DNA of 64,000 nt from Candidatus Berkelbacteria bacterium. GTDB lineage: Bacteria > Patescibacteriota > UBA1384 > JACPKC01. The DNA lies in NCBI GenBank assembly GCA_016187225.1, contig JACPKC010000006.1:25051-89050 (forward strand). The letters are read 5' to 3'. The position numbers and the translations under genes were made by a program. Positions within the stretch are counted from its first letter, which is position 1, and the number at the start of each line of letters is the position of its first letter. Shown here piece after piece: positions 1 through 64,000 of this stretch. The notes under the pieces are model-generated. The model made no database searches. It was not told the origin of the DNA and saw only the letters and a program-made list of their open reading frames with translations.

Positions 1-2049
1 CTCGGCTTGCAACTTGATGTGATCAATTTTGTCAGCTCTTCTAGTCATTCTCTGTAGAGCGACTGCGCCATTTTTTCTGTTTACACTTCGTTTATGCTCG
101 TATGGAATGACCGACTTATTATAGGAAGAACTAAATTCTTCATAAACATGCCGTGATTTTCTATTCATTACACGTTCGTTTCGATAATGCTCAATGCCTG
201 CTTTTTCACTTTTCTCAAATTTTTGCAAATGAATCGTTTGACTTTTTGCCTCTTCTCGCGCCGTTTTTTTTCGGTGAGTGTGTCCCATGCTCGATGCTGA
301 AACACCGGAATTTTTTCTATACATGCTACGTTCGTGAGTTAGATGAATTACTGGTTCGAGTTGCTTTGTTTTCTGCGATTTCGGCCTTGGTTTTTGCAGA
401 TTTTCGGATATTAAAAATGGGAGATTGGGTTTAGGCAAATGGTAAGATTTTCTCACACTCGCTACACTCCCAGCAGAAGGGCGTTCTTTAGCCTTGGGTG
501 AATCAACTGATATTTTTTGTAAACATTCGTCGGTTGGAGTTTGACTGATGCTTATAGGGCAAACCCTAGTGAGTGGCATTTCAGTTTCAATGCTTTCGGC
601 TCGTCTTAAATGGCTTTCTTTTGTTTCTTCTTGTAACGGCCGATGGGGCGGACTGATGGCGGGGGCAGGTTGCTCTATGCATTGAACGTTCGTTGGTTGT
701 ATAATGAGTTCATCTCTAGAAACTAAACTATCTGTTTTACATTCGCAGATGCTCTTAATGACATATTCTGCATCTATGATTGGCTCAATCAAATCTATTT
801 TTGATGTAATTCTATCGCTAGCTATGTGATTCTTTAAACTCTTATGTTCTGTTTTAATATGGTCTGCCTGGATTTTTGTATCAACTTCGTTTGGTTCAAT
901 ATGTTCTATCCAATCAGTTTTTTCTCCTGGCTGCACATTTTCGGCTAGGTTTTTTAGCTCAAATTCAAATGAATCTTCTCGCTTAATTTCATTCTCACTC
1001 TCATTCTTTTCAGCATCCTCATCGGTATTCCCTGCTTTCCCATCTACGTACGTGCACACATTCAACGTTCGTTTAATTTGTGTTGGAGCAGGCATGTTGA
1101 GTGTTTCGTCCTCTATGCCGGAGGAGTTATCTAGGTCGGCTGGTTCTATTGGCAGAAGAATATCTAGTTCTTCGAGATTCGACTTCATCTCAACTCCAAG
1201 ACATTTGCCGACTTGAAGTATATTTGGGTCGCCCAGAGTGCGATAAATGTTTGTCATCAAAATGTTCACGTTCGGAATATGTGTAGCCCAAATGTGCTCT
1301 CCTCGCACAGAAAGCTCATTCACCAGAGTCGCATATAAACTAAATTGTTCAGGGTCGGCTAAGTCCCAATGCACAAGAGGCGAGCCGTCTTCATTGATGA
1401 GCTCAAAACCAGTTTCTGTGCGTAAAAGTGAAAAGTGAAAAAGCTGATGCTTCTCTTCTTGCTCAAGCGATTCTATTTTTTTTACGGGCCTGAATGGATC
1501 ATCTTGAGGGTCGATGTTCGTGACTTGATAGTCCGGTAAAGATGTTTCTGGCAGGATCGTCGCGCGGACAATATGAGTCTCTGGTTCAAGCTCAAAGTAC
1601 TGTTCTTGGCGAGTCTCTGGCGATTTTCTAAGCGCAGAGCCGAACTGGTTGAGTTCTGTGCACAATTTTTCAATTTCTTCAAATTCTTGCTCGCCGATAA
1701 GATCAAAGTCAAGTTCAACAAAACCATTGTCACGCAGTACCTGGGAGAGATTATCACTTTGCTCGAGAGGAATGAGGGGCATGAGTAGTTTGTGTGGAGA
1801 AATCTCTTTAGGACATTGCCAGAGGAGAAGAGAATGACTTTGATTCTCATTTTGCGACAAGTAATACCAAGTCTCTTTATTTGTTTGTGGATAAAATGCA
1901 AAAAAATCTTGCCCAATTCCTTCATGGCAAGATTCTTGTACTTGGCACTCGTCCTGATTTGGTTTGCAATCAACTAACTCAAGATTCTCATTGACTGGAT
2001 GATGCTGTTCAAGCTCGCGTGAAGATAGTTGTGCCTCAAGAGTTTCCAT
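1..2049 (-). CDS. Large acidic hypothetical protein, at least 683 aa, 5' partial at the window edge. The C-terminal region has degenerate basic repeats of the form xERxMNRKxxx.
   Basis: Manual reverse-complement translation from ATG at 2049-2047 (RBS GAGGAG 6 nt upstream) is open through all 683 codons to position 1. The ORF is absent from the track, probably because it has no stop inside the window. The track ORFs 153..434(+) and 1482..1973(-) are other frames or the antisense of this gene. The region is AT-rich relative to the core. Confidence 0.6.
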   Translation of the reverse strand, partial: METLEAQLSSRELEQHHPVNENLELVDCKPNQDECQVQESCHEGIGQDFFAFYPQTNKETWYYLSQNENQSHSLLLWQCPKEISPHKLLMPLIPLEQSDNLSQVLRDNGFVELDFDLIGEQEFEEIEKLCTELNQFGSALRKSPETRQEQYFELEPETHIVRATILPETSLPDYQVTNIDPQDDPFRPVKKIESLEQEEKHQLFHFSLLRTETGFELINEDGSPLVHWDLADPEQFSLYATLVNELSVRGEHIWATHIPNVNILMTNIYRTLGDPNILQVGKCLGVEMKSNLEELDILLPIEPADLDNSSGIEDETLNMPAPTQIKRTLNVCTYVDGKAGNTDEDAEKNESENEIKREDSFEFELKNLAENVQPGEKTDWIEHIEPNEVDTKIQADHIKTEHKSLKNHIASDRITSKIDLIEPIIDAEYVIKSICECKTDSLVSRDELIIQPTNVQCIEQPAPAISPPHRPLQEETKESHLRRAESIETEMPLTRVCPISISQTPTDECLQKISVDSPKAKERPSAGSVASVRKSYHLPKPNLPFLISENLQKPRPKSQKTKQLEPVIHLTHERSMYRKNSGVSASSMGHTHRKKTAREEAKSQTIHLQKFEKSEKAGIEHYRNERVMNRKSRHVYEEFSSSYNKSVIPYEHKRSVNRKNGAVALQRMTRRADKIDHIKLQAE

Positions 2050-2172
2050 ATTCTCCTCTGCAACGGAGGTGAGCACTGTAAATTTCTTAAGGCTGGTTGT
2101 CGGACTCCCACTCGAAGTGGATTACCGTTGCGGCACAGCGCCGGAATCTCACCGGACTTTCCCTAAAGATAT
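2050..2172 (-). promoter_or_regulatory. Cobalamin (B12) riboswitch, short class without the large P6 extension, plus its expression platform
   Basis: The minus-strand RNA reads AGGGAAAGUCCGGUGAGAUUCCGGCGCUGUGCCGCAACGGUAAUCC...GGGAGUCCGACAACCAGCC. This matches the conserved cobalamin-riboswitch core (AGGGAA, GGUGnnAnUCC, GCnG, CCGCAACGGUAA) and the 3' AGUCnGAnAACCnGCC element. A downstream CACCUCC can pair with the GAGGAG RBS of the ORF that starts at 2049. Confidence 0.75.
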
Positions 2173-2236
2173 GATAGTGACCTTAAGATTAAATTGTTAT
2201 TTTTATTCTAAACTAGATAGTCTTTAACGTGTCAAG

Positions 2237-2265
2237 AAAAGCCCCTTTTGAGGGGCTTTTCTTGA
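2237..2265 (-). terminator. Rho-independent terminator hairpin aaaagccccTTTTGAggggctttt, bidirectional
   Basis: A perfect GC-rich 9-bp stem is flanked by A-runs and T-runs. It lies directly after the 58-aa ORF and before the riboswitch promoter region. Confidence 0.7.
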
Positions 2266-2279
2266 GCTTGCACTATTTT

Positions 2280-2456
2280 TTACTGTGCTGGCGGAGTTCC
2301 TTGAGGCATCCCACCGCCCATGCCATCGTCTTCCTTAGTGCTTTCATCTGGCATCCCCGCTGGAGCCGGGGTATCAGATGGAGCCGATGGAGCGACTGGC
2401 GGCACGCCGCCTGGTTGATCATCACTTCCAGGCATATTTGGCATATCGTCGAACAT
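2280..2456 (-). CDS. Small 58-aa Pro/Gly/Met-rich acidic protein (MFDDMPNMPGSDDQPGGVPPVAPSAPSDTPAPAGMPDESTKEDDGMGGGMPQGTPPAQ)
   Basis: The ATG has a strong RBS (GGAGGTCGAT-ATG). The ORF is below the 60-aa cutoff of the track. It ends 15 nt before the terminator hairpin. Confidence 0.45.
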   Translation of the reverse strand: MFDDMPNMPGSDDQPGGVPPVAPSAPSDTPAPAGMPDESTKEDDGMGGGMPQGTPPAQ

Positions 2457-2542
2457 ATCGACCTCCTAGCCTTTTACTACTAACTGCATCATATCAGGAG
2501 AATCAATCAGGTAAATGCATACTTGTGGATAACACATTGACT

Positions 2543-3070
2543 CTAGTATTCATAGACATAAAACGGTCCGTATTGGGTGGTGCGTTGGAACGTCTCACTT
2601 GGCTTGCGGTTTGGGAGCGGAAAACAATAGGCAATAACGCGCGCGCCATGCCTTAATTCTTGTTCGAATTTTTTTTCAAGGCGTTTCATAATGTGCGGTA
2701 AGAGATAGCAATAAACAGTCGAAGTTTTTTTAAGATTGGTTGTATATAAATTTGCGCATCGAAAAGTCAATCCAGGAATCCCGCGGTGCCGTAACCGAGC
2801 AAATAAAACCAGCGGCAGAGAAATATCGACGCCTTCGGCTAAACTAGAGCCGTGTTTGCAAACATAGGCACAGAGCATTCCTCGGCCGGAACCGAGTTCT
2901 GTAAAATGTTCGCCTGGAGATAGTTGCGCGAGCGCGAGTATCACATGAAAGAGTCCGGGAGGTGTGCTAACAAATTGCGCTCCGCCAGCCACTGATATCA
3001 GGCCGGACAATCCCAAAATCAATAAACCGAGTGCGACACTAAGAAAAATTGTGCTTATCACGAGTGTCAT
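2543..3070 (-). CDS. Small class I SAM-dependent methyltransferase-like protein with an N-terminal TM helix
   Basis: The sequence ELGSGRGM resembles the glycine-rich motif I of Rossmann-fold methyltransferases. The N-terminal 40 residues are hydrophobic. Confidence 0.5.
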   Translation of the reverse strand: MTLVISTIFLSVALGLLILGLSGLISVAGGAQFVSTPPGLFHVILALAQLSPGEHFTELGSGRGMLCAYVCKHGSSLAEGVDISLPLVLFARLRHRGIPGLTFRCANLYTTNLKKTSTVYCYLLPHIMKRLEKKFEQELRHGARVIAYCFPLPNRKPSETFQRTTQYGPFYVYEY

Positions 3071-3178
3071 AGTTACAATATAACTAAAATTAAATTTGGT
3101 GGTGGCTGTATATAAAGTAGCGCGAATTCATCTACAACAAGAACTTGACACTATACTAATCGAAATCCCGCACGTTTT

Positions 3179-4560
3179 GTGCGGGATTTTATGAAAGCAG
3201 AGCCATTTAACGTCAGAGTGATTGCAGAACAATCCACCTATAAAAAACCGCTTGGCATTTTGGCATGGCACCCAGATCGTCTCGCCCGCAATAGCGTTGA
3301 TGGTGGAAAAATAATTTACTTGGTGGACACCGGAGCCATTGCTTCTTTGCGCTTTCCGCAATTTTGGTTTGAGCCAACTCCGCAAGGGAAATTTATGTTG
3401 AACATCGCTTTTGGACAAAGCAAATACTATGTGGATTCTCTTTCCGAAAACACGAAAAGGGGTTTGCGCCAAAAGGTTCGCAGGGGCGAATATCCGAGCG
3501 TTGCGCCCATTGGCTACATAAACGATGTCCGCACAAAATCAATCGTGGTGGATAGAAAGAAAGCTCGGATTATTCGCCAAGCGTTTGAGCTATACGCAAA
3601 AAGTAATTCGCGACTGGAGGACATTTCGAACTTTTTGGCGCAACGCGGAATACTATCCCACGGCGGAAAGAGAATCCACAAGACGAGGGCGACTTTTATC
3701 CTTTCCAACCCGTTTTACACCGGATTATTCAAATATGGCGGTGAACTTCACGAAGGAAAGTACGAGCCAATAGTGGCAAAGAAACTTTTTGATCAAGTAC
3801 AAGAAGTGATGAAACGGAGAAGTCGTCCGCGCCACAAACAGAAAAATGAACCACAAGTATATTGCGGACTCCTTTCGTGCGCGTCATGCGGTATGCAAAT
3901 CACTGGCGAATACAGGGTGAAGACGCAGTTGAACGGCACACAACATTTCTATACTTACTGCCACTGCACCAAGAAATCTAAAACTCAAAAATGTCCTGAA
4001 CCCTGTATTCGCCAAGAATCGTTGGACGCGCAAATTTCATCACTTCTGCAAAAAGTTTCTTTGCCACAAGATTGGGCGAACTATCTAAACGGAAGACTTG
4101 AAAAAGACAAAACGGAATCCGCCCAATCTGTTTCTGCTTTTGTTGAAAAAAATCAAAAAATGATTACTGACATCACAGCGAAGCTCCAGCGACTTTTAGA
4201 CGGCTATTTAGAACAAGATATAGACAAGGAAGTATATCGTGCTGAAGAATCAAAATTGCTATCCGAGAAAAAGTCGCTGGAGGAGGAAATATCTCGTAAT
4301 CAACAAAAGCAGAAACATTGGCTCGAACCGATGGAAAAGTGGATAAAGGACGCGGGAAATATGGAAAAAATTGCATTGGATAGCAACCTTTTTGCTAAAA
4401 AGGTTGCTGCCAAAGAAATCTTTGACTCGCACCTCTTTCTTGGCGAAAAAACAGTCCGCCCCGCCGAAGGCGGGACTCCGAATTCGTTTGGAAAAATGGG
4501 GGGAAATCAGTGGGACGCGCTTCGCGCGTCCCACGCTCTTGGGTCTTCTGTATCTTTTTC
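3179..4560 (+). pseudogene. Large serine recombinase (resolvase/invertase family), N-terminally truncated remnant
   Basis: The ORF begins inside the catalytic domain (LAWHPDRLARN...GKFMLNIAFGQSKYYVDSLSENTKRGL...PIGYIND). There is no upstream sequence in any frame for the catalytic-Ser N-terminus. The recombinase domain, a Cys-rich zinc ribbon (CGLLSCASCG...CHC...C) and a coiled coil follow. The track ORF reads on through a terminator hairpin and the opposite-strand tRNA-Gly, which is an artifact. Confidence 0.6.
4509..4533 (-). terminator. Hairpin gtgggacgcgc-ttc-gcgcgtcccac, likely terminator of the atp operon/tRNA-Gly transcript
   Basis: A perfect 11-bp GC-rich stem sits downstream of tRNA-Gly on the minus strand. 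A U-rich tract (uuuuucc) follows on the minus strand after a short spacer. Confidence 0.45.
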
Positions 4561-4568
4561 TACAAAAC

Positions 4569-4642
4569 TGGAGCGAGTGAGGGGAATCGAACCCCCGTCT
4601 CAACCTTGGGAAGGTCGCATTCTGCCATTGAACCACACTCGC
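4569..4642 (-). tRNA. tRNA-Gly (anticodon CCC), CCA encoded
   Basis: Manual fold. The acceptor is GCGAGUG/CACUCGC and the anticodon stem is CGACC/GGUUG. The anticodon loop is UUCCCAA and the T-loop is UUCGAUU. The discriminator is U. Confidence 0.85.
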
Positions 4643-4666
4643 AGACGCCTTCCGTATTGTAAACGA

Positions 4667-7351
<2,685 letters not shown>

Positions 7352-8848
7352 TTATTTGCTTTAAGTCGGCTTCAATCTCGTCGAGTTTCGGATTTTCATC
7401 AAAACGCGTGCAAACAGCTGGAAACTTAGTGGCCAAATACTCTCTTAGCCCAGCTTCAAACTCACCCACTCTCTCGACAGACACGTCGTCCAGATAACCA
7501 TTATTCACAGCATAAAATGCGATTACTTGATCGGCGACTGTAAGCGGCTGATATTGAGGTTGTTTCAAAAGCTCGCTCACACGCCGACCGCGTTCTAACT
7601 GCTTGCGTGTTGCCTCATCGAGATCAGAGCCAAATTGAGCGAAACTTTCAAGCTCACGAAATTGGGCGAGATCAAGACGCACCTGCCCCGCCACTTTTTT
7701 CATTGCCTTGGTTTGAGCCGAGCCGCCAACGCGTGAAACCGAAAGGCCAACATTTAGAGCCGGTCGAACACCGCGATAAAAGAGATCGGTTTCTAGAAAA
7801 ATTTGGCCATCGGTAATGGAAATGACATTCGTTGGGATATAAGCCGAAACATCGCCAGCCTGTGTTTCAATAATCGGTAAAGCCGTTAGCGAGCCGCCGC
7901 CATGATCTTGATTGAGCCGCGCGGCGCGTTCGAGCAAGCGTGAATGCAGATAAAACACGTCGCCTGGATAAGCCTCGCGACCGGGCGGACGACGCAAGAG
8001 CAAGGACATTTCGCGGTAGGCCCAGGCGTGTTTAGAAAGATCATCATAGACTATCAAAGCGTCCTGACCATGATCGCGGAAGTACTCGCCCATCGCGCAA
8101 CCGGCATACGGCGCCAGATATTGCAGAGGCGCTGGATCAGACGCACCCGCGACCACAATAATTGTATGCTCAAGTGCGCCATACTCCTGCAAGATCGCAA
8201 CGATGCGAGCAATCTTTGATTCCTTCTGTCCAATTGCAACATAAATGCAGATAATGCCACTGTTTTTTTGATTGATAATAGCGTCAATCGCCACCGCGGT
8301 TTTGCCAGTACCACGATCACCGATAATCAATTCTCGCTGACCACGACCAATTGGAATCAAGCCATCAATTGCCTTCAGGCCAGTTTGCACCGGCTGATTA
8401 ACTGATTGGCGAGTGATGACACCTGGAGCAATTTTTTCCAAGAGTCCGGTTTCTTTGGTCTCAATCGGCCCCTTGCCATCCAAGGCTTCACCGAGCGGAT
8501 TCACAACCCGACCAACGAGTGTCTCGCCGACCGGGACTGACATTACCTGACCGGTTGAGCGCACCGTATCTCCTTCGGCGACTGCTCGCGCATCCCCTAG
8601 AATCACAGCGCCGACGTTAGTCTCCTCAAGGTTAAGCGCGATGCCAGTTATAGTTAGTCCACTTTGAGTTACAAACTCTAACATCTCCGAAGATTGGGCG
8701 CGCTCCAAGCCAGCAACCCGTGCAATACCATCGCCAACCTCAATCACTGTACCTTGCGCGGTTTGGTGCGCCTCTGGCTTGTAACCTTGTATCCGTCGAC
8801 GCAGATGGTCAATAATTGTAGCTGAATTTTGTTCTGGCATATTTCTCC

Positions 8849-9346
8849 TTACGCTGTGAGGACTTTACGGAACCCAGCAAGTTTACCCTGGAGCGAATAG
8901 TCTAATGTCTGCCCAATTAAGGATAGTTTTAATCCACCCAAAATAGCTGGTTCAATCTGTCGATCTAAAATAAACTCTGAATCTGAAAAAACTTGCTCAA
9001 TCAGATGGATATGTTCGGGTGAAAGCTCGCTTGCCGTTGTAAGTGTCAAGCTGTAGGCATTCCTCGTTTTGGCTAAAATTTTCAACGCTTGATCCATTAT
9101 ACCGGTTAGGCGCTTAAAAGCTCCTTCTTCGGCCAAAAGAATCAAAAATTGCGCAAGCGCGGTAGGCATTATAAAATTTTTGGTAAAAACTTCTCGCGCC
9201 TTTTGTGAACCTTGAACGATTACTCGGCCAAGTAAGCGTTGAATGCGCCGATCCTTAAGAAGAAGATACCAACTCGATTGTTCGCGAAGTGGCACTTTCA
9301 CTTGCGCCTCAATTAAGGCCCGGGCGTGAACACGGTTACTGATCAT
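8849..9346 (-). CDS. atpH: ATP synthase delta (OSCP) subunit
   Basis: A 165-aa protein of OSCP-like sequence, positioned between atpF and atpA. Confidence 0.8.
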
Positions 9347-9887
9347 GCCGCTCCTTGACTGTCTTCAGGGCAGTTTTAATTTCGGCATCACTTAGAGGAT
9401 TTTTTTGCCCATCAAGAATGCGTTCAAGCGCCGCCGCAACGAGAGTGCCGATTTCATGCTCAACTTCACTCATAAGACGGCCTTTCTCGCTTTCAAGCTG
9501 TTTGTGAGTGCGATCTACGAAATCTGTGGCTTCGCGATCGGCTTTAGTCTTGATCTGCTCAGCGACTTGCTCGGCGGACGTCCGCGCCTCGTCGAGAATC
9601 TGCTTAGCCTCAATCTTTGCCGCTTGCAATTGTTCGGCTGTTTCACGCCCAATTTCTTCCGCGCGTTTGGCGCTTGCTTCAGCCTGACGGAGTCCTGCTT
9701 CGATCTTGTTTTGACGTTTACGCAAAATCTCGAGCACTGGCCGATAAAGCACCCAGCGCAACAATAAAAATAACAGGAAAAAATTGACAACCTGGGTAAT
9801 TAAGAGCGGTGTATCCACTCCCAAAGCGGCAATTCCGGAGAGAGCTGGCTCCGCCGTAACTTCAGTTGTAACAACTGTTTGTGACAT
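9336..9887 (-). CDS. atpF: ATP synthase Fo subunit b
   Basis: A single N-terminal TM helix followed by a long charged coiled coil, in the expected operon position. Confidence 0.8.
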   Translation of the reverse strand: MSQTVVTTEVTAEPALSGIAALGVDTPLLITQVVNFFLLFLLLRWVLYRPVLEILRKRQNKIEAGLRQAEASAKRAEEIGRETAEQLQAAKIEAKQILDEARTSAEQVAEQIKTKADREATDFVDRTHKQLESEKGRLMSEVEHEIGTLVAAALERILDGQKNPLSDAEIKTALKTVKERHDQ

Positions 9888-10139
<252 letters not shown>

Positions 10140-10892
10140 TTAGTGAGCTTCAGAATGGGTATCGGCTGTAGCTGTAACAATAAAAACAAGTGTCAGCATC
10201 ATAAACACAAGCGCCTGAATAAACCCAACGAGTAGTTCGATCACATAAAATGGCACCGGCACGACATAGGGAATTAAGAAGGCAATCACTACGAGTAATA
10301 CTTCTCCAGCGAAGATATTACCAAATAATCGAAAGGTAAAGGAGATCACGCGAGCAACTTCGCCTATGATATGCAGGAAGCCAACAAAAAATCCGATCGC
10401 ACCTTCCAGGGTTGGTTTAAATGAAAGATAGTGACGCACATGTTTAAAGAAGCCTAAAGCGATAATCCCCAAAATTTGAGTGCCTAAAACAGAGATGAGG
10501 GCGAGGGCGAGTGGAGTATTGAGATCGGTATTGGCGCTCCGTAAGAGTGGCGCTTCGCCAGTATTGGTATATAAAACCAAACTGCCAAATCCGGGGATGA
10601 GCTCCATCCAGTTCAGGGTAAGAATGAAAAGGAAAAAAGTGGCCAGAAAAGGCAGGAGTTGTTCGGCGCGACGGCGGTCTTGAGTCACTTGCTCAATGAG
10701 ATCGAGCAGAATTTCGATGATTCCTTCGGCAACATTTTGAAATCCGTTTGGAATGAGAGCAATGCGTCGAGTTGCCAAGAATGCCAAACTGACGAGCGTG
10801 AAAATTCCCAGCCAGGTTGCAAGAATCGAGTTTGTAACCACGATCGGACCGAGGGAGAATAATTTTTCAGAAGCAAGAGAAATTTCGTGCAT
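10140..10892 (-). CDS. atpB: ATP synthase Fo subunit a
   Basis: A 250-aa polytopic membrane protein with the conserved Arg-containing motif near the C-terminus (FRLFGNIFAGE). Confidence 0.9.
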   Translation of the reverse strand: MHEISLASEKLFSLGPIVVTNSILATWLGIFTLVSLAFLATRRIALIPNGFQNVAEGIIEILLDLIEQVTQDRRRAEQLLPFLATFFLFILTLNWMELIPGFGSLVLYTNTGEAPLLRSANTDLNTPLALALISVLGTQILGIIALGFFKHVRHYLSFKPTLEGAIGFFVGFLHIIGEVARVISFTFRLFGNIFAGEVLLVVIAFLIPYVVPVPFYVIELLVGFIQALVFMMLTLVFIVTATADTHSEAH

Positions 10893-10910
10893 ATTTCAAA
10901 AGATATATTT

Positions 10911-11159
10911 TTATTCGAAACGCTCAATTTGTTTGATATAGCGGTAGACCAAGCAACTCGAACTGGCAAGCGCTCCGCCTATTCCCAGAAGGATGAAAAG
11001 CGGACTTGTACCCAAGGTTTTATCCAAGTAAGCGCCGCCAAAACCCAGCAATGCCGCTGGAATTGCGATGATAAAACCCAACTGGCTAACAAGCGATAAA
11101 ACAAAAAGGACGCGCTTCATTTGTCCTCTCGAACCTGATACTAATCTGCTGATAATCAA
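10911..11159 (-). CDS. AtpI/AtpZ-like small membrane protein leading the atp operon
   Basis: An 82-aa protein with two TM helices immediately upstream of atpB. Confidence 0.5.
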   Translation of the reverse strand: MIISRLVSGSRGQMKRVLFVLSLVSQLGFIIAIPAALLGFGGAYLDKTLGTSPLFILLGIGGALASSSCLVYRYIKQIERFE

Positions 11160-11241
11160 GCGTCAAGTTCGTATTCAGTCTAGCGTTTAGAATCTTGTTT
11201 TTCCAGTCAAATCTTGCTACCTTTAGACCCGTTACATTTAA

Positions 11242-11318
11242 GGGTCCGTAGTGAAGAGGCCTATCACGCCTCCCTGTCACGGAGGAGATCGCCGGTTCGA
11301 ATCCGGTCGGACCCGCCA
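11242..11318 (+). tRNA. tRNA-Asp (anticodon GTC), CCA encoded
   Basis: Manual fold. The acceptor is GGGUCCG/CGGACCC and the anticodon stem is CCUCC/GGAGG. The anticodon loop is CUGUCAC and the T-loop is UUCGAAU. Confidence 0.85.
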
Positions 11319-11328
11319 AGCCGAATGT

Positions 11329-11666
11329 TTACGCAAGAGCAAGTTTAAGTTTTGCAATTTCACGTTCAGCGCGCACTAGACGTTTTTTGAGTTCATCAAT
11401 TTCCGTGAGAGCATCCTTCTCGGCATTATCCGTGCGTCTATCTAGCTTCTCCAGCGCAAAACGAATGTCAGCAAGTTCTTCTCTGATAAGTTGCTGATAG
11501 TAGGAGCGTTCTTCGAGGAAGCGCTGATCCATAAGTTGTTTTGTAATTTCGCGTTCTTCGAGGAAGCGCTGATCAACATAAGTTTTGAGTTCATTAACTG
11601 TTGCTTCATGTTGTGAAAACAACAATTCAGTCAACTGCTCAACTTGATGATCGGAAAATGCAATAT
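11329..11666 (-). CDS. Coiled-coil hypothetical protein with an internal 24-bp direct repeat
   Basis: A charged heptad-like sequence. The 24-bp repeat gcgttcttcgaggaagcgctgatc occurs twice (11520-11543 and 11567-11590) and encodes DQRFLEER twice. The ATG start chosen at 11666 is uncertain; the track uses TTG at 11712. Confidence 0.45.
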
Positions 11667-11764
11667 TTTTTGCCATGAGTATACTATCCCACACGTCAAA
11701 TGATAGCGTCAATTCGGGGTAGATTCTTATAGGTTGAGGGTGTCGACTCCGCTAGAATGTCAGC

Positions 11765-12688
11765 ATGAATATTTGGTCAATGACCCTCATCATTCTCGGT
11801 TTAAGTTTATTTGAGACTGTTTCTAGCATCGATAACGCGATTATCAATGCCGAGGTGCTCGGAACGATGCGAGCGCGAGCGCGACGCTGGTTTTTGATTT
11901 GAGGTTTATTATTAGCAGTCTTTTTAGTCCGCGGGCTCCTACCCTGGCTGATTATTTGGCTTGCCACGCCGGGTATTAGTCCCGCAGGCGCGTTCACAGC
12001 CGCATTTTCAAACGACCCTCGGGTTATCGTCGCAATCGAAGCGGCCGCACCCATACTCCTTACAGGCGGCGGCACCTTTCTTGTCTTTCTCTTTTTCCAC
12101 TGGCTGTTTTTAGAAGATAAGTATTTCGGTTTGCCCCACGAACGGATTCTGATGCGAACTGACCTATGGTTTTACGCAGTAATTTCTATCCTACTCTCGG
12201 CGATCGTCTGGTTTGCGCTCAAAACTGATCCAATGCTCGCTTTTGGCGCAACAGTTGGCTCAACAGCGTTCTTTATTACTCACGGCTTTAAGACGCAGGC
12301 TGAAAAAGGTGAGCAAGCGCTTCTGCACAGCTAGAACAATCTTTCAGATGTCTCCAAGATTCTTTATCTTGAGGCAATCGACGCGACTTTTTCAATTGAC
12401 GGTGTGCTCGGCGCTTTTGCTTTCACTCTTTCCGTGCCGCTAATTTTACTCGGCAATGGCATCGGCGCGCTGGTTGTCCGCCAGTTGACGCTTGGCAATA
12501 TCAAACGAATTAAACGCTACGTGTATCTAAAAAATGGGGCGATGTACTCCGTGCTCATTCTAGGTGGCGTCATGTTGACTGATGCGTTCGGCGCACATAT
12601 TCCGGAATGGTTTTCGCCCGTTGTCACGATTCTCGTAAATTGCTTACTTCTTCGGCAATCAATTCGAGCGTTCCGAAGCAGGTAAAAA
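11765..12688 (+). pseudogene. DUF475/TerC-like integral membrane protein gene interrupted by in-frame TGA (11900-11902) and TAG (12335-12337)
   Basis: One continuous reading frame carries DUF475-like motifs (TVSSIDNAIINAEVL ... LEAIDATFSIDGVLGAFAFTLSVPLILLGNGIGALVVRQLT). It is broken only by two nonsense codons, with no frameshift. The track shows only the fragments 12131..12334 and 12404..12685. Confidence 0.55.
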
Positions 12689-13132
12689 TAAAACCCCCGA
12701 AAAAGGGGGTTAAGCGCTGAAGTTCGGTAACTAGCGGCGCAACAACCAATAGTCAAGCGTCGCAAGCCAGATACCGATGGGCATGAGGAGGTAACTGATT
12801 GCAATGATCAACACCGCCACTGCCCAATGCACATGAAAGGTTTGGGTTTGGGCGACCCAACGCCAACGTTCCGACAGGCGCATTGCCTTAATTAAGACGT
12901 AGATCATACCAACGACAACCAATATAGTTATCGTATGGATTCTGGCAATGCCAGTAATCTCGCCAATGATCAAAGCAAAAAAAACTTGTCACAATAAAAA
13001 ACATAATGTTCTCCTTTTAAGTTTCAAGATCAGAAAGAGTATACACGAAGTCATTGACATTGAGACGATGTTGCCTCTATGATGCCAGGTTCCAATCAAG
13101 GGTTGGAAAATTTTAGAAGGGAATGATGTCAA

Positions 13133-13720
13133 GTGGGTTCTTTTAAAAATCAGCAAAATGGAAATGTGATCGCGGCGGCGAAAGCAGGCATTGTCTGCCT
13201 TTATGGAGTGTTCGACAACCAGCTCCGCAATTTTACCGAGATGGCTGGGTATCGGGATTATCTACGCGAATGCGCCGCAATCGTCGTGCGCGAAACAATC
13301 CCAATCGTGTATCTGGCGGGCGGGCACACGAACCCAAAGAGCAATTTCTCGGAAGCGAAATCGGTGGAGCGATACTTTCGAGATCATCTCGCACGCAATA
13401 AACCAGAGAACCAAATCAAAATCGAGCTTGAGGAGCGAAGTGTGAATACTCCACAAAATATTCACTTCTCGCTCACGCGGATACGGCTCGAATATCCGCA
13501 TCTTCGAGAGGTGCACATCTTTACCGATCGATGCCGCAAACTAAAAGGCATGGCGCTGGCGCATCACCTGTGCTTCGGGTTTCGGCACACTGTGCATGGC
13601 GTGCCGCGCATCGACACCCACCCAAACAGTGTCTGGTGGAAGCAGGCGATTCAGGCCTTCTGTTATTACTTTTTCTTCGAAAACATCCTGCGCGACATTG
13701 ATCGCGAGAAAAGGAGATGA
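13133..13720 (+). CDS. Hypothetical protein, possibly DUF218/YdcF-like
   Basis: A 195-aa ORF that ends in TGA-TAA. Similarity to DUF218 is weak and judged by eye only. Confidence 0.3.
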   Translation: MGSFKNQQNGNVIAAAKAGIVCLYGVFDNQLRNFTEMAGYRDYLRECAAIVVRETIPIVYLAGGHTNPKSNFSEAKSVERYFRDHLARNKPENQIKIELEERSVNTPQNIHFSLTRIRLEYPHLREVHIFTDRCRKLKGMALAHHLCFGFRHTVHGVPRIDTHPNSVWWKQAIQAFCYYFFFENILRDIDREKRR

Positions 13721-13802
13721 TAAGATTATTTTTTGTCTCTTCTTCAGATTCACCAGATATATCTGAAGAAGAAGATAAAAATCAGGAAAGGAGGAGAAAG
13801 GA

Positions 13803-14186
13803 ATGGAGATATACCTCTCCGATAAGCAGGTGCGGGTGCTGGTTGCCGTCGCCAAGGCCTCGAGCTTTGGTCGCTACCTTTACCCGCAATGGAGAGGCGC
13901 CATCGTCTATGACGATGGCAAAAGCGAGGTCTGGGAGGTGACGTGGCAAAATCCTTCCAACCTCAATCGCTGGCGGTTGAGGGGAGTGATTCAACAGAAC
14001 CTCCTGGAGAAGGTTCTGGGCCGAAAGGCCGAACTCCCTACACTCGGGACAGCGTTTTATTGTTGCGGCCTGGAACCGCAACAAGCGCTGGATTTTCGTA
14101 AGAAAATCCAGGCGAAAAAACAACCCCTCGCAGATCTCCCCGACCTGCAGGTTGTTGTTCGGCGCAACCCAACGAGCAGGAGGTAA
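13803..14186 (+). CDS. Hypothetical protein, first gene of a GC-rich two-gene cassette
   Basis: An excellent RBS (GGAAAGGAGGAGAAAGGA-ATG). Local GC is clearly higher than the flanks. Confidence 0.5.
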   Translation: MEIYLSDKQVRVLVAVAKASSFGRYLYPQWRGAIVYDDGKSEVWEVTWQNPSNLNRWRLRGVIQQNLLEKVLGRKAELPTLGTAFYCCGLEPQQALDFRKKIQAKKQPLADLPDLQVVVRRNPTSRR

Positions 14187-14188
14187 CA

Positions 14189-14473
14189 GTGGGAAACTCC
14201 TGCAAGGTGGGAAAGGCCGTACATCGGATCTGCGTCGCGGCCAAAAACGCACAGGAGATCCGTCTAGAGCTTGAACTTCGTGGCCAGGAAATTTGTCTGA
14301 CCGTCGAAGACGGGTCCTCGTTGGACTTCTGCGATCTCCTCGCAAAATGCTCGAACAACAAAACGGTGCCGAGCATAATCGCAGAGATCGCCGCTCTACC
14401 GCCTGAAAAGGTGGAAGAGTGGTTCCAGCGAAAGATGGATATGCAGGCAAGTCTCGTAGCACCTGGAAACTGA
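14189..14473 (+). CDS. Hypothetical protein, second gene of the GC-rich cassette (GTG start)
   Basis: An RBS AGGAGG sits 6 nt upstream of GTG. It starts 2 nt after the stop of the upstream gene, which suggests translational coupling. It is followed by the terminator cccacgctACCTGGAAagcgtgggttttt at 14495-14522. Confidence 0.45.
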   Translation: MGNSCKVGKAVHRICVAAKNAQEIRLELELRGQEICLTVEDGSSLDFCDLLAKCSNNKTVPSIIAEIAALPPEKVEEWFQRKMDMQASLVAPGN

Positions 14474-14522
14474 CGAGATTTGCCTCACCCCCCCAACCCA
14501 CGCTACCTGGAAGCGTGGGTTT

Positions 14523-15416
14523 TTACGTTTTTAGATAAATCACGGCGTGATATTTCTGCTCGGCGTCCTTAAGCCAATTATCAAACGATTGTTGGACAAC
14601 GCCCTGTTTTTCTAGGATCTCAATTGCGTGGTAGCCAAAATCGCTTTTAACTGGATTTTCCAGTATACCCGCGGGTGAGGAAAAAATTGCCTCCTCAATT
14701 ACCGGAAGCTGTTCGCCGCGCGCAACCCAACCCATATCGCCGCTGTTATCACGACTTTCTAGATGTTGGGAAAACTCTTTCGCAAGCGCGCTAAAATCGC
14801 CATTCTCGTTCTTGAGTTTACCGATCAACTCTTTCGCTTGATTTTCATCGGTGACCAAAATATGACGAAAATGCACTCGCTCCAAAAGCTCTGTTTTAAC
14901 TTTATCCTGCAATAAACGAATCTCAATCAGATCGCGTAAACGATCTCGACTCGAACCATAGAGCTCTTCAAGAATCGTATTTAATTCCTCCTCGCTCACC
15001 TCGCGCGGTTCGCCTTCTCCACCCTGCAAAACCAAAATTTCTTTATAAGCGGCGTCGATTTCAACTTGTTTCACTTTAAGATTAACATTTTTAGTCGCCC
15101 GTTTAATTGTGGCGTTAGAAACTAACAAATCAATCACCTGTCGACCAATCGGCGTACCAGGATCAACTGCTTCACCGGCTTGATTTGAGCGAGCGATAAA
15201 GGTTTCGATAAACGTTCGATAGTCTAAATACTCACGCGCCCAAATGAGTTGCCCCCCCACTCGCGCCACCGGGATCGGTAACCAACGAGCTAGCGAGCGG
15301 AGTTGAGGCGCATCATTGCCACGCAAGAAAGGTACGCCGATGCCAATCGTAATAAACACAATCAGACTTGCAACACCCGCGATCGTCCAGGGTAGCCATT
15401 TAGGAAATGCAGACAT
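14523..15416 (-). CDS. Parvulin-type peptidyl-prolyl cis-trans isomerase (PrsA/SurA-like), membrane anchored
   Basis: PpiC domain sequence (FRHILV...GDMGWVARGE...SDFGYHAIEI) with an N-terminal TM helix. Confidence 0.75.
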   Translation of the reverse strand: MSAFPKWLPWTIAGVASLIVFITIGIGVPFLRGNDAPQLRSLARWLPIPVARVGGQLIWAREYLDYRTFIETFIARSNQAGEAVDPGTPIGRQVIDLLVSNATIKRATKNVNLKVKQVEIDAAYKEILVLQGGEGEPREVSEEELNTILEELYGSSRDRLRDLIEIRLLQDKVKTELLERVHFRHILVTDENQAKELIGKLKNENGDFSALAKEFSQHLESRDNSGDMGWVARGEQLPVIEEAIFSSPAGILENPVKSDFGYHAIEILEKQGVVQQSFDNWLKDAEQKYHAVIYLKT

Positions 15417-15430
15417 ACATTCTTTTTAGT

Positions 15431-15967
15431 CTAGAAGCTGAACCAATCTGACGTCAAGACAACGCCCACCAGAGAAAGTGCCGAAAGTCCGAGCGCTGGC
15501 CAAAGCGATTTGAGCGGACGGGCAAGGTGTCGACATTCGAGGAGTTCGGCGACAATCAGGCCAACAATGACAATCACAAGCGCTCGAGAAGAAAAATTAG
15601 TTGGCCAAAAGAGCAAGATTAGAAAAATCTCAACTAAACCAATCGCCGCGGCATAGGCTAAAACAAGACTCGGCTTGTCAAAACGCATTAAAAGCCACAT
15701 AAACATAAGAACGCCAATCAAGAATAACAACGCTAAACTGCCCACCTCGCCAACGAGACCAAAAAATCGAATCTCAAAGGCAATCACCGACCACAAAAAT
15801 AAACTCATGAGAAGAGTTGCCCAGCGATTGTCTTGTCTCCAGGCCCAAAACGCTAAACAGCCGGCTAGAACACTAATGCCCCAAAGCCAAGCTGAATCAC
15901 GATCCATGAGGGGTAAGATGGTGACGCCTAAAATCAAAATTAGCGTGCCAAGGTTTTTGTTTGTCAC
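15431..15967 (-). CDS. Polytopic membrane protein, unknown function
   Basis: A 178-aa hydrophobic protein with four or five predicted TM helices. Confidence 0.5.
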   Translation of the reverse strand: MTNKNLGTLILILGVTILPLMDRDSAWLWGISVLAGCLAFWAWRQDNRWATLLMSLFLWSVIAFEIRFFGLVGEVGSLALLFLIGVLMFMWLLMRFDKPSLVLAYAAAIGLVEIFLILLFWPTNFSSRALVIVIVGLIVAELLECRHLARPLKSLWPALGLSALSLVGVVLTSDWFSF

Positions 15968-17328
15968 GGCGTTAAGACCACTGGCTCATAGTCTGCGCCT
16001 AAAGTTAAAACCAAATCGGCGGTTTCGCCTTCGGGCTTGGCGCTTGTCTCAACCTTTGCATTCAAGCGATCCGAAAGAAAATTAACCGTAAACGGCGCTC
16101 GACCTTGTGAATAATCATGTAGAACCGTTGCGGGCGCATCAACGATTTTATCGATTGAGACAATGTTATAACCTAAACTTTTAAGATCGAGCTCAAGTTC
16201 GTGCGCCAACCCAGGTTTACCACTGGCATTCAAAATCTCGATTTTAGCGTTTTCACGTTTTAAGTTTGGATCGGTAAAGAGTTCATGCGCGATCCGTTGC
16301 ACTTCCTTGAAGTTGCCTGTTTTTGGCACAAGATAATAACCACCCTCATTCACGGTCATAAGCGGCCCATCGCTACCATTATCGAGTACCTTGGTGACAA
16401 TGCCACCCGAGTCGACGGTATTGAGAATGCGATAGAGGCGTTCAAGCTCGGTTAAGCTCAAATCGGTGCGCACATGCTCGCCTAAAATCCCCATAATTTC
16501 AGAAAGCTTCCTTGGATTTGCAAGAATATCGAGCGAGAGGGAACGATCGCGGACTGCGAGCAAAATCTGTTGCTGGCGACTAGCGCGATCAAAATCTGAA
16601 GTCGTTTGGCGCGAGCGCGCATACTTAAGCGCAATCGTGCCATTGAGTTTCTGCGTGCCAGCCCCAATCGAAAAAGGTTGATAGCCTTCCAATTTTTCAT
16701 CTGGATAGAATGGATCATCAAGCGCCTTGGGTATCTCAACTGTGATGCCACCAAGAGCGTCGATGAATTTAATGAAACCGGTAAAATCGACTCTCACAAA
16801 ATAATGGATCGGCAAATCAAGCACATTGCCAACTGTCTCCTTTAGCACCTTAGGGCCATTGCCCGGCTCCTGACTTTCGCCGTATGAATGGGCGGAGTTG
16901 ATCTTACCGTTGCCATTACCGGCAATCGGCACACGCAAATCGCGTGGCAGAGAAAGTAAGGCAAGTTTTTTATTTTCAGGATCAAGGCTGGCGACCATTA
17001 TTGTGTCCGCAAGCGCTCCGCCTTTGTGTCCGCTTCCGCCAATTCCGATAAACAAAATATTGATCCTCCCATCCCCCTCGCCTTTCAAAGCATTGGGATC
17101 AAGTGTCTCGCCGAAGAACTTTAGAATTGGAGATTGAGTGTCAGAACTATCACTGACTTGAGTAAAAGCCCGCACCGCGCTCCAGCCAAACCAGACAATC
17201 CCCGCGAGAATAAGCGCAGAAACTATAAGAGTAAAAATCTTCGTTGGCGAAAGCTTGTAGGTTCGAAACTTATTCAAGCTCTGGCCATGATTTTTATCGA
17301 TATCGCTTTGAGATTGAGAAGACGACAT
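15964..17328 (-). CDS. LytR-CpsA-Psr (LCP) family cell-envelope phosphotransferase
   Basis: An N-terminal TM helix followed by the LCP core (NILFIGIGGSG...ADTIMVASLD). Confidence 0.75.
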   Translation of the reverse strand: MSSSQSQSDIDKNHGQSLNKFRTYKLSPTKIFTLIVSALILAGIVWFGWSAVRAFTQVSDSSDTQSPILKFFGETLDPNALKGEGDGRINILFIGIGGSGHKGGALADTIMVASLDPENKKLALLSLPRDLRVPIAGNGNGKINSAHSYGESQEPGNGPKVLKETVGNVLDLPIHYFVRVDFTGFIKFIDALGGITVEIPKALDDPFYPDEKLEGYQPFSIGAGTQKLNGTIALKYARSRQTTSDFDRASRQQQILLAVRDRSLSLDILANPRKLSEIMGILGEHVRTDLSLTELERLYRILNTVDSGGIVTKVLDNGSDGPLMTVNEGGYYLVPKTGNFKEVQRIAHELFTDPNLKRENAKIEILNASGKPGLAHELELDLKSLGYNIVSIDKIVDAPATVLHDYSQGRAPFTVNFLSDRLNAKVETSAKPEGETADLVLTLGADYEPVVLTP

Positions 17329-17354
17329 TGGTCTATTAGTTTACCACAAGGCGC

Positions 17355-17732
17355 TTACTGCATGCGCTCGAGGGTGAGGAAGGAAAAGCGTTTTTTAGTT
17401 CGACGTTTAAGCCTGCTCCAAAGAGTACGGGGCGAGAAAGTTGTAATTTCTGCGCTGTGGATGAGTTCAACGGGTAAATCTAAAACCCAGCCTGTGGCTT
17501 GCATTAGCGCCAAAGTTACTCGAACCGAAGTGCGACTATGCGGAACCACTAGAACGCCAAGCTGGTGCAAATCTTGCCAAGTTAAACTGTGCCGAGCCAA
17601 AAATTCAGCGATTAGTTTTTCTTCACTGCGTTCTTCTGGCTCCAGAACCAGAAGCTCTTCATACTCCTTGGCATTGACAAATAATGTCAACCTTAATTGG
17701 GTGCGATCGGCGCCGACTACTAAGCGTTTCAT
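17355..17732 (-). CDS. tsaB: TsaB-like (inactive Kae1 paralog) short protein
   Basis: An N-terminal actin-like fold sequence (MKRLVVGADRTQLRL...). It overlaps tsaE at its start, as is typical for tsaE-tsaB pairs. Confidence 0.45.
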   Translation of the reverse strand: MKRLVVGADRTQLRLTLFVNAKEYEELLVLEPEERSEEKLIAEFLARHSLTWQDLHQLGVLVVPHSRTSVRVTLALMQATGWVLDLPVELIHSAEITTFSPRTLWSRLKRRTKKRFSFLTLERMQ

Positions 17733-18166
17733 TTGCGTACCTCGATTTTTACGCATCTTTTGCCCTGACGGCTGAAAGAAAAATACAAGAGATAGTGTGC
17801 CTGTTCAATAATTTCAGGCAGATTGTCAATCCATTCAACGAGTGTCGCTCCTTCAGGATTTTCGAGGGTTAAGCCAAGCGCTTCGAAATCTTGTTTGCGA
17901 GTCAAGCGATAAAGATCAAGATGGTGAAGACGTTTAATACCTCTCACTGCTTGTGGCAACTTATAAATTTGCTCATAAACAAAGGTTGGCGAGATAACTT
18001 CGGCTTGTAGACCTAAATCGAGCAGTAAATGACGGACAAAGGTTGTTTTACCAGTACCTAAAAAACCAACCAAGCCGACAATTAGACCGGGTTTTAAGTT
18101 TTTCGCGAGCTCGTGAGCGACTGCCGTCAGTTCATTCAAAGTCTGAATTGGGAAAACTCGTTTCAT
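17729..18166 (-). CDS. tsaE: tRNA threonylcarbamoyladenosine biosynthesis protein TsaE (YjeE)
   Basis: A P-loop GFLGTGKTTFVRHL in a roughly 145-aa protein. Confidence 0.8.
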   Translation of the reverse strand: MKRVFPIQTLNELTAVAHELAKNLKPGLIVGLVGFLGTGKTTFVRHLLLDLGLQAEVISPTFVYEQIYKLPQAVRGIKRLHHLDLYRLTRKQDFEALGLTLENPEGATLVEWIDNLPEIIEQAHYLLYFSFSRQGKRCVKIEVRK

Positions 18167-20367
18167 ATTTTCATTCCGGCTTGGATCAAACCTATTGATC
18201 GTATCTCCAATTTCTGTCGAAGAGCAAGTAAGACACCGTCGACTAACAGAATACCGGCCATGAGGAGCGCCGCCAAGGCTCCGTAACTGCCTAATCGCCC
18301 TAGGGTAAGTGTTGGTCGGATAATTTTAGCGCCAAGCACGCGAGTAAAAGGCGGGGTACTTTGACTATCAGGCAAGACGCCGATTTCTGATTTGACAAAT
18401 AAGTCGGGCGCAAGATCAATCACTTCCTCATCATCTGCTACTCCGTCTTCATAGTCGCCGACAGACTCTCTTGTTGCCACCGCTGGATCTTCTCTTTCCG
18501 ACTCAGTTGAATCTGATTGTGCGCTGATTATTTCTTCAGTTTCACTCGTCGTCTCCTCTCTCAACACAGTCAACTCTTCGGCATCCAAGACACGAATTGT
18601 CAAAGGTTCAAGAGCCACAATAATTCCCTGTCCAGAAATTTCGCTCTGTTCAACTAGCGCAGGAAACACGACGCCTTTTTTACGAGAAAGATGGAAACTG
18701 TGATTTTCTGTTTGAATAATTGGCACAGAACCAGTTTTAACGACTATCCCTTGGAAGACTGTCACCTTTAACAGGTTTAACTCCTCGAGCTCGTCAAGGG
18801 ATTTCTTTTTCAGCTCTTGATGGCCAATGTGTTTAGCATCGTCAGGATTTGCCAGAAGGAGACGCGGTAAAGCGGCTTTGGAAACTTTAGCCACGATTTC
18901 AATGCGATCACCCGGCTGAAATGTAAGTGCGACACCATCACGAAGCTGAAGTTCAGCGGCAATCTGATCATCCCCGACAACAAGATGATGATCTGAATAA
19001 GCGCCTTGCACCAAAAGTACAGTTGCTTCGGTTCGGATCGTTTGATTTGCGAACTCATCCTTACCAATAATCAACTCCCTGAATGAATGGAATTCAATTG
19101 AAGAATCAGATGAGTCTTGCTCTTCGGATTCTTTAACGCCTCCCTCTGGAAGAATATCGGCATTTTCCACCCCGGGCGTGGGCGATGTCCAACCCCAACT
19201 GCCTTTTTTTGACCAACTTTTGTTAAACGACGCGCTCCCAAAACTCACATTCTCCACCTCTACCCCATTTGGAGCGATCAAGCGCACCATATCACCTGAA
19301 TTATTTAACTGTAACTTGGTTTGATTGCCTCCAAAAATTACTCGCGAACGACCCTCGATAACAACTGAATCCTCAAACGTGTAGGGGCGACTGCCGCCCT
19401 CATTAATATCGTCAATCTGCCAACCGATTAAGTTCACTGCCGTCTCACCCAGATTCTCAAGCTCAACAAACTCCTCGGCGCCCTCATTTGGGCGAGGGAG
19501 AATTTCCGATAGATGAATATCCTTACTGATCTGATTTGCCACACAGGGATAAGAAAAATTTTGGACAACCGATCCATTCCGCAAAACCTCGAGGCGCGCC
19601 TCGAGAAGACCGAATTGTGTCGGGAGTTCGAGGAAAAATCGGTATTTATTTGTTTCAATCAGCTCGCCTTCAGGACTTTGATTTTGCAAAATCAACCTTA
19701 AACGTTCGGGCACGCCGCCACTTAAAGCAATATCGAGCGGAATAGCGCCGCCTTGTTCCGGCCAAATCAAGCGGCAAGTTTGTTCCGCAAACTTAAGCGT
19801 CATGCTTCGTTCAGGGGTACCTAGATCATTGAGGTTGGCGTCTAAATTACGGGCTGTATTCGCATTTTGCCAGGCAGTCGCTTGAGCGCCAGATTGGCTA
19901 AAATCAACACGCTCCATCGAAGTTGGAGGCGATGTGGCGCCGGCAAAAGGCTTGCCTCCATCACCAGCTTGATCGATGACGTTTGCATCCGTAGCGCGCA
20001 ATTCGAGCGCAAGGGCGCTATTGCTAAGAGAAAGTTTCGAGTTAATCAAATCTGGTTCAAGATTAAGCGCCGACTCGCCGCCGCTGAAAGTATCGGCGGG
20101 ACCATTATTCGCGATCAGAAAAAAATCTCCCGGAGCAAGTTGGGTGTTCTCGGGAATCGTAATCAACTCGCGAGGTTCACTGCTCATAGACCAAATACTC
20201 CAGTGCGACAGATCAATAGATTCGGCGCTAATATTTTTCAGTTCAAGCCACTCATCGGCAGTCGAACGGCTTGATCCGGCCCAGGCAATTTCGCTAATGC
20301 CGACTGTTGGCGTGCTTGCTGAAACCCAACTTGGCAGTAAAAATAGAAAAAGAATTAGCCACGTCAT
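18163..20367 (-). CDS. Secreted surface protein with two lamin-tail (LTD) domains and a C-terminal TM anchor
   Basis: A signal peptide, then the LTD signatures ISEIAWAGS...EWLELKN and LSEILPRPNEGAEEFVELENLG, and a hydrophobic C-terminus. Confidence 0.7.
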   Translation of the reverse strand: MTWLILFLFLLPSWVSASTPTVGISEIAWAGSSRSTADEWLELKNISAESIDLSHWSIWSMSSEPRELITIPENTQLAPGDFFLIANNGPADTFSGGESALNLEPDLINSKLSLSNSALALELRATDANVIDQAGDGGKPFAGATSPPTSMERVDFSQSGAQATAWQNANTARNLDANLNDLGTPERSMTLKFAEQTCRLIWPEQGGAIPLDIALSGGVPERLRLILQNQSPEGELIETNKYRFFLELPTQFGLLEARLEVLRNGSVVQNFSYPCVANQISKDIHLSEILPRPNEGAEEFVELENLGETAVNLIGWQIDDINEGGSRPYTFEDSVVIEGRSRVIFGGNQTKLQLNNSGDMVRLIAPNGVEVENVSFGSASFNKSWSKKGSWGWTSPTPGVENADILPEGGVKESEEQDSSDSSIEFHSFRELIIGKDEFANQTIRTEATVLLVQGAYSDHHLVVGDDQIAAELQLRDGVALTFQPGDRIEIVAKVSKAALPRLLLANPDDAKHIGHQELKKKSLDELEELNLLKVTVFQGIVVKTGSVPIIQTENHSFHLSRKKGVVFPALVEQSEISGQGIIVALEPLTIRVLDAEELTVLREETTSETEEIISAQSDSTESEREDPAVATRESVGDYEDGVADDEEVIDLAPDLFVKSEIGVLPDSQSTPPFTRVLGAKIIRPTLTLGRLGSYGALAALLMAGILLVDGVLLALRQKLEIRSIGLIQAGMKI

Positions 20368-21209
20368 AATTTTTCTCCTAAAGACACCGTTTTACCCTCA
20401 GTTAATTCACCGTCGAGCGAAGCTGAACCCCTAGCGGGTGGCAAGCGATTAGGCGAGATGTCGATTTCTTGCAGATGTTCTTTGGCTTCAGTGGTCTGGG
20501 TGACAAGATCCTCATGAAAATGATCGGGATCATAGTCATGGGGAGCGTGCGCGTGTAGTTGCTTAAGACGACTCTGAAGTTCTGCCTCTTTTGAATTTGC
20601 TTGAGAAAGCTCTAGGGCGCGGGGCGACATAATTTCTTCATGGCCAGCAGTCCCAATGCGCATTGCTAGGCGATCATTGAGCATCAGAATGGTATTTGCG
20701 ATCACATGCGGTTTGGGGACATAATTCATAACAAAATTCGGCGCCTCACCAGCGCTCTCAACAACAACTGTCCCATAGCGGAAAAAAGTTTGAATATAAC
20801 CATTCATTTGCGCAGACACATCCTGGACACGGAGTAAACTTAACTCTGCCACTCTTCGATTAAATAAACCCACTTGTTTAACATGAAGCAAACGTTCAGG
20901 TGTAATTATAGCCACGTCAAGATAATGCTCAATCCACGCAGTTAAAAAGACCGCATCCGTGATCAACAAATATCCTCCGATCGTGAGAGATGTAAGAACT
21001 AAGTTTAAGCCTTTGAAGAAACCTATACCCTGGTAACTCACGACCGTGAAAAAAATGACGATCGGAATTATAAGCATGACAAGCACAAATAACAGCCAGC
21101 CAGCGAATGCCATCCAATGTCTCCGGACAAAGATTAGGATTTCTTCATTTTCAAGTTGCCCGGGGAAGAGATCGCTCTCCTTGCCGGTGACAAGATTAGT
21201 CTGAATCAT
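20364..21209 (-). CDS. Membrane protein with a bacterial PH (YdbS/YdbT-like) domain
   Basis: Two TM helices followed by a PH-like region, judged by eye. Confidence 0.4.
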   Translation of the reverse strand: MIQTNLVTGKESDLFPGQLENEEILIFVRRHWMAFAGWLLFVLVMLIIPIVIFFTVVSYQGIGFFKGLNLVLTSLTIGGYLLITDAVFLTAWIEHYLDVAIITPERLLHVKQVGLFNRRVAELSLLRVQDVSAQMNGYIQTFFRYGTVVVESAGEAPNFVMNYVPKPHVIANTILMLNDRLAMRIGTAGHEEIMSPRALELSQANSKEAELQSRLKQLHAHAPHDYDPDHFHEDLVTQTTEAKEHLQEIDISPNRLPPARGSASLDGELTEGKTVSLGEKL

Positions 21210-21415
21210 AAAGTTAGAGCTCCGATTATGATACCAACGAACGTGAGTAAAATAACGACGCTTGCAAAACCAATGTAGGCGCGCAACATTGATTGTGAGG
21301 CATCACCTGAATATCCATATTCGTTCAAATGATGAGCGGCGTAAACAGAATAGAGGACAAATGTTAGCAGGAGACAAAGATACACGATAATCGCGAAATA
21401 AAAGAGAGGACTCAT
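21206..21415 (-). CDS. Small 69-aa membrane protein
   Basis: Two hydrophobic helices, with overlapping stop/start to the downstream gene. Confidence 0.4.
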   Translation of the reverse strand: MSPLFYFAIIVYLCLLLTFVLYSVYAAHHLNEYGYSGDASQSMLRAYIGFASVVILLTFVGIIIGALTL

Positions 21416-21443
21416 AAAATTAGGTAATTAGTGGGGAATACAT

Positions 21444-22448
21444 CTATAAAACTTCGGCGCTACGAGCAGTGGTTTTTCGCCCTCTTGGGGTTCTCTCAAG
21501 CCAGCCTTCGCGAATCAAATAAGGTTCATAAACTTCTTCGATCGTTTGCATATCCTCGCCAAGCGAAGCGGCAATTGTTGAAAGACCAACGGGACCACCT
21601 TGAAATTTATTCGCAATCGTTGCGAGAAGTTCGCGATCAATTTTATCGAGTCCAAAAGGATCAATTCTCAATAATTCAAGCGCTCGACTAGCGATTTCAG
21701 CTGTAATGACACGTTCACGATGAACCTGGGCATAGTCGCGAACCCGACGCAAAAGTCGATTTGCAATTCGTGGAGTGCGGCGAGAGCGTCGCGCAACTTC
21801 CTTCGCGCCCGTTGTCTCAAGTGGCGCGGCCATGATTTTCGCAGATCGAGCAAGAATTTTTTCAATATCGCCAATTTCGTAAAAATCAAGATGGAAATGC
21901 CCGCCGAAACGGTCGCGCAGGGGCGCGCTTAACTGGCCAATGCGCGTTGTTGCGCCAATTAAGGTAAAGCGAGGCAGGTCAAGTCGGAGAGTTTTAGCGG
22001 CTGGCCCCTTGCCAAGCACAATGTCGAAGGCAAAATCCTCCATGGCCGGATAAAGCACTTCTTCAACCGTTCGGTTGAGGCGATGAATCTCATCAATAAA
22101 AAAAATGCTACCGGGGGATAGATTGCACAGAATCGAAGCAACGTCACCAGCTCGCTCGAGCGCAGGCCCAGAGGTAATCTTAATCTGTACTCCAAGCGCT
22201 TGAGCAACCACATACGCAAGACTCGTTTTACCAAGACCAGGCGGGCCGTAGAAAAGAATATGTTCCAGAGTTTGCTGACGTTCTTGAGTTGCTTGAATGA
22301 GAATTTCTAAATTTTGTTTCGTCGCCGTCTGACCAATAAAATCCGAGAAAGTTTTGGGACGAAAAGTGTTATCCTCGCGCACATCCTCTGGTTGGATCCG
22401 AGGTTGGGTTAAAATAGTCGTGTTTGATGAGAGTTCCGCTTCCTCCAT
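21444..22448 (-). CDS. ruvB: Holliday junction branch-migration ATPase RuvB
   Basis: An AAA+ Walker A GPPGLGKTSLA and the conserved RuvB C-terminal winged helix. Confidence 0.95.
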   Translation of the reverse strand: MEEAELSSNTTILTQPRIQPEDVREDNTFRPKTFSDFIGQTATKQNLEILIQATQERQQTLEHILFYGPPGLGKTSLAYVVAQALGVQIKITSGPALERAGDVASILCNLSPGSIFFIDEIHRLNRTVEEVLYPAMEDFAFDIVLGKGPAAKTLRLDLPRFTLIGATTRIGQLSAPLRDRFGGHFHLDFYEIGDIEKILARSAKIMAAPLETTGAKEVARRSRRTPRIANRLLRRVRDYAQVHRERVITAEIASRALELLRIDPFGLDKIDRELLATIANKFQGGPVGLSTIAASLGEDMQTIEEVYEPYLIREGWLERTPRGRKTTARSAEVL

Positions 22449-22466
22449 ACCTCGACTATATAGAAC

Positions 22467-23717
22467 TCATGGAAGGTAGTCGAGCGGATTGGCTCGGCTT
22501 GAATACTCCCAAATTTCAAAATGAAGATGCGGACCTGTCGACCAACCAGTTGAACCCATGTAGCCAATAATGTCACCTCGCTTAACCTCGTCGCCGCTTG
22601 CAACTACGAAACTCTGCAAGTGTCCATAGAGCGAGCTCCAACGCGCGTTGTGACCGATGACAATGTATTTGCCGTAAGCATATAGTTTGCCGTTATAGGT
22701 CATCTCGGTTACCGTTGTCACCGTTCCGTCGGAAGCGGCGTAAATGGGTGTGCCCGCCGAATTGACTAAATCTAGCCCGCCATGACCGCCATTTGGCTGA
22801 AATGGAGTCGAACCCCCAAAATAAGTGCTGATGTAACGATAATCTGTTGGCCACTGAAAACCCACATTCGAGGTGCCGCGATCACGCGCCTGAAGAACGC
22901 CCGGGCCAGATGCCTTAGTAAGACGCGATCGCACAAGCGCCATTTCGGATTCAACCTGGGCATTTAGCTTTTTCGCTTCATCGACCGCCGATTCATACGA
23001 CTCCTGCTGTTCTTTGGTTTCAACTAAAAGCACCGCTTTGCGACTCTGTTCATTTGCAAGACCAGCCTTGTAAGCCTCTTGCTGGGCTTGCAGACCTTTT
23101 AATTCTTGATACTTGCCATCAAGATCGGATTTCTTTTGTTCAACCTCCCGCTTAAGCGCATCAATTTCATGCAGGGTCGCATCGATGCGATATTCCAGTG
23201 ATTCAAGATACTCATTGTGCTCAATGACTTCCGAAATTGAATCAGAACCGGCAATAATAAAAAGCAACTCTTGCTCACTTGTTTCATAGAGCACGCGCAA
23301 GGTTTCATCCTGATTTCTTTTTTGTTCGTCCAATTCACGTTGACGTTGAGCAATCTCTTCTTCAGCTATCTTAATTTCAGATTCAGTCTGACGAACTTGC
23401 TCATCGGTTTCTTGAATTTTTTGTTCTGTCTGATCGATATCATCTTCTAAACGAGAAATTTGACCCTTGATCGTTGAGGCTTCTTTTTGCTTCTGCTCAG
23501 CCGCTTTTTGATTCTCGCGAATCTTTTTGTTGAGCTCGCGCGTTTGATCCTGTAGATCGCCTAGGCGATCTCGATCGCCTTGTTTAGAATCTTCAGCTCT
23601 AACCGCATTCGAACCAAACCAAGCGAATGGCATCATGAAGAATGCGACCAAAAGAGCGCTTAAAAATGCTTTGAATAAATGCCTGGAGTGACCACCATCT
23701 CGATCGCGATTCATCAT
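22467..23717 (-). CDS. EnvC-like coiled-coil M23 peptidase (FtsEX-associated murein hydrolase activator)
   Basis: A long N-terminal coiled coil followed by an M23 domain (HxxxD...GHLHFEIW). It lies immediately upstream of ftsX and ftsE. Confidence 0.8.
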   Translation of the reverse strand: MMNRDRDGGHSRHLFKAFLSALLVAFFMMPFAWFGSNAVRAEDSKQGDRDRLGDLQDQTRELNKKIRENQKAAEQKQKEASTIKGQISRLEDDIDQTEQKIQETDEQVRQTESEIKIAEEEIAQRQRELDEQKRNQDETLRVLYETSEQELLFIIAGSDSISEVIEHNEYLESLEYRIDATLHEIDALKREVEQKKSDLDGKYQELKGLQAQQEAYKAGLANEQSRKAVLLVETKEQQESYESAVDEAKKLNAQVESEMALVRSRLTKASGPGVLQARDRGTSNVGFQWPTDYRYISTYFGGSTPFQPNGGHGGLDLVNSAGTPIYAASDGTVTTVTEMTYNGKLYAYGKYIVIGHNARWSSLYGHLQSFVVASGDEVKRGDIIGYMGSTGWSTGPHLHFEIWEYSSRANPLDYLP

Positions 23718-23758
23718 ATCCCTCCGACACGATCTTTAATTATAGCACACTGGGCTCA

Positions 23759-24679
23759 TTATAGTTTGACGAATTTTCGAACTGCCATATAACTCATAGA
23801 AATCGATGTGCAGACCCCAATTAGGAGAAAAATTAATATAAGCCAGAATAAATTTTGTAAGAAGAAATCAAGCATATTGGGGGCCAAAAACTTGGCAATC
23901 GAGAGTAAGGGTGTCGAACTTGCGAGATCGTAGCGCAAGAAAAGATAAATTGTCGGCAGAGCCAATCCCGTCCCAATGACGCCAAAAAGCGCCGCCTCGA
24001 CTAAAAATGGCCAGCGCACAAAGGCTTCTGTTGAACCGACTAAGCGCATAATCTCAATCTCGTCGCTTCGAGAAAGAATGACCAGACGGGTCGTGTTATA
24101 AATGAGCACGTAGGACAAAAAAAGAAAAATGCCAGCTAAGATCCAGCCATTCTTGCGCACCGATTGAGCAGTTGTGACCAGACTTTCAATGACCGACTCA
24201 TTGTCTTGGTAGCTCACCCGCCGCACTGAAGCTTCATATTGAGACGAGTCAAAAATCCTGGCAATGGTGCTTAAATTCGCCGGATCATGCGCTCGAACTA
24301 TTAAGCTCCGCGGCAAAGGATTATCTTCGGGTGTAATTAAACTTTTTACCTTTTCCGAGGTACGTCGATCCTGCCAAATTTCATAGGCACGCTCTTTAGA
24401 AATATATTCGACCGTCTTAATATCGGGACGATTGACAAGTAAGCGACGAGTTTCTTGAATTGTCTCCTCGGAGACATCATCATTAAAGTAGACCGCAAGG
24501 TCGAGCTTGTCCTGGATGCCCTGGGTTGTATTAACAATCACCACGCTTTGAATCGCAAAAACACCGATAATGAAAAGTGTAATCGCGATTACGACGGTTG
24601 AAGCAACCGATAACCAACTGTTTCGGAAAAAATTAACCGCTCCCAGACGTAAAACGCGGCCAACGCTTCGCAAAGTCAT
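23759..24679 (-). CDS. ftsX: Cell division permease FtsX
   Basis: Four-TM FtsX topology, overlapping ftsE. Confidence 0.85.
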   Translation of the reverse strand: MTLRSVGRVLRLGAVNFFRNSWLSVASTVVIAITLFIIGVFAIQSVVIVNTTQGIQDKLDLAVYFNDDVSEETIQETRRLLVNRPDIKTVEYISKERAYEIWQDRRTSEKVKSLITPEDNPLPRSLIVRAHDPANLSTIARIFDSSQYEASVRRVSYQDNESVIESLVTTAQSVRKNGWILAGIFLFLSYVLIYNTTRLVILSRSDEIEIMRLVGSTEAFVRWPFLVEAALFGVIGTGLALPTIYLFLRYDLASSTPLLSIAKFLAPNMLDFFLQNLFWLILIFLLIGVCTSISMSYMAVRKFVKL

Positions 24680-25404
24680 CCGTTTATCTCCTTACCCTGG
24701 TGACCGGGCAAAACATACCGACCGATCTTTTCGTCTGAAACTATTCGACCGTGTTCCATAGCAATAACTCGTCGTTTTAAGTTATTAACAACTTCTTTGT
24801 TATGAGTGGCCAAAAGAACAGTGGTTCCGCTCCGATTGATGCGTTCAAGAAGCTCGATAATCTCGCCGGTTGTAGCCGGATCAAGATTGCCGGTCGGCTC
24901 ATCGGCAATCAGAATTCGCGGCGAATGAATCATAGCCCGAGCAATGGCAACACGCTGTTTTTCGCCACCGGAAAGTTCATGCGGGTAGTTTTCACCCTTA
25001 TCAGCCAATCCGACTAGGGTCAAAATTTTTGGCACTCGCTCTCGAATTTCAGCCGTTGAAATATCAGATACTTCGAGCGCAAAGGCAATGTTTTCCCAAA
25101 CAGTTTTTGCGGGCAAAAGTTTAAAATCTTGAAAAACAACACCCACTTTGCGTCGATAATAAGGCAATTCACGTGGTTGCAAGAGTGTGATATCGCGCTC
25201 GGCAATTAAAATTTTGCCATGGTCGGGTTTCTCCTCGGCAATCAAAAGCCGGATCAGGGTGCTCTTACCGGCGCCAGACGGGCCAACGATGCTTACAAAT
25301 TCGCCCTTGGCGATCTCTATGTTGATGTCATCAACCGCGATTGCGCGAGTTCGAGAACCGGATGTCCGAACATAAGTTTTTGCGATGTGTTGCAACTCAA
25401 TCAA
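24676..25404 (-). CDS. ftsE: Cell division ATP-binding protein FtsE
   Basis: Walker A GPSGAGKST, the ABC signature LSGGEKQRVAIARA, and Walker B ILIADEPTGNLD. Confidence 0.9.
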   Translation of the reverse strand: MIELQHIAKTYVRTSGSRTRAIAVDDINIEIAKGEFVSIVGPSGAGKSTLIRLLIAEEKPDHGKILIAERDITLLQPRELPYYRRKVGVVFQDFKLLPAKTVWENIAFALEVSDISTAEIRERVPKILTLVGLADKGENYPHELSGGEKQRVAIARAMIHSPRILIADEPTGNLDPATTGEIIELLERINRSGTTVLLATHNKEVVNNLKRRVIAMEHGRIVSDEKIGRYVLPGHQGKEING

Positions 25405-25507
25405 AACCCCTCCAAAATGATCTTGGGGACTTTAGACGCGCTTCTCTTGCATACAGAAACGTGTAAAATACGTCTATTTATAGGATAACAAATTCCTGGT
25501 CACACGA

Positions 25508-26410
25508 CTAGTGAAGAATTGATTTAAGAGAAGCGAGATTGCGCCTCATGCCTTCAACATAGCTTTCATTTTCATTCCCTGTCTCGAGCGGATCGAGTTC
25601 AGCGATTTTAATACCTAGATCCTGCGCCAATTGCTCAACAAGCGCCGGCGAAAATTGGGGTTCGGTAAAGAGTCCTTTGAGCTGATTCGACTCAACAATT
25701 GAACGAATCTCGGCGATGGTCCCGGGAGTCGGGGTTTCGCCCGGCGTCGCTTCGATAACCGCTACCTGTTCAAGCCCATAATCACGCGCAAAGTATTGAA
25801 AGGCGCTGTGAAAAGCAATAAATTTCTTCTGTGAAAATTGAGCAACAGCTTGGGTAATTTCCTGATCGAGGGATTTAAGTTGTGCTAGAAGTTGATCGGC
25901 ATTTTCTTGGTAATTGATGGCATGATTTGGATCGTTGTCAGAGAGCGCCTCGAGAATAGCGGTCGCTATTAGAGTGGCATTTTTGGGTGAAACCCAAAGA
26001 TGAGGATCGGTTCCAACCACGCCCTCTTCCTCGCCCTCAAGGAGTTGAATCGATTGAGAAAGCACACTCTCAAGTTCAAGAATTGGTAAATCTGATCGCT
26101 CAACTGATTCCAAAAGCGATTCCAGCCATTCTGTTTCTAGGTTAGCGCCATTGATAATCAGAAGATCGGCCGCCTTGAGCTCGGCAAGATTGGCTGGTGT
26201 CGGCTGATAATTGTGCACTTCTTGGCCGGAAGGAATAATTTGATCAACGCGCGCAAGATTACCTACGATTGGTTTTGTAAGCAGTGTCAGAGGATGAAAC
26301 GTGGTTACAACACGAAAACGCGCATCCTCTGCTTCAGGTTTCTTGAGCCACCAAGCGACAATGCCACCGATGGCTATCACCAATAACAATAGCCCGTACC
26401 AGTATTTCAT
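25508..26410 (-). CDS. Metal (Zn/Mn) ABC transporter substrate-binding protein, TroA/ZnuA family
   Basis: A signal/TM anchor followed by a cluster-9 binding-protein fold (…AFHSAFQYFARDYGL…). Confidence 0.75.
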   Translation of the reverse strand: MKYWYGLLLLVIAIGGIVAWWLKKPEAEDARFRVVTTFHPLTLLTKPIVGNLARVDQIIPSGQEVHNYQPTPANLAELKAADLLIINGANLETEWLESLLESVERSDLPILELESVLSQSIQLLEGEEEGVVGTDPHLWVSPKNATLIATAILEALSDNDPNHAINYQENADQLLAQLKSLDQEITQAVAQFSQKKFIAFHSAFQYFARDYGLEQVAVIEATPGETPTPGTIAEIRSIVESNQLKGLFTEPQFSPALVEQLAQDLGIKIAELDPLETGNENESYVEGMRRNLASLKSILH

Positions 26411-26588
26411 CTATTTTTAGAATAATCTCATTCACTAGCTAAAGCAAATTAGGACATTCTCACTTTTCCCGTTTTCGATATTGCGGCATCTCAAAGCTGG
26501 TCACCGCTCTTGTGTTTTGAGAGCAATTTTGGTAAACATCAGAGTTTGGCAACCTTTAAAATTTGGTCAGAAAAAGGAGGAAGAAAAA

Positions 26589-27443
26589 ATGCGGAATCAT
26601 GTTGAGTTGGCTGATTGGCTAGCTCAAACCTTTATCGTAAATGTCACAAGAGCCTGGCAATCTCCAACGTTCGATGATATGTACGCCTGCCTCATCGGCT
26701 GTCCGAAGTCGCAATCGAGCCCGCCGACACTGGACAGTGATCTTCCTAAATTAGGCGAGCAACTCAATTTATCCGAGTGGCAAAAGCTTGATCAACGCGT
26801 GAGCTGGATTCGGAAGAAAGAGTGGCTCTTTGCCGATGTCAACGGCGGCGTGAGACTCGTGCAAGATCCCGATCCGAATCTCATCCGACTTTACTTGAAT
26901 ACGCGGCGAAGTTTTTATCCGATCTACATCGATAAAATCGTTCGCCTGTTTGCCACTTTGGACCTCAAATTGAGAACCAAAGTCTGCACTCTCAAGTCCC
27001 GCTGGGACAACTATGATGGTATTACCATCTATGTTCGCCCTTACTACTTCAATCAAGTACTTGCCGCTGTCCGCCACAATCTTGATCATAAGATTTTCAT
27101 TCGATCTACAACGTCAAGGGTAGCGCGACAAGTTTTTGGAGGAGTTTACATTGCCCAGGAACCCGACCAGAGGCGAACCAGCTTTCATGGGAGGATTGCA
27201 AACGCAATCTCATCGGCGATTTATGAATCTCGAGAAGTCGGTGCCTTGATAATTGTCCCGCGTCAGACACGCGGGGGGCAACTCGAGGGCTGGAGCCTAG
27301 AAATTCTTAGCCAAGCTACCTGGCATGTTCAGCTCGGGGCCAGTCTCAAAAATTGGGGGGTTGACCCGAATCGAATTTATCTCAATCTGGCAATCGAATC
27401 CGAGGTTCGATCCGCAATTTGGAGATCACTCGGTTCACTGTAA
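26589..27443 (+). CDS. Hypothetical 285-aa protein, a lone plus-strand gene with strong RBS and terminator
   Basis: The RBS is AAAAAGGAGGAAGAAAAA-ATG. The terminator aaacgacgcctccgaggcgtcgttttt lies at 27450-27485. I recognise no family. Confidence 0.5.
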   Translation: MRNHVELADWLAQTFIVNVTRAWQSPTFDDMYACLIGCPKSQSSPPTLDSDLPKLGEQLNLSEWQKLDQRVSWIRKKEWLFADVNGGVRLVQDPDPNLIRLYLNTRRSFYPIYIDKIVRLFATLDLKLRTKVCTLKSRWDNYDGITIYVRPYYFNQVLAAVRHNLDHKIFIRSTTSRVARQVFGGVYIAQEPDQRRTSFHGRIANAISSAIYESREVGALIIVPRQTRGGQLEGWSLEILSQATWHVQLGASLKNWGVDPNRIYLNLAIESEVRSAIWRSLGSL

Positions 27444-27485
27444 AGGAGGATTTTCGCAAACGACGCCTCCGAGGCGTCGTTTTTC

Positions 27486-28328
27486 TTATCTAACCACTAA
27501 ATTTTTGAGAATTGAGATATTTTTTTTATCTGGGCCAGTATTATCAAAACCAGGAACTTCGAGAAGCCAAGGAAGCTTACAAAGTATCGGGTTTTCCAAC
27601 ATTGCCTTAAAGCCCGCCAGACCGATCTCGCCTTCACCAATGTTTTCGTGACGATCGCGGTGGCGTCCCAGTTCAAATTTTGAATCATTGGCGTGCATCA
27701 CTGCCAAACGCTCAAGACTCACAGCTATATCAAAATCCTTCAATAACTTGCGAAGCGTCTCTGGGGATCGAACGTCGTAACCAGCGGCAAAAAGATGACA
27801 AGTATCAAGACAGACCTTGACTCGCTGGGAGTTAACACCTTTTACTATCAGCGCAAGTTCTTCAAAATTCGACCCGATTACGCCACCTTGGCCAGCGGTG
27901 TTCTCAATAATTAACTGGCTTTTGCCTTGTGCGCGATGAAGAACTTCATCGACTGCCTTAATAACCTGTTGGATAGCCTCATCAGCGTCTCTTCCCTTGC
28001 GCGAACCAATATGAAAAATTACACCTTGAGAGCCGATTTGGTCAGCGACAGTTAAGGCATGTACCAAGGCATCGACTGATTTTTCTAGAAGCTCCTGGTT
28101 GTCTGTTGCCAAATTCACCAGGTACATTCCATGAATAAAAACCGGCGCGAGATTATGTTCGACAATGCCCAGCTTAAATTGCCTTACTTGCTGATCGGTA
28201 ATCACGGTTTGGCGCCACTGGCGCGGCGAGGTGACAAAAATTTGAAAACAATTAGCGCCAATTGAAAGAGCGCGTTGAATGGCTAAATCGACCCCACCAG
28301 CGACCGAGACGTGCCCGCCAATCTTCAA
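27486..28328 (-). CDS. nfo: Endonuclease IV (AP endonuclease family 2)
   Basis: TIM-barrel Nfo motifs (MKIGGHVSVAGG..., HGMYLVNLA, metal-binding His/Glu pattern). Confidence 0.85.
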   Translation of the reverse strand: MKIGGHVSVAGGVDLAIQRALSIGANCFQIFVTSPRQWRQTVITDQQVRQFKLGIVEHNLAPVFIHGMYLVNLATDNQELLEKSVDALVHALTVADQIGSQGVIFHIGSRKGRDADEAIQQVIKAVDEVLHRAQGKSQLIIENTAGQGGVIGSNFEELALIVKGVNSQRVKVCLDTCHLFAAGYDVRSPETLRKLLKDFDIAVSLERLAVMHANDSKFELGRHRDRHENIGEGEIGLAGFKAMLENPILCKLPWLLEVPGFDNTGPDKKNISILKNLVVR

Positions 28329-29098
28329 GCATGACCCCCTAGAAGTTGTGTCAGTTCAGCATGTAATTTCCCATTTGAGGCAAGAGCGGCACGACTCTTG
28401 AGCTTCATCGGCTGGTTATTGATGTCCGTTAGTTTGCCGCCCGCCTCTTCGAGTATCAAACGTGCCGCTACCCATTCCCATGGCTGAAGATCAAAATGCA
28501 AAAAAGCATCATGGATACCAGCCGCAACTGAACAGATTTCCAGTGCGGGCGCCTCGCGGGTTTTAAGTTGCCGGACTTTGTCCTTAATAAGCATTGCGGC
28601 CTCAAAACCTCGATCGCGACCCGCTCCGTGCCCAAAACCGGTAAGAACATACGAATCTTCAAGTCGAGATGTTGTTCGAGCAGTTAAGCGAGTATCTTGG
28701 AAGAAAGCGCCGCCGCCCTTGATAGCTGTATACAAACACCGCTTACTTGGCACCGAGACTACCCCAACTAAAGGTTCCCCATTTTCAACCCAGGCAACAG
28801 TCGTTGCAAAATGCTCATCGCCAGTGGCAAAATTTTCAGCGCCATTCAACGAATCAACGACCCAGAAACTCGGACTGGCCGGCGCCTCACCCATCTGTTT
28901 CCCCCAGATGACCTCTCGTGGATATACCTGACTTAAAAAAATTCGGATCGCCTCTCGACTTACTCTGTCAGCCTCAAGAACGCCCTTGTCTCGATCGCCC
29001 TTATGCCACTCACCCTCAAATTGGCGGCGTAATTCGTCACCGGAAATAAATGAGGCTTGCTTGGCAACTTGTAAACGAGTTTGTAGATCAACTGCCAT
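28325..29098 (-). CDS. Inositol monophosphatase family protein (SuhB/CysQ-like)
   Basis: A degenerate WxxDPxDGT-like motif (WVVDSLNGAENF) in a roughly 257-aa protein. Confidence 0.55.
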   Translation of the reverse strand: MAVDLQTRLQVAKQASFISGDELRRQFEGEWHKGDRDKGVLEADRVSREAIRIFLSQVYPREVIWGKQMGEAPASPSFWVVDSLNGAENFATGDEHFATTVAWVENGEPLVGVVSVPSKRCLYTAIKGGGAFFQDTRLTARTTSRLEDSYVLTGFGHGAGRDRGFEAAMLIKDKVRQLKTREAPALEICSVAAGIHDAFLHFDLQPWEWVAARLILEEAGGKLTDINNQPMKLKSRAALASNGKLHAELTQLLGGHA

Positions 29099-29100
29099 TT

Positions 29101-29685
29101 TTACTCCATTTGATTATTTGTATATATAATAAAATGCGCGATGTCATCGTTTGTCACGAGAAGAGTATGATCCGTGGTCAATATAAGACCACGATTCGGC
29201 CGAACCTGAAAACCGAGATAAACAACTGGAATGTGTTTGGCTTTAGCAGCATAAACCACCGGCTGAAGATCAGAATCAGAGCTTGCGAGAATGATTTTCC
29301 CAACCTTGTCTTCGTAAATATCTTGCAAGATGTCGACGGCAATACGAACATCGACCCCTTTTTCTTCAAATGTTATGCCGTCGTTACGAACTCGACTCCG
29401 CACGCTTCCACCAGTAATATAGCGAAAACCTTGCTGTTCCAGGTGTTTGCGCAGTTGCGCTTCGCGTTCAATTAATTCCTGGGACTTTTCTTGAGTGTGT
29501 CGGCTTGAGTGCAGTTTGGCAAAATAGAAGGTTGCTAGATCAACATTTTCATTCTTGAATAGATGATTAAAAAGTCCCCAAAAATCATAGTGAGTAAGAT
29601 CGTTTAATAAGCCTCGCCGCCGCAAGATACTCCTAATTCGGGCGAATAAATTTTGCCCGTCAATGTAGAGGTGAGTAGATTTCAT
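29101..29685 (-). CDS. NYN/LabA-like PIN-fold domain protein
   Basis: An N-terminal LYIDGQNLF motif and NYN-like acidic residues. Confidence 0.55.
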   Translation of the reverse strand: MKSTHLYIDGQNLFARIRSILRRRGLLNDLTHYDFWGLFNHLFKNENVDLATFYFAKLHSSRHTQEKSQELIEREAQLRKHLEQQGFRYITGGSVRSRVRNDGITFEEKGVDVRIAVDILQDIYEDKVGKIILASSDSDLQPVVYAAKAKHIPVVYLGFQVRPNRGLILTTDHTLLVTNDDIAHFIIYTNNQME

Positions 29686-29784
29686 AATAAATCGAAATGA
29701 GGAAGAAATGAGATCGAAAAGATAATTGACTATACCATATTAAGCATTTTCCAGGTAGGTAGATCTTAATCCCCTGCTTCGGTT

Positions 29785-30414
29785 TTAGCTCGAACTATCT
29801 TTTCGCCAATCGCCAGCAACATAGCGGTTGCGATTTGATGTTAAATGCCAAGCGTGAGGATCAGCCGTGACAATTTGATCCCATAAAGCTTGAGCTGTTT
29901 TCGTAAATAGAGTCGGATAAACATTTTTCTTTCGGCTTTCAATCCAGATTTCACCCATCGAGTGCCCCCTCTTGCGAAGCTCACTTAACTCAAGCTCAAC
30001 ATCGATATTATCGGCGTCTTTAACAATCTTTGCCTCAATACTTTGCCTCGATTCATATTCTTGAGCAAGCGCCAACATCTCCGCTTCATGAATTGTGCCA
30101 TCAAAAGTATCTTGCGTTGCCAGCGCGTCATCTCGCTTGGTGTACTGACGAGAAAGATAATGCACATCCCCCGTGCGGCTTTCAGCCACATCATGCAAAA
30201 GCGCCAGCTTTAAAATTTTTTCGTGATCGCCGGCGCCTTCTAATTTGGCAATCGTAAACGCAATCCACGCGACCCGAAAGAGATGCTCGGCGCAATTCGC
30301 CGTCTCGGGGCCAAGAAACTGCTTCCACACCCGATCTAGGTGACGAAGTGTTCCAATTTCATAAAGCAACTCAACATCACGCGCAAGTGTTGGGATTTTA
30401 GTTTCATTCCCCAT
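29785..30414 (-). CDS. HD-domain hydrolase (YfbR-like 5'-deoxynucleotidase family)
   Basis: The motifs H...HD...D (EHLFRVAW...LLHDVAESRTGD). Confidence 0.7.
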   Translation of the reverse strand: MGNETKIPTLARDVELLYEIGTLRHLDRVWKQFLGPETANCAEHLFRVAWIAFTIAKLEGAGDHEKILKLALLHDVAESRTGDVHYLSRQYTKRDDALATQDTFDGTIHEAEMLALAQEYESRQSIEAKIVKDADNIDVELELSELRKRGHSMGEIWIESRKKNVYPTLFTKTAQALWDQIVTADPHAWHLTSNRNRYVAGDWRKDSSS

Positions 30415-30441
30415 ACTGCCTCCTCTTAACCTGATAAGTAT

Positions 30442-33084
30442 TTAAGCCCCGTGGCATTTTTTGAATTTTTTGCCCGATCCACATGGGCAAGGGTTGTTGC
30501 GACCAACCTTGCCATAGGGGTTGGGTGTGTTAATAGGTTTAGGTACGACAGTCGAAACACTAGCGCCCGGTCCGCGAACAATAATGGCAACTTTGTTTTT
30601 TGGTGGCGCTGTGGGCGATGTCGGTCTAGTTGACAACGAAGTGGCATCCCTGTGTTCTAATTTCATTGTGACACGAGGAGTTGCTTGAGACTGCGAACTC
30701 TCTGCTGTTCTCACTTCGAGCTTCATCAACATCTCTACAACCTGATTTTCTATCTCGTCTTTTAATTTTGTGAAGAGGCCAAAAGCCGCATCTTTGTACT
30801 CGACAAGCGGATCGCGTTGAGCATAGCCTTTAAGACCGATGCCTTCACGCAAGTGTTGCATAGTCGAAAGATGGTCGACCCACAAAGCGTCAATTGTGCG
30901 CAAATAAATTAGTCGTTCCAAAGAATAAAATTGCGCTTCGTCAACTGAAATTATTTTTTGCTTAAAATCCTCGATCTCATCGGGGTGTAAAAGTTCGAGC
31001 ACTTCCTCATGAAGCCGACGATCAGTTTCCACATTCATTAGGAGAATTCTGCGTCGCTTGCGATAAATAACTTCACGTTGCTGATTGATTACATCGTCGT
31101 ACTCAACCAAATGTTTGCGAATGTCAAAATTATGCCCCTCAACCCGCCGCTGGGCCTGCTCGATGGAACTCGTTATAAGCTTATGTCGAATCGGTTCATT
31201 ATCAGGAAGGCCGAGTCGATTCATCATGCTCTTGAGGCGATCGCCGGCGAAGATCCTCATTAAATCATCGTCAAGAGAAACGTAAAATTGCGACTCCCCT
31301 GGATCACCTTGGCGGCCAGAACGACCACGGAGTTGATTATCAATGCGGCGAGCTTCGTGACGTTCAGTGCCAATCACGGCTAGACCGCCCGCTGATAGGA
31401 CCTCTTGGTGACACGCTTCCCAGGCAGTTATATCTTGTTTAGATGCGCCCAGGCCAGGTTTTTTGCCGCCCAGCAAAATATCAACGCCGCGCCCTGCCAT
31501 ATTAGTCGCCACAGTTACACGCCCTGGTTCGCCTGCGTGCTCAACAATTTTTGCCTCGCGTTCGTGTTGTTTAGCATTTAACACGTCGTGCTTAATGCCC
31601 GCGCGCTTCAAAAGTTTCGAAAGACGTTCAGACTTTTCAATTGAGATTGTCCCTACCAACACCGGCTGTTGCTTTTGAGCGTGACGTTTGATTTCTTCGA
31701 CAATAGCTGTAAATTTGGCGCTCTCGGTTTTATAAATTACATCATCGTGGTCAAGGCGAATCATGGGCCGATGGGTTGGAATCTCGACGACATCCAGATT
31801 ATAGATTTTTGCAAACTCTTCGGCTTCAGTCGCGGCTGTACCGGTCATGCCAGCAAGTTTACCGTACATGCGAAAAAGATTCTGAAATGTGATTGTGGCC
31901 ATGGTTTTGGATTCCTGGCGCACCTTAACTTTTTCTTTCGCTTCAATTGCCTGATGTAAACCTTCGGAGTAGCGCCGACCCGGCATCAGTCGACCCGTAA
32001 ATTCGTCAACGATAATCACCTCGCCATTTTTAACTACATAGTCGCGATCGCGCTGAAAAAGAGCCTGCGCTTTGAGCGCTTCTTCGAGGTGGTGAACCAA
32101 GTGGACGGTTGTGTCAGCGTATAAATTTTTAACGCCTAGCGCTGATTCGACTTTGTGAATGCCGCTATCAGTCATCGTTACATAACGCTCCTTTTCGTTG
32201 ACAAGATAGTCTGTATTGATCGCGAGCTTTGGGATAATTTGGGCAAATTTAGCATATAAATCCGCAGATTCCTCGGCCGCGGCGGAGATGATGAGTGGAG
32301 TGCGAGCTTCATCAATTAAGATAGAATCAACTTCATCGACGATGGCAAAAATTAACTCTCTTTGCGTCAGGCGATCGGGTTGGACAGCCATATTGTCACG
32401 CAGATAGTCAAAACCAAATTCATTGTTCGTGCCGTATGTAATATCGCAAGCATAGGCTTCACCGCGAGTGCAAGGCACTAGATTTGGCCAATCAGAATTT
32501 GAATTTGGAATATCTGATTTCAGATCATTTTCTGTTTTCTGTTTTCTGTTTTCTGTTGCTTCCGGCGAGTAGCGCCAGCTCTGCTCCTGTTGGCCAATCA
32601 CGCCAACCGATAAATCCAGAAAAGTGTAGAGCGGGCCGTTTGAGTGAGCGCCAACTTTTGCCAAATAATCATTCGGCGTTACTAGGTGAGCGCCCCGACC
32701 GGCAAGGGCATTCAAAACGAGCGGCAAAGTTGCCACTAAAGTCTTACCCTCACCCGTTCTCATTTCAGCGATTTTGCCTTGATGAAGAACGATTCCACCT
32801 GCCAACTGAACGTCAAAATGTCGCAGACCCAAGGTACGTTTACTCACTTCACGAACGTACGCAAATACCTCGGGTAGTCTTTCATTAAGAAAGCTCTTCT
32901 GGGTTTCCAGATTACTCATTGTACGAACGTCAAAAAAATGTTTTTTAAACTGCTCCTTAAGTTCCTGGCCGGAAAATTTTTCAAGTTTCAACTCGAGTGC
33001 GTTGATCGTATCAATGAGTGGCTGGATTTTTTTAAGCTCTTGAGCGTTTGGATCGCCAAAAAGTTTTTTCAGTAGACTTGTCAT
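30442..33084 (-). CDS. secA: Preprotein translocase ATPase SecA
   Basis: An 880-aa protein with DEAD-motor motifs and a C-terminal zinc-binding [14 protein letters not shown]. It contains a lineage-specific insertion encoded partly by a (TTCTGTT)4 repeat. Confidence 0.95.
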
Positions 33085-33494
33085 TCTCTACGCCTTCGAA
33101 AACGACCGAGGAGTCTGCGAGGAGTCGAAAGTGTGCTTGAGAGCCAATCACGTATTCTAATTTTACGCTCCGCATTCCGACTTTTCTTAATTAATTTATC
33201 ATGACGCTTGCGAAGATATCTCTCGGTTTTCTTGTAAAGTCGATCAAAGGCGGTGCGAAAATCTTCCGCTAATGCTTCAGCGTGGAATGTCCTTGGCTCC
33301 TTGGTGACCGCCACGGCAACATGCACATAGTGCGTTTTACCTTTTCGAGTGCTGTGAATATGTTCGGCACGAAGATCAAGTTGCGTGGGTTCGGGAACAT
33401 ATCGATCAAGTTTTTCAAAAAGTTTAACTGCCGAATCTTGGAGCGATCGATTAAGCTTATGCTCTTTATCGAGAAGCTTGAAAGTTACTTGCAT
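33081..33494 (-). CDS. hpf: Ribosome hibernation promoting factor / RaiA family
   Basis: A 137-aa protein with a YfiA-like beta-alpha-beta fold and a basic C-terminus. Confidence 0.7.
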
Positions 33495-33502
33495 TCAGCC
33501 TC

Positions 33503-34777
33503 CTAATGATTTTTTGGTCTTAAACTATCAATCCCTCCAAGATATTCACGCAGGGCGGCTGGGATTTTGATCGAGCCATCACCGGTTTGATGATTTTCCA
33601 GGAGCGCAATCAGGATTCGCGGCGAAGCGATGACGGTGTTGTTGAGAGTGTAAACGTAGCGCTTTTGCCGTTTTGCGTCGAGGTATTGAATACCCAACCG
33701 GCGCGCCTGCCAGTCGCCGAGGGCAGAATTAGAGTGCGTTTCGCCATAACTTTGACGCGAGGGCATCCAAGTCTCAATATCATGCATCCGCGTCTTGCCG
33801 ACGCCCATCTCAACCGTAGCGATATCAACAACGCGATAAGGCAGTTCCAAAAGCTTAAGCATCTTTTCAGCAAGAGCGAGCATTTCGTTAAACAATTTTT
33901 CCTGTTCAGCCTCATCGGCTCCACATAGGATTACCTGCTCGACTTTCAAAAACTCGTGCAGTCGATATAATCCTTTAGTATCTTTGCCGTGACTGCCCGC
34001 TTCGCTTCTGTAACACTGCGAGACCCCACAAACCTTCTTGGGCAAATCTTGCTCCTTAAACGTCTCGCCAGCAAAGTAAGATAAAAGAGCTGGCTCGGCT
34101 GTTCCAGCAAGAAAGCGGCGTTCTTTGGCATTGACATCTTCTAGGCGAGTAATGTTGCCAACTTGGTAAATTTCTGACCGGCCTGAAGGAAAGTGGCCGC
34201 TACCAACCAGCGCAAACTCACGCACAATCGTCGGCGGCACCATAAGCGTGAAATCGTGTTCGCGCATCAACCTTAGCGCCAATAGCATAAGACCCTGATG
34301 TAAAAGCACAGCCTCATTTTTTAAGTAATAACCTCGGAAACCGCCAACTTTTGCCCCGCGCTCGGTATCGATTAAATCAAGCTCGCGACCAATGGTCAGA
34401 TGATCTTTTGGTTCAAACCCAAGTTTTGGCGGCTCACCCTCAACCCGAACCACTCGATTCATTGACTCGTCACCCACCGGGGCTTCAGGTGAAGGGATTT
34501 GCGGCACAAGTAACATTAGTTCCCGAAAACGCTCTTCAATCTGGGCTATTTTTGGAGCTAGTGCCTGGAGCTCTCGTTTGAGCATCGGGCCATGCTCTTT
34601 GGCTTGCTCGGGCAATAATCTGTTCCGCTCACCGAGTAAACGATCGCGCGCAGTAATTAATTTGCGACGCGATTCATCAATGCGAAGCAACGCATCAAGA
34701 TCAAGCGCCAGCTCCTTTTGAGCGATCGCTGTTTTCACCTTTTCCGAATTGGTCCTAATAAACTCGATATCTAACAT
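33503..34777 (-). CDS. serS: Seryl-tRNA synthetase
   Basis: An N-terminal coiled-coil arm plus class II motifs in a 424-aa protein. Confidence 0.9.
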   Translation of the reverse strand: MLDIEFIRTNSEKVKTAIAQKELALDLDALLRIDESRRKLITARDRLLGERNRLLPEQAKEHGPMLKRELQALAPKIAQIEERFRELMLLVPQIPSPEAPVGDESMNRVVRVEGEPPKLGFEPKDHLTIGRELDLIDTERGAKVGGFRGYYLKNEAVLLHQGLMLLALRLMREHDFTLMVPPTIVREFALVGSGHFPSGRSEIYQVGNITRLEDVNAKERRFLAGTAEPALLSYFAGETFKEQDLPKKVCGVSQCYRSEAGSHGKDTKGLYRLHEFLKVEQVILCGADEAEQEKLFNEMLALAEKMLKLLELPYRVVDIATVEMGVGKTRMHDIETWMPSRQSYGETHSNSALGDWQARRLGIQYLDAKRQKRYVYTLNNTVIASPRILIALLENHQTGDGSIKIPAALREYLGGIDSLRPKNH

Positions 34778-34792
34778 TGTTACCTCATAAAT

Positions 34793-36424
34793 TCATGTCG
34801 ATGCTTGTTTTAGACGTGCCAGAATCAACTCTTTCTGTTCTTTTTCAGCCTCGAGCCAAGCGCCAAGTCGCGGGCCAGAGCGGACGCCGCCCAATACTTG
34901 ATAGAGTGTCATAAAGGCTTCTCTAACTTCAAGTGACGTCTTGTTTGCAGAAACCCGTATTACTTCTGTTAGTTGATCGCTAACCCAATTTGTATCCGCC
35001 AAAGCTTGAGCTAAATCCTCGAGAAATTTTTTTTGGTGGTCTGAAAGTTCAAGTTTAGGCAGTGTCAACTGAAAGTTAAAAAGTTTACGACCCTTAAATT
35101 GCGCGAGCCAGCGCTGGGCGGCGGTGACGCGTGCGTTGAGTTCAGCGTTTTCAGATTGAGTTAAAGGTGAGTTTTTCTCATCTTCAGCATAGGCCTTAAT
35201 TGCAAAAGCAGGCTGTTGGATTAAATTAGCTAACACTCGAAACCGCACAACGTATTTTGGGGCTTCTTTCGAAGGTTCTAAGCGTACCGCTTTGTAAACA
35301 GCGCCCTCTGAACTAGTACGATTCTTATGAAAAATCTGGAGCAAGCGATCATACTCATCGTAGAGATCTGGCAGCTGATCCGCATCGGTGCGAAATTCAA
35401 TGCCAGTCCTCGGCCGCGGGCGAATCATAAGCAAGCGCAAAATTTCAGCCGGCGCCTGGGCGGTAAAGGTAGTGGCCGATACCCCAACGCCTTTTGACGT
35501 ACTCATTTTTCTGCCGTCCAAATAAATGTGCTCATAAAATAAATCTTCCGGCACACGCTCATAGTCTCGCTCTAATTGAGGTGCGAAAAGTCGCTCAAAA
35601 ACAGCCCCGGCAACATCGCGCGATCCGCCTTTGGTGTAATGATCCTTGCCCGCCCCTTCGATATCGCTTTTGTAGACGAACCACTTAGCCGCCCACTCGA
35701 TTTTCCAAGGCAGTTTGGCGCCGCCATTAAAGGGCGACCTCTTGCCCTGGTGACCACAACCGTTAGCCCACGCTTCGGCAGTGTCGCCACACCGATATAC
35801 AGCTTGCTCTCCATCCCACGCGATGATCTCGGTGCTCGCAATTTTTCCGCAGGCCTCACAACGAATATTCACCGGGTAATCGGGCAAGAGCGCCTTCCCA
35901 ACACGATCAGCGCTTCGATGCTTGACTACCTCATTATAAACCTGTCCAACGAGTTGAGCGTGCTCAAGCACAAGACGAATCGCTTCGTTAAACGTGCCCT
36001 GTTCATATTCACGAGAACTGTAAAGGGTTTCCGACTCAACGCCCAATGAGCGGTAAACCATCTCAAATTCATCGGCAAAATACCGTCCAAAATTATTTTC
36101 GAAAGTTACAACACCATTTGATGGACGATTTTTATTATCGGGCGCTGGCACAAAGCGCATTGGCATTCCGAGATACTGTTCATAAGCCGGGTCAAAGTCG
36201 GCTGGGACTTTATCGAATGGATCAAAATCATCAAATCCATAAATATAACGCGTCTCATACTCGCGCTCGCGCAGAACGCGAGTAACAGCATCGTGTAGAA
36301 GCACGCCCCTCAAGGCGCCGACATGGATGTGACCGGAAGGTGTTTTCCAGTCAGAAACAACGTAGGGAGGCGCGTGGCGCTTACTAACTCGCTCGGCTCG
36401 TTCTGCCGCCCAAAATACCTTCAT
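34793..36424 (-). CDS. lysK: Class I lysyl-tRNA synthetase
   Basis: A HIGH-type motif PSGHIHVGALRG and the KMSKS variant KMSTSKG, at the roughly 540-aa size typical of class I LysRS. Confidence 0.8.
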   Translation of the reverse strand: MKVFWAAERAERVSKRHAPPYVVSDWKTPSGHIHVGALRGVLLHDAVTRVLREREYETRYIYGFDDFDPFDKVPADFDPAYEQYLGMPMRFVPAPDNKNRPSNGVVTFENNFGRYFADEFEMVYRSLGVESETLYSSREYEQGTFNEAIRLVLEHAQLVGQVYNEVVKHRSADRVGKALLPDYPVNIRCEACGKIASTEIIAWDGEQAVYRCGDTAEAWANGCGHQGKRSPFNGGAKLPWKIEWAAKWFVYKSDIEGAGKDHYTKGGSRDVAGAVFERLFAPQLERDYERVPEDLFYEHIYLDGRKMSTSKGVGVSATTFTAQAPAEILRLLMIRPRPRTGIEFRTDADQLPDLYDEYDRLLQIFHKNRTSSEGAVYKAVRLEPSKEAPKYVVRFRVLANLIQQPAFAIKAYAEDEKNSPLTQSENAELNARVTAAQRWLAQFKGRKLFNFQLTLPKLELSDHQKKFLEDLAQALADTNWVSDQLTEVIRVSANKTSLEVREAFMTLYQVLGGVRSGPRLGAWLEAEKEQKELILARLKQAST

Positions 36425-36462
36425 GTTGGTACTATACCAAACATTCTCTCCTGATTACCAGG

Positions 36463-36924
36463 TCAAGCAACTGTTTGAATAGTGTACGTGATTAGGCCTG
36501 CCGGCGTTTTAATATCAACTGTCTCACCAGCTTTGTTCCCCACAAGCGCCGAACCAACCGGCGATTCAGAAGAAATCTTGCCATTGAGCGGATCGCTTTC
36601 ATTTGAGCCAACAATCTCGTATGTCGCCGGCTTGCCATTGCCATCAACCACCCGCACCGTACTACCAATCCGAATTTCGCCGGCGCCACTTACGGCCTCA
36701 ACGATCTCTGCTCGTTTTAGCATGACCTTAAGCTCTGCGATTCGCCCCTCAATAAAAGCGAGCTGTTCGCGAGCATCGTGATAATCGGCATTCTCATTAA
36801 GATCCCCAAGTTCACGCGCCTCTGCCATCCGTTTGATGATCACAGGCCGATCAACGGTTTTCAGTTTTTGCAGTTCCTGCTTAAGCTTTTCATAACCTTC
36901 CGGCGTTACCTGATTGACAGTCAT
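36463..36924 (-). CDS. greA: Transcription elongation factor GreA
   Basis: An N-terminal coiled coil with acidic tip residues and a C-terminal FKBP-like domain. Confidence 0.9.
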   Translation of the reverse strand: MTVNQVTPEGYEKLKQELQKLKTVDRPVIIKRMAEARELGDLNENADYHDAREQLAFIEGRIAELKVMLKRAEIVEAVSGAGEIRIGSTVRVVDGNGKPATYEIVGSNESDPLNGKISSESPVGSALVGNKAGETVDIKTPAGLITYTIQTVA

Positions 36925-37197
36925 ATAACCTCTTCTGTTCTTCTCTAAAACGATTAGGAATAGGGAGTAGTATAAATTCTCATCGCGATCAAGTCAATTG
37001 GATGTACTGGTTTAGATCATACACGCATTGGCGTTGGTTGTTGAATGGTTAGATCGTATTCATGCGGAGTTAGTAAGTCGAGCGCGTCATGGGCATGAGC
37101 GCATCGGTAATTACCCAAAAAAAGAATGATGAAGGATAAGCTAGATGCTCTATAAATGTTAGGCGAGCGATAGCTATAAACGTACGCATGCTTGCAT

Positions 37198-37358
37198 TAG
37201 ATGTATTCCCCAATAATTTTATGCTCGAAATTGGTTTGAATTTGAGCGAAACGAATGAAAGTCGAGAGAGACGTAACGAGAGTTACGTTGACCGAGGCGA
37301 GTATTCGATGGAGCCAAATTCGAGACGATTTAGGCATAAAGGTTATTGGGGAATACAT
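37198..37358. repeat. 26-bp inverted repeat (gatgtattccccaataa.ttttatgc) flanking a roughly 108-bp core, intergenic between greA and mrdA
   Basis: The arms at 37198-37223 and 37333-37358 are near-perfect reverse complements (one mismatch region). The core holds a further small hairpin acgtaac-gagag-ttacgt. Confidence 0.6.
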
Positions 37359-37374
37359 CTAACTATACAGGATT

Positions 37375-39267
37375 TTATCGCCGCTCTTCGCTCGGACGGG
37401 AAAAATGCCACTTAAGAACTTCTTCTGCAACCGGCAATGCCACCTCATTGCCAGCGCCGCCGCCGTCGATCAAAATGACGACTACCAATTCCGGCGTTTC
37501 AGAGGGCGCAAAGGCTGTGAACCAGGCATGCGTTTTGTCTTCGGCGCCAAATTGGGCGGTACCGGTTTTAGCGGCCGAGGAAACCGGCAAAGATTGGAGT
37601 CGGCGCGCCGAACCACTTAAAACTGCCTCTCGCATCCCCGCTCTAACAATGCGTAATGTCGTATCTGAAAGCATACCCTCGACTCGAGCGCCAGGTGGCG
37701 CAAGCCCACCCCGACCATCGGTCGGCTGATCCTTCCAAAGCAGATGGGGCGTAATTTGAGTGCCGCCATTCGCGATCGCACTGATCGCTGTGGCCAGCTG
37801 AATTGGCGTCACTATTAAATCGCCTTGGCCAATCGCAAGGTGGTAGGTGTCACCCAGAAACCATTTTTCGCCTTTAACTTCTTGTTTCCATTCAGGGGTT
37901 GGCACAAGACCCGCGGCCTCACCTGGCAGATCCACACCGGTTTTCTTGCCAAAACCAAAGAGTTTTAGGTAATAATCAAGCCGCTCAATACCTAAACCGC
38001 GAATTTGCTCCCAGCCACCGCCAACGGCGTAAAAAAAAACGTTAGAAGAAACCGCGATTGCCTTCTTAACATCGGTCCAGCCATGCACTTTCCAATCTGG
38101 AAACTTGAACTCGCCGATCGTAATTTCACCGGGCGCATTAATCGTTGTTGTTTCAGTGATAACGCCGTCGGCTAAACCACCAGCCGCGATCACGGGTTTA
38201 ATGACTGATCCAGAAGGATAGACGCCGCCGATAGCTCGGTTTGAGAATATCTTGAGTGGATTTTCAGTCAATTCCTGGTAACGTTCAGCTGTCAAGCCCA
38301 GAGAGAACTCATTGTTGTCATAATCAGGTAAGCTGACCAGAGCACGAATACTGCCGTCACGCGGATCGAGCGCAAGCGCCGCGCCTGAATCGCTTTGAAC
38401 TTCACTGATTTTTTTCTCAAGTATCTCGCCTAATTTTTGCTGAAGCGGCAGATCGAGTGTCAGTACCAGTGTATCCCCTGAAACTGGTTCTTGCGCGCCT
38501 ACGATTCGCTGAAAATAACCCCTCGAGTCGACTTCAACTTGCTCGGCGCCTCGTTTGCCCTTCAGCAATGCTTCGTATTCTCGTTCGATACCCGCCTGTC
38601 CGGTTAAACTATTCATCGAAGAGTCTGGATGCGTATTTAATTCCGATTCTGTAATTTTACCGGTATAACCCAAAATATGACTCAAACCAGGCGCTCGAGC
38701 ATATTCGCGGCGAGCGCGATCCACAACTCGCAAGCCAGGCGTATCTTTAAGCATTACCTTAAGCAAAATCGCGTCAGTATGTTCCACTCCCTCTCGCAGA
38801 ATGATTGGGGTAAGTGAACGCAGACCCTCCTTTTCGACTCGCTCGCGGAGCTCCTCGGCTGAAAAATCGGTCACTTGAGCGGCTTGGGTATAAACTTGAT
38901 CGCGATCAATTTGAGCGTGCGGTAGATCGGCAGGCGTCAGTTCGAGCGCAAACGCGGCGACGTTTTTGGCAAGCACCTTGCCCGTACGATCCAAAATCAC
39001 TCCTCGCGGTGGTTGAATTTCGCGGCTTCGAATGCGGTTGCCTTCAGCCAAAAGCTGATGGCTTGCGCCTTGGGTAACTTGCAAAGTTAAAAGTCGACCG
39101 ATTAAAATAATCATGAGCAAAGCAACGCCTAAAAAAGAACCTGTAAGATTTGGACGTTCTCGTTCTTTCTCCAAGCCGGAACCCTCTAAGCCTTCACTCC
39201 AATCAAATTCATGGGCGGGTTCGGGCAACTTACCAAGTTGATTTCCAGGTTCGAAAATTGAGTTCAT
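37375..39267 (-). CDS. mrdA: Penicillin-binding protein 2 (class B transpeptidase)
   Basis: An N-terminal TM helix and dimerisation domain, then a transpeptidase with the SxxK motif (SVIK). It is adjacent to mreD. Confidence 0.9.
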   Translation of the reverse strand: MNSIFEPGNQLGKLPEPAHEFDWSEGLEGSGLEKERERPNLTGSFLGVALLMIILIGRLLTLQVTQGASHQLLAEGNRIRSREIQPPRGVILDRTGKVLAKNVAAFALELTPADLPHAQIDRDQVYTQAAQVTDFSAEELRERVEKEGLRSLTPIILREGVEHTDAILLKVMLKDTPGLRVVDRARREYARAPGLSHILGYTGKITESELNTHPDSSMNSLTGQAGIEREYEALLKGKRGAEQVEVDSRGYFQRIVGAQEPVSGDTLVLTLDLPLQQKLGEILEKKISEVQSDSGAALALDPRDGSIRALVSLPDYDNNEFSLGLTAERYQELTENPLKIFSNRAIGGVYPSGSVIKPVIAAGGLADGVITETTTINAPGEITIGEFKFPDWKVHGWTDVKKAIAVSSNVFFYAVGGGWEQIRGLGIERLDYYLKLFGFGKKTGVDLPGEAAGLVPTPEWKQEVKGEKWFLGDTYHLAIGQGDLIVTPIQLATAISAIANGGTQITPHLLWKDQPTDGRGGLAPPGARVEGMLSDTTLRIVRAGMREAVLSGSARRLQSLPVSSAAKTGTAQFGAEDKTHAWFTAFAPSETPELVVVILIDGGGAGNEVALPVAEEVLKWHFSRPSEERR

Positions 39268-39290
39268 CCGATTCCTTCTCCACCTCGAAG

Positions 39291-39770
39291 CTAGGGCCGA
39301 AAGATGAGTTTGTGTTGATGTTTAGATTGAAAGCGAAGGAGTGGCCAAGCTCCAAGAAAACTTAAAATTCCGGCGGCGCGCAAATCTAACCAAAACTGCT
39401 CCCAAGCATTTTGACGCCACGCCAAAACCAGCTCGGCGGTGGCAACTAAAACTAAAGCCATCAGAATTACACCCCACCAAGGAGGAGTTTGGATCTCGCG
39501 CTTCAAGAAGATGCCTAGGCTACTGTAGACCAGTAAAAGTGGTAAAAACGTGCTTCCAAAACGAAGCGGCAAAATTAAATCGATTAGGGCGCTCCCAATT
39601 AAAATCCAGCCTAAACCCAACTCTGCATAACCAAGCACTAAAAAAGGCAGAGCGCCGAGCGCAATCAGATTTGGCTGTCCGCCCATCAAAGGCCAAGCAG
39701 CCAAGGGCCCAGTTTGCGCAAGTACTGTTATATACGCGATGAGAGCGACGATAAGCCATTGAATTTTCAT
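39291..39770 (-). CDS. mreD: Rod shape-determining protein MreD
   Basis: A small polytopic membrane protein between mreC and mrdA. Confidence 0.6.
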   Translation of the reverse strand: MKIQWLIVALIAYITVLAQTGPLAAWPLMGGQPNLIALGALPFLVLGYAELGLGWILIGSALIDLILPLRFGSTFLPLLLVYSSLGIFLKREIQTPPWWGVILMALVLVATAELVLAWRQNAWEQFWLDLRAAGILSFLGAWPLLRFQSKHQHKLIFRP

Positions 39771-39790
39771 AAAATTATTGGAGAGTACAT

Positions 39791-40567
39791 TTAATGATCT
39801 GCCTTGAGAACAAGAACCTCTTCTAATGAAGTAAATTTGACTGGCGTCGTCAGCGCAATCCGCTGAAGAATCTCGGATTCAGTTGAGATAACTCTATCAA
39901 CTGTGCCCACTGGGATATCGGCAACCACCAGATCGCCTAAAGGACTCGTATAAACAAATTCACCTTGGGTAGTTGTCACATCGATTGGCACCGAGTCGAC
40001 CACAAGGCCACGAAAGCCGCCCCTCAAAAGACCTTGCCCGCGTGATTTTTCAAGCACAACCGGGAGTGATGCCGACGGACTCGTGAGTAACTGAACAGTG
40101 CTCGTATTCGCGCCCAATAAATCAATTGTTCCCACTAAAAAACCCTGGCTAATCACCGGCGACCCAACCTGAATTTTATCTTGCTCACCCACATTGATCA
40201 CAATTTCCTCCAGCATTTTACTTGGCGAACGCGCCACGACTTGCGCTGGTAACAAATCCACCCCCGGGATTTCATTTGCTTTTTTCATTTCAGCCTGTAT
40301 CACTCGCTCATTGCGCAAAGTTTCACGCGCCTCGGCAAGCTGACTACTTAAAAATGCATTCTGTTCCTCGGCAGTCTTAAGCTGACTGCGAAGATCGCTC
40401 ACCTCTCTCAAGGCTTGAAAAAAAGAACGACTCCGACTCGCTATTTTGGTTGGGCCCTTGGCAGGGGCGAGTAAAGCTACCGCTCTCTCTCTTAATGGAT
40501 TTAAGACTGGTGAAATTAACATTCCAAACACACCAACGCCAAATATAAGCATTAATGTTCGTGGCAT
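39791..40567 (-). CDS. mreC: Rod shape-determining protein MreC
   Basis: An N-terminal TM helix, a coiled coil and a beta-rich C-terminal domain, downstream of mreB. Confidence 0.8.
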   Translation of the reverse strand: MPRTLMLIFGVGVFGMLISPVLNPLRERAVALLAPAKGPTKIASRSRSFFQALREVSDLRSQLKTAEEQNAFLSSQLAEARETLRNERVIQAEMKKANEIPGVDLLPAQVVARSPSKMLEEIVINVGEQDKIQVGSPVISQGFLVGTIDLLGANTSTVQLLTSPSASLPVVLEKSRGQGLLRGGFRGLVVDSVPIDVTTTQGEFVYTSPLGDLVVADIPVGTVDRVISTESEILQRIALTTPVKFTSLEEVLVLKADH

Positions 40568-40576
40568 GAGTTTAAG

Positions 40577-41635
40577 CTAAAGCTCATGGGTGTTTTCGAT
40601 AAGAACGGGGCGAAGTAGATCGAGATCCTCAAGGACAATGCCCGTACCGCGCACTACCGCTGTGAGCGGATCTTCAGCCACATGAACTTCTGTGCCAGTT
40701 TCTTGCTGGACTAGACGATCGAGACCACGCAGAAGCGCGCCGCCGCCAGCGAGCGTAATCCCTCGGAGCATAATATCAGCTACGAGTTCCGGCGGCGTTT
40801 CCTCAAGTGTTACTTTTATGGCGGCTAGAATTTGCTGAACTGATTTACTCAAGGCCTCGCGTACCTGACTCTCGGTGATAAGAAGCTCACGCGGTAGACC
40901 GCTCACAAGATCGCGGCCGCGAATTGGCACCGTTTCCGGCTTTTCCGAGTAGGGCAGAGCCGAACCGAGGTTGATCTTGATATCTTCCGCCATGCGATCA
41001 CCAATCAATAAATTCAATTTCTCCCGGGCATATAATTTCATATCCTCATTCAGCTCATCGCCAGCAATCCGAAGCGAACGGCTGGCGACAATTCCACCCA
41101 AAGAAATGACCGCGACTTCAGTCGTGCCGCCGCCAATGTCAACGATAAAATTACCGCCTGGCTCCTGAATTGGCATCCGACTACCTACGGCCGCGGCGAC
41201 CGGCTCTTCAATCAAAAAAACTTCTCGAGCGCCCGCATTTAGCGCCGCTTCTTCAACAGCCCGCCGTTCAACCTCGGTTACGCCATAAGGAATGCCGATC
41301 ACAACGCGTGGTCGCGAAAAAAAAGGCCAACGCGGACCCTGTACTCGACCGATGAAATACTTGAGCATCTGCTCGGTGACCTCAAAGTCAGAGACCACCC
41401 CATCTACAAGTGGCCGAATCGCCACAATGTGCGCCGGTGTGCGCCCAACCATTTTGCGCGCTTCATCGCCGATCGCCAGAATTTGTTTAGTTTTGTGATT
41501 GATCGCCACCACCGAGGGTTCATTTACTACAATCCCTTTGCCGCGGATATAGACGAGCGTATTTGCAGTGCCCAAATCAATGCCAATATCGTGAGCAACT
41601 AATCCGCGCAGTCGTTTCAGCACTTCCGCCTCCAA
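40577..41635 (-). CDS. mreB: Actin-like rod-shape protein MreB
   Basis: Conserved MreB sequence throughout (DLGTANTLVY...GGGTTEVAV...). Confidence 0.95.
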   Translation of the reverse strand: MEAEVLKRLRGLVAHDIGIDLGTANTLVYIRGKGIVVNEPSVVAINHKTKQILAIGDEARKMVGRTPAHIVAIRPLVDGVVSDFEVTEQMLKYFIGRVQGPRWPFFSRPRVVIGIPYGVTEVERRAVEEAALNAGAREVFLIEEPVAAAVGSRMPIQEPGGNFIVDIGGGTTEVAVISLGGIVASRSLRIAGDELNEDMKLYAREKLNLLIGDRMAEDIKINLGSALPYSEKPETVPIRGRDLVSGLPRELLITESQVREALSKSVQQILAAIKVTLEETPPELVADIMLRGITLAGGGALLRGLDRLVQQETGTEVHVAEDPLTAVVRGTGIVLEDLDLLRPVLIENTHEL

Positions 41636-41660
41636 CCCCCTTTTCGAGCGATGAGTAAGA

Positions 41661-42467
41661 TTACTGTAGGTATTGTACTATGTTTTCCTGATGTTCAGCA
41701 ATTGTTTTGGCAAAGTGCGCTTTGCCTTCTTTGTCGGTGATAAAATAAAGATAGTCATGCTCGGCTGGCTTAAGCGCCGCTTGAATCGAAGCTAAACCAG
41801 GATTGCTAATCGGCGCGGGCGGCAAACCCGCATTTAAATATGTATTGTAAGGTGACTGAATACTCAAATAATCAGCTCTTAATAACACCGGCCACCAATT
41901 AACTTCGAGGCAGTCGGCACCTGTCTCGTAGGTTTCTGCCACGCACTTTAGGTGCAATTCATTTGCTTTAGCATATTGAACGGTTGGGTCGGCATCGAGT
42001 TTCATGCCGAGTTTCAACCGGTTTGCATATACACCGGCAATTGCGGCGCGATCCTCGTCATGTTTCGCTTCCCGCTCGACAATTGAAGCGAGAATTAAGT
42101 CTTCAGAACCAACTGTGAAACCCGCTATTCGCTTTTTGTAATTTGCAAGCATTTTGAGGACGATCGCGTCAGCCGATCCGCTCTCGGCAAATCGATAAGT
42201 ATCAGGAAAAAGTTGACCGAATTGATCGGGCATTGAGAGGGCTGAATAAAATTCGCCTGGATTGGTGATCAATTTTTCACCTGTTAGGCGGGCGGCCATC
42301 TCTTCAATCCGCCAGCCTTCAGGGAATAACACTGTGATTTCGACTTGCTTTTGCACTTCGGCTGAAGGTTGAGTCTGAAATTGTTGCCATCCCCACCAAA
42401 GCAGTCCGCCGAAGGCAATAAAACCTAAACCGCTCATGATTATTAAAATTCGTTTGAGGGCTTTCAT
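41661..42467 (-). CDS. mltG: Endolytic murein transglycosylase MltG (YceG-like)
   Basis: An N-terminal TM helix plus the YceG domain. Confidence 0.8.
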   Translation of the reverse strand: MKALKRILIIMSGLGFIAFGGLLWWGWQQFQTQPSAEVQKQVEITVLFPEGWRIEEMAARLTGEKLITNPGEFYSALSMPDQFGQLFPDTYRFAESGSADAIVLKMLANYKKRIAGFTVGSEDLILASIVEREAKHDEDRAAIAGVYANRLKLGMKLDADPTVQYAKANELHLKCVAETYETGADCLEVNWWPVLLRADYLSIQSPYNTYLNAGLPPAPISNPGLASIQAALKPAEHDYLYFITDKEGKAHFAKTIAEHQENIVQYLQ

Positions 42468-42823
42468 GCTCGATTCAGATATTGCTCAAGAAGCAGACGA
42501 GCGGCGCGCGCGTCGCTGTCTCCACCCCCTTCGCGCGCCAGTTGTCGCTCCGCCTCTTTCGTGGTTAAAGTTTCATCTAATTCGACAGTCTGAAGTCCGG
42601 GATACTCTTTAGCCAAGTCGGCAATAATTTTTTGCGCCAAGGGCAGTCCGGAACGAGTGCGCCCGATGATAAGGGTTTGAATGTGATATTCCTCGATAAA
42701 ATGATCGAGTTGCATTGTTAGTTCAGTCTGGGCTAAAGTCGACAGTTCGAGGACAATTTTTCCGACGGGGTTAACGGCGACACCAATCCGCTTTGCACCC
42801 AAATCGAGAGCCAGAATACTCAT
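42464..42823 (-). CDS. ruvX: Putative pre-16S rRNA nuclease / Holliday junction resolvase-like YqgF (RuvX)
   Basis: A 119-aa protein beginning MSILALDLGAKRIGVAV. Confidence 0.85.
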   Translation of the reverse strand: MSILALDLGAKRIGVAVNPVGKIVLELSTLAQTELTMQLDHFIEEYHIQTLIIGRTRSGLPLAQKIIADLAKEYPGLQTVELDETLTTKEAERQLAREGGGDSDARAARLLLEQYLNRA

Positions 42824-44460
42824 TAGTTGTGTTCCCTTGCCCGCTCAAGTTTGATTTGAGTAACCGACCGTGGAATCGAGCCTCGAAAAGCCGGACGAAT
42901 CTGGACTCTTGCCTGTGTAATGCCCGGCTGATCTTTAAGAATTTGTTCGGCTTGGATGCTAGTCTTACCGGCGACCAGCTCTTTGAGCGCCGTTTCATCA
43001 ATTTTTTGGGCCACTTCAGTTTTCAGCGTGCCTTTAAGCGCGAGCAATCCCTGATCGTATTGTTTGGATTCAATCTCGGTTTCCATGGAGTCTTCTTGTG
43101 TTACTACCAACTCCTTATCGGGAGGCAATTTTTTGCCAATGAGCGCCAACACCATCCCCTGATACTCGGCAACCCGAAAACCGATACTGCGCGCCCGCAC
43201 CTTCGCCTCGAGTTCAAAATTATCTGCCTCGTCATTTGCGGCCTTGCTAGATTGCGCGCTGACAACGCTCACATCGATGGCATCTGCCAAGACAGTCATT
43301 TCTTTTGCCTCACGCTTCAACTGATCAGACAGGTTGTCTTTCGATTTTTCTCCGATCGAAGTGCGGGCGGCCTCGATATCCTGTTCGGTGACAACTTTCA
43401 CAGTTCGACTCTCGCCGCCTGTAAAAGCTTGAGTATTTTCCGCCGTCACTTTTTCTTGTTTTGTGCCGGAAAAACTTGTCAGTGTGAAACTGCCAGCGTC
43501 AAGATTGAATTGGCCTCCAACGACGCTCGCCTCAACTCTTGCCGTTGCCTTGCCAGGCTTGACCGTGACGTCGCCTGAAATATCGAGACTAACCGTTGCC
43601 GCCGAGACAGTCGCTTCGTCGAGGGTGGCAAACTGCAAACCATCTCGGGAGAGAGTGGCGCCGCTGGGCACCGTAACCGTTTCGCCCAAACGATTACTAA
43701 TTAAAACCGTGCCGGTTGCTTTTGCGCCGACCTCTTTATTTCCCGTTGTCTCAAACACTTCTTTAACCGTGGTTTCGACTTGAACTTTCTGGCCCGGAAT
43801 ATGACCTGTGTCACTCTGAATCGCGTCAATATTGTTATCAACGACTATGCTCGCGGTGTCGGTAAGCGGATCGCTTTGAACACCTAGGATAAGGATAGCG
43901 CGCGGATAGAAAACGAAGAACCAAATGCCGGCGAGAGTCACAGCCAGCAACAAACTTGCACCCACCAATTTCTGCATCCATCCTGAACGCTGACTCGGCG
44001 CAATTGATGATGGCTTCGAGCCAAGCGGGGTCGGTTTGGGATGAGCAGGTGCGGGGGTTTTAATATTGGACGTCGACGCATCGTAACGCTTCACCGGCAC
44101 CGGCGCTGGTCCGACCACCTCATCTTCGGTTTGCGGCCGATCATCAAGATCGATCACGTCGTCAACTGCTGGCTTTGGCATACGCGGCGCACTAATAGGC
44201 TGATCGTCGCCGACCGAGGCATAAACTGGAATACCCACCTGTAGGGCAAGACCCGTGCCATGTTTGTCGTGTGTGACAATTGAAATTGACTTTTTAAGCC
44301 GCTCCGCCTCGCGCTTTAAGAGTTTAAGGTTGACGATACTGCTAATTAGCTGGGCGCGTTTAGGTAAAACTAACGCTATCTGCTTGCCAGGCAAATTTTT
44401 GAGCTTATCTACAACCGAAGTAATCTCTTCATCAGCTTCAAGATAAAGAATATCGTCCAT
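42823..44460 (-). CDS. Hypothetical bitopic membrane protein, translationally coupled to ftsA
   Basis: A cytoplasmic N-terminal domain (about 110 aa), then a Pro-rich linker, one TM helix and a roughly 350-aa extracytoplasmic domain. Its start overlaps the ftsA stop. Confidence 0.5.
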   Translation of the reverse strand: MDDILYLEADEEITSVVDKLKNLPGKQIALVLPKRAQLISSIVNLKLLKREAERLKKSISIVTHDKHGTGLALQVGIPVYASVGDDQPISAPRMPKPAVDDVIDLDDRPQTEDEVVGPAPVPVKRYDASTSNIKTPAPAHPKPTPLGSKPSSIAPSQRSGWMQKLVGASLLLAVTLAGIWFFVFYPRAILILGVQSDPLTDTASIVVDNNIDAIQSDTGHIPGQKVQVETTVKEVFETTGNKEVGAKATGTVLISNRLGETVTVPSGATLSRDGLQFATLDEATVSAATVSLDISGDVTVKPGKATARVEASVVGGQFNLDAGSFTLTSFSGTKQEKVTAENTQAFTGGESRTVKVVTEQDIEAARTSIGEKSKDNLSDQLKREAKEMTVLADAIDVSVVSAQSSKAANDEADNFELEAKVRARSIGFRVAEYQGMVLALIGKKLPPDKELVVTQEDSMETEIESKQYDQGLLALKGTLKTEVAQKIDETALKELVAGKTSIQAEQILKDQPGITQARVQIRPAFRGSIPRSVTQIKLERAREHN

Positions 44461-44461
44461 A

Positions 44462-45718
44462 TTAGACTCTCAATGATCCTACCACGCGCTGAACTACACG
44501 GTCACCCACAGTCGATCGACCAACCAGCTCAATGGCCAAATTGGCCAGCGCCATTGGGGTAATATCCTGAACAGTTTTGAGCTCACCGGTAATATCCTGC
44601 ACAGTTGAGATCTCACTCGGTTTTAAAAAATGAATCAAAGGTTTACGCGCAAAGGGCAAGTGTTTGCCCCAAGTCGCTTCCTTGAGCGCCTCGCTAATTT
44701 CCGGCAGGTTACTGCCGCCACCACAAAGGAGTATTCTTGAAGGGAGCAAATCAACATTTGTAAACTCACTTAAAGTGAGCTCTATCCCCGAAAGCCAAAC
44801 GTCGACATCGGTCGCGAGCGCTTCCTTGGTTGCTGTCTCGTCTTTTTTATCGAGTTTGCCAGCGGTGTAATCCAGCTTACGCGCTTCGGCCTCGGCAAAA
44901 GTTGTGCCAAAAGTGTTCATGATTCGCTTTGTGAAAGCCCGGCCGCCAAGCGCGAACATCTTAGTCCCAATTAAGCCGCCGTTATTAACCACCGCTAGAT
45001 CAGTTGTGCCGCCACCGACATCGATAAAAATTGCCGAGAATTCGCTCGATTCTTCAGGTCCGGTAATGCGAGCAACGGCGTAAGGCTCTGCCGCAACCGA
45101 GAGAAGATCGAGACTCAACTCCTCGGCAATCGTTTGAAGCGCGCCCAAGTGAACAATTGGCGCAAAGGCAGAATAGATGCCAACCTGCACCTCGCGGCCT
45201 TGAAAACCGAGTGGATTCGTTACTTTATAGCCATCGATTCGGACATCAACAATGGCGGCGTTGACAAGTCGAACATCAATTTCAGCCTGACCAGTTTCCC
45301 AGGCTAAAAGCGCCTTAGCGCGATCGTGAGCGCGATTTTGGACACGACCGAGAATTTCCTGCAACTCCTCGCCGGTGATCTTAGCCAAGGGTTCGGGACG
45401 AACGTATTTAATAGTTGTCGTAGTGCCCTTGACGAGCTCGCCAGCAATGCCCACAATCGTTTGATCGGGCAAGTAGTTTGCTTGTTCTGCCGCCCGTTCC
45501 AGCGCGGCCTCGCAATTTTCAATCACACCATGAATATCGGTGACGGTGCCGCCCTGCATATCCGCCAAACGCTGACGTTGCTTACCAACACCGACAACTT
45601 TAGCCGATAAACCATCGACTTCAAAAATCAAGGCTTTGACAAATTCAGTGCCGATATCAAGCGCGATCGCTCGTTTATCATGAGCCGGCGCACGTTTTGC
45701 CCAACTAAAAAGTCTCAT
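44462..45718 (-). CDS. ftsA: Cell division protein FtsA
   Basis: An actin/Hsp70-fold ATPase with the FtsA-specific 1C insert pattern in a 418-aa protein. Confidence 0.85.
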   Translation of the reverse strand: MRLFSWAKRAPAHDKRAIALDIGTEFVKALIFEVDGLSAKVVGVGKQRQRLADMQGGTVTDIHGVIENCEAALERAAEQANYLPDQTIVGIAGELVKGTTTTIKYVRPEPLAKITGEELQEILGRVQNRAHDRAKALLAWETGQAEIDVRLVNAAIVDVRIDGYKVTNPLGFQGREVQVGIYSAFAPIVHLGALQTIAEELSLDLLSVAAEPYAVARITGPEESSEFSAIFIDVGGGTTDLAVVNNGGLIGTKMFALGGRAFTKRIMNTFGTTFAEAEARKLDYTAGKLDKKDETATKEALATDVDVWLSGIELTLSEFTNVDLLPSRILLCGGGSNLPEISEALKEATWGKHLPFARKPLIHFLKPSEISTVQDITGELKTVQDITPMALANLAIELVGRSTVGDRVVQRVVGSLRV

Positions 45719-45762
45719 CTCCCTCCGTTATAATAGGCGCGTTAACCTAAGTATAGCATTTC

Positions 45763-47577
45763 TCACTCAACACTCGCCTTAATTCGACGGACGCCAGCCG
45801 AAGCCGACTGTTCTTTCAGAATCTTGAATTGACCAATCTGACCAGTCTGCGCAACGTGCGGGCCGCCGCAGAATTCTTTTGAAATCGCTTCCCCAAGAGT
45901 TCGACCGATGAAATAGACTTTTACTTGATCTGGATACCGATGGGTAAAAAAGTGAAGCGCGCCGCTTTTTTTTGCCTCATCCAAAGGCAGTTCAACGACT
46001 TGCACTGGAAGGTCTTGAGCGATCACGCCATTTACCCAAGATTCTATATTCCGAATTTGTTCGGGGCTTAATTTTTCCGCATGCGTGAAATCGAAACGCA
46101 GACGTTCCGGGTTGATATCCGAACCTTTTTGCTGAACGTGAGCGCCAAGGACATGCCTAAGCGCCGCTTGTGTAAGGTGAGTTGCGGTATGCAGACGCAA
46201 GACTCGATTTAATTCTTCTTTATTGCCGGCGCGCAGTTCGCCGGTATCCAAAATCAAACCGTGGCCGCCAAACTTTTTCTCAAAGCCGGCGCTCGAAACT
46301 TGTCGATGCGCAGTTAGTAAGTTATCAAAGGCTTGATTGAAAGCTACTCGATTCGGTGTCAATCCGTTCGCAACCAAAATTTCATAACCAAGTTCGGGCG
46401 GCAGAGCATGACTTTGATAAGCTAAAAATGCCAATTTAGCCGCTCCTTCCGATCCGAGTGGAGTCTGCTTGGGTGCTTCTTTTTCCAAAAAGCGCGTCGC
46501 CCGTTCAAGCTGAACACTAAAGTGTTGCTGTTCAGCTAAAATCACATCTTGAATCGACACGCGCGTGAGATGCGGGTAAGAGTCGGCGTAAGTTGAGATG
46601 ACTGCTTCAATTAAGAGTGGCCAATCTGTAAATTCCAACTGACGCGCCGCTTGCACAGCTCGACGAATCAGGCGTCGCAACACGTAACCTCGATCTTTGT
46701 TACTCGGCAAAACACCATCCGCCACCAAGAAAACCGCCGCCCGCATATGATCGGCAAGAACGCGAACGGTTCGATTATCTGATGCGCCTTGAAGAGTTGA
46801 AATTGCCGCTATCGTTGGTTGATAGAGATCGGTCTCGTAGATACTTTCCAACCCATTCACTGTCATTAAAACTCGCTCTAAACCGACACCGGTATCAATA
46901 TTTTTCTGCTTGAGCGGTTCAAAACGATTTTCAGCGACTTTGTTGTATTCCATAAAAACGTTGTTCCAAATTTCCACCCAGTGATCATCGGTTGCCGAGC
47001 CGGGCTGACATTCAACGCCGCACTGCTCCGAATAAATGTGCACAAAAATTTCAGTGGTTGGACCACATGGACCAGTGACATGAACCGGCCCCCACCAATT
47101 GTCTTCTTTCAAGGACACGATGCGAGTGACGCCTAACTTCTGCCAGATCCTTTGCGCATCTTGATCGAGTCCAATCCTTTTAGCTGAATCACCCGCAAAA
47201 ATCGTTGCGGCCAAACGCTCGACTGGGAAACCAAGCGCGCTGGTGACAAATTCAAAACTCCACTCGATAGCTTCCCGTTTGCCGTAATCACCGAGCGACC
47301 AATGTCCAAGCATCTCAAAAAATGTGGCGTGCGTTGCGTCGCCAACCTGCTCAATATCCGTTGTCCGCAAACTGCGTTGGATATTAACAAGTCGAGTGCC
47401 ATCCGGATGTTTTTCGCCCAATAAATAAGGGATAAGCGGATGCATTCCGGCAGTTGTGAAAAGCACAGAAGCGTCTTGAAGCGGCACTAGCGAGGCCTGG
47501 GGAATTTCGCTATGCCCATGAGCGCGATAGAAATCAATAAATTTTCTTCGCAATTCCTGATGAGTCATAGGGCTCAT
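45763..47577 (-). CDS. alaS: Alanyl-tRNA synthetase, short form lacking the C-Ala domain
   Basis: The class II AlaRS catalytic core and the editing domain HxxxH motif (HTATHL) in only 604 aa. Confidence 0.9.
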   Translation of the reverse strand: MSPMTHQELRRKFIDFYRAHGHSEIPQASLVPLQDASVLFTTAGMHPLIPYLLGEKHPDGTRLVNIQRSLRTTDIEQVGDATHATFFEMLGHWSLGDYGKREAIEWSFEFVTSALGFPVERLAATIFAGDSAKRIGLDQDAQRIWQKLGVTRIVSLKEDNWWGPVHVTGPCGPTTEIFVHIYSEQCGVECQPGSATDDHWVEIWNNVFMEYNKVAENRFEPLKQKNIDTGVGLERVLMTVNGLESIYETDLYQPTIAAISTLQGASDNRTVRVLADHMRAAVFLVADGVLPSNKDRGYVLRRLIRRAVQAARQLEFTDWPLLIEAVISTYADSYPHLTRVSIQDVILAEQQHFSVQLERATRFLEKEAPKQTPLGSEGAAKLAFLAYQSHALPPELGYEILVANGLTPNRVAFNQAFDNLLTAHRQVSSAGFEKKFGGHGLILDTGELRAGNKEELNRVLRLHTATHLTQAALRHVLGAHVQQKGSDINPERLRFDFTHAEKLSPEQIRNIESWVNGVIAQDLPVQVVELPLDEAKKSGALHFFTHRYPDQVKVYFIGRTLGEAISKEFCGGPHVAQTGQIGQFKILKEQSASAGVRRIKASVE

Positions 47578-48254
47578 TTACTCAATTTATTCGCGATTGC
47601 ACCCTGAACGGCGCGCAAGAGTCGATTAGCAAGCGGCTCGGCTATCGATTCCTGAACTAAAAATTCATTCAGCGCCCGCGCGCCGCTCAATCTCGCTGGA
47701 TAAAGTTCTTCGTATTTGGCTTTGGCATCGAGCACTTTCTTGACATAACCCAAACTCTCCAGGGGGATTGCTGTGCGATCGCCGCGAGCGTATCGATCCC
47801 CAGCTCCGCCACCACCATTATAAGCAACGATCGCTGGTTCGATCGCATTATACCGACCCATCAAACCCTGTAAATGATAGGCGCCAAATTTAATATTCAC
47901 TTCTGGATTATAGAGTTGATCGACTGTGAAATTCACAGTCCCCAAACGACGAGCGATACCCTGCGCTGTCAGTGGCATGAGTTGCATGAGGCCACGCGCT
48001 CCAACCGGCGAGATTGCATCAGGACGAAAACGACTCTCCGAGTAAATCACCGCAGCGACCAAGTAAGGATCAAGATCATGATCCTCGGCTTCCTGAAGGA
48101 TAATCGACTCATAAGCCAATGGATAGCGCAACTCGGCAAAGATTTGTGTGAATAGCCAAAGAGTGAGCGCAACTAAACCGAGGAGACCTAAAATTACCGC
48201 CCAACGGAATAAATCACGCTTAGGCGTTCTGGCTGAAACTGCGACTTGAATCAT
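47574..48254 (-). CDS. Lytic transglycosylase (SLT domain), membrane anchored
   Basis: The SLT catalytic motif ESRFRPDAISPVGARGLMQLMP. Confidence 0.8.
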   Translation of the reverse strand: MIQVAVSARTPKRDLFRWAVILGLLGLVALTLWLFTQIFAELRYPLAYESIILQEAEDHDLDPYLVAAVIYSESRFRPDAISPVGARGLMQLMPLTAQGIARRLGTVNFTVDQLYNPEVNIKFGAYHLQGLMGRYNAIEPAIVAYNGGGGAGDRYARGDRTAIPLESLGYVKKVLDAKAKYEELYPARLSGARALNEFLVQESIAEPLANRLLRAVQGAIANKLSK

Positions 48255-48421
48255 GAATTCATACTATAAAAAAACTCTTCTTTGAGACAGAGGAATGATT
48301 AAAGCCCAGCGATGACATCTCAAGGGAAAAGTGAGAAAGTCCTAAACATTAAATCTTTTGTCAATAAAAGTCGGGTTCTGGATTGCCCAAAACCCGGCTT
48401 TGAATGGTGCTTTGACCCTGG

Positions 48422-49105
48422 CTACATTGTCGCCAATACTCTGGCGATCGGCTCAAGCGAGCCGAGTAGAATATCCGGCTCCGCCGCCTTGAGTCTCTCT
48501 ATCGAGCACACCCCGCCACCAACGGCTATCGAAGTCGCCCCAAGCGCTTGCGCAATTTCAATCTCTTCAAGCGAGTCGCCGATAATCACGACCTGGTGTG
48601 GCTGATAGCGTGAATATTGGGCGAGCAATTCCCGAAGACGATCCAGCTTGGTGGCCGCTACGACAACATCAAGCTGACCACAATTAGCACTCAGTTCTCT
48701 AAAAAAGTGACTCACTTGTAGGCGGTCGAGCTGTCGCTCGATGCTCCCCACAGTGTTGTTGGAAAGAATCCAGTTTTGACGTCGCCGACGGCGTTGGACG
48801 CACAGAATGATCCGCACGCCTCGACGCAAAGCAATATTGGACGAAAGTCTCTCATAAGCCTCGTACCAATGCCCGACCTCGGTGATCAAACGACCCGGGT
48901 CGCAACCGCGGCCGAGATAAAACTCTCGGACCGGCAGACCGAACTCGGCTTGCAGCTCCGTCAAACTAACCTCGCGACCACCGAGAAGACGAATAAAACT
49001 ATTCGTCGCCGCTAGGTGGGCCCTGGAATCGGCCACAACGGTGCCGTTCCAGTCCCACACAATCAACTGAACACGACGTAACAACTTCAATAGTTTCTCA
49101 CTCAC
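48422..49105 (-). CDS. HAD-superfamily hydrolase (phosphoglycolate phosphatase-like)
   Basis: A DxDxT-type motif I (VWDWNGTV) and a C-terminal GDSLEEIEIA motif. Confidence 0.7.
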   Translation of the reverse strand: MSEKLLKLLRRVQLIVWDWNGTVVADSRAHLAATNSFIRLLGGREVSLTELQAEFGLPVREFYLGRGCDPGRLITEVGHWYEAYERLSSNIALRRGVRIILCVQRRRRRQNWILSNNTVGSIERQLDRLQVSHFFRELSANCGQLDVVVAATKLDRLRELLAQYSRYQPHQVVIIGDSLEEIEIAQALGATSIAVGGGVCSIERLKAAEPDILLGSLEPIARVLATM

Positions 49106-49175
49106 CCAGATTATTCCTTTCTCTTAAGGTAACAAACGATTATATCTATATCCGAGAATCCAACCTTGATCAATC

Positions 49176-49259
49176 TGGTGCCGAGGGTGGGATTCGAACC
49201 CACAAGCCTTGCGGCGCAGGATTTTAAGTCCTGTGCGTATACCGTTCCGCCACCCCGGC
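49176..49259 (-). tRNA. tRNA-Leu (anticodon TAA), type II with long variable arm, CCA encoded
   Basis: Manual fold. The acceptor is GCCGGGG/CCUCGGC and the anticodon loop is CUUAAAA. There is a 13-nt variable arm, and the T-arm is GUGGG-UUCGAAU-CCCAC. Confidence 0.85.
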
Positions 49260-49289
49260 CAAGTTGGCCAAAGTTTAACAAAAAATTTC

Positions 49290-50306
49290 CTAGGCCGCCA
49301 CAGGAGTAGGTTGGCCAAGACGCAAAGGAAGAGTCAACAATGACGGCGCAACATGCACGATTTGCCAGCCCAAAGAAGAACGTAAAAACTTGCCCGAGAA
49401 CGAAAAGCCAGCCGCCTTGCGAATTCCACCACCACCAAACAAATTTGCGAGAGCGGCAACGTTAACGGCATCATCTTCGGTCCGCACCGAGGCTTTAATT
49501 CGGCCATTGGGCAGTTCGCACAAAAGAATCGTTGCCCGCGCTTCAGGCACGCAGTTAATCAGATTCACGCAACCGGCCAGGTCTTCGTGATAAGCATTGC
49601 AAGTCGCTAGATCTTCTTCAGTGATAATTGAAGTGACAATTTTAAGACTTGGATGATACTTAATTCGTGAGAGCGCCACCCCCCAAAGCCGCAAAGCCGG
49701 CACGGACTTAAAGCTCGCAACGTTCGCGTTGATTAGATCCAAACGCGCGCCGCGCGCCATGAGTTCTGCGGCCTGACTTAACACAATTGGCGAGGTATTA
49801 GAATGCTTGAACCCGCCGGTATCGTTGTAAAGCCCGGTGAGCAGACAAGTGGCGATGTCGGCATCCAAATTAATATCAAGCGCTTTAATTAGCGGAAAAA
49901 TCAATTCGGCGGCGGATGAAGCGTTGCTGTCGACGTAATTGAGCGAGGCTAATTTATGCAAGTCGTTGCGTTGGTGATGATCGATGTTGATGATTCTTTG
50001 ACGAAAACGGGTAAACTCGCGAATCCGATGCGCGAGGCCGGTGCGTTTAAGATCGCCGCAATCGATAATCACGATTCGATCGTAACTTCCAAGTAAGCAA
50101 TCGCGTTGAATGAGATTCACACCGGGCAAAAAACGAAAAGGATGCGGGATCTCATCCACACAAGTAAGGGTCACGTTTTTACCCAGACGTCGCAGAGTAT
50201 GACCAAGCGCTAGAAGACTGCCTGCGGCATCGCCATCGGCTTGCTCGTGGGTGATCAACAACAAGCGTTCAGCCGCACGAAGAGTGTTGGAAACTAGAGA
50301 GATCAT
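49290..50306 (-). CDS. DHH-family phosphoesterase (NrnA-like)
   Basis: DHH motifs (HEQADGDA..., IDHHQ) with a DHHA1-like C-terminus. Confidence 0.75.
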   Translation of the reverse strand: MISLVSNTLRAAERLLLITHEQADGDAAGSLLALGHTLRRLGKNVTLTCVDEIPHPFRFLPGVNLIQRDCLLGSYDRIVIIDCGDLKRTGLAHRIREFTRFRQRIINIDHHQRNDLHKLASLNYVDSNASSAAELIFPLIKALDINLDADIATCLLTGLYNDTGGFKHSNTSPIVLSQAAELMARGARLDLINANVASFKSVPALRLWGVALSRIKYHPSLKIVTSIITEEDLATCNAYHEDLAGCVNLINCVPEARATILLCELPNGRIKASVRTEDDAVNVAALANLFGGGGIRKAAGFSFSGKFLRSSLGWQIVHVAPSLLTLPLRLGQPTPVAA

Positions 50307-50387
50307 AGGATGGATTATGCAGTTATATTTTGCCAGCGCGTGGGACGGAGCGACGGAGCGATTATGAGGGTGTGGCTCACAATGAGT

Positions 50388-50866
50388 TTATGTATGTTTA
50401 AGAAGATAAATTTTGCGTTCACCCTCCGGCAAATCGCTTTTCGTCATCTTAATGTTTTCAACAGTTTCGGGCGTCTGCCCTCCGATGCGCGCGAAAGTTT
50501 CGCCTTTTTGCACGCCAACGAGAATAACAATGCGCGGCTCAATTTCGCCAATCAATTTAGCAATGGTCTGCAATTCGTCAGCTGATTCATTATCGGCGTG
50601 GACAAAGAGCAGGTCGACGTCTTCAAGACGAGCGAGTTCAGTTTCAGTGACCTGGCGTTTTTTCTGCCCCGCAACCGCGATTACCAAGGTTTCGATATGC
50701 AAATGGGCGAGATCGGGTGTAACCTCTGCAAAAACACCGGCTTTTTCATATTCACCCGGGCCATCGAGTACCAAATCGTTGATTTTGAGTTGGCCATCGA
50801 GTTCGATCGTGGCGGTTTTCGTTTTGAGGCGGCATTTTGAATCACCAGTGACACTGATCTGCATAG
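50388..50866 (-). CDS. Hypothetical protein (about 158 aa)
   Basis: The start was chosen at the ATG with RBS AAAGGA (MQISVTGDSK...). Weak resemblance to small metal-dependent hydrolase-like proteins, not confirmed. Confidence 0.35.
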
Positions 50867-50935
50867 CTATCCTTTCATGGAATATTTCAAAATATCGCAT
50901 TGTTGGCGCAAGGTAAAGAGTTAGGTGGTGAAAAT

Positions 50936-50978
50936 AAAAAGGCCCGGGCATTCAAACGATGCTCACGGGCCTTTTTTC
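50936..50978. terminator. Bidirectional rho-independent terminator at the core/high-GC-island junction
   Basis: The sequence aaaaaggcccgg...ccgggccttttttc has a GC stem with A-runs and T-runs on both sides. Confidence 0.65.
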
Positions 50979-51330
50979 ACCGACGCGGTTGAACGAGGTC
51001 GAAGACCCCGTTGCCGGGGTCCTCGGCGCCTCCCCACTCTTCATCGGGCGGCCATTCACGGCCGACCCAACGAAGAATTGGAGGCGCAAAGATTAGAATC
51101 ATAAGCAGTAAAAAACTGCTTATGATCTGTTCCAGCGTCAATCGCGTCACCTCCTTCGCTGGGTTCGATTTTGATCTTCGAAAAGATCAAGCCCAGCGAG
51201 CAGGTTCCCTCTAACCCACTCCGGATTCAGGAGAGGGCGGTACTTCTAATCAAAGAAACACTGCCCCAATCCGGAGTGGATGAGAGGGGAGGAGCTTGGG
51301 AGCTCCTCATTGACTTGCATTGGTCTATCT

Positions 51331-51454
51331 ACAATAATAGATACACCAATGCAGACACCCCGACCACCAGCAATATAATTGCGATAGCCAGGGCAAAGAT
51401 GAGAGTGCGAAATGACAATTGCTCGTCATACTCGACCCTCTTTTTCTTTTCCAT
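51331..51454 (-). CDS. 41-aa hydrophobic micropeptide (MEKKKRVEYDEQLSFRTLIFALAIAIILLVVGVSALVYLLL)
   Basis: Preceded by the conserved repeated leader ...ATCGCGAGAGGAGGTGAAAA-ATG with a perfect SD. The gene is below the track cutoff. Confidence 0.4.
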
Positions 51455-51607
51455 TTTTCACCTCCTCTCGCGATGATTAATTACGCGACGGGATTTCCTC
51501 GGGAGTGGCATCAGACTCTCCCGAGGTGAAGGAGTCGCATTAATAACCGTGAGAGAAGCCCGACCCCGTTCGACTCGCTCTGCGAGTTCGCTCGGGGTCG
51601 GAAAAAA

Positions 51608-52240
51608 TCACCATGGCCAGTATTTCGCCCGCTTCTGACTCTTCATCAGAAGCGGGCGACTGGGCGCCCAACCACACTCCTTACTGCCCATGGGGCATAG
51701 GGTGTAGTGGGCACCCGAGCCGCAGGCGCACTCGGCCGCCTGGGCCAGAGCCTCGAGAACTTCAGGTCGGTTTCTGAAGTTCCCGAGAACTTCAGGTCGG
51801 TCGAGTTGGCGAACCTCGACGGGTCCGCTGATCGCCTCGAAAAAAAATTCGAGGTAGACCGATTCCCGCTGGCTAAGCGGGTCAGTCACCCCCTCGTACT
51901 GAAGGGTCCAACCGGCCACGCCTTGCAAGGCAACGAGCCTCGCGCCGGAGGTCGAGGAGGTCCAGGCGAAGGACGTGACGTCCTCCTCCAGATACCCCCT
52001 CCAACCAGAGTGCTCCCCAGGCACTCGATGGGCGACGGGAGCGGTCGGAGGCATTACCTCCCGCCCGCCCAAAGAATTTTCCGCCATATAGACGAGCCCC
52101 TCGCGGGGTGCCGCCTCGGGTTCGCAGTCCTCCCCCCGTGGCATTTGGTTGGTTAGCCCGAAGGCCAACGAAACCAAATTTTCCCACGAGGTTTCCCCCG
52201 CGAAAATGTTTTGCTGGGTGGCGCTGGTGAGGGTCGTCAT
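51608..52240 (-). CDS. Hypothetical protein (210 aa) with an internal 19-bp tandem duplication
   Basis: An RBS GGGAGGG sits upstream of the ATG. The duplication ccgagaacttcaggtcggt x2 (51758-51810) encodes RPEVLGNFRNRPEVLE. Confidence 0.5.
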   Translation of the reverse strand: MTTLTSATQQNIFAGETSWENLVSLAFGLTNQMPRGEDCEPEAAPREGLVYMAENSLGGREVMPPTAPVAHRVPGEHSGWRGYLEEDVTSFAWTSSTSGARLVALQGVAGWTLQYEGVTDPLSQRESVYLEFFFEAISGPVEVRQLDRPEVLGNFRNRPEVLEALAQAAECACGSGAHYTLCPMGSKECGWAPSRPLLMKSQKRAKYWPW

Positions 52241-52482
52241 GTTGACGCCCTCCCTTCTTGCCCATTTTTCGATGGGCGGATCGTGGGTTTTTAACGTGTT
52301 TTACCACACGGATGACAAAGCTAACTCATCCCCATTGGGCATTAGTTAGCAGGGCATCACCCTGCTGCTATTTTAGGACCCGAGCACAGAGTCCTCGCTC
52401 TTCACTTCGATCCTCGTCGGATTGACGAAAAGCGAAGAAAGAGCCCTGCCTCACCGGTCGAAACCGACGAAGCAGGATGGGA

Positions 52483-52860
52483 TCAGTCGTCGGGCTGGCG
52501 ACGCGCGTCTGCCCCGAGTTCATCGAACTCGAGAACTAGACGTCTGACCCGTCGGAAACGAACAAACCGGTAGTACCGGCCGTTCACCTCCCAATCCGAT
52601 TCCTCCGGGTGCGCCACGATCTCGGCTTCCGACCAGAGTGGTCGAAGTCCCAGATCGACCATTCGGGCGAGAACAGAGAGCGGGACGACGGTAATCACAT
52701 CGTCATATCCACCCTCGCGGACTCGTCGCACGATCGTCTCGGCATTGTCGAACGGGCGCGAATCGCGCTCAACCCTCACATCCGCCCCAAACAACCGGCG
52801 CAAAGCGCCGAGCTGGACGGGATTCATCCCGTGCCGGCTGATCCAAAGGATTCGTTTCAT
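52483..52860 (-). CDS. Hypothetical protein (about 125 aa; start MKRILWISRHG...)
   Basis: An RBS GGAAAGGAGGGGG sits upstream of the internal ATG at 52860. The longer track ORF extends upstream without an RBS. Confidence 0.45.
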   Translation of the reverse strand: MKRILWISRHGMNPVQLGALRRLFGADVRVERDSRPFDNAETIVRRVREGGYDDVITVVPLSVLARMVDLGLRPLWSEAEIVAHPEESDWEVNGRYYRFVRFRRVRRLVLEFDELGADARRQPDD

Positions 52861-52877
52861 CGAATCCCCCTCCTTTC

Positions 52878-53066
52878 CTAGTTGATCCCGACGGTCTGCC
52901 CCGAGTATTGCGCGGCGATATACTGCGCATCCTCGAAATCGACCGGCTCGGACAAAATTTGGAACTCGCCCGGGTTTCGCGGGTCGGCAAACTCGGTCCA
53001 CAGCACCAGATAATTCCGGTCCGTGGTCGGCTGTCCTGACTCCAGCTCAACGATATGGATGGCCAT
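52878..53066 (-). CDS. Hypothetical 62-aa acidic protein
   Basis: It is preceded by the conserved repeated leader ...ATCGCGAGAGGAGGTGATCAC-ATG. Confidence 0.45.
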   Translation of the reverse strand: MAIHIVELESGQPTTDRNYLVLWTEFADPRNPGEFQILSEPVDFEDAQYIAAQYSGQTVGIN

Positions 53067-53195
53067 GTGATCACCTCCTCTCGCGATAATTGATTACGCA
53101 ACAACCCTTAAGTCGCGCGCTGATCGATAACCGTGAGAGAAGCCCGACCCCACAATCCACCGAAGCGAACGTGGGGTCGGGAAAAACAACTACTC
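53063..53195 (-). promoter_or_regulatory. Repeated intergenic module: terminator-like hairpin (cccgacccc...ggggtcggg), a conserved cttctctcacggttat box, and the leader gcgtaatNaatNatcgcgagaggaggtg-ATG. A second copy lies at 51455..51612.
   Basis: Two copies have the same order of conserved blocks and a variable spacer. Each directly precedes a minus-strand small gene. Confidence 0.6.
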
Positions 53196-53429
53196 GTCGA
53201 CCGGAAAGACGAAATACTGGAATACGCTGAAACTAGTTGCCGCGGCAACCGTTCGCGCATCCTCCAATGCTTCATCCACCGTATCGTGCGTGCGAGTCAG
53301 AAAACAAACGTGCCCGTCGTAGCGATAAAGTTTTGCGCCCAACCGCTCGTACTGAACAACATCGTCAACTGGCTCGCAGTAGTTGTTCTCGACAAAGCCA
53401 CCGCGGTATTTCATTTTTTTCTCCTCCAT
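53190..53429 (-). CDS. Hypothetical 79-aa protein
   Basis: An RBS GGAGGAGAAAAAAATG. It lies downstream of the 53564..54151 gene in the same orientation. Confidence 0.4.
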   Translation of the reverse strand: MEEKKMKYRGGFVENNYCEPVDDVVQYERLGAKLYRYDGHVCFLTRTHDTVDEALEDARTVAAATSFSVFQYFVFPVDE

Positions 53430-53563
53430 TCTTTTGATGGGGCAGTCGCTATCAGCGAGATGTCCATCAAAGTTCAGAGGCGCGGTGGCTTAAAAAACTG
53501 TTGGCCAGCCTTCCGAGCGGCTGGCAAAAAAAGTGAACCTCGCTCGGACGAGGGAGATGAGGG

Positions 53564-54151
53564 CTAGATTTGCGGCATGCGCCGCTCATCTAGCCACTCC
53601 CACTCGCTGGGGAGTGAGTCCCTCTCGGGGTAGGGGGTGGTATCGTCCCACCCCTGATTCTGCCACGCCGCCGTGTCGGCCCGCCGCTTGACGCGGCCGG
53701 TCATGAGGGCCTCGTCCTCCGGGGCCGAACCGGAGGATATCAGTCCCCCCTGGTAACCCCGCCACATCTGGTGGCGGAGATACTTGTCCCCCGCCAGGAT
53801 GGGTCCAAGCGAGGAATAGCACCAGGGATGCCGCGAGAGATACTCTCGCAGGAACCCCTCGAGTCCGACCTCGAACTCCAGGCGCCGAAGCGCCCGGCTC
53901 GCCGTCGCCCGCAGTTCGTGCGGGAGGGACTCCTCCTCCCCCACAAAGGGGAAGTAGGGTCCGTGTGCCGTATCTGGCACCTCCCCCAGGGCCCCAGACA
54001 ATTTGTAGTACGGGACCTGGTTGACCCGCACTCCCAGGATGGCCGGCGAGGCGATCCATCCTTGGTGCTTTCCGTCCACCTGGACGGAGTAGAGCCCGGC
54101 GACCTCGCCGGACTCTACCAGGGTCAGGGTGCTGTTCTGGGTGCTCTGCAT
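53564..54151 (-). CDS. Hypothetical 195-aa protein (MQSTQNSTLTLVESGE...) sharing a 5' module with the gene at 58185..58625
   Basis: The start is at the ATG inside the conserved roughly 135-bp promoter/leader repeat (RBS GGAGGTG). The first roughly 10 codons are homologous to the paralogous cassette. Confidence 0.5.
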   Translation of the reverse strand: MQSTQNSTLTLVESGEVAGLYSVQVDGKHQGWIASPAILGVRVNQVPYYKLSGALGEVPDTAHGPYFPFVGEEESLPHELRATASRALRRLEFEVGLEGFLREYLSRHPWCYSSLGPILAGDKYLRHQMWRGYQGGLISSGSAPEDEALMTGRVKRRADTAAWQNQGWDDTTPYPERDSLPSEWEWLDERRMPQI

Positions 54152-54266
54152 GGCAGGCACACCTCCATTCTTAAACTCCCGCTTGCGCGGGGCGATGGAA
54201 GGACTATAAATAGTCAGCCCGTCGCCCAACATAAACGAGTTATTTCCGCTCATCCTCGATTCCTCA
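54130..54266 (-). promoter_or_regulatory. Repeated promoter/leader module, about 135 bp, copy 1; copy 2 lies at 58614..58749
   Basis: The two copies are near-identical, for example gtgctctgcatggcaggcac...cccgcttgcgcggggcgatggaaggactataaatagtcagccc...cataaacgag...catcctcgattcctcatcggtttcga. The module contains a GCAA-tetraloop hairpin cccgc-gcaa-gcggg in the leader and the start codon of the downstream gene. Confidence 0.7.
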
Positions 54267-54408
54267 TCGGTTTCGATGAAAGTCCGAGGTAACTCAAAAA
54301 AAACTTTTGGCCAGCCGCGATGCGGCGGTGAAGCTTGATTAGCATCAAACCTCGCCGCCACAACCCGAGTTTGCAGAATCCCTGTTAATTTCCTATACTT
54401 GAGTTATT

Positions 54409-54648
54409 ATGCCTAATGTCTTCATTCCCAAAGAATATGAACGGACTCGCGAGCTCGTCGCCATCCCTAAAAAGAAGTATGAGGCTTATCTTGAGGCGCA
54501 ACGCGCTCAAGCACGACCAGCCAAACATGCCCAATCCAAACGAGATCAAGAGCTGACGGAGGTACTGGAAATTATCCGCAGAGGTAAAGCCGACTACCGC
54601 GCCGGTAGAATTCGGACTGTCCAATCGCTTTCGGAACTCATGGAGTAA
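54409..54648 (+). CDS. Type II antitoxin (RelB/ParD/Phd-like)
   Basis: A 79-aa protein immediately upstream of a RelE/ParE-like toxin gene, with a 5-nt gap. A sigma70-like promoter TTGCAG-17-TATACT lies upstream. Confidence 0.6.
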   Translation: MPNVFIPKEYERTRELVAIPKKKYEAYLEAQRAQARPAKHAQSKRDQELTEVLEIIRRGKADYRAGRIRTVQSLSELME

Positions 54649-54653
54649 ATCCA

Positions 54654-54926
54654 GTGCGTCGACCGATCGCAACTATCGATGTGACGCCAGATTTTGAAAA
54701 GGCTTTTCGTCGCCTGCCAGTTCGTATCCAGCGTTTGGCCACCAAGAAAACAAGTTGGTTTCGCGATAATGCACACGATTCCAGGCTAAAAACTCATAAG
54801 TTGAGCGGCCAACTCAACGAACACTGGTCGTTTTCCGTAAATCGCGAGTACCGGATTCTATTTGAGTTCACGAGTAATACCACCGCACTCTTCCACTCAA
54901 TTGGCACCCACGCCATCTATCGTTGA
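54654..54926 (+). CDS. Type II toxin, RelE/ParE superfamily
   Basis: A 90-aa protein with the motif HKLSGQLNEHWSFSVNREYRILFEF, characteristic of RelE/ParE-fold toxins. Confidence 0.65.
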   Translation: MRRPIATIDVTPDFEKAFRRLPVRIQRLATKKTSWFRDNAHDSRLKTHKLSGQLNEHWSFSVNREYRILFEFTSNTTALFHSIGTHAIYR

Positions 54927-55294
54927 AGTGCGTCTGCAACCCGTAAGACCGATCCGGATCAATCCCCAGGCGCCAAAACTCGATGTGAGTGGAGAGATGC
55001 TTCCATCGCTGGTCACAACTATTCGTTGCGTCAAGTAAAAAGATCCCTTCCTCCGATTTTAGGGGAAGAGAAGAAGCGGGGCGGGAGGCAAGCGTGCCTG
55101 CGACCGCCCCAAGCTTTGGCCGGGTTCCGATCGATTGATCGGAAGCGTTAAGACGGGAGCAATCCTTCGGGGTGTTCGCTCAACCGTCTTGCCGGCCTAC
55201 CCGCAAAAGTTGCGGGTAGGGTTGGATTCTCCGCCGTCGGCGGATTCTTACTCTCGCGCCACCAACCAAGGCGCGGGAGGGCAGTGTTTATGCT

Positions 55295-55510
55295 AGACCA
55301 GTCTCGCAAAGAGACAGTCGGCTTCATGCTCGACGTCCTCTCCCGAGTCTGATCTAGACTCATTTCCACAGCAGAGACACTGTCTGTACTCAAACAGTGT
55401 GCCTCCACTGGAGAAATTGTGCAGTTCGTTGTTTTTGATCCACTGCACAATTTCTCTTTTCAGCTCGGGATCACTTTCGATCGCCCGAGCAAGATTGGAG
55501 AAAAGCATTC
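55295..55510 (-). CDS. Small 71-aa Cys-containing protein (…YRQCLCCGNESR…)
   Basis: An RBS GGGAGGAGGGAGAAAGA-ATG. It contains a perfect 12-bp inverted repeat within the CDS. Confidence 0.35.
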
Positions 55511-56194
55511 TTTCTCCCTCCTCCCACCCTCGCGGGTAGGATGCCTGGTTGGCCGCGGGTGCGGGCCAGGGCGGGCAGATTCCCAATTCTTCCGTGATCG
55601 TGGGTTTCGACCACGCTCTGCCAGTCCGTGGAGGACTAGCATCCCGTTCTTTGAACGAGGAGCGTCCCCACGGAGCCTGGTGGCTCGGAAGAATTGGGTT
55701 TCCCCTTGTTCGTCCACTCACCAACTGCCAGCGGTGAGAGACAGGGCGGTTCGCCCCTCCAAGCGCGCGAAGACTAACTGGTCGAAGCGCGCGCTAGAGC
55801 CGAGTTTTGGTTACTTGCTTACTCGGGTGCAAGGTTGTCTTTATTCTCTGGGCGTTGCTGCCGGCAGACACATTTTTTTTTACGAGAGTGTCCACTCGTT
55901 CCAATTATTACTAATTGGATCGTTCCCTGCGCTGACCGGGCAAGGAGACCGGACTGATTTATGTTTTAGAAGCAACGCCAGTGAACGTTGCTCAACCGCG
56001 CGCGTGCCTTCATTAAAGAGGCCGCTTCTCACGGATAACTATGGTCACCCCTTAAAACCGCTCCGACAGTTTTAAGGGGATCTTTTACGCCACCCGACGT
56101 TGCCATTATGGTTTAGGCAACTCTCCCCGCCGACCTCAACGCTACAACGCGCTTAGGGCCAACGGTTGACGGGTGGGAGCCTGTCGTGGCACCC

Positions 56195-56602
56195 CTATGC
56201 GAGAAGGGGCAGAAGCACCTGCCGACGCTCCTGGTCAAATGTGTCCTTTAATAGACACCGTTTCGACCAGGCTTTAGATGGTTCAGCATTCAGGTACTGA
56301 ACCATCTGTCTGTACGCCATCTTGTCCGACGACGCACAGAACGCCCGTGCTCCCCCCTCGAGCTGACGGCCAACCTCCTCCTGGAGGTCCCAGATTGACG
56401 AAAGATTTTCCCATCCTTCGCCTCCAAGACTCTCGTCCAGGAAGAGCACGGCGTACTGGCGTTCAGCCAGCGCCTGCCGCGTCTCGGCCGCCGTCGTAGG
56501 AGCCACGACGTCCACGCCAACCGGCAGGACAGCAAGGAGCCGAGAGAGGAACATCTCTCGCCACTCCTCGCAGTCCTCGATCAGCAGGACGCTTTGGTTC
56601 AT
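56195..56602 (-). CDS. Standalone response-regulator receiver-like domain protein (degenerate)
   Basis: LLIEDCEE...VLFLDESL places acidic residues at CheY-like positions. The RBS is GGAGGTGAAAAG-ATG. A perfect 11-bp inverted repeat lies within the CDS. Confidence 0.45.
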   Translation of the reverse strand: MNQSVLLIEDCEEWREMFLSRLLAVLPVGVDVVAPTTAAETRQALAERQYAVLFLDESLGGEGWENLSSIWDLQEEVGRQLEGGARAFCASSDKMAYRQMVQYLNAEPSKAWSKRCLLKDTFDQERRQVLLPLLA

Positions 56603-56929
56603 CTTTTCACCTCCTTCGTTGGACTCAATTTTGATTTACCGATCAAATCCAACGAGGAAATGAATGCGCTCCTTAAGAACAAATCTGCTGCAAAAGTTCA
56701 ACCATGAATCAAACTCCAGTCACTATGGCTCTAATGACGTGCTCGCCCATCATCTTAACGACCTAACCCATTTCCGCACCGCGATCGCCCGCTGGCTGAC
56801 GAAACAAGTTGACTGATCAAGCCTTTCGAGACTTCGTTGACGATCTCCGATTCACGATTTTATAAGTTAATAAATCATGAACCCGAGTCGATCTCCCTCT
56901 ACCTGCTTGCACAGGCGAGGGAGAAAAAT

Positions 56930-57226
56930 CTACATCGCTGCCCGAACCCGGTCGGCAGCTAGTCGCTCTCTACGCCACCTCTCCTCGAGGTACTCGGCGT
57001 ACCAAGCGAGCAACTGCTCGGTGGTGCCGTCGAGAGCGGCGTTAACCGCCTCGAGCTGGGCGGCTTCTTTCTCCAGGTCGAGGCCGTCGAGCGGCTCAAG
57101 CTGGAGAAAGTACGCCGCTTCACGAATGGCGGCGTCCTTGGCGCGGCGCACCACGGCCGGAACCATGGCGTTCTTGGCCTCCGCCTCGGCGTACCGGCCC
57201 TCCCGGTTGTCGCGTTCGGTCGCCAT
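56930..57226 (-). CDS. Hypothetical 98-aa acidic/helical protein
   Basis: An RBS GGAAGGGAGG sits upstream of the ATG. Confidence 0.4.
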   Translation of the reverse strand: MATERDNREGRYAEAEAKNAMVPAVVRRAKDAAIREAAYFLQLEPLDGLDLEKEAAQLEAVNAALDGTTEQLLAWYAEYLEERWRRERLAADRVRAAM

Positions 57227-57301
57227 TTTGAGCGACCTCCCTTCCTTAATTGGTATTCAGGGAACCACCCTGCTGCTATTTTAGGACCCGAGCACAGAGT
57301 C

Positions 57302-57351
57302 CTCGCTCTTCACTTCGTCTTTCGATGAATCGAAAAGCGAAGAAAGAGCCC
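57302..57351. repeat. 50-bp repeat, left copy, flanking the vapBC cassette (ctcgctcttcacttcgtctttcgatgaatcgaaaagcgaagaaagagccc)
   Basis: It is identical 50/50 to the copy at 58098..58147. It forms an imperfect palindrome with bulges. A variant copy with a different 17-nt centre lies at 52398..52447. Copies 52358.. and 57266.. also share a 36-bp 5' extension. Confidence 0.8.
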
Positions 57352-57427
57352 GGCTCTCCGGTTGATTTGAAGATCATAGTTGGAATCAAGAGTGAAAGAT
57401 TGGTAAGATAATTGACGAAAGGAACTG

Positions 57428-57730
57428 ATGCCCAAAGTAATCAGTAAACCAAAAATCCGCGTTCCTGATGCGTACCAGGGTTATCAACGTTTGGTGGCGA
57501 TTTCGGAAACAGATTACCAGCGCCTGGTTGACAAGATGCGACCTGCCAAAACCGATCCGGCCGATCGCGCCACTGTCTGGAAAGCAGTGGAAGGCATCTG
57601 GGCTGACCGAGACGATCTTGATCCAATCCGTTATCAACGGCAATTACGGAACGAGTGGAATAAACGCGAAAAACGCCAGTATCGCTTGGGCGGGCGGGCA
57701 AAAAATTCGACGCACGCTAAGCGCTCATGA
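57428..57730 (+). CDS. vapB: VapB-like antitoxin
   Basis: A 100-aa protein that overlaps the downstream PIN toxin gene by 4 nt. Its GC is clearly lower than the surrounding island. Confidence 0.55.
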   Translation: MPKVISKPKIRVPDAYQGYQRLVAISETDYQRLVDKMRPAKTDPADRATVWKAVEGIWADRDDLDPIRYQRQLRNEWNKREKRQYRLGGRAKNSTHAKRS

Positions 57731-58092
57731 CGCTCGACACCAATATCATCATCACGCTTCTCAAAAACGAAGCGTCTTTGGTGAAATGGTTCCAGCAACT
57801 GCAGCGCGACCAGGTTATTTTCATATCCTCGATCACGCGAGCTGAACTTTTATCAGAATCAAAGTCAACCGCTAGGCAACTTGCTCGGATCGCACGATTT
57901 TTGAATTCCTTCCATTCTGTGCCACTAGATGACAAAATTGCCGATCATGTCGCAAGCTTGCGGCGCGCCTACTCTAAACTGCATGTTCCTGATGCCGCCG
58001 TGGCCGCCACTGCAATCATCATGGGCACGCCACTCGCCAGTCGCGACAAGGTATTTCGAAAGATTAAGGAACTCGATTTGATTGTGCCATAG
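57727..58092 (+). CDS. vapC: VapC PIN-domain toxin
   Basis: A PIN domain with a conserved acidic residue in MTLDTNIII near the N-terminus and conserved Asp/Glu further on, in a 121-aa protein. Confidence 0.7.
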   Translation: MTLDTNIIITLLKNEASLVKWFQQLQRDQVIFISSITRAELLSESKSTARQLARIARFLNSFHSVPLDDKIADHVASLRRAYSKLHVPDAAVAATAIIMGTPLASRDKVFRKIKELDLIVP

Positions 58093-58097
58093 GCTTT

Positions 58098-58147
58098 CTC
58101 GCTCTTCACTTCGTCTTTCGATGAATCGAAAAGCGAAGAAAGAGCCC
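58098..58147. repeat. 50-bp repeat, right copy, flanking the vapBC cassette
   Basis: See the left copy. It is an exact direct repeat. Confidence 0.8.
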
Positions 58148-58184
58148 CCCGCTCGAAATGTTTTGCGAGACGGGGGGACAACGT

Positions 58185-58625
58185 TTAGACAGGCGCCTCG
58201 AGCGGGCGCTGGACGAGGGCTTTGCGCACCTCGACCCCGACGACTTCGTAGCCGCCGAAGGCGAGGATGTCACGCCCTCGCTCATCCTGGCCGGTCACGA
58301 TCACCCGCCCGTCCTCGCCCCGCTTGAAGACCTGGCGCAGGACATGAATGCCCTGCTCGGCCAGCCCCTCGACGAGGGCGATCATGACCGGCTCGGGCCC
58401 GCCGGCCTCGACCGCCACCACCTCCCTCTCCTCGGTGGCCTCGATCATGTCGATGACCGCCTGGACGGCGGCCACCGGATCGGCGCCATAAGGCACGTCC
58501 TCGGTGACCACCTCGAGGTCGTCACCGAAGACGACCGCGAGGGCCGCTCGACGGTCCTCACTCAACGGGTGACGCATCACCCGCAGGATTACCGGGGTCA
58601 GGATGGTGTTTTCGGTGCTCTGCAT
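58185..58625 (-). CDS. Hypothetical 146-aa protein (MQSTENTILTPV...) carrying the shared 5' module
   Basis: It has the same promoter/leader/first codons as the gene at 53564..54151. Confidence 0.5.
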   Translation of the reverse strand: MQSTENTILTPVILRVMRHPLSEDRRAALAVVFGDDLEVVTEDVPYGADPVAAVQAVIDMIEATEEREVVAVEAGGPEPVMIALVEGLAEQGIHVLRQVFKRGEDGRVIVTGQDERGRDILAFGGYEVVGVEVRKALVQRPLEAPV

Positions 58626-58872
58626 GGCAGGCACCTCCTCTCATGAGCTCCCGCTTGCGCGGGGCGATGGAAGGACTATAAATAGTCAGCCCAGCGCCCA
58701 ACATAAACGAGTCAGTTCACACTCATCCTCGATTCCTCATCGGTTTCGACCCGTTCTAAACGAAGTCGAAGAATGAGAGCCCGAGGTGAGCCCCCGACCG
58801 CATTCAGCAATGGGTCAGGGTCAAGCAGTCCGGCGCAAGTAAGCTACCTGGCCGGACTGAAGTCATGAGGCG

Positions 58873-61800
58873 CTAGCGGCGGTTGAACCGCGCTTTGAGC
58901 GCCTCGATCTGGGCCTGGGCGGTGGCCGCGTCTTCGGCAGAAGGTTCTGCCGGCGCGGCTTCGCGCGCCTTAGCCCGTTTCTTGCTCTGCCCCGATCCAG
59001 CCGATTCGCTGGCGCGAACCTCCGGCTCGGGGACTTGCGGTTTGTCTTCCGGGAAGGGCGGCTCGAGCCGCACTAGCGTGAGACGGAAGGAGCCAGTGTT
59101 GACCAACTCCCTTACCTCGCTCACGTAGTACGACTTGCCCGCAACCGGCTCCGGTGAGCGGCGGTCGAGCACGAACTTGGCGTGCTTCGATCCGGCCTCC
59201 CACTGGAGTTCTCCGGTTTTGGGGTGTCGCCCCTGGCGGAACGAGAGCTTGAACCATGCACGCTGGGAGACCATCTCCTCAGCGCGCTGGTAATCAGCCT
59301 CGTACCGCTCCCGATTCCTGGCCGCCCACGCCTCGTCCGTAAGAATGACTCCCGTGAAGTCATTCCGAACGAGTGGGCAGGCGCAGTCCGTCGGGAACCA
59401 CTCGGCGGCAACAGTGCCATCGATGAAAATTTTCACCGTGGCCACCGCATCCCACCGTTTATGGGTCCCTTCCGGCCGCACCTCGGCCAGGACAGCTTCG
59501 TCGTACTGGGTCAGCCCACTGTTTGACTGGGCCCAGACCACCCGGTTGATCGGGTGGAGGTTGGTCTGGCGGCAAACCAAACGGGTTTGACCCGTCTGGT
59601 CGCCCCACTCGGTATGCTCTTCAACCATCGGGTGGGAGCAAACCGGGCAGGTACCAAGGAGCGTGCGCAGGCGATCGTTCGCCGATCGCTTCAGCTCCTC
59701 TTTCTGCCGCTTGGCGTCCTCGGCCTTCTTTTGGAGCTCGGCCGTTTTCACGGAGAGCTCCTCAAAGAGCGCGCACGTCGACACGAAGTCGTGGCGCTTA
59801 AAGGCTTCGGTCGCCTCAGTCGCAAGGCGCTCAACCTCCCTCTCCTCCTTATAGGAGAGCAAACCATCGCGCTCATAGGTCGCGATCGTTTCCTGCTCCT
59901 CCCGAATGAGGGCGAGGGCGGTCTCCGCCTCGGGGCGCTTGGTCTCGTTGGTCTGGTGGTGAGCCAGCGCCAACTCGACCCGCGCCCGGACAGTCGCGAG
60001 CAGGTCGAGCGCCTTCTTCGGCTCCGGGGTGCGGCTGTAATAGCCGTCGCTCGTCCGGAGCAAGGCGCGCGCCTGCTCGATCTTTGCCGAGAGTCCCTCC
60101 GACTCGTACCAGCTGTCTTTCCCCGCTTCACGCGAGGTCAGACCGTAAGCCTGGTACTCGTCGAGGTTCACCCCGGCAAGCAGTTGGGCGACCGCGTCGG
60201 CTTCAGCTTGCGCTTCGGCCACGTAGCGGTCGCGATTTCTGCGTTCGTCTTCCTCGGCATCGAGCTTGGCCTTGGCTTTGATGGCCTCGGCCTGGCTCGT
60301 CTGCGCCTCCTCGCAAGTGCGGTACCATTTCTGGTACCAGCTCGCGTAGTAGGCGCGGAACGCCGGGTAGGCGAACGCCCCGGTCACGGCGTCATAGATC
60401 TCGGGTTCGGCGACCGCGGGGAGCGGCTCCAAACCCTTGACCACGAGTGTCGTGTCGGGGTGGTTGGTCGTGAACGCCTGCCAGGCCAACTCCAGCCGTT
60501 GCGCCTCGATCTGCTCGCGCAGGGTCGAGACGTCGGTGCCAGAGATGGCGGTGTAGCCCTTGTCCTGCAGCTTGAGCGTGTAGCTCGCGCCGCTCGGAAT
60601 GAGATGCTCCACCACTGCCTGGTCGGCGTTCTGGATGGTCGCCACCGACACCTGGATGGTGACGGTCTGCTTCTTCTCGCTCGAGTAGTACGACGCGCTG
60701 TCGTACTTATACTCGACGTTGCAGACCTCGCCGCCGATCAGCACGGTGTCGGGCGCCTGCTCGCGGATGTACGTTGCTTCCTCACCGGAAACAAACGTCG
60801 CCCGCGCCAGGCCAAAGTCGATGCCCTCGATCGCCGGATCGTCCATCCGGTAGATCTCGCCGAGTCGCTCGGCATAGATCTTGGCCGCCTCACTTTGAGT
60901 GAGCGGCCCCCGAACGGCGCCCCCGGACTTGGCTTGAAGTTCGGTCAGCTCGGCATTGACTGCCTGGCCAACTTCCCCCAGCCAAACTCGGGCAAACTGG
61001 TCGGCCAAGGCTTTGGTCGCCTCGGCGTTTCTCTGGGCGGCCACCACCGTCGTTGCGACTTCGGTGCCGTTGAACACCAGCACCTCGTCACAGACGACCT
61101 CGCCTCGCTCCTCACTCCACCGATAGTTCCGGCAGAGATTGGAGGCGAGGTGAGGCGCCACCTCGGCCAGCCAAGTCGGGTCAACCGCCGAGGCATTTTT
61201 GATCAGGCGGAGCGTCATTGAACGCCCTCGCCGATCTGTAATGCCAAGGTCGAACGGTTGGCCGACCAGCCACTCGGGCAAACTCGAGCGCTTCATCAAG
61301 CAGCTCTCCTTTGCCAGCTCTCGTTCGCCGTTGCCGCCGTTCTGGTATCGACCACTATAGGAAGAGCTCTTCCTATACAAATGGTCAACCAACCCAGTCG
61401 AGCAGGCCTTGAGAGTGTCTTGCTGAGAGCCGAAGCTCCCAAACTCAACATCCCCGACCCCCCGCACGGCGTCAGCAAGCGTGGGAATCTGGGCGTAGGC
61501 ACGCTTGATGTTCATGCCCACAATCCCAGCTTCCCGCCAGTCAACCTGCTTGAGGCTCCGATCCGCCTCCCGCAGGGCCCGTTTGACCTGCTCTCTCCGG
61601 CTCTCGCGCTGTTTGCGCTTGAGGTTCTTGTTAAAAACCTCTTGCCGCGGCGCGGTGCCGAGCAGGTGCTCAATCGTGTTCTGGCCAATCAAGGCGACCA
61701 GAACCGCCAGTTGGGCAAGTAGATCGCTCTCAGTTTCCTTGACACCGAAAAACGATCGCCACTCGCCACTTCTGGCAACGATGTCGCCGGCGTCAAGGCA

Positions 61801-63108
61801 AGCCGCGATGACAATCACGTCATCCACGACTCCCCGTTGCGCCGCTTCTAGGATCATCCGGGCAGAGTGCACCTCGATCGGCAAGCGATTAATCGCATAG
61901 CCGACTTCGGTCACTTTCCCGGCCTGGTCGATGGCGCCGAGACCTTTGAGCGCCTTCTTCGCATCAGCAATGACCTGGCGGTCAAGCTGATGGAAGAACG
62001 GCAGCTCGGCTGCGTCGTACCCGGCAATGGCCAAACGGAGCACCGTCTGGTCAAGCCGGGTGCGCATGATCTCGGGCACCGGGTAGCCGGGCCGCTCGGC
62101 GCTGGGGCAGTGGTCGATGTAGACCCCTTCGCCCAAGCGGCCGGTTCGGCCTCGGCGCTGTTGGCCGCGAGCTTTGGCGATCGGCTTGAGGTACAAGCCT
62201 TCTACGCCACTGACCAGCTCGACGCGTCGTTCCATGCCGGAGTCGACAACGGCGAGCCGGCGCCCGGGACTCGGCACTAGCGTACGGCCGGTTTCCAAGG
62301 CGTTGGTTGAAACCACCACCTTGGGCCGGTCGTACCGCTTGTAGGCGCGGTCTTTTTCCTCGCGCTTGAGCTTCCCGTAAAACGGGATCAGCTCGGCATC
62401 GAGGCTTTGGAGCCGCGCAACAGTCGCCACGATCTCGGCCTCGCCCGGCTGGAAGCAGAGGACGTCAAAGCCCTCAGCGACCAACTTGGCAATGTCAGCC
62501 TCGATCGTGGCACCAGCCGGTCGGTCGACGATTGGGAACTGCCTCCCCGGCACCTTGAACACCGGCGCGTTCCCGCGCTTGCGCGCGAGCTCGTCCGAGG
62601 CCAAAGTAGCCGAGAGGACCACGATCTTTTTAAAGACCGAGTTCCCTTCCTGGAGGTGCTTCCACGCCCAGGCCTCCAGAGTGGATTGGTTCGTATTCCA
62701 CTCGTGGAGCTCGTCGATGATGAGGATGTCGAACCGGTTGTGACCGGCCAACTCCCTCACCAGCGCGAGACCGTCGGTGCAGAACAGAATTGACGTCTCC
62801 GCCGAATCCTGCCTGCCCTTGCCGGTCCGGTAGCCGACGGTCGTGCCAAACGGCACGCCCATGAGCTGGGCGACATACTCGCTCGTGCCGATGACCGTTT
62901 CGATCAACGGCTCGGTTACAAGTACGCTGTTACCCAGCTCATGGTACCACTGGGGCACCATTGTCGACTTGCCGGAGCCGGTTTCGGCCTCGACAATCAT
63001 GTAGGGCGCGGCGCATCCAATGATCGCGGCTTTGAAGGCCTCGATCGGGAGCGCATCACGCCCGTTGCTGGTCGGGGAGCTGTTATTCACCATGCCATTC
63101 TTGGTCAT
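58873..63108 (-). CDS. HrpA-like DEAH/RHA-family ATP-dependent helicase (1411 aa) with a long C-terminal extension containing a Cys4 zinc-finger-like motif
   Basis: Motif I ETGSGKST, motif II DELHE, motif III SAT and motif VI QRRGRTGR. An HA2-like region (ELPFFHQLD...LGAID) follows. The C-terminus is a coiled coil with CPVCSHP...C...CAC and an Ala/Glu/Lys-rich tail. Confidence 0.75.
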   Translation of the reverse strand: MTKNGMVNNSSPTSNGRDALPIEAFKAAIIGCAAPYMIVEAETGSGKSTMVPQWYHELGNSVLVTEPLIETVIGTSEYVAQLMGVPFGTTVGYRTGKGRQDSAETSILFCTDGLALVRELAGHNRFDILIIDELHEWNTNQSTLEAWAWKHLQEGNSVFKKIVVLSATLASDELARKRGNAPVFKVPGRQFPIVDRPAGATIEADIAKLVAEGFDVLCFQPGEAEIVATVARLQSLDAELIPFYGKLKREEKDRAYKRYDRPKVVVSTNALETGRTLVPSPGRRLAVVDSGMERRVELVSGVEGLYLKPIAKARGQQRRGRTGRLGEGVYIDHCPSAERPGYPVPEIMRTRLDQTVLRLAIAGYDAAELPFFHQLDRQVIADAKKALKGLGAIDQAGKVTEVGYAINRLPIEVHSARMILEAAQRGVVDDVIVIAACLDAGDIVARSGEWRSFFGVKETESDLLAQLAVLVALIGQNTIEHLLGTAPRQEVFNKNLKRKQRESRREQVKRALREADRSLKQVDWREAGIVGMNIKRAYAQIPTLADAVRGVGDVEFGSFGSQQDTLKACSTGLVDHLYRKSSSYSGRYQNGGNGERELAKESCLMKRSSLPEWLVGQPFDLGITDRRGRSMTLRLIKNASAVDPTWLAEVAPHLASNLCRNYRWSEERGEVVCDEVLVFNGTEVATTVVAAQRNAEATKALADQFARVWLGEVGQAVNAELTELQAKSGGAVRGPLTQSEAAKIYAERLGEIYRMDDPAIEGIDFGLARATFVSGEEATYIREQAPDTVLIGGEVCNVEYKYDSASYYSSEKKQTVTIQVSVATIQNADQAVVEHLIPSGASYTLKLQDKGYTAISGTDVSTLREQIEAQRLELAWQAFTTNHPDTTLVVKGLEPLPAVAEPEIYDAVTGAFAYPAFRAYYASWYQKWYRTCEEAQTSQAEAIKAKAKLDAEEDERRNRDRYVAEAQAEADAVAQLLAGVNLDEYQAYGLTSREAGKDSWYESEGLSAKIEQARALLRTSDGYYSRTPEPKKALDLLATVRARVELALAHHQTNETKRPEAETALALIREEQETIATYERDGLLSYKEEREVERLATEATEAFKRHDFVSTCALFEELSVKTAELQKKAEDAKRQKEELKRSANDRLRTLLGTCPVCSHPMVEEHTEWGDQTGQTRLVCRQTNLHPINRVVWAQSNSGLTQYDEAVLAEVRPEGTHKRWDAVATVKIFIDGTVAAEWFPTDCACPLVRNDFTGVILTDEAWAARNRERYEADYQRAEEMVSQRAWFKLSFRQGRHPKTGELQWEAGSKHAKFVLDRRSPEPVAGKSYYVSEVRELVNTGSFRLTLVRLEPPFPEDKPQVPEPEVRASESAGSGQSKKRAKAREAAPAEPSAEDAATAQAQIEALKARFNRR

Positions 63109-63147
63109 GGTAAATTTCCCTTTCGGGAAAGCCGTCTAGCCTTTCGG

Positions 63148-63879
63148 CTAGGCGGCCAACAGCTCCTCTCGGAGATCGGCCGCCGCCCAAGCGACTTGCG
63201 CTCGGGCGCGACCCTGCTCGAACGGCGACCTTGCAGCCAGCCGTTCGGCGAGGGCCGACTCAAGGGAGTCGGCGGCGTCATGCCACCGACTCACGCTCGA
63301 GTCCCGGGCGACCAGGAGCAGAAGCTCCGGTCGCCGGGAGGCGACCACGGTTTTGCGCCAGAGCCCCTGGCACACGGGGGCAGAAGCGGCCAACGCCTCA
63401 CGGCGAGCCGCTTCTGCCTTTTGTTGGCGCGCCCACTCGCCTTTGGGCAGGGCGCGGCAATTCTGCCGCTCCTGCTTGCGGGCGCGGCGAGCCTCCCGGG
63501 CGGCGCGGTCGCGGGCCACCTTGGCCAGCACCGCCGCCCGGGTCACCTGACCGCGGACAGGTTGGGCTTTCGCCCGTTCCTGCCGCCGGTTGGCCCGCCG
63601 GCGCGCCGTCCGCCACGACCGCCCCTCGCTGGGGACGGCATGGAAAGTTTTTCTGCCACAAAGTGGCTGCGGCACCCAGAGCTGGTCGCCCATCAGAGCG
63701 GCCAGCTCCCCGGCCGCGAGGCGAATGCCCCGCGACCGAAAAAACTTCTTCGCCCGGGTGCGAGAGACGAACTCTCGACGGCCCGGGCAGGTCATGACAC
63801 CATTTTCCCGGGTGATGCCAAACCCGGTGGCGAGCACGAAGCTCGCCAGGAAAACGAGAACCAGCCCAATAATGAGCAT
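63148..63879 (-). CDS. Hypothetical membrane-anchored Arg-rich protein (243 aa)
   Basis: An RBS GGAAGGAGGAAAACGAG-ATG. It has an N-terminal TM helix and a highly basic (R/A/E-rich) remainder. Confidence 0.45.
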   Translation of the reverse strand: MLIIGLVLVFLASFVLATGFGITRENGVMTCPGRREFVSRTRAKKFFRSRGIRLAAGELAALMGDQLWVPQPLCGRKTFHAVPSEGRSWRTARRRANRRQERAKAQPVRGQVTRAAVLAKVARDRAAREARRARKQERQNCRALPKGEWARQQKAEAARREALAASAPVCQGLWRKTVVASRRPELLLLVARDSSVSRWHDAADSLESALAERLAARSPFEQGRARAQVAWAAADLREELLAA

Positions 63880-64000
63880 CTCGTTTTCCTCCTTCCCCCG
63901 CTTTGCGGGTTTTTCAACCGCACGGGGGATTCACCGGCTGGCGAATGCCCACCCCGAACAGCGACGCCTTTCACGTCTCCCTCTGCGCCACATTTTTCCT

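Follow-up and report, generated by a model that had tools for sequence, protein, structure and literature searches.

The first 2049 nt of the window, the 64,000-nt stretch of a Candidatus Berkelbacteria contig that we analyzed, are occupied on the minus strand by a single large ORF that is cut by the window edge. Re-translation of 2049..1 (-) from the ATG at 2049-2047 gave 683 codons with no in-frame stop, in agreement with the sequence-only reading that had first described the frame. That reading also held that the ORF runs off the window. A Logan contig (L001) that is identical to the window DNA (3308 nt of overlap, 0 mismatches) supplied the continuation: The stop and the last 108 codons lie beyond window position 1, the full gene (L001:1260-3635) closes at 791 aa, and the window holds its 5' 86%. 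The protein is already in NCBI as "hypothetical protein, Candidatus Berkelbacteria" (P0001, 791 aa). Its reported absence from the mechanical ORF list was confirmed, and the sole cause is that the ORF runs off the window; the short ORFs 153..434 (+) and 1482..1973 (-) are both in that list, the latter in another frame. A GGAG lies 3 nt 5' of the ATG, which we prefer to an upstream GTG (800 aa) because the resulting N-terminus (METLEAQL) resembles that of one orthologue (MITLEQEL). Positions 1-2049 (-) are thus part of a genuine 791-aa protein-coding gene, in all likelihood the leading gene of an operon with two genes. The following features lie within it.

1..2049 (-): large ORF (P0001), codons 1-683 of a 791-codon gene (translation, L001, and NCBI protein P0001)
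670..2049 (-): acidic N-terminal part, residues 1-460, pI ~4.4, net charge about -55 (same charge layout in seven family members)
1165..1686 (-): most conserved family block, residues ~122-295, with motifs FGSA, LLRTETGFE, and YRTLGDPNILQVG (BLASTP to L085u/L087u, profile domain 1, alignments)
1..669 (-): basic low-complexity segment, residues 461-683 in the window, running on to ~690 (composition)
310..342 (-): basic 11-aa motif, copy 1, LTHERSMYRKN, residues 570-580 (motif scoring)
154..186 (-): basic 11-aa motif, copy 2, YRNERVMNRKS, residues 622-632 (motif scoring)
70..102 (-): basic 11-aa motif, copy 3, YEHKRSVNRKN, residues 650-660 (motif scoring)

The product is acidic overall (pI 5.19), as had been claimed, and this acidity is concentrated in residues 1-460; residues 461-690 have a pI of 9.5-10.2. 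Degenerate basic repeats had been placed at the C-terminus. They are real, in that the score of the motif triple was reached in 0/500 segment shuffles, but they are internal, since the window edge cuts off another 108 residues and the protein ends in ...VSFELD. The motif was not found in any of 13 related large ORFs and is private to this genome. Neither a membrane segment nor a signal peptide was present in any of the 14 large ORFs (maximum KD19 ≤ 1.27). Single-sequence AlphaFold2 models of the full protein and of residues 120-300 had pLDDT values of 31.8 and 44.5, respectively, a low confidence that is no proof of disorder.

A compact cobalamin riboswitch in the leader

The leader of the large ORF carries the following elements.

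2053..2068 (-): predicted expression-platform hairpin CUCC-GUUGCAGA-GGAG, whose 3' arm is the ribosome-binding site (RBS) and whose loop carries GCAG (sequence, fold prediction, leader conservation)
2074..2200 (-): compact cobalamin-clan riboswitch aptamer, P6 extension cut to 6 nt (Rfam RF00174, 31.9 bits; core invariant across seven leaders)
2086..2092 (-): P1 helix, 3' strand, CCTTAAG (7/7 pairs)
2181..2187 (-): P1 helix, 5' strand, CTTAAGG, pairing with 2086-2092 (7/7 pairs)
2205..2235 (-): promoter-like TTGACA - 19 nt - TAGAAT (inferred from sequence and leader alignment)
2237..2260 (-): terminator-like hairpin GCCCCU...AGGGGC followed by a U run (sequence; same stem reported on the plus strand)

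The earlier proposal that the large ORF lies under a B12 riboswitch held up. The aptamer is on the same strand, 24 nt upstream of the ATG, and in the model alignment it has the conserved core (GGGAA..GGUG..A.UCC..GCUG..CCGCAAC.GUAA) and the B12-box (AGUC.GA..CCAGCC), closed by P1. Its score of 31.9 bits exceeds the RF00174 gathering score (31.5) only marginally. Comparison with related leaders was more informative: A 27-nt core is invariant in seven out of seven aligned leaders, and P1 keeps 7/7 pairs across seven leaders with seven different sequences (counted by hand). From a MAFFT alignment, RNAalifold retrieved the structure incompletely. Leaders upstream of orthologous genes scored 50.0 (L089), 50.9 (L090), 42.5 (L091), 42.8 (L085), 30.8 (L083), 52.7 (L163), and 45.7 bits (L164); orthologous leaders above cutoff reached 50.0, 50.9, 42.5, 45.5, 40.4, and 38.2 bits with RF00174, and 52.7 and 40.1 bits with RF01689. 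Because P1 covaries perfectly and orthologous leaders reach 38-53 bits, we judge the window riboswitch to be real despite its marginal score. By its sequence features it is a compact cobalamin variant: The P6 extension of class I, AdoCbl-selective types is absent, with 6 nt in place of the model's ~60-nt insertion, and the relatives' leaders match compact AdoCbl-II/AdoCbl models. The minimum free energy (MFE) fold of the leader did not reproduce the aptamer (z-score -0.24); such folds are commonly uninformative for riboswitches.

The GCAG in the loop of the platform hairpin is kept unchanged across the aligned module leaders. The complementarity of a hairpin loop to the aptamer L5 region recalls the L5-L13 kissing-loop layout of compact (class II-like) cobalamin riboswitches. 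In relatives, the complementarities behind hairpins H1 and H2 exclude each other, as with UUCCCGAG and CUCGGGAA in L149 and L163; the second hairpin covers the RBS and in several leaders is followed by a U-run. A TTGAC box occurs at the place matching the promoter-like element in L085, L087, L088, L089, and L091. A consensus promoter scan did not report the element at 2205..2235, whose spacer is too long for that scan. Farther upstream, the terminator-like hairpin would close a 58-aa ORF and insulate the riboswitch unit.

A short Clp-type ATPase and a module conserved across CPR loci

Just outside the window, 8 nt past the stop of the large ORF, starts a 547-aa Clp/Hsp100-type AAA+ ATPase (L001:3644-5287). 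The large ORF had been described as the only evident target of the riboswitch. It is indeed directly downstream, but that statement needs amending, as the ATPase is most likely co-regulated with it. The ATPase carries AAA_2 (PF07724, 3.3e-62) and ClpB_D2-small (PF10431, 7.3e-21) domains, and its best PDB match is ClpB D2 (341 bits). Its alignment to ClpA spans ClpA residues 191-733, so that the N-domain is missing (no match to the Clp N-terminal domain PF02861). With residues 196-545 matched to ClpB 495-844, a protein of 547 aa has no space for a coiled-coil M-domain between D1 and D2. All equivalog scores were far under the cutoff (397.7 vs. 1232).

In alignments, D2 has canonical Walker A and B motifs, a GYVG pore loop, and a sensor-2 GARP. 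An inserted ClpP-docking loop ([ILV]-G-[FL]) was not found by alignment inspection, the only method applied here, and the segment from SN[IL]G to FRPEFLNRFD is of ClpB-like length. D1 is short and degenerate, with the Walker A lysine changed to arginine and Walker B lost in six aligned Berkelbacteria-type orthologues; the copy at the window locus retains GK..DE in D1. The D1 half used alone as a query returned no match and did not recover its own protein either, and a scan of species-representative genomes with the ATPase gave only generic ClpB/ClpC D2 matches. Among known disaggregases (ClpB/Hsp104/Skd3), the ATPase resembles ClpB in D2 (~50% identity), in ClpB_D2-small, and in the missing ClpP-docking loop, and resembles Skd3 (CLPB) in effectively relying on one active ClpB-type ring. 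Unlike ClpB and Hsp104, it has no N-domain or coiled-coil M-domain and its D1 is reduced, for a total of 547 aa versus ~860 aa in ClpB.

A check for homologs beside B12 riboswitches in other genomes had been suggested. Using ATPase relatives alone, we reached 10 syntenic loci, all 10 of which had the order B12 aptamer core, large Pfam-less ORF, ~545-aa Clp ATPase. The large ORF was directly upstream of the ATPase in all of them (4-nt overlap or a gap of ≤99 nt), and often overlapped the ATPase start by 4 nt; these tight or overlapping stop/start junctions suggest coupled synthesis. An aptamer-core scan added six further loci, for a total of 16 CPR loci. The large ORFs of the module encode acidic, Pfam-less proteins of 616-1091 aa, and the ~545-aa ATPases lack N- and M-domains; identity among ATPase orthologues is 46%-53%. 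In related Berkelbacteria-type loci the gene order is riboswitch, large ORF, short Clp AAA+, and a convergent trxB, often with a 175-aa gene upstream, and the conserved flanks comprise this 175-aa gene, trxB, a P-type ATPase, and a 5-FTHF cyclo-ligase. Other CPR lineages, including one labelled Falkowbacteria, carry the module in a more diverged form.

A protein family beyond the reach of database searches

Searches with the full protein, both word-indexed (5.8 billion proteins) and exhaustive (phmmer, 1.84 billion representatives), returned only P0001 itself and P0002. We rejected P0002 as a spurious homologue, since the match pairs one 55-aa stretch with seven near-identical cadherin-like repeats. 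No Pfam or NCBIfam family matched P0001 at E ≤ 1, and profiles of known B12-binding domains (B12-binding PF02310, DUF4430/transcobalamin-like, BtuF, and others) did not match it. There was no match for the large ORF in PHROGs or PADLOC, none for the family profile in PDB at E ≤ 10, and no recurrent weak Pfam match among seven family members.

Position in the genome revealed what these searches did not. BLASTP of P0001 against the large ORFs of syntenic loci gave E-values of 2.6e-6 (L085u) and 2.4e-5 (L087u). A profile built from six positional orthologues, with P0001 excluded, scored P0001 at 42.8 bits compared with ≤4.9 bits for 1000 local shuffles, and the match consists of two collinear blocks (residues 122-416 and 579-771). 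By profile, position (between the B12 riboswitch and the short Clp ATPase), and acidic-then-basic layout, P0001 is a member of the Berkelbacteria subgroup of the family, which we define as L083, L085, L087, L088, L089, L091, and L113; the large ORF of L090 spans a 100-N scaffold gap and was left unscored. The shared layout is an acidic N-terminal part of ~450-600 aa, a basic part of ~150-250 aa, and a C-terminal domain of ~100 aa. No fully or nearly invariant column of the family is His or Cys. The large ORFs of L129, L146/L160, L149, L163, and L164 have no detectable similarity to the Berkelbacteria family (hhalign probability below 2% for L129, L146/L160, and L149), and their equivalence to it rests on position, composition, and tail. 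P0001 thus belongs to a very fast-evolving family that is restricted to CPR bacteria and has no known domain. The case illustrates that apparent orphans in CPR genomes can be positional orthologues that have outrun detection by homology search.

A candidate corrinoid-responsive client and unfoldase pair

Few clues to what an uncharacterized gene does are as dependable as a riboswitch in front of it, since the genes under its control almost always have a connection to its ligand. Here a B12 riboswitch is conserved at 16 CPR loci, in several lineages, before two genes without a known B12 link: a protein family that no sequence or domain database reveals, and a Clp/Hsp100 unfoldase of minimal build. 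The role of the pair is not obviously B12-related, and literature searches turned up no paper that connects B12 riboswitches with CPR, Berkelbacteria, or Clp genes. We favor, with a probability of roughly 60%, a B12-repressed operon that encodes a fast-evolving client or adaptor together with its dedicated unfoldase.

The proposed order is promoter, compact cobalamin riboswitch, large ORF, 8 nt, and 547-aa ATPase. When corrinoid is plentiful, the aptamer would bind it and stabilize the platform hairpin that holds the GGAG RBS in its 3' arm, by analogy through an L5-L13-type loop-loop contact made by the invariant GCAG, and translation would be shut off; in relatives, the second hairpin over the RBS (with a U-run after it in several) would serve this purpose. 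When corrinoid is scarce, both proteins would be made. The large protein would then most likely be a client or adaptor dedicated to the unfoldase encoded next to it, which would work through an active ClpB-like D2 ring while lacking the N-domain used by ordinary adaptors, the DnaK-binding M-domain, and the ClpP-docking loop. A B12-starvation response or a host-dependence signal are candidate physiological roles. A caveat is that the ATPase could be transcribed from a separate promoter, or could be a housekeeping chaperone whose place in the operon is coincidental.

Known adaptor-unfoldase pairs (clpS-clpA, mcsA-mcsB-clpC, mecA/ClpC) offer a partial precedent, with a partner encoded immediately upstream of a Clp ATPase and, as we infer here, co-transcribed with it. 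They differ in that the large protein exceeds its counterparts 6- to 10-fold in size and is mostly of low complexity, and in that this ATPase lacks the N-domain that those adaptors bind. With hhalign the family showed no similarity to ClpS, MecA, McsB, or Clp N/M domains (probability < 1%), nor to Clp N-domains and full-length Clp proteins (probability below 2%). The C-termini may hint at a client or adaptor role. Clp unfoldases engage small non-polar C-termini, and six out of 14 large ORFs end in -AA compared with three out of 115 background ORFs (~16-fold enrichment); such tails (LAA, MAA, IAA, TAA) occur also in large ORFs without detectable mutual similarity. This resembles the ssrA (tmRNA) degron recognized by ClpX/ClpA. 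The likeness is only generic because the window protein ends in ...FELD, without the -LAA or -AA of an ssrA-like degron, and the Berkelbacteria tmRNA tag ends in ...FAPAFA, not LAA; recognition of these tails is hypothetical.

CPR bacteria cannot make B12 and depend on hosts. A bolder form of the client/adaptor reading, which we offer tentatively, is that CPR bacteria use corrinoid level to switch a headless Clp unfoldase and a hypervariable, largely unstructured client or adaptor. This would be a B12-responsive system that has so far gone unrecognized, spans the lineage, and has no parallel in any known riboswitch regulon. The corrinoid-switched unfoldase might in that case push cells into a starvation or detachment state, or remove corrinoids from proteins by unfolding them. 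A functional link would point to a new side of corrinoid biology in organisms believed to scavenge from hosts, and the combination of a ligand, an RNA, and two proteins would be a rare experimental handle on CPR "dark matter" genes.

Other cobalamin-riboswitch operons (btuB, metE, nrdDG, cob/cbi, btuFCD; clan CL00101) share with the module the aptamer core and P1, placement directly before the first cistron on the same strand, and an RBS-hiding platform. They differ in cargo: The module includes no B12 transporter, biosynthesis gene, or B12-independent isozyme, and consists instead of a domain-less hypervariable acidic protein and a Clp/Hsp100 unfoldase, a kind of target for which our searches yielded no earlier description. 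Known targets are mostly genes for B12 transport or biosynthesis, or for B12-independent isozymes, and in other metagenome loci the same aptamer core precedes transcobalamin-like alpha-toroid + DUF4430 proteins and a NIR_SIR protein. The large protein might by this precedent bind, scavenge, or store B12 in the cytoplasm or at the surface, repressed in the manner of btuB, btuG, or transcobalamin-like proteins, with the ATPase loading or extracting the cofactor, perhaps through the unfolding of corrinoid proteins. We consider this unlikely. The 14 large ORFs lack export signals and membrane segments, neither P0001 nor the family profile matched Pfam, NCBIfam, or PDB entries, the invariant columns offer no His or Cys, and the extreme divergence is atypical of a cofactor-binding fold.

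Slightly less probable still is an incidental operon, in which the riboswitch controls a B12-linked stress or proteostasis Clp chaperone and the large ORF is an unrelated, fast-evolving passenger. The conservation of the ATPase beside a partner diverged past recognition fits such an arrangement. However, the large ORF is intact and long (616-1091 codons) at every locus examined, its 4-nt overlap with the ATPase start is frequent, and both its charge layout and its C-terminal features have been conserved; a dispensable passenger would be expected to disappear from CPR genomes, which are reduced.

The pairing of an uncharacterized, fast-evolving protein with a ClpB-like AAA+ ATPase in a two-gene unit also recalls Dodola (DolA + DolB) anti-phage defense, and the ATPase matches PADLOC DolB (6.7e-32) and PDC-M37B (3.8e-40) over its AAA_2 domain. 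Those matches are confined to this generic domain and are far weaker than that to ClpB (1.3e-118), to which the ATPase is nearer. The large ORFs tested (P0001, L149, L163) had no DolA or other PADLOC match, the location is syntenic and core-genomic, and control by a B12 riboswitch is without precedent in defense systems, making a defense role improbable.

The gene is visibly AT-richer than its surroundings, as the sequence-only reading had stated (GC of 0.413 in 1-2049 vs. 0.479 in 2050-50000), and this had been called consistent with a foreign origin. A horizontally acquired gene or mobile-element cargo would fit this difference (41% vs. ~48% for the window core), the lack of homologues in global searches, and the serine recombinase ORF (3179-4702) that overlaps a tRNA-Gly 2.5 kb away and could mark an island. 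Synteny and the GC pattern already largely refute it, leaving acquisition a poor prospect: Position and flanks are conserved among Berkelbacteria-type loci, the charge pattern recurs in orthologues, and PHROGs and PADLOC gave no matches. The AT-richness is intrinsic to the gene, since in six out of seven Berkelbacteria-type loci, in genomes of 45% to 58% GC, its GC ranks lowest or close to lowest in the neighborhood, and it tracks the GC of each host genome. Finally, a non-coding or misassembled low-complexity region that is open by accident can be dismissed, even with the low AlphaFold confidence and a gene caller that missed the equivalent ORF in L090, as no significant tandem DNA repeats were found, the independent assembly is identical, and 791 codons run without a stop at 41% GC behind an RBS and a riboswitch, with collinear orthologues and conserved blocks.

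The open frame and its segmented product

Translation of the reverse complement of window positions 2049..1 gave 683 sense codons without a stop, as the sequence-only reading had claimed. The two short ORFs that it named were both in the mechanical ORF list, from which the long frame is missing because ORFs running off the source go unlisted. An independently assembled Logan contig (L001), identical to the window across 3308 common bases, supplied the remainder of the gene. Starting from the ATG at 2049, the gene encodes 791 aa, and this protein is identical to [quoted passage not shown] of a 161-kb NCBI contig. A GGAG lies 3 nt 5' of this ATG, which is favoured over an upstream GTG owing to the likeness of the N-terminus (METLEAQL) to that of an orthologue (MITLEQEL).

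The product had been described as acidic, with basic repeats at its C-terminus. The overall pI is indeed 5.19, but charge is clearly segmented along the protein:

Residues 1-460: pI ~4.4
Residues 461-690: pI 9.5-10.2
Residues 691-791: near neutral, more hydrophobic

The three basic motifs are confirmed and exceed chance (0/500 shuffles of the basic segment reached the observed triple motif score), but they lie inside the protein instead of at its C-terminus, and they are absent from every related protein. A word-indexed search of 5.8 billion proteins recovered only the protein itself, and there was no match in Pfam, NCBIfam, PHROGs, or PADLOC. The single weak extra match in an exhaustive phmmer search of 1.84 billion representatives was an artefact of seven identical repeats. 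AlphaFold models from the single sequence were of low confidence.

A conserved pairing with a short Clp ATPase

A gene for a 547-aa AAA+ protein (L001:3644-5287, outside the window) starts 8 nt past the stop of the big ORF. It has about 20 full-length relatives (494-547 aa, 46%-53% identity), of which at least one carries a Berkelbacteria label. All contigs obtained for them (L083/84, L085/86, L087, L088, L089, L090, L091, and the contig of database protein P0006) have a large Pfam-less ORF (at least 754, up to 1091 aa) directly 5' of the ATPase gene, with a 4-nt overlap or a gap of at most 99 nt. A convergent trxB-like gene comes next, mostly with a P-type ATPase and/or 5-FTHF cyclo-ligase gene, and in three loci the module is preceded by the 175/176-aa methyltransferase-like gene that also occurs in the window. 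BLASTP of the window protein against the upstream ORFs gave 2.6e-6 and 2.4e-5 (residues ~181-333). A profile made from six upstream ORFs, with the window protein left out, scored 42.8 bits on it vs. no more than 4.9 bits for any of 1000 shuffles that preserved composition, matching two collinear blocks (122-416 and 579-771). The window protein and these upstream ORFs are, on this evidence, diverged homologues. The family has in common the motifs (H/F)G.A, LQLVRTETGFE, and YR.LGDP..L..G, with T(A).SVI and IRPL in the C-terminal domain, and all members keep the acidic-basic-neutral charge order.

The ATPase consists of AAA_2 and ClpB_D2-small domains. Its D2 is closest to D2 of ClpB (341 bits), the full-length ATPase aligns to residues 191-733 of ClpA (D1+D2, without the N-domain), and its NCBIfam equivalog scores are all far under cutoff. 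In D2 the Walker A/B motifs are canonical, and the GYVG pore loop and sensor motifs are present; D1 is short and degenerate. Six aligned Berkelbacteria-type orthologues have Arg for the Walker A Lys of D1 and have lost Walker B; the window genome's copy retains GK and DE, and a canonical GKT/S is found in the copies of more remote loci (L129, L146, L163, and L164). The alignment showed neither an M-domain nor an inserted ClpP-docking loop. Lacking these and the N-domain, the ATPase is a minimal, probably ClpP-independent unfoldase without the usual adaptor-binding domain.

Six of 14 big ORFs end in -AA (RLGTAA, LSLAA, IRLAA, EKMAA, FELAA, EQIAA) and eight in A, vs. 3/115 long ORFs of the same loci ending in -AA (P ~ 8e-7; P = 1.3e-5 with a homologous pair collapsed). 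Their occurrence in ORFs without mutual sequence similarity argues for a common constraint. The tails recall C-terminal degrons engaged by Clp unfoldases, such as the ssrA tag, which is engaged by ClpX and ClpA. This likeness is limited, however: the lineage's own tmRNA tags end ...FAPAFA, and the window protein ends ...SFELD.

Cobalamin leaders and a putative OFF switch

The window leader and the elements upstream of it are as follows:

2074-2200 (-): cobalamin aptamer, Rfam 31.9 bits (gathering score 31.5)
2280-2456 (-): Pro/Gly/Asp-rich 58-aa ORF (MFDDMPNMPGSDDQPGG...) without a family match, with its own RBS-like GGAGG
2543-3070 (-): 175-aa protein, hydrophobic N-terminal segment, weak class-I methyltransferase signal (protein-lysine MTase-like, 30 bits)

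The aptamer has the conserved core, the B12 box, and a P1 of 7 bp; its P6 region is truncated. A TTGACA...TAGAAT pair (19-nt spacer) lies 5' of it. The 58-aa ORF, located between the 175-aa gene and this promoter, is closed by a strong terminator-like hairpin. In L087, L089, and L091 the 175-aa gene is likewise kept directly upstream of the riboswitch, with a terminator intervening.

A search for homologues beside B12 riboswitches had been proposed, and a cobalamin-clan search with sensitive filters did place matches directly upstream of orthologous big ORFs.

Cobalamin-clan matches in orthologous leaders
L090: 50.9 bits
L089: 50.0 bits
L085: 42.8 bits
L091: 42.5 bits
L083: 30.8 bits
L087: 25.1 bits (partial)

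In seven aligned leaders (L087 and L088 among them), a core of 27 nt is invariant, as is the GCAG loop of a conserved platform hairpin. P1 is fully paired, by seven different sequences, in the seven leaders with both strands aligned. These comparative data rescue the marginal score of the window aptamer.

The arrangement extends further. Two more distant short-Clp genes, picked solely via the ATPase search, follow an AdoCbl-II match (52.7 bits) and a 616-aa Pfam-less ORF (L163, protein labelled Falkowbacteria), and an AdoCbl match (45.7 bits) and a 699-aa ORF with a 4-nt overlap onto the ATPase gene (L164). TrbL-like and TrwB-like (conjugation/type IV secretion) genes (1-2153 and 7371-8657) border the L163 module, together with an ORF of >2400 aa, a context unlike Berkelbacteria-type loci. 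A metagenome scan with the invariant aptamer core found 71 loci, most preceding ordinary B12 genes (transcobalamin-like alpha-toroid + DUF4430 proteins, a NIR_SIR protein); six (L113, L116, L129, L146, L149, and L160) repeat the module (riboswitch 30-45.5 bits). The big ORFs of L129, L146/L160, L149, L163, and L164 are acidic, Pfam-less, and without membrane segments. Profile and hhalign comparison, covering L129, L146/L160, and L149, detected no similarity to the Berkelbacteria family. These five distant ORFs are positional equivalents, either diverged past recognition or replaced. In L097, L105, and L111, the same core lies 5' of prenyltransferase/squalene-cyclase-like alpha-alpha toroid + DUF4430 proteins, a domain combination that recalls transcobalamin or intrinsic factor; they are probably corrinoid-binding proteins of bacteria.

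The stretch between the window aptamer and the ATG is only 24 nt long. It holds hairpin CUCC-GUUGCAGA-GGAG, the conserved H1, with the RBS as its 3' arm. Leaders of relatives carry, beyond H1, a second strong hairpin (H2) that covers the RBS and, in several, precedes a U-run. Segments of H1 show complementarity to the 5' half of H2 (UUCCCGAG and CUCGGGAA in L149 and L163; GCAGAAGG and CCUUCU(CU)GC in the Berkelbacteria group). Set against L085:5490-5540, L087, and L091, window 2047-2073 is missing this ~45-nt RBS sequestor, which appears to have been lost; the start codon directly follows the first hairpin, so platform architecture varies inside one gene family.

Compact cobalamin riboswitches are known to use L5-L13 kissing-loop logic. 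On the simplest reading, ligand binding would lock H1 in this way, sequestering the RBS directly in the window and letting H2 form in relatives, an OFF switch in both. Scarce corrinoid would then allow a fast-evolving client or adaptor to be made together with its dedicated unfoldase, and we read the locus, on this sequence evidence, as a putative B12-repressed operon for such a pair. A direct role in corrinoid acquisition is less well supported, as are an incidental operon and a defence system. The riboswitch class, Clp ATPases, and the window protein as an annotated hypothetical are already known; the conserved linkage, across CPR lineages, of a B12 riboswitch to a hypervariable protein without domains and a minimal unfoldase of the Clp type seems unreported in the searchable literature. 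The module offers a concrete, testable way into CPR "dark matter" and into an unexpected B12-sensing output.

Base composition and neighbourhood

The AT-richness reported for the gene held (GC 0.413 in 1-2049 vs. 0.479 in 2050-50000), but the foreign origin drawn from it is less well supported. Big-ORF GC is lowest or nearly so among neighbours in 6/7 loci, in genomes of 45% or 58% GC alike, which makes AT-richness a property of the gene and leaves horizontal acquisition unsupported.

Between the riboswitch locus and the ATP synthase operon lies a large serine recombinase ORF (3179-4702, +; CcrB/XisF-like, Resolvase match without the N-terminal catalytic part) that overlaps a tRNA-Gly(ccc) on the opposite strand (4569-4642, -) and is possibly what remains of an integrase inserted at a tRNA. 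A tmRNA gene 2-3 kb upstream of the module is a recurrent neighbour (L085, L087, L088, L091, L113); the tags read by ARAGORN in four of the five end ...F(A/S)PAFA, and in L085 the program detected no tmRNA. No tmRNA occurs in the window, indicating a rearranged neighbourhood, possibly via a recombinase-bearing insertion.

The compositionally foreign-looking portion of the window is 51000-64000 rather than 1-2049. There GC rises from ~0.48-0.50 to 0.55-0.67, and the ORFs are Pfam-less except for one of 1411 aa (58873-63108, -) with a weak DEAD-helicase match alone; the stretch may represent an island or result from a chimeric join. Within it, ARAGORN placed a tRNA-Ser(aga) (53708-53803, -), unreported by the Rfam tRNA model at gathering threshold, that overlaps a 265-aa mechanical ORF.

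Follow-up and report, generated by a model that had tools for sequence, protein, structure and literature searches.

Few features point to gene function as reliably as riboswitches do, and, to our knowledge, the genes controlled by B12 switches nearly always serve to synthesize, import or bypass B12. The minus strand of the genomic stretch analyzed here (64 kb of an ultra-small CPR bacterium of the Berkelbacteria, referred to as the window) appeared to depart from this rule, as the initial annotation had placed a cobalamin riboswitch ahead of a large ORF outside the known B12 regulons. Two questions are raised by this locus: whether the element is a genuine cobalamin riboswitch, and what it controls.

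On the sequence and comparative evidence presented below, positions 2047-2200 of the minus strand quite probably represent the 5′ leader of an operon with a functional, compact, P6-extension-less cobalamin riboswitch, most likely acting as a translational OFF switch on a new conserved target operon.

Identification of the Riboswitch

When the window was searched with Rfam 15, a single riboswitch was reported in the 64 kb, namely a match to RF00174 (Cobalamin) at positions 2074-2200 of the minus strand. The match scored 31.9 bits, marginally above the gathering score of 31.5. Its E-value was 2.5e-4 when the 64 kb were searched with the full set of 4227 families, and 1.6e-6 when a 401-nt region was searched by itself. 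The core was read on the same strand as follows:

Minus strand, core sequence as read: UCUUAAGGU-(16 nt)-GGGAAAGUCCGGUGAGAUUCCGGCGCUGUGCCGCAACGGUAAUCCACUUCGAGUGGGAGUCCGACAACCAGCCUUAAGA, then AAUUUACAGUGCUCACCUCCGUUGCAGAGGAGAAUAUG

The motif that had been quoted as a conserved cobalamin riboswitch core was thus present in the sequence, and the claim is upheld by the RF00174 match and by the covariation described below. All parts of the core and the B12 box (GGGAA, GGUG..A.UCC, GCUG...CCGCAAC.GUAA, AGYC.G....CC.GCC) were found within positions 2163-2091 and were invariant or nearly so in relatives. In the latter, the near-invariant part that defines the cobalamin riboswitches reads GGGAA, GGUGA.AUUCC, GCUGUGCCGCAAC.GUAA and the B12 box.

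Fourteen loci were compared: the window (together with contig L004, which extends it), L005, L007, L009, L010, L064, L068, L131, L132, L133, L134, L057, L099 and L100. At the gathering threshold, Rfam detected the riboswitch only in L004 among the first set of contexts; the same core was nonetheless plain in the intergenic regions of the others. Among the relatives, L131 scored 42.5 bits to RF00174, above the threshold, and L005 scored 30.8 bits, while L007 matched RF01482 only, with 42.8 bits, below the GA of 50 for that model. The margin of the window over the gathering score amounts to 0.4 bits, and several relatives score below the threshold.

Since the window exceeds the Rfam threshold so narrowly, the comparison across loci provides the stronger support. 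A covariance model of our own (R1), built from nine leaders, matched all 14 loci at 46-153 bits and placed the same element 5′ of the syntenic gene in the 13 loci other than the window. By score, core, helices and kissing-loop complementarity, the element is, as far as can be read from sequence, a member of the cobalamin clan.

Aptamer Architecture and Covariation

The following elements were assigned to the aptamer:

2085-2188, minus strand: aptamer proper, from folding coordinates and covariation
2188-2180 paired with 2093-2085, minus strand: P1, 9 bp, with complementarity in relatives found independently of the model
2157-2140, minus strand: P4 hairpin
2137-2129, minus strand: P5 with L5
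2131-2135, minus strand: L5 loop, 5′-UGCCG-3′, proposed kissing-loop partner of L13; invariant in 13 loci, UCGCG in L134
2120-2108, minus strand: P6 hairpin CCACU-UCG-AGUGG (5 bp, UCG loop, no P7-P11 extension)
2107-2091, minus strand: B12 box, GAGUCCGACAACCAGCC

The element had originally been placed at 2050-2172. This interval leaves out the 5′ strand of P1, as the aptamer runs from 2188 to 2085.

The P6 periphery comprised 6 aligned nucleotides where the RF00174 consensus has 60. As P6 consists of 5 bp capped by a loop of 3 nt, the short architecture without the P6 extension, as described in the initial annotation, is correct. Longer P6 arms were observed in L005 and L010.

Covariation was evaluated in an alignment of the 14 sequences, in which 96.1% of the cells formed standard pairs and compensatory changes were found in 21 of 29 pairs. 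These values were not reached in any of 500 shuffles, and when the pairing partners were slid by 1-3 columns, 32-48% of the cells were paired. The alignment was fitted to the model and is therefore biased towards the structure; the P1 complementarity was recovered by a model-free scan of the relatives too. Compensatory changes were distributed over P1 (7/8 pairs), P4 (3/5), P6 (5/5), lower P6 (1/3) and P13 (4/4), while the two base pairs of P5 were invariant in all loci.

Thermodynamic folding did not single out the aptamer (z-score -0.04), and the MFE was no better than that of shuffled sequences. MFE folding was uninformative for the aptamer.

Leader and Transcription Unit

Upstream of the aptamer, two further elements were recognized:

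2234-2260, minus strand: intrinsic terminator of an upstream 58-aa ORF (GCCCC-UCAAAA-GGGGC followed by UUUUCUU), read from sequence
2205-2235, minus strand: putative sigma-70-type promoter, with TTGACA at 2235-2230, TAGAAT at 2210-2205 and a 19-nt spacer

The promoter was missed by a consensus promoter scanner because its spacer limit is 16-18 nt. At the equivalent place, relatives carry TTGAC(A/G)-N17-TA(C/T)G(N)T. The upstream terminator together with the promoter-like site suggests that the leader heads its own transcription unit. A terminator scan revealed no terminator within the leader. The same scanner called the palindrome at 2234-2260 on the opposite strand.

Regulatory Hairpin and Proposed Mechanism

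Between the aptamer and the start codon, the expression platform extends up to the ATG and consists of the following parts:

2070-2084, minus strand: J1/13, single-stranded linker of 15 nt between P1 and P13
2055-2069, minus strand: P13 regulatory hairpin, with 5′ strand CCUC (2069-2066), loop L13 CGUUGCA (2065-2059) and 3′ strand GAGG (2058-2055)
2053-2058, minus strand: Shine-Dalgarno sequence GAGGAG, four of its six bases within the 3′ strand of the P13 stem
2049-2047, minus strand: start codon ATG

The 3′ end of P1 and the ATG are separated by 35 nt, in agreement with the earlier estimate of about 40 nt. It had also been proposed that a CACCUCC segment sequesters the ribosome-binding site. 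Its pairing with GAGGAG is real (2069-2066 with 2058-2055), and the comparison of the 14 loci, in which all four P13 pairs covary, supports a sequestering role; stem variants include CCUC/GAGG, CCUUC/GAAGG, CUCC/GGAG and others.

In 13 loci, L13 has the form CG-N(1-2)-GCA, which is the reverse complement of L5 (UGCCG) split by a bulge of 1-2 nt. Positions 1 and 2 and the last three positions of L13 are fixed in these loci, and only the middle 1-2 nt vary, both in identity and in number. In L134, L5 reads UCGCG and L13 reads CGC-U-GA(A), again a reverse complement with a bulge. As L5 and the fixed part of L13 are invariant in the main clade, covariation of the kissing loop rests on this one divergent lineage, in a shifted register.

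The L5-L13 kissing loop of cobalamin riboswitches is ligand-dependent, and L13 always contains unpaired nucleotides (PMC5028336). The pattern observed here, as judged from sequence, fits this published interaction.

The mechanism proposed for the window would run as follows. A corrinoid bound in the P3-P6 junction would allow L5 (2135-2131) to kiss L13 (2065-2059) through the pairs UGC:GCA and CG:CG, with two U bulged. The kissing loop would lock P13, so that the GAGG (2058-2055) of the Shine-Dalgarno sequence would be occluded and ribosomes would not load at the ATG (2049). When the ligand is missing, the 4-bp P13 would be weak and the Shine-Dalgarno sequence available.

Because the 3′ strand of P13 is the Shine-Dalgarno sequence in the window, docking stabilized by the ligand should block initiation, and we infer that the switch works in the OFF direction. 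Folding predicted the Shine-Dalgarno sequence to be paired both with and without the aptamer constraint, so the switch would rest on a tertiary contact beyond the reach of thermodynamic folding. The aptamer fold, P13, the L5/L13 complementarity and the conserved gene order were established by computation, and the comparative evidence lends the regulatory mechanism reasonably good support.

Two other pairings were considered and rejected. Direct kissing of L5 with the Shine-Dalgarno sequence would give 2 bp at most, and an anti-sequester pairing of GGUGAG with CUCACC was not kept in relatives.

A Second Hairpin in the Relatives

In most relatives, the true Shine-Dalgarno sequence was found in a second, stable hairpin, for example CCCUUCUC-UGCGC-GAGGAGGG. 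L13 and the 3′ strand of P13 are complementary to the anti-Shine-Dalgarno strand and the loop of this hairpin, with duplex energies of -12 to -17 kcal/mol; in seven of nine relatives, at most 14 of 300 shuffles gave an equally good duplex. The partners change on both sides, e.g., CGCAGCAGAAGG:CCUUCUCUGCG versus CGUUGCAGGAG:CUCUACUGCAACG.

This complementarity suggests a relay-type expression platform in most relatives. With no ligand bound, L13 and the 3′ strand of P13 would capture the anti-Shine-Dalgarno strand, and the Shine-Dalgarno sequence would be freed. With the ligand bound, the kissing loop would hold L13, and the anti-Shine-Dalgarno strand would close on the Shine-Dalgarno sequence. 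The two states were not discriminated by thermodynamic folding alone. A relay in which L13 is shared by the kissing loop and an anti-anti-Shine-Dalgarno helix would add a variant to the known mechanisms of cobalamin riboswitches.

The Probable Two-Gene Operon

The first gene behind the leader runs off the window:

1-2049, minus strand: regulated ORF, first 683 codons (protein P0001, 791 aa; ATG at 2049-2047)

The product is identical to the NCBI entry 'hypothetical protein HYW32_01350 [Candidatus Berkelbacteria bacterium]' of 791 aa. With a pI of 5.2, the protein carries a net charge of -40; its first half is acidic (-51), and its second is basic (+11). No match to the protein was found in Pfam, NCBIfam, PADLOC or PHROGs, and an alignment of its family (A3) matched neither PDB sequences nor Pfam.

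A full HMMER search of 1.84 billion representatives returned the protein itself only, apart from one spurious match, and a word-indexed protein search likewise returned only the query. The same was true of a profile search with A3, in which low-complexity words had probably swamped the prefilter. A VCBS-repeat adhesin considered as a relative was rejected as spurious, its score being inflated by seven repeats. The single-sequence AlphaFold model was unusable (pLDDT 31.8).

Homologues of the large ORF were nevertheless recognizable in nine other loci, eight of them full-length, with 16-21% identity to the protein over these eight. Shared motifs were found at the N-terminus (L..HG.A, Y.LQLVRTETG.FE and YR.LGDP..L..G) and in a C-terminal domain (..IRPL..). 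Throughout the homologous set, the charge likewise passed from acidic to basic along the protein. The earlier description as a large acidic protein of no recognizable family is accordingly accurate as to acidity and database families, but not in full, as at least nine very divergent syntenic homologues exist.

In the four loci L134, L057, L099 and L100, the first ORF showed no detectable similarity to the A3 family by hhalign, full-length HMM, motif HMM or blastp, nor did these ORFs detectably resemble each other; only position, size and acidity were kept. A resemblance of motifs noted by eye in these four ORFs (a beta-hairpin followed by '..LL..G') was not significant.

The second gene was identified in the Logan contig L004, which is 100% identical to positions 1-3308 of the window and extends 7.4 kb beyond it. 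Here, a gene for a 547-aa AAA+ protein, outside the window, starts 8 nt after the stop codon of the large ORF. Overlap of the stop codon of the large ORF with the start codon of the AAA+ gene was frequent among the loci, taking the form ATGA in several of them. Judged by this spacing, the large ORF and the AAA+ gene are probably co-transcribed as a two-gene operon.

Pfam searches assigned AAA_2 (3.3e-62) and ClpB_D2-small (7.3e-21) to the AAA+ protein, with D1 recognized via AAA_14; no match to Clp_N, the M-domain or AAA_lid_9 was obtained. The D2 ring matched ClpB in PDB at 1.4e-100 and was about 50% identical to ClpB D2, with intact Walker A and B motifs, an intact pore loop (GYIGYEEGG) and no ClpP-docking IGF/IGL loop. 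The D1 ring was short and divergent (GKRGVGKH, IFIDEPE). Against the ClpB equivalog TIGR03346, the protein reached 397.7 bits compared to a cut-off of 1232, with a match to positions 522-843 only, and it is therefore designated ClpB-like rather than ClpB.

Compared to ClpB/Hsp104 and ClpV, the D2 ring, Walker A/B, the GYxGYEEGG pore loop, the D2-small domain and the lack of a ClpP-binding loop are alike. The present ATPase differs in its length of 547 aa, its lack of Clp_N and of the M-domain coiled coil, and its reduced and divergent D1, and also in being paired with a hypervariable acidic protein under a riboswitch.

Orthologues of about 544 aa with 46-53% identity were found, two of them labeled Berkelbacteria. 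Within the module, good conservation across loci was seen for the ATPase alone (39-53% identity).

Conservation of the Module

The same riboswitch-ORF pairing was looked for in related genomes, and none of the 14 loci lacked the riboswitch. Riboswitch, large acidic ORF and ClpB-like ATPase follow one another in these 14 divergent loci, of which the named ones belong to CPR; the L068 locus is cut off, and the full order was read in the other loci.

In L005/6, L007/8, L009, L010, L131, L132 and L133, a Pfam-less ORF of 781-1091 aa abuts or overlaps the start of the ATPase gene, and a convergent trxB follows; one more context was on record without its DNA. L064 and L068, added by a metagenome scan with the core pattern, contained a large ORF of the same protein family. 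The same scan yielded L057, L099 and L100, where the riboswitch is followed by an acidic, Pfam-less ORF of 617-891 aa and then by the ClpB-like ATPase. In L134, the ATPase showed 39% identity and was preceded, with a 4-nt overlap, by an acidic ORF of 699 aa; the riboswitch scored 46 bits with R1.

The gene neighborhood was conserved as well. Downstream of the AAA+ gene in L004, a convergent trxB was followed by genes for a P-type ATPase, an unknown protein and 5-FTHF cyclo-ligase. In divergent genomes, the module was flanked by a methyltransferase gene upstream and a convergent trxB and, in most of them, by the P-type ATPase and 5-FTHF cyclo-ligase genes. The rest of the window contained ordinary CPR housekeeping genes, including an F-type ATP synthase operon, SecA, PBP, AlaRS, SerRS and class-I LysRS.

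The typical context of B12 riboswitches (synthesis, transport, B12-independent isozymes) was absent, the downstream genes encoding the family-less acidic protein and the ClpB-like AAA+ protein. The operon and the annotated parts of the window yielded no corrinoid-related gene, no transporter and no B12-dependent enzyme, in line with the first reading, which had set the regulated gene apart from known B12 regulons. The non-canonical target is not a one-off: together, the cobalamin riboswitch, the hypervariable charge-bipolar protein and the minimal ClpB-like unfoldase form a conserved module. Our literature search found no published link between CPR/Patescibacteria and cobalamin riboswitches, or between a cobalamin riboswitch and ClpB.

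No independent sign of B12 use by the source organism was noted.

Alternative Explanations

Four alternatives were weighed; even taken together, they were judged unlikely, the riboswitch-operon reading being the probable one.

The most durable of them accepts the aptamer as genuine and takes the ClpB-like ATPase as the selected target, the large ORF being a long, fast-drifting upstream cistron that carries ribosomes to the coupled start. The stop/start overlaps and the sequence conservation would suit it, as the AAA+ protein alone is well conserved and similarity of the upstream ORF is undetectable in L057, L099, L100 and L134. Yet each of the 14 loci retains an uninterrupted reading frame of 617-1091 codons, the charge pattern and the terminal motifs are preserved in the homologous set, and a mere leader needs no 2-3 kb. 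We regard this explanation as quite unlikely, and the two-gene operon as the probable target of the riboswitch.

The RNA could also have kept the cobalamin scaffold while its ligand is now another molecule or a corrinoid form unrelated to B12 nutrition. Variant ligand specificities occur within riboswitch folds. Such a change would explain a target without a B12 link, and the target is non-canonical in every locus; the low Rfam scores point the same way. Within the Cbl clan, specificities are reported to vary for different corrinoids (PMC9600662, PMC7367189).

Against a changed ligand stands the near-invariant core that defines the cobalamin riboswitches. Almost the same core, with a similarly short P6, was found in the short riboswitches of Anaerolineae (L001, Aggregatilineales; L003, Bellilinea), which, in contrast to the riboswitch described here, precede canonical genes (a BtuF-like binding protein; cobO, cobT and cobS). 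The occurrence of a near-identical core before canonical genes elsewhere speaks for a ligand that has remained a corrinoid, as we infer for the window, and a shift of ligand was considered improbable.

A scan of genome contigs with the core pattern, in a set that did not contain the source genome, returned only the Anaerolineae riboswitches. In metagenomes, a nearly identical core also precedes canonical genes, here for prenyltransferase-toroid, NIR_SIR-domain and Peripla_BP_2 proteins, so that genes of corrinoid context follow it in other phyla.

According to a third explanation, the module would be mobile defense or island cargo, similar to Dodola or PDC-M37, that landed beside a riboswitch by chance. 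The AAA+ protein does match PADLOC PDC-M37B (3.8e-40) and DolB (6.7e-32), and in the window the module has a tRNA gene and the remnant of a serine recombinase as neighbors, the GC content of this stretch being lower. The PADLOC matches, however, cover the generic AAA_2 core only, DolA (DUF6414) is absent, and no PHROG match was obtained. The riboswitch accompanies the module in 14 of 14 loci, and the same housekeeping neighbors in divergent genomes are the opposite of island behavior. No att-like direct repeats between the tRNA/recombinase and the ORF were found in the window. Cargo of this kind was held to be very improbable, and membership in Dodola or PDC-M37 is not supported, as the large-ORF partner has no PADLOC or Pfam match and the synteny is that of housekeeping genes.

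A chance or decayed resemblance, i.e., a marginal Rfam match without function, is hardly credible: the score lies 0.4 bits above the threshold and the MFE fold is no better than shuffles, but this explanation is already contradicted by the R1 matches and by extensive compensatory change in P1, P4, P6 and P13 over 14 loci, as well as by the conserved position directly 5′ of the same gene pair and the 42.5 bits of L131.

Comparison with Known Riboswitches

Class-II (P6-extension-less) cobalamin riboswitches such as env8HyCbl were reportedly described by Johnson et al. in 2012. The riboswitch in the window resembles env8HyCbl (Polaski et al. 2016, PMC5028336) in its compact four-way-junction aptamer without P7-P11, in its short single-stranded J1/13 and in a P13 loop that can pair with L5 while leaving nucleotides bulged. 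Both carry the ribosome-binding site in or next to P13, with translational control, which for the present element is a conclusion drawn from the layout.

Several differences were also evident. RF00174, and not the AdoCbl-variant model RF01689, was the best model here, being the best-scoring member of clan CL00101 in the window, where only the best score within the clan was reported. The Shine-Dalgarno sequence is located in the 3′ stem of P13, whereas in env8HyCbl it is in the loop. Two pyrimidines (UU) are bulged from L13 in the window, and UU, YA, UC or a single A across the loci, compared to two purines in env8HyCbl; two unpaired purines are strictly conserved in L13 of the class-II/AdoCbl-variant type. 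The linker is 15 nt long here and 7 nt there; the role of J1/13 linker length has been treated for env8HyCbl (PMC5028336). Most relatives of the present element add the second Shine-Dalgarno hairpin and the alternative helix of the relay. The target genes described here are unrelated to B12.

A fast-evolving first gene is not without precedent. The first gene regulated by a B12 riboswitch of Mycobacterium tuberculosis is reported to be ppe2, which evolves fast and is of uncertain function (PMC11260477). The two systems share this feature, and they differ in that the sole partner here is a ClpB-like ATPase. In M. tuberculosis, ppe2 is followed by cobQ and cobU, which we take to be cobalamin-related and to provide the link to B12.

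Possible Role of the Operon

As a tentative interpretation, the operon may be induced when corrinoid is scarce and may encode a protein-remodeling pair in which the large disordered protein is a client or adaptor of the ATPase, serving a starvation or host-interaction response and not B12 metabolism. This guess was preferred since neither a membrane protein nor a corrinoid-related one is encoded in the operon.

A more speculative version, which we consider rather doubtful, concerns the lifestyle of CPR bacteria, unable to make corrinoids and living on host cells. These may have recruited a B12 riboswitch as a sensor of host-derived supply, whose scarcity would switch on a two-protein machine, composed of the hypervariable, bipolar-charged and largely disordered protein and the minimal Hsp100 unfoldase, for host interaction, corrinoid piracy or dormancy. 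If this were true, the module would extend the B12 regulon by a new arm and provide Hsp100 ATPases with a new class of functional partners.

A known sensor is tied here to a new conserved output, a B12 switch being linked across 14 lineages to an operon without a visible B12 connection, so B12 would control something not yet understood in these genomes. Either the proteins have a new function involving corrinoids, or B12 is read by partner-dependent bacteria as a general indicator of nutrition or host status. Under both readings, the riboswitch would offer the first functional handle on a gene pair that occurs in several lineages of CPR.

The short ATPase family has been named in several CPR phyla.

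Genomic Setting of the Riboswitch

Upstream of the cobalamin riboswitch and its large ORF, the following features were found (window coordinates):

2280-2456 (-): Pro/Gly/Asp-rich ORF of 58 aa (MFDDMPNMPGSDDQPGGVPP...)
2543-3070 (-): SAM-methyltransferase-like gene, 175 aa, with weak family matches
3179-4702 (+): large serine recombinase/integrase ORF (Pfam Resolvase, PHROG 95 integrase)
4569-4642 (-): tRNA-Gly(CCC)

The 58-aa ORF, for which no family match was obtained in any of the libraries searched, carries a Shine-Dalgarno sequence of its own and a strong intrinsic terminator. The 175-aa gene, which weakly matches Methyltransf_25 and an archaeal protein-lysine methyltransferase, is not part of the riboswitch-controlled unit. 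A gene of the same size lies directly upstream of the riboswitch at four related loci (L007, L009, L131 and L133).

In relatives (L007 580-927, L009 237-578, L010 690-1072, L131 773-1135), smpB and tmRNA adjoin the block formed by the methyltransferase-like gene, the riboswitch and the large ORF, whereas in the window its neighbours are tRNA-Gly, the atp operon and the remnant of the recombinase. The differing surroundings suggest that this site in the window underwent a rearrangement or, long ago, an integration.

The match of the recombinase ORF to Pfam Resolvase begins only at profile position 67, and that to PHROG 95 only at position 159; the N-terminal catalytic region appears to be missing. 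The 3' end of the ORF overlaps the tRNA-Gly(CCC) gene on the opposite strand, and it is within this ORF, at window 3308, that an independent Logan contig from the same genome breaks off. GC content was 40-45% in window 1-4500, compared to roughly 50% elsewhere. Direct repeats resembling att sites were not detected.

Further features of the window were as follows:

18163-20391 (-): protein of 742 aa with two lamin-tail domains
34793-36454 (-): class-I (archaeal-type) lysyl-tRNA synthetase
53708-53803 (-): tRNA-Ser(AGA), 96 nt, called by ARAGORN and not among the Rfam matches at gathering threshold
58873-63135 (-): DEAD/HA2 helicase-like protein, 1420 aa

Leader Variation and Related Aptamers

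In most relatives (L005, L007, L009, L010, L064, L068, L131), the J1/13 linker between P1 and P13 contains an additional GC-rich hairpin without a U-tract, exemplified by CUCCGG-UUU-CCGGAG in L007; the leaders of the window, L132 and L133 lack it. In env8HyCbl, linker length affects kissing-loop docking (PMC5028336), and the additional hairpin may reduce the effective linker length in these relatives.

A near-identical aptamer core precedes a first ORF without a Pfam family at five metagenome loci (L065, L047, L091, L117 and L063); these ORFs add to the uncharacterised part of the B12 regulon. Some first-ORF proteins of such Pfam-less metagenome riboswitch loci cluster in small groups of 3-5 related members.

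Follow-up and report, generated by a model that had tools for sequence, protein, structure and literature searches.

A plus-strand open reading frame (ORF) in the 64,000-nucleotide stretch of a Candidatus Berkelbacteria contig analysed here (the window) resembles a site-specific recombinase and runs into a gene for tRNA-Gly(CCC), raising the question of which mobile element it came from, how much of that element is left, and whether the neighbouring genes belong to it. A preliminary description of the locus took the whole block 1-4560 for one degraded element with retained cargo. The reading favoured here, with good but not full confidence, is that 3257-4573 represents a right-hand stump, now fixed in place, of an element whose integrative family is distributed across the Patescibacteria, that the left side has been deleted, and that the 3' end of the stump now forms the trailer of tRNA-Gly.

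The ORF at 3179-4702 (plus strand) encodes a large serine recombinase (LSR) without its catalytic N-terminus, and it comprises the following parts, with a hairpin at its 5' end:

3162-3190, no strand: 12-bp hairpin with an A-tract and a U-tract, found by folding, which resembles a bidirectional terminator
3179-3256, plus strand: non-homologous 5' extension of the ORF, a chance read-in from GTG 3179 or ATG 3191
3257-4568, plus strand: recombinase remnant, homologous to codons 73 to about 509 in complete genes of the family, with neither stop nor frameshift
4574-4702, plus strand: read-through tail of the ORF, antisense across tRNA-Gly into the 3' end of atpC and then to the first stop

The 5' truncation, already recognized in the preliminary description, is seen both in domain profiles and in comparison with the more than 7,500 full-length homologues of the stump in Patescibacteria (~530 aa, 65-80% identity). 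Specifically, the Pfam Resolvase match on the ORF from 3179 covers only profile positions 67-144 of 145, and blastn homology to full-length genes sets in at 3257, corresponding to codon 73, which places the breakpoint at 3256/3257 and the loss at about 72 N-terminal codons, close to the roughly 75 residues predicted earlier. The missing part includes the catalytic Ser within the YARKS motif, which is present in the homologues, while the stump retains the last part of the catalytic domain, from ILAWHPDRLARN on, followed by the recombinase domain (PF07508, E 8.8e-15, 55 bits, cut-off 21), a probable zinc ribbon, and the C-terminal region. The zinc ribbon match (PF13408, Zn_ribbon_recom, E 1e-4) lies just under its threshold (23.0 bits, cut-off 25.3), and an alignment of the stump with its homologues shows no variation in the CxxC or the later Cys residues. 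The first 26 codons of the ORF (3179-3256) are unrelated to the family, scoring -1.3 bits with a hidden Markov model (HMM) of the family N-terminus, and the same model finds no match in any frame of 2950-3262, in accordance with the claim that the N-terminus is missing in all upstream frames. The N-terminal part is likewise absent from the whole window and the adjoining 7.4 kb further left. Three alternatives for its fate were considered and rejected: a split gene with its N-terminal half elsewhere (nothing across the 71.5 kb searched), decayed N-terminal codons in another upstream frame ('VYKVARIHLQQEL' versus 'YARKS..QLQEL', at most -1.3 bits with the N-terminal HMM), and a weak in-frame similarity of ORF residues 1-25 to the family, for which DNA and protein alignments conflict and the HMM gives -1.3 bits or less.

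The breakpoint is spanned by a 7-nt direct repeat, TTGGCAT-t-TTGGCAT (3252-3266), and it does not coincide with the hairpin at which the preliminary description had placed it. The hairpin itself is real and somewhat longer than first described (12-bp stem, 3162-3190; -19.4 kcal/mol, z -4.8, with none of 200 shuffled sequences folding more stably), but its position is 67-95 nt before 3256/3257, between the promoter region of the methyltransferase gene described below and the recombinase stump. Eleven nucleotides, TCGAAATCCCG (3160-3170), recur in a related element (L005), where they form the inner end of its left repeat arm; the match has an estimated chance probability of roughly 0.02-0.1 and could be the last trace of such an arm. 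A candidate left attachment junction (attL) to the right of the hairpin (GAGC at ~3200, then CAGAAC and an A-rich run, reminiscent of the element half-site) was rejected: the half-site profile of the family is blank there, and the motif occurs at position 23, where position 18 is expected. By analogy with L005, it is an attractive idea that the hairpin was the original terminator of tRNA-Gly, pushed aside when the element inserted, but this would depend on the rejected attL. A match to Rfam 'Leu_leader' at 3106-3192 (25.7 bits, cut-off 50) is a hairpin artefact. Two other disrupted copies of the recombinase are known in the family, one by insertion of an IS110-family sequence (L168) and one by fusion to a second copy (L169). 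The L168 recombinase is split between WHP and DRLARN, 18 nt from the breakpoint in the window; the window has no similarity to the L168 insertion sequence, and an IS110-family insertion was therefore discarded as the cause of the truncation.

A junction of this kind might also arise during assembly, through chimerism with another copy of the recombinase in the sample, given that the family is multi-copy in metagenomes, that contigs typically break at its recombinase genes, and that a Logan contig stops at 3308, just within the conserved part. However, the 161-kb NCBI contig and the independent Logan contig agree across the junction and for 51 nt beyond, the two sides share nothing but the 7-nt repeat, which is too short to mislead an assembler, and the stump continues rightward without interruption into tRNA-Gly and the atp operon, making a chimera highly improbable.

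The relatives of the stump reveal a well-supported common architecture. In 51 of 56 eligible loci the 3' end of the LSR gene falls within a tRNA gene of opposite orientation, with 25 isoacceptors represented, and the C-termini of the homologues are likewise translations of antisense tRNA. Where a locus includes enough upstream sequence, the gene is nearly always bracketed by inverted repeats of 86-170 nt, whose identity stops 4-6 nt inside the tRNA 3' end, and a second pair of inverted repeats flanks a cargo of 1.4-6.5 kb in the 10 loci where both pairs are visible. Two loci have host genes on both sides and carry a retroelement (L004) and a zeta toxin (L005) as cargo. Within the element half-site, the motif yyGAAC is displaced outward relative to the TCGAAC of the tRNA T-arm: its distance from the core is greater by exactly 4 bp in 33 of 33 loci, a spacing that suggests an element half-site mimicking the T-arm in an outward-shifted position.

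The right-hand junction in the window can be read against this architecture through the following features:

4430-4573, no strand: equivalent of the right inverted-repeat arm (IR-R) of the family, where such pairs occur in nearly all related loci
4447-4476, minus strand: terminator-like hairpin and T-run downstream of tRNA-Gly, found by a terminator scan
4510-4534, no strand: conserved 11-bp G+C-rich hairpin, GTGGGACGCGC-ttc-GCGCGTCCCAC, with a folding z of -6.7 on the minus strand
4569-4573, no strand: shared core TGGAG, the antisense of CCA and the next two tRNA bases, in the crossover region of the right attachment junction (attR)
4569-4642, minus strand: intact tRNA-Gly(CCC) with encoded CCA (ARAGORN; Rfam tRNA, 63.8 bits)

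The recombinase gene had been reported to abut tRNA-Gly(CCC) with its 3' end. The tRNA gene is confirmed at 4569-4642 on the minus strand, but the ORF does not end at 4560: as the ORF list shows, it has no stop before the tRNA, runs antisense through all of it, and ends at 4702. TCGAAC lies at position 14 past the core, which is its place in every related attR site, so the tRNA side of the junction shows the same half-site register as the related loci, and the acceptor and T-arm of tRNA-Gly would constitute the host-side (B') half-site. Because this family-typical register is set against the tRNA 3' end, the junction identifies the stump, as far as comparison of sequences can, as the remnant of an integrated element. 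The two structures within the arm are shared with the family as well. The hairpin at 4510-4534 also codes for the conserved peptide QWDALRASH, and across 48 genes 78% of the alignment cells altered on both sides remain paired, and the terminator-like sequence at 4447-4476 recurs in the left repeat arm of three relatives (L001-L003). The element-supplied 3' end is thus probably the terminator predicted for the tRNA-Gly transcript.

The stump is catalytically dead and immobile, since the window retains only the right arm. The preliminary description also called the recombinase decayed, which does not hold for what is left of it: the remaining 437 codons contain no stop or frameshift, and four changes occur among 136 positions with a conservation of 97% or more, compared with a mean of 1.25 in full-length homologues (sd 1.6, max 10). 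The truncation is, on these counts, probably recent. An intact frame, a number of conserved-position changes within the homologue range, and the retention of DNA-binding domains would also suit a domesticated dead recombinase that still binds att or tRNA-gene half-sites through its recombinase domain, zinc ribbon, and coiled coil and, for instance, keeps related elements from integrating. This second reading is judged quite improbable: the plus strand upstream of the stump has no promoter-like site and no free ribosome-binding site, both candidate start codons sit within the 3162-3190 hairpin, buried in a structure of -19 kcal/mol, and the nucleotide constraints imposed by the tRNA terminator and the conserved helices, together with a recent event, explain the open frame equally well. 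Moreover, the copies disrupted in L168 and L169 arose by different accidents and share no common truncation. The stump is accordingly taken to be silent.

On the left side, the second boundary of the element is absent. Neither a second att copy, nor a tRNA-Gly repeat, nor a left inverted repeat occurs in the window or in the 7.4 kb further left, so that the partial tRNA-Gly repeat that had been expected left of position 1 is not present within the 10.7 kb searched. The window itself contains no direct repeat of tRNA-Gly and no inverted copy of the 4430-4573 arm, which in intact units lies upstream of the promoter, and it shows no similarity to the cargo-side repeat arms of 10 elements. The profile of the element half-site has no match in the window and the 7.4 kb to its left (best E 4.4), although it recognizes related elements with E values of 1e-8 to 1e-13. 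A retained left end would be expected inside the 10.7 kb, since related cargo modules measure only 1.4-6.5 kb. The nearest reference genomes share only 76% AtpD identity, differ in gene order, and have no tRNA-Gly after the atp operon, and there is no related host among the 86 related loci; because no close relative turned up whose site is either empty or intact, the history of the locus is drawn from distant relatives only.

The block between the left edge of the window and the hairpin holds four features, all on the minus strand:

1-2049, minus strand: first 683 codons of a 791-aa ORF (NCBI HYW32_01350), G+C about 40%
2074-2200, minus strand: cobalamin riboswitch aptamer (Rfam RF00174), leader of the 791-aa ORF
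2280-2456, minus strand: ORF for a 58-aa acidic peptide with many Pro, Gly, and Met residues, accompanied by a strong ribosome-binding site, a promoter-like site, and a terminator hairpin
2543-3070, minus strand: 175-aa methyltransferase ORF with a seven-beta-strand fold and an N-terminal hydrophobic segment, likely a membrane helix

The small methyltransferase noted earlier is indeed methyltransferase-like. It is closest to the archaeal protein-lysine N-methyltransferase aKMT (PDB 5fa8/5jwj, E 3e-8, residues 31-162), with which it shares the seven-beta-strand fold and from which it differs by the extra hydrophobic segment at its N-terminus; its score against NF041081 (E 4e-7, 30.1 bits against a cut-off of 200) makes it a relative but not an equivalog, and its Pfam methyltransferase matches fall below cut-off. 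The peptide ORF was also described correctly, with AGGAGG 5 nt ahead of its ATG and a 15-bp hairpin past its stop (2232-2265); the peptide has no Pfam or NCBIfam match. The riboswitch-controlled giant ORF stands with reservations, as the riboswitch, upstream of ATG 2049, passes its gathering threshold marginally (31.9 versus 31.5 bits, E 4.7e-5) and the size is corrected to 791 aa, the ORF finishing 326 nt left of the window.

Whether these genes are cargo decides between the stump and the block-wide element first proposed, which would extend from left of position 1 to 4560, carry the methyltransferase, the 58-aa peptide, and the 791-aa ORF as cargo, and have its left end farther away or decayed. 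Several features of the block would fit such an element: G+C is 39-47% in the left-hand 5.5 kb (about -1000 to 4560) against a window mean of 50% (sd 5%, 1-kb windows), the methyltransferase has a single other homologue (45% identity) and the 791-aa ORF none among 5.8 billion proteins searched, the block adjoins the recombinase stump and the tRNA, and the cargo of related elements is very diverse, as in L004 and L005. Other stretches of the window are, however, just as low in G+C, the 86 related loci contain no homologue of any of the three proteins, the genes further left (thioredoxin-reductase-like and P-type ATPase) look host-type, and no attL, half-site, or repeat arm is found in 10.7 kb despite the sensitive profile and the short cargo modules of the relatives. 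A single degraded element with retained cargo is, on this evidence, unlikely, and the left-hand genes are most simply read as unrelated flanking DNA, although their low G+C and orphan character mean that they may be of foreign origin and possibly former cargo.

The right-hand stump can be placed in the life cycle that the architecture of its relatives implies. In an intact element, the LSR would direct integration into tRNA genes at their CCA end. The gene encoding it would terminate in the att site, so that after integration its ORF enters the tRNA in antisense, and on the opposite strand the last ~140 nt of the gene would provide a hairpin and a terminator as substitutes for the displaced 3' flank of the tRNA. 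Upstream of the recombinase promoter would follow an inverted arm of ~140 nt, then the cargo within the second pair of inverted repeats, and then the attL junction. In the window, DNA up to 3256/3257 would have been lost by deletion or rearrangement, and with it the 72 codons, the promoter, the left arm, any cargo, and attL, leaving a stump that would be unable to catalyse recombination and that, with its attL partner gone, not even a recombinase acting in trans could excise. Two reasons probably account for its persistence: the truncation happened recently, and the 3' end of the stump serves as trailer and terminator of tRNA-Gly(CCC).

The family shares several traits with known systems. Its recombinase has the same domain order (catalytic, PF07508, PF13408) as the LSRs, including the A118, phiC31, and Bxb1 integrases, CcrB, and XisF, and the best NCBIfam matches of the stump are CcrB (1.2e-23) and XisF (3.7e-20), both far below their cut-offs. 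The att sites of serine integrases likewise share a short core only; the zinc-ribbon motif of A118-type integrases is shifted by 5 bp between attP and attB (PMC3783163), to be compared with the 4-bp shift deduced from the 33 of 33 related loci. In contrast to known LSRs, the family targets the CCA end and T-arm of 25 isoacceptors rather than one protein-coding site, uses the 3' end of its own gene as one att half-site, and has its att region doubled and inverted inside the element; the copy in the window, lacking the catalytic Ser, is not an active member. In the genomic islands and tycheposons that target tRNA genes, mostly with tyrosine integrases, the integrase gene similarly adjoins the tRNA 3' end, cargo modules are small, and relics are left at tRNA genes, but tyrosine-integrase islands have long direct repeats of the 3' part of the tRNA, whereas the present family has 4-6 bp of identity and its long repeats are inverted. 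The yeast 2-micron plasmid with Flp/FRT and the invertible segments of the Hin/Gin type offer further systems for comparison. Because the att region is present twice and inverted, a circular form of the family unit would resemble the 2-micron plasmid, with two unique segments (cargo and recombinase gene) between two inverted repeats, each with a putative recombinase site at its centre. The family recombinase is, however, an LSR, neither a tyrosine recombinase nor a small invertase, the family elements are found integrated in chromosomes, and the stump in the window keeps one arm only.

A scan of a viral contig collection found no relatives of the recombinase, and full-text searches on serine recombinases or integrases, tRNA targets, and Patescibacteria yielded no description of the family. 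That the stump is the trace of a previously undescribed family, abundant in Patescibacteria and defined by a host half-site of the near-universal T-arm and CCA, its 4-bp-shifted mimic, a doubled inverted att region, and conserved long-range nucleic-acid helices in the recombinase gene, is put forward tentatively, at somewhat less than even likelihood. If functional, the inverted sites might serve inversion, two-way integration, or copy control.

The stump marks a past integration and indicates that the 3' end of an element can turn into the permanent trailer of a tRNA gene, and the ORF should not be annotated as a working recombinase. The stump itself is of little importance; the family is possibly of more. 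The family counts its members in the thousands, in bacteria whose genomes are very small, with retroelements (diversity-generating) and toxins among the cargo. It could represent a natural serine integrase with a broadly available target that looks programmable, in that 25 tRNA isoacceptors are hit via one conserved motif, and it is likely one of the major routes by which genes move within the Candidate Phyla Radiation.

The recombinase reading frame lies in a window of 50% G+C and adjoins a tRNA gene whose immediately upstream neighbours are the ATP synthase genes atpG, atpD, and atpC:

3179-4702, plus strand, recombinase ORF from GTG to stop, 507 codons
4569-4642, minus strand, tRNA-Gly(CCC), CCA encoded

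By domain content, the ORF is a large serine recombinase: Pfam detects the recombinase domain (8.8e-15) and a zinc ribbon slightly below the cut-off (1e-4), and matches the resolvase catalytic domain at profile positions 67-144 of 145 only. A protein search retrieves over 7,500 homologues; those ranking highest are patescibacterial proteins of ~530 aa with 65-81% identity. A scan of viral contigs for the recombinase found no relatives. In an alignment with full-length homologues, the window copy is missing the N-terminus bearing the YARKS serine motif and, with it, the catalytic serine expected of large serine recombinases. Specifically, DNA similarity to full-length genes begins at 3257 (codon 73, ILAWHPDRLARN), so that the first 72 codons are missing, in line with the roughly 75 residues that the preliminary description had put forward for checking. 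The 26 ORF codons preceding 3257 are non-homologous (-1.3 bits against the family N-terminus HMM), the same HMM finds no match in the other frames before 3257, and the N-terminal part is absent from the whole window and 7.4 kb further left, as had been suspected for all upstream frames. This left extension is an independent Logan contig, identical to window 1-3308, and since it crosses the truncation junction by 51 nt, the junction is not one assembler's artefact. The hairpin formerly placed at the breakpoint is real (12 bp, 3162-3190, z -4.8) but lies 67-95 nt upstream of it, overlapping the stump's chance start codons.

At its other end, the gene meets the tRNA in the register of its family, but, contrary to what had been supposed, it does not stop there: the frame is stop-free up to the tRNA, crosses the whole tRNA-Gly antisense, and ends within the 3' end of atpC. 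The family was compared through six loci fetched via homologues and 80 metagenome loci. Among the 56 loci with sufficient downstream sequence, 51 have a recombinase ORF that terminates within an antisense tRNA gene, and the tRNA genes at recombinase 3' ends together represent 25 isoacceptors. Aligned junctions share the core TGGAG or TGGTG, which is the antisense of CCA together with the two bases adjoining it. TCGAAC, the T-arm motif, begins 12-15 nt past this core in the tRNA half-site, and its element-side counterpart, yyGAAC, begins exactly 4 nt farther out (33/33 loci); thus, as judged from these alignments, the element-side half-site mimics the tRNA T-arm motif. This 4-bp offset has a published parallel in the A118-type serine integrase, whose attP and attB sites differ by a 5-bp shift of the zinc-ribbon motif (PMC3783163). 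The window junction keeps both the core and the register, which indicates that the stump arose by genuine integration by this family.

Intact relatives have a more elaborate architecture. The gene's 3'-terminal 86-170 nt, reaching 4-6 nt into the tRNA CCA end, recur inverted 46-350 nt before the start codon, mostly with 95-100% identity, and this inverted repeat accounts for the many contigs that end 200-350 nt before the gene. A further inverted-repeat pair, of 130-400 nt, abuts the first in ten loci and flanks 1.4-6.5 kb of cargo:

L004:2769-11524, host genes on both sides, cargo a diversity-generating retroelement
L005:6615-11537, host genes on both sides, cargo a zeta toxin and an HD protein
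L088, L094, L096, L097, L101, L111, L128, and L135, further loci with both pairs

The tRNA junction, the two repeat pairs, and the host flanks together give the order host, core, repeat a, cargo, inverted a, core, inverted b, promoter, recombinase, b, core, tRNA. Between the repeat pairs lies an internal site that corresponds to the two ends of the element joined and inverted; therefore, a circular form would hold two inverted att sites and in this resemble the yeast 2-micron plasmid. In five contigs (L121, L126, L138, L143, and L166) the element-side half-site lies directly 3' of the gene, an arrangement that a circular or tandem form would show.

Neither an inverted copy of the stump's own 3' arm nor a tRNA-Gly repeat, the second att copy that was to be looked for upstream, occurs in the window or the left extension. 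Moreover, a profile built from 35 element half-sites, which recovers the half-sites of related loci with E-values of 1e-8 to 1e-13, finds nothing better than E 4.4 in the same DNA, and cargo-side repeat arms of related elements have no similarity to the window. Hence the left arm, the promoter, 72 codons, any cargo, and attL (the left junction) are gone. Left-adjacent to the hairpin, TCGAAATCCCG (3160-3170) equals the inner end of the L005 left repeat arm (GGTTCGAAATCCCGTGCGAT) and partially matches the left arms of L001-L004; it could be the last trace of the lost arm, or chance, whose probability is estimated at roughly 0.02-0.1. Farther left lie the following features:

2543-3070, minus strand, 175-aa methyltransferase, related to archaeal protein-lysine methyltransferase
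2280-2456, minus strand, 58-aa ORF, acidic and Pro/Gly/Met-rich, with good expression signals
2074-2200, minus strand, cobalamin riboswitch, marginal (threshold score), preceding the 791-aa ORF
2049 to -326, minus strand, 791-aa orphan ORF behind the riboswitch

The methyltransferase, which has one other homologue only, sits ~1.6 kb past the last ATP synthase gene and has a hydrophobic segment at its N-terminus, ahead of a seven-beta-strand domain like that of aKMT, a layout that may resemble that of the animal FAM173 enzymes. One animal FAM173 enzyme methylates ATP synthase subunit c. The 58-aa ORF, without any family match, ends in GMGGGMPQG-like repeats and has the strong RBS and terminator (a 15-bp hairpin) described earlier, together with a promoter-like site with an extended -10. 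The 791-aa ORF has no homologues among 5.8 billion proteins and is followed by a 547-aa AAA+ (ClpB-like) ATPase in the DNA left of the window, an apparent B12-controlled orphan gene pair (L087:1260-5287). The low G+C (39-47%) and orphan status of these left-hand genes make a foreign origin possible. However, the proposal that they are retained cargo is not supported, as the methyltransferase, the 58-aa ORF, and the 791-aa ORF have no homologues in the 86 related loci and nothing connects them to the recombinase element. In the nearest reference genomes, AtpD identity is only 76% and no tRNA-Gly lies behind the atp operon.

Without its serine and attL, the stump is catalytically dead and immobile. 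Contrary to the earlier reading, it is not decayed: the retained 437 codons have no stops or frameshifts, and they differ privately at 4 of 136 positions conserved to 97% or more (118 full-length homologues: mean 1.25, sd 1.6, maximum 10), an intactness best explained by recent truncation. No promoter-like site was found for ORF 3179-4702 and its start codons are buried in a -19 kcal/mol hairpin, so its expression is predicted to be unlikely. Downstream of tRNA-Gly on the minus strand lie a conserved hairpin (4510-4534), with compensatory changes across the family, and a terminator-like hairpin with a T-run (4476-4447), which are predicted to terminate the tRNA-Gly transcript now; such a role would favour retention of the 3'-terminal ~120 nt or more.

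Six nested long-range inverted repeats (15-26 nt) within the coding region, at window 3430-4317, recur in homologues.

Intragenic inverted repeats, with the share of both-side-changed cells still paired in 48 genes (not tree-aware; chance 37.5%)
3430-3446/3664-3680, 59%
3464-3480/3627-3643, 56%
3773-3798/4042-4067, 37%, at or near chance
3904-3918/4000-4014, 45%, at or near chance
4129-4146/4300-4317, 79%
4184-4206/4260-4282, 67%

This sequence comparison is suggestive of a conserved structure in RNA or single-stranded DNA.

Other broken copies are products of differing accidents, and relics of the recombinase gene are thus common. At L168:86-3073, an IS110-family transposase element interrupts a homologous gene exactly between the WHP and DRLARN codons, 18 nt from the position of the window breakpoint; this insertion sequence is unrelated to the window. 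At L169:1249-3879, an 876-aa ORF (P0007) joins a complete but divergent recombinase of the family, in frame, to another copy that is 5'-truncated from AFGQSKYY. Apparently, one element inserted into another element's recombinase gene or was deleted up to it. Two recombinase copies are also present in L097 and in L125.

Integrases at tRNA genes are classically tyrosine recombinases. Among the tRNA-associated elements of Prochlorococcus, a minority carry a large serine recombinase. Full-text searches combining Patescibacteria, tRNA targets, and serine recombinases or integrases turned up no account of the family, the T-arm mimic, or the inverted att duplication. The window stump is an ordinary relic; the family from which it comes could be a new variant that deserves separate study.

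Follow-up and report, generated by a model that had tools for sequence, protein, structure and literature searches.

The stretch of DNA analysed here (the window; 64,000 nucleotides of a Candidatus Berkelbacteria contig, JACPKC010000006.1) contains a gap of 802 bp (13721-14522) between a plus-strand DUF218-like gene and a convergent minus-strand parvulin gene. This locus raises the question of what the gap holds, which of its strands is coding, where the DNA came from and what its products may do. The DUF218-like gene (13133-13720, plus strand) encodes 195 aa, matches Pfam PF02698 with an E-value (1.6e-5) whose score falls below the gathering score, and ends in a TGA at 13718-13720 that is followed by a TAA. 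It is regarded as intact, since its C-terminus has the same length as in the syntenic relative L004. The parvulin/SurA-like PPIase gene (14523-15416, minus strand; PF13616, E=6e-17) forms the conserved right-hand flank and is the final gene of a conserved LCP/membrane protein/parvulin block. Between this block and a tRNA-Asp gene (11242-11318) lies a variable interval, which includes the gap.

The interval between tRNA-Asp and the parvulin gene

In two related loci, L003 and L004, the LCP/membrane protein/parvulin block is kept and is convergent with a DUF218-like gene; the DUF218-like protein of the window is 42% (L003) and 34% (L004) identical to the syntenic ORFs in tblastn. The stop codons of the DUF218-like and parvulin genes are separated by 104 bp in L003 and by 212 bp in L004, as against 802 bp here, and no ORF is present between them in either locus. 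A metagenome scan with an LCP alignment gave 80 further loci, and a scan with the parvulin protein as the query gave none. The two ORFs of the gap (ORF1 and ORF2, described below) were compared by tblastn with all 82 related loci, that is, the two syntenic relatives and the 80 further loci, and nothing was found at E<=1e-3. A search for the block in related genomes had been proposed in an earlier, sequence-only reading of this DNA; its outcome is an empty site in both syntenic relatives. In addition, tRNA-Asp and the parvulin gene are separated by 3.2 kb in the window, by 3.3 kb containing other genes in L004 and by about 60 bp in L005. By these comparisons, the insert occupies an interval that is variable between relatives. 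The nearest relatives are distant (parvulin identities of 62% and 56%), so that gain in this lineage and loss elsewhere are not strictly separable.

The insert is taken to be real sequence because it is identical (100%) in contigs from three sequencing runs. Strain variants lacking it were sought by exact-protein look-ups, which returned identical contigs only, and the insert with both genes is so far known from one organism only. Its flanks are conserved chromosomal cell-envelope genes and not prophage (DUF218, parvulin, LCP and TsaE, syntenic across Berkelbacteria-like loci). The flanking genes that were scanned include no integrase or transposase, and the 3' end of tRNA-Asp does not recur as a direct repeat. 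Similarly, no target-site duplication was found between the flanks of the insert, their longest common word being the 7-mer AGATAAA. ORF1 was also considered as an HUH (IS200-type) transposase; this was ruled out on reading its sequence, which contains no histidine.

The coding strand of the insert

ORF1 (13803-14186, plus strand; NCBI hypothetical protein HYW32_01445) encodes 127 aa with a mass of 14.7 kDa and a pI of 9.9, in which no signal peptide or membrane segment is visible by eye. ORF2 (14189-14473, plus strand; NCBI hypothetical protein HYW32_01450) encodes 94 aa, with a mass of 10.3 kDa and a pI of 5.35. The Shine-Dalgarno sequence of ORF1, AAGGAGG (13788-13794, plus strand), is located 8 nt before the ATG, and that of ORF2, AGGAGGT (14178-14184, plus strand), 4 nt before a GTG start which follows the ORF1 TAA stop (14184-14186) by 2 nt. 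The latter Shine-Dalgarno sequence is built from the last two Arg codons of ORF1 and its stop codon, an arrangement typical of translational coupling. In the 50-kb core, a 7-mer Shine-Dalgarno match at 3-12 nt precedes only 9 of 4905 start-like triplets (0.18%), and the ribosome-binding sites of ORF1 and ORF2 are the strongest in the neighbourhood. In this they are unlike core genes, half of which are without any Shine-Dalgarno sequence, and resemble the genes of the GC-rich region at 51-64 kb. Downstream of ORF2, an intrinsic terminator (14495-14529, plus strand) consists of a 10-bp stem with 6 G-C pairs and a 7-nt loop (14495-14521), followed by the T-run TTTTTACGTTTT; it has a predicted RNA folding energy of -18.6 kcal/mol (z=-3.5) and adjoins the parvulin stop codon at 14523.

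The GC content of 13803-14473 is 0.55, compared with 0.476 +/- 0.029 in same-size windows of the first 50 kb (1-50 kb; z=2.55, top 0.3%), and the excess is found at third codon positions. The values for GC1/2/3 are 0.62/0.40/0.66 in ORF1 and 0.60/0.40/0.62 in ORF2. Thus GC1 and GC2 of both ORFs match the core-gene pattern of about 0.60/0.40, whereas GC3 (0.656 in ORF1 and 0.621 in ORF2) lies above both the mean (0.458) and the maximum (0.617) of the core, as determined from 842 and 944 same-size windows of 31 core genes. Both ORFs have the codon-position pattern of real genes together with foreign-looking third positions. The features listed in the sequence-only reading, namely two plus-strand ORFs with ribosome-binding sites, a coupled GTG start 2 nt after the stop, a terminator and a rise in GC, which the windowed comparison bears out, are all present in the sequence.

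Both ORFs were called independently by PGAP and by the Logan gene caller. With a native codon model, both plus-strand frames ranked first, with coding margins below the 5th percentile of real 100-codon pieces. With a composition-matched codon model trained on 34 genes of relatives, ORF1 and ORF2 were the best coding frames by 7.2 and 9.1 nats, respectively, over the next-best frame, and these margins fall at the 5th-25th percentile of real 100-codon pieces.

The opposite strand carries a 239-aa ORF (13782-14501, minus strand), which follows the parvulin gene on the same strand at a distance of 21 nt and could itself be the true gene. Its position behind the parvulin gene is operon-like, and 239 open codons are many for a sequence of 55% GC. 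When the synonymous codons of both plus-strand ORFs were pooled and permuted, the antisense frame was still open in just 0.8% of trials. However, this low value is an artefact of pooling codons between the ORFs. Permutation within each ORF left the antisense frame open in 100% of trials across ORF1, owing to the absence of TTA, CTA and TCA codons from ORF1, and in 4.8% across ORF2 (p=0.048). Further, the codon models give the plus strand a total lead of 16 nats or more over the antisense ORF, and the antisense ORF has a GC1/2/3 of 0.63/0.49/0.53 and a Leu/Arg/Pro-rich translation. It has no Shine-Dalgarno sequence, its GTG start falls inside the terminator stem, and no gene stands behind parvulin in that orientation at the site in L003 or L004. 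The sequence-only reading had dismissed this frame as a GC artefact and had named homology of its product as the finding that would overturn that view; no homologue was found in a search of 5.8 billion proteins, and no family match in Pfam, PHROGs, NCBIfam or PADLOC. An antisense gene is thus largely refuted and highly improbable, and 13782-14501 is best described as a shadow ORF. As a gene model the plus-strand pair is preferable, on the strength of the codon models, the GC content by codon position, the ribosome-binding sites and the two gene callers.

Origin and expression of the two genes

Neither ORF1 nor ORF2 has a credible homologue in the databases searched. Searches of Pfam, PHROGs, NCBIfam and PADLOC with both proteins and with the antisense translation gave nothing below E=0.1, and in the 5.8-billion-protein search ORF1 and ORF2 retrieved only themselves. 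ORF1 was searched exhaustively (phmmer, 1.84 billion representatives), and ORF2 by word-indexed and library searches. No match to PDB sequences was obtained for either protein; viral contigs and phage genomes yielded nothing usable, and neither did plasmids (best E=0.3). Single-sequence AlphaFold2 models of ORF1 and ORF2 were unconfident (pLDDT 38 and 47, respectively), and a Foldseek search with the ORF2 model gave meaningless matches (best E 0.44, TM 0.2-0.3). The earlier impression, gained by eye, that ORF1 and ORF2 resemble no known family is in agreement with these empty searches. The only phmmer matches of ORF1 among the 1.84 billion representatives were repeat-inflated, to MBG-like repeat proteins and translated repeats. 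A kinship with MBG-domain repeats was rejected, as these matches are sums of 4-9 weak stretches; a single stretch reaches at most 28 bits, with 33% identity over 40 aa, and there is no Pfam match at E<=1.

One phage match was pursued further. In tblastn against phage genomes, ORF1 had a single match (E=0.03), which covers 95 aa at 37% identity and lies in the huge phage LR745208; aligned pairwise, the two score 35.8 bits, where shuffled sequences reach at most 21.9. The phage protein in question belongs to AAA_23, and proteins related to it carry the annotation of exonuclease subunits. On this view, ORF1 would be a truncated remnant of a phage SbcC/Rad50-like ATPase and the cassette a phage-derived pseudogene fragment. 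However, hhalign of a profile of the 8-member AAA_23 family against ORF1 gave a probability of 2.4% over just 44 columns, and the family-invariant residues G95, P99, F121 and Q124 are not kept in ORF1 in the pairwise alignment. ORF1 also lacks the Walker A region (P-loop), the match does not continue into ORF2 or the flanks, and no match of this type reached E<=0.001 when ORF1 was searched against the 1.84 billion proteins. The SbcC-like lead was rejected after the alignment of the 8-member family, and such a descent is very doubtful.

The foreign GC3 and the absence of the insert from syntenic relatives fit the horizontal acquisition suggested by the sequence-only reading. It is likely that the DNA was acquired from a donor of higher GC content, roughly 55-60%, and, with somewhat less assurance, the block is best read as an orphan bicistron that is specific to this lineage, was probably acquired and sits in the variable interval beside tRNA-Asp. 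A native pair that evolved fast or arose de novo in this lineage, and which the relatives lost or never had, would account for the lack of a donor sequence in any collection searched. It would also suit the syntenically conserved DUF218 gene next to it, whose GC3 is likewise raised (0.59), so that the local composition is perhaps just unusual. Against such an origin, the GC3 of the pair is above that of all same-size windows of the 31 core genes, the strength of the Shine-Dalgarno sequences is like that of the 51-64 kb region and not like that of core genes, and the interval is demonstrably variable among relatives. A native origin is thus rather improbable.

Alternatively, the block may be inert foreign DNA, acquired or decaying, with ORFs that are open by chance and that no longer encode, or never encoded, functional proteins in this host. 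The lack of homologues, the low coding margins and the unconfident structure predictions point in this direction. Beside the insert, in the same interval, is a DUF475 pseudogene with two in-frame stops, which suggests that decaying DNA is tolerated, or selection relaxed, locally. In addition, since the contigs are 100% identical and no homologue was found, there is no sign of purifying selection on ORF1 or ORF2. Inert DNA would, however, have to contain by chance two adjacent intact ORFs, each with a 7-mer Shine-Dalgarno sequence at the correct spacing (a chance of about 0.0018 each), a precise stop/start coupling followed by a matching terminator, and GC1 and GC2 as in real genes. Inert DNA is therefore unlikely, and an acquired pair of genes remains the preferred reading.

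With regard to expression, just one strong promoter-like site was detected on the plus strand between 12800 and 15600, a sigma-70-like site at 13054-13083 (plus strand; TTGACA-18-TATGAT, 11 of 12 matches), 5' of the DUF218-like gene. No sigma-70-like promoter was found in 13721-13802, with a consensus that may differ from CPR promoters. The description of the cassette as self-contained thus applies to its ribosome-binding sites and its terminator, and not to a recognisable promoter of its own. There is about an even chance that the cassette has no promoter and is transcribed from that of the DUF218 gene; transcripts would then start from the site at 13054-13083, read through across the cassette and stop at the terminator at 14495.

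An inverted repeat or RNA hairpin (13728-13782, either strand) lies between the DUF218 stop codon and the ribosome-binding site of ORF1. Its core has perfect 12-bp arms (13738-13749 and 13761-13772) around an 11-nt loop and extends imperfectly to arms of 22 nt, with a folding energy of -22.2 kcal/mol (z=-2.35). The perfect 12-bp stem had been recognised in the sequence-only reading, which placed it about 14 nt too far to the right (13752-13786 instead of 13738-13772). The hairpin was rejected as an intrinsic terminator, as it has a T-run on its 5' side and an A-run on its 3' side on both strands, while the terminators of this genome are ordered A-run, stem, T-run; it is also absent from the output of the terminator scan. 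No exact copy of its half-site was found elsewhere, no promoter-like site overlapping the palindrome was found, and at a permissive threshold Rfam gave only sub-threshold, miRNA-like matches. If transcription does read through from the DUF218 promoter, this 20-bp AU-rich intercistronic stem would serve in RNA processing or stability, or else as a palindrome for protein binding.

Possible role and comparison with known systems

Sequence alone cannot tell the function of the ORF1 and ORF2 proteins. If both are produced, the basic 14.7-kDa and the acidic 10.3-kDa protein could be synthesised at a constant ratio and assemble into a complex. Of the possible roles, that of a toxin-first toxin-antitoxin-like module, or of another selfish or defence accessory module, ranks first by architecture, an assignment that we offer only tentatively. 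The toxin/immunity pair put forward in the sequence-only reading draws on architecture and charge only and gained no support, as neither ORF1 nor ORF2 matched any toxin, antitoxin or defence model below E=0.1 (Pfam, NCBIfam, PADLOC). It is a rather distant prospect that the two are founding members of a new toxin-antitoxin-like or anti-phage module on a tiny mobile insert that targets the interval by tRNA-Asp, or that they are genes born de novo. A true addiction or defence module would add a family that is currently invisible to homology-based searches. Small hypothetical genes abound in CPR genomes, and specialists would not be surprised by an orphan pair in a variable stretch beside a tRNA gene; taken by itself, the pair is ordinary in such a genome and of little consequence. 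The locus nevertheless offers a clean, well-delimited case of how gene content changes in a reduced episymbiont genome: relatives have an empty site, GC3 is foreign and the ribosome-binding sites are strong.

Among known systems, toxin-first type II toxin-antitoxin loci (of the HigBA, HicAB and MqsRA type) share with this pair two small co-oriented cytoplasmic proteins, the first basic and the second acidic, a 2-nt stop/start gap with the downstream Shine-Dalgarno sequence inside the upstream gene, and a palindrome just upstream at an accessory, variable and compositionally foreign site. However, ORF1 and ORF2 match no recognised family (RelE/ParE, MazF, HicA, HigB, VapC, Phd, RHH or Xre), no promoter was found over the palindrome, and Pfam revealed no DNA-binding domain in ORF1 or ORF2. 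Phage morons and other small accessory inserts are similar in being short blocks of atypical composition, with their own terminator, between genes that are adjacent in relatives. They differ from the present block, which is flanked by chromosomal cell-envelope genes, has no promoter of its own that could be found and has no match among PHROGs or viral contigs. The ORFan hypothetical proteins of CPR/Patescibacteria are likewise small, have no homologues outside one organism and are already deposited. Nothing essential separates ORF1 and ORF2 from these; what the present locus adds is a coupled pair with foreign GC3 at a site that is empty in relatives.

Gene layout and coding strand

The 802-bp gap (13721-14522, here called the cassette) between a DUF218-like gene (13133-13720, plus strand, ending TGA-TAA) and a gene for a parvulin/SurA-type PPIase (14523-15416, minus strand) contains two small plus-strand genes, ORF1 (13803-14186, 127 aa) and ORF2 (14189-14473, 94 aa), the latter with a GTG start 2 nt past the ORF1 stop. 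Both products are already known as deposited sequences, being identical to HYW32_01445 and HYW32_01450, respectively, of a Candidatus Berkelbacteria bacterium MAG (161-kb contig), and both are annotated as 'hypothetical protein'. The same DNA is present with zero mismatches in Logan assemblies from three runs (SRR12113424, SRR12113420 and SRR12113422); thus, the sequence is not an assembly accident.

A 239-aa frame on the minus strand (13782-14501) lies opposite both genes and could be taken for the real gene. A codon model from 31 genes of the core (the first ~50 kb) ranked both plus frames top by small margins, as expected under that model if the codon usage of the block is foreign. When the model was instead built from 34 genes of matching composition in relatives (GC1-3 0.61/0.44/0.62), ORF1 outscored its best alternative frame by 7.2 nats and ORF2 by 9.1 nats, and the pair as a whole led the antisense frame by at least 16 nats. 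Among real 100-codon pieces, the margins of ORF1 and ORF2 rank between the 5th and the 25th percentile. GC1/GC2 of ORF1 (0.62/0.40) and ORF2 (0.60/0.40) follow those of core genes (about 0.60/0.40), only GC3 being raised. The antisense frame has GC of 0.63/0.49/0.53 by codon position and a product rich in Leu, Arg and Pro; no Shine-Dalgarno (SD) sequence was found for it, its GTG start lies within the terminator stem and a homologue search gave no match. Its length is explained by the absence of TTA, CTA and TCA codons from ORF1, which leaves the antisense frame automatically open there, together with its openness across ORF2 in 4.8% of synonymous permutations. The plus-strand pair is also the choice of both PGAP and the Logan gene caller. 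We therefore agree with the sequence-only reading that the antisense frame is an artefact; that it is the real gene is highly improbable, and the plus-strand two-gene model is very likely correct.

Expression signals and base composition

The observation as a whole was borne out, since the two ORFs, their SD sequences, the coupling geometry, a terminator, a hairpin and raised GC are all present. ORF1 is preceded by AAGGAGG (8 nt upstream) and ORF2 by AGGAGGT (4 nt upstream). Of 4905 start-like triplets in the 50-kb core, only 9 carry such a 7-base match at 3-12 nt, and an SD is missing from the tested start of about half of the 31 long core ORFs. The terminator proposed downstream of ORF2 is present, with its stem at 14495-14521 and then a T-run (dG -18.6 kcal/mol, z=-3.5). 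The hairpin described ahead of ORF1 also exists, at a corrected position: its perfect 12-bp arms are 13738-13749 and 13761-13772, lengthening imperfectly to 22 nt and spanning 13728-13782 (dG -22.2, z=-2.35). This AU-rich intercistronic stem of 20 bp is not a terminator, because it has a T-run 5' and an A-run 3' on both strands, unlike the A-run/stem/T-run order usual in this genome. No promoter-like site was found in 13721-13802, so that 'self-contained' overstates the independence of the cassette; the DUF218-like gene is preceded by a strong promoter-like site at 13054-13083 (TTGACA-18-TATGAT).

Two further features adjoin the hairpin. A 921-bp Logan contig from the third run (L098, SRR12113422), corresponding to 12855-13775, stops 3 nt after the 3' arm of the perfect core, which could be due to low coverage or to strains branching at the cassette's left edge. 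In addition, a 74-aa plus-strand ORF (13717-13941), whose ATG overlaps the DUF218 stop (ATGA) and is preceded by AAAGGAG, crosses the hairpin and enters ORF1 by 139 nt in a different frame; this ORF may be a coupled leader or have arisen by chance.

The claim of raised GC was upheld: at 0.55, ORF1 plus ORF2 rank in the top 0.3% (z=2.55) against windows of equal size from the 1-50 kb core, where GC is 0.476 +/- 0.029. GC3 is 0.656 in ORF1 and 0.621 in ORF2, with a mean of 0.458 (sd 0.036, maximum 0.583) in the 31 core genes, and it is at most 0.617 in windows taken from those genes at the two ORF sizes (842 and 944 windows). High GC3 and strong 7-mer SDs are likewise typical of genes in the 51-64 kb part, which hints at a common style of foreign DNA; no sequence similarity was found between that part and the cassette.

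From ~51000 to 64000, GC climbs to 0.52-0.67, having been about 0.47 before, and GC3 reaches 0.55-0.79, with tRNA-Leu (49176-49259) and tRNA-Ser (53708-53803) near the switch. Many ORFs here are preceded by very strong AGGAGGTG ribosome-binding sites, and none has a Pfam or PHROG match except a 1411-aa DEAD/HA2-type helicase (58873-63108, minus strand). Two copies of the SD-plus-start string GGAGGTG-CCTGCCATGCAGAGCAC, with one mismatch between them, lie ~4.5 kb apart on the minus strand (54143-54166 and 58615-58638), which suggests paralogous small genes. The region as a whole represents either a large foreign island or a chimeric join. At the other end of the window, a cobalamin riboswitch match (2074-2200, minus strand) scores 31.9 bits against an Rfam gathering score of 31.5.

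A variable interval in relatives

A genome scan with the parvulin protein located two syntenic relatives, a Berkelbacteria MAG (L003; parvulin 62% identical, locus GC 0.64) and a Patescibacteria MAG (L004; 56%, GC 0.60). Both keep the order LTD protein, TsaE, small ORF, LCP, membrane protein and parvulin, with the DUF218-like gene convergent with parvulin. The block is absent from both, the stop-to-stop distance being 104 bp in L003 and 212 bp in L004 with no ORF between. In 80 more metagenome loci (LCP 42-60% identical), tblastn with ORF1, ORF2 and the antisense ORF found none at E<=1e-3. From tRNA-Asp to parvulin, the window has 3.2 kb, which hold a coiled-coil ORF, a probable DUF475 pseudogene, the DUF218-like gene and the cassette, L004 has 3.3 kb with other genes and a further relative locus, L005, about 60 bp. 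Neither an att-like repeat of the tRNA 3' end nor a target-site duplication was found. Composition makes gain here a good deal likelier than loss elsewhere, the polarity not being strict because the relatives are distant.

Within the same interval, a DUF475/TerC-like membrane protein gene (11766-12688, plus strand; PF04332, E=6e-12 over the last 93 aa) is in one frame with two in-frame stops (TGA 11900-11902, TAG 12332-12334) and is probably a pseudogene. Two independent Logan contigs (L001 and L002) both start within tRNA-Asp (11242-11318), at 11287, which fits a tRNA sequence that is shared or forms a branch in these metagenomes. The DUF218-like orthologue of the 64%-GC relative L003 (10993-11865, minus strand) is longer by a C-terminal extension of ~84 aa that closes with a Cys-rich CPMCW...HCGG motif; the genes of the window and L004 lack this extension.

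Protein identity and proposed mode of action

Neither protein had appeared to belong to a known family, and Pfam, PHROG, NCBIfam and PADLOC indeed gave none at E<0.1. A word-indexed search of 5.8 billion proteins returned only ORF1 and ORF2 themselves, and PDB sequences, viral contigs and plasmids yielded nothing. An exhaustive phmmer search of 1.84 billion representatives with ORF1 gave six non-self matches, all repeat-inflated and rejected as MBG-like 'ITWxNPxxIxYGTALG' repeats (single stretches <=28 bits) or translated tandem repeats. The only lead, a tblastn match between ORF1 and huge phage LR745208 (37% over 95 aa, E=0.03), sits within an SbcC/Rad50-like AAA_23 protein. This assignment was rejected: an 8-member family profile gave a probability of 2.4% over 44 columns, the family-invariant G95, P99, F121 and Q124 are not retained in the pairwise alignment, ORF1 has no P-loop and the match is not continued in ORF2 or the flanks. 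AlphaFold2 without an alignment was unconfident (pLDDT 38 and 47), and Foldseek with the ORF2 model returned only noise. The proteins are small, soluble-looking and of opposite charge (pI 9.9 and 5.35), with no signal peptide or membrane segment by eye; ORF1 has no histidine.

Orphan accessory bicistrons like this cassette are common in CPR genomes. Of the original interpretation, an accessory, probably acquired plus-strand pair stands, and the toxin/immunity role is unproven. ORF1-ORF2 would form the 3' portion of a DUF218-ORF1-ORF2 transcript ending at 14524, on which the intercistronic stem may serve as an RNA processing or stability site or as a protein-binding palindrome; its length suits an RNase III substrate. 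That two small proteins, one basic and one acidic, would be translated in coupled fashion suggests that they form a stoichiometric complex. Tests for membership in any toxin-antitoxin family placed neither ORF in one. The nearest functional parallel would be a type II toxin-antitoxin pair with the toxin gene first, a tentative comparison that we consider rather unlikely to hold.
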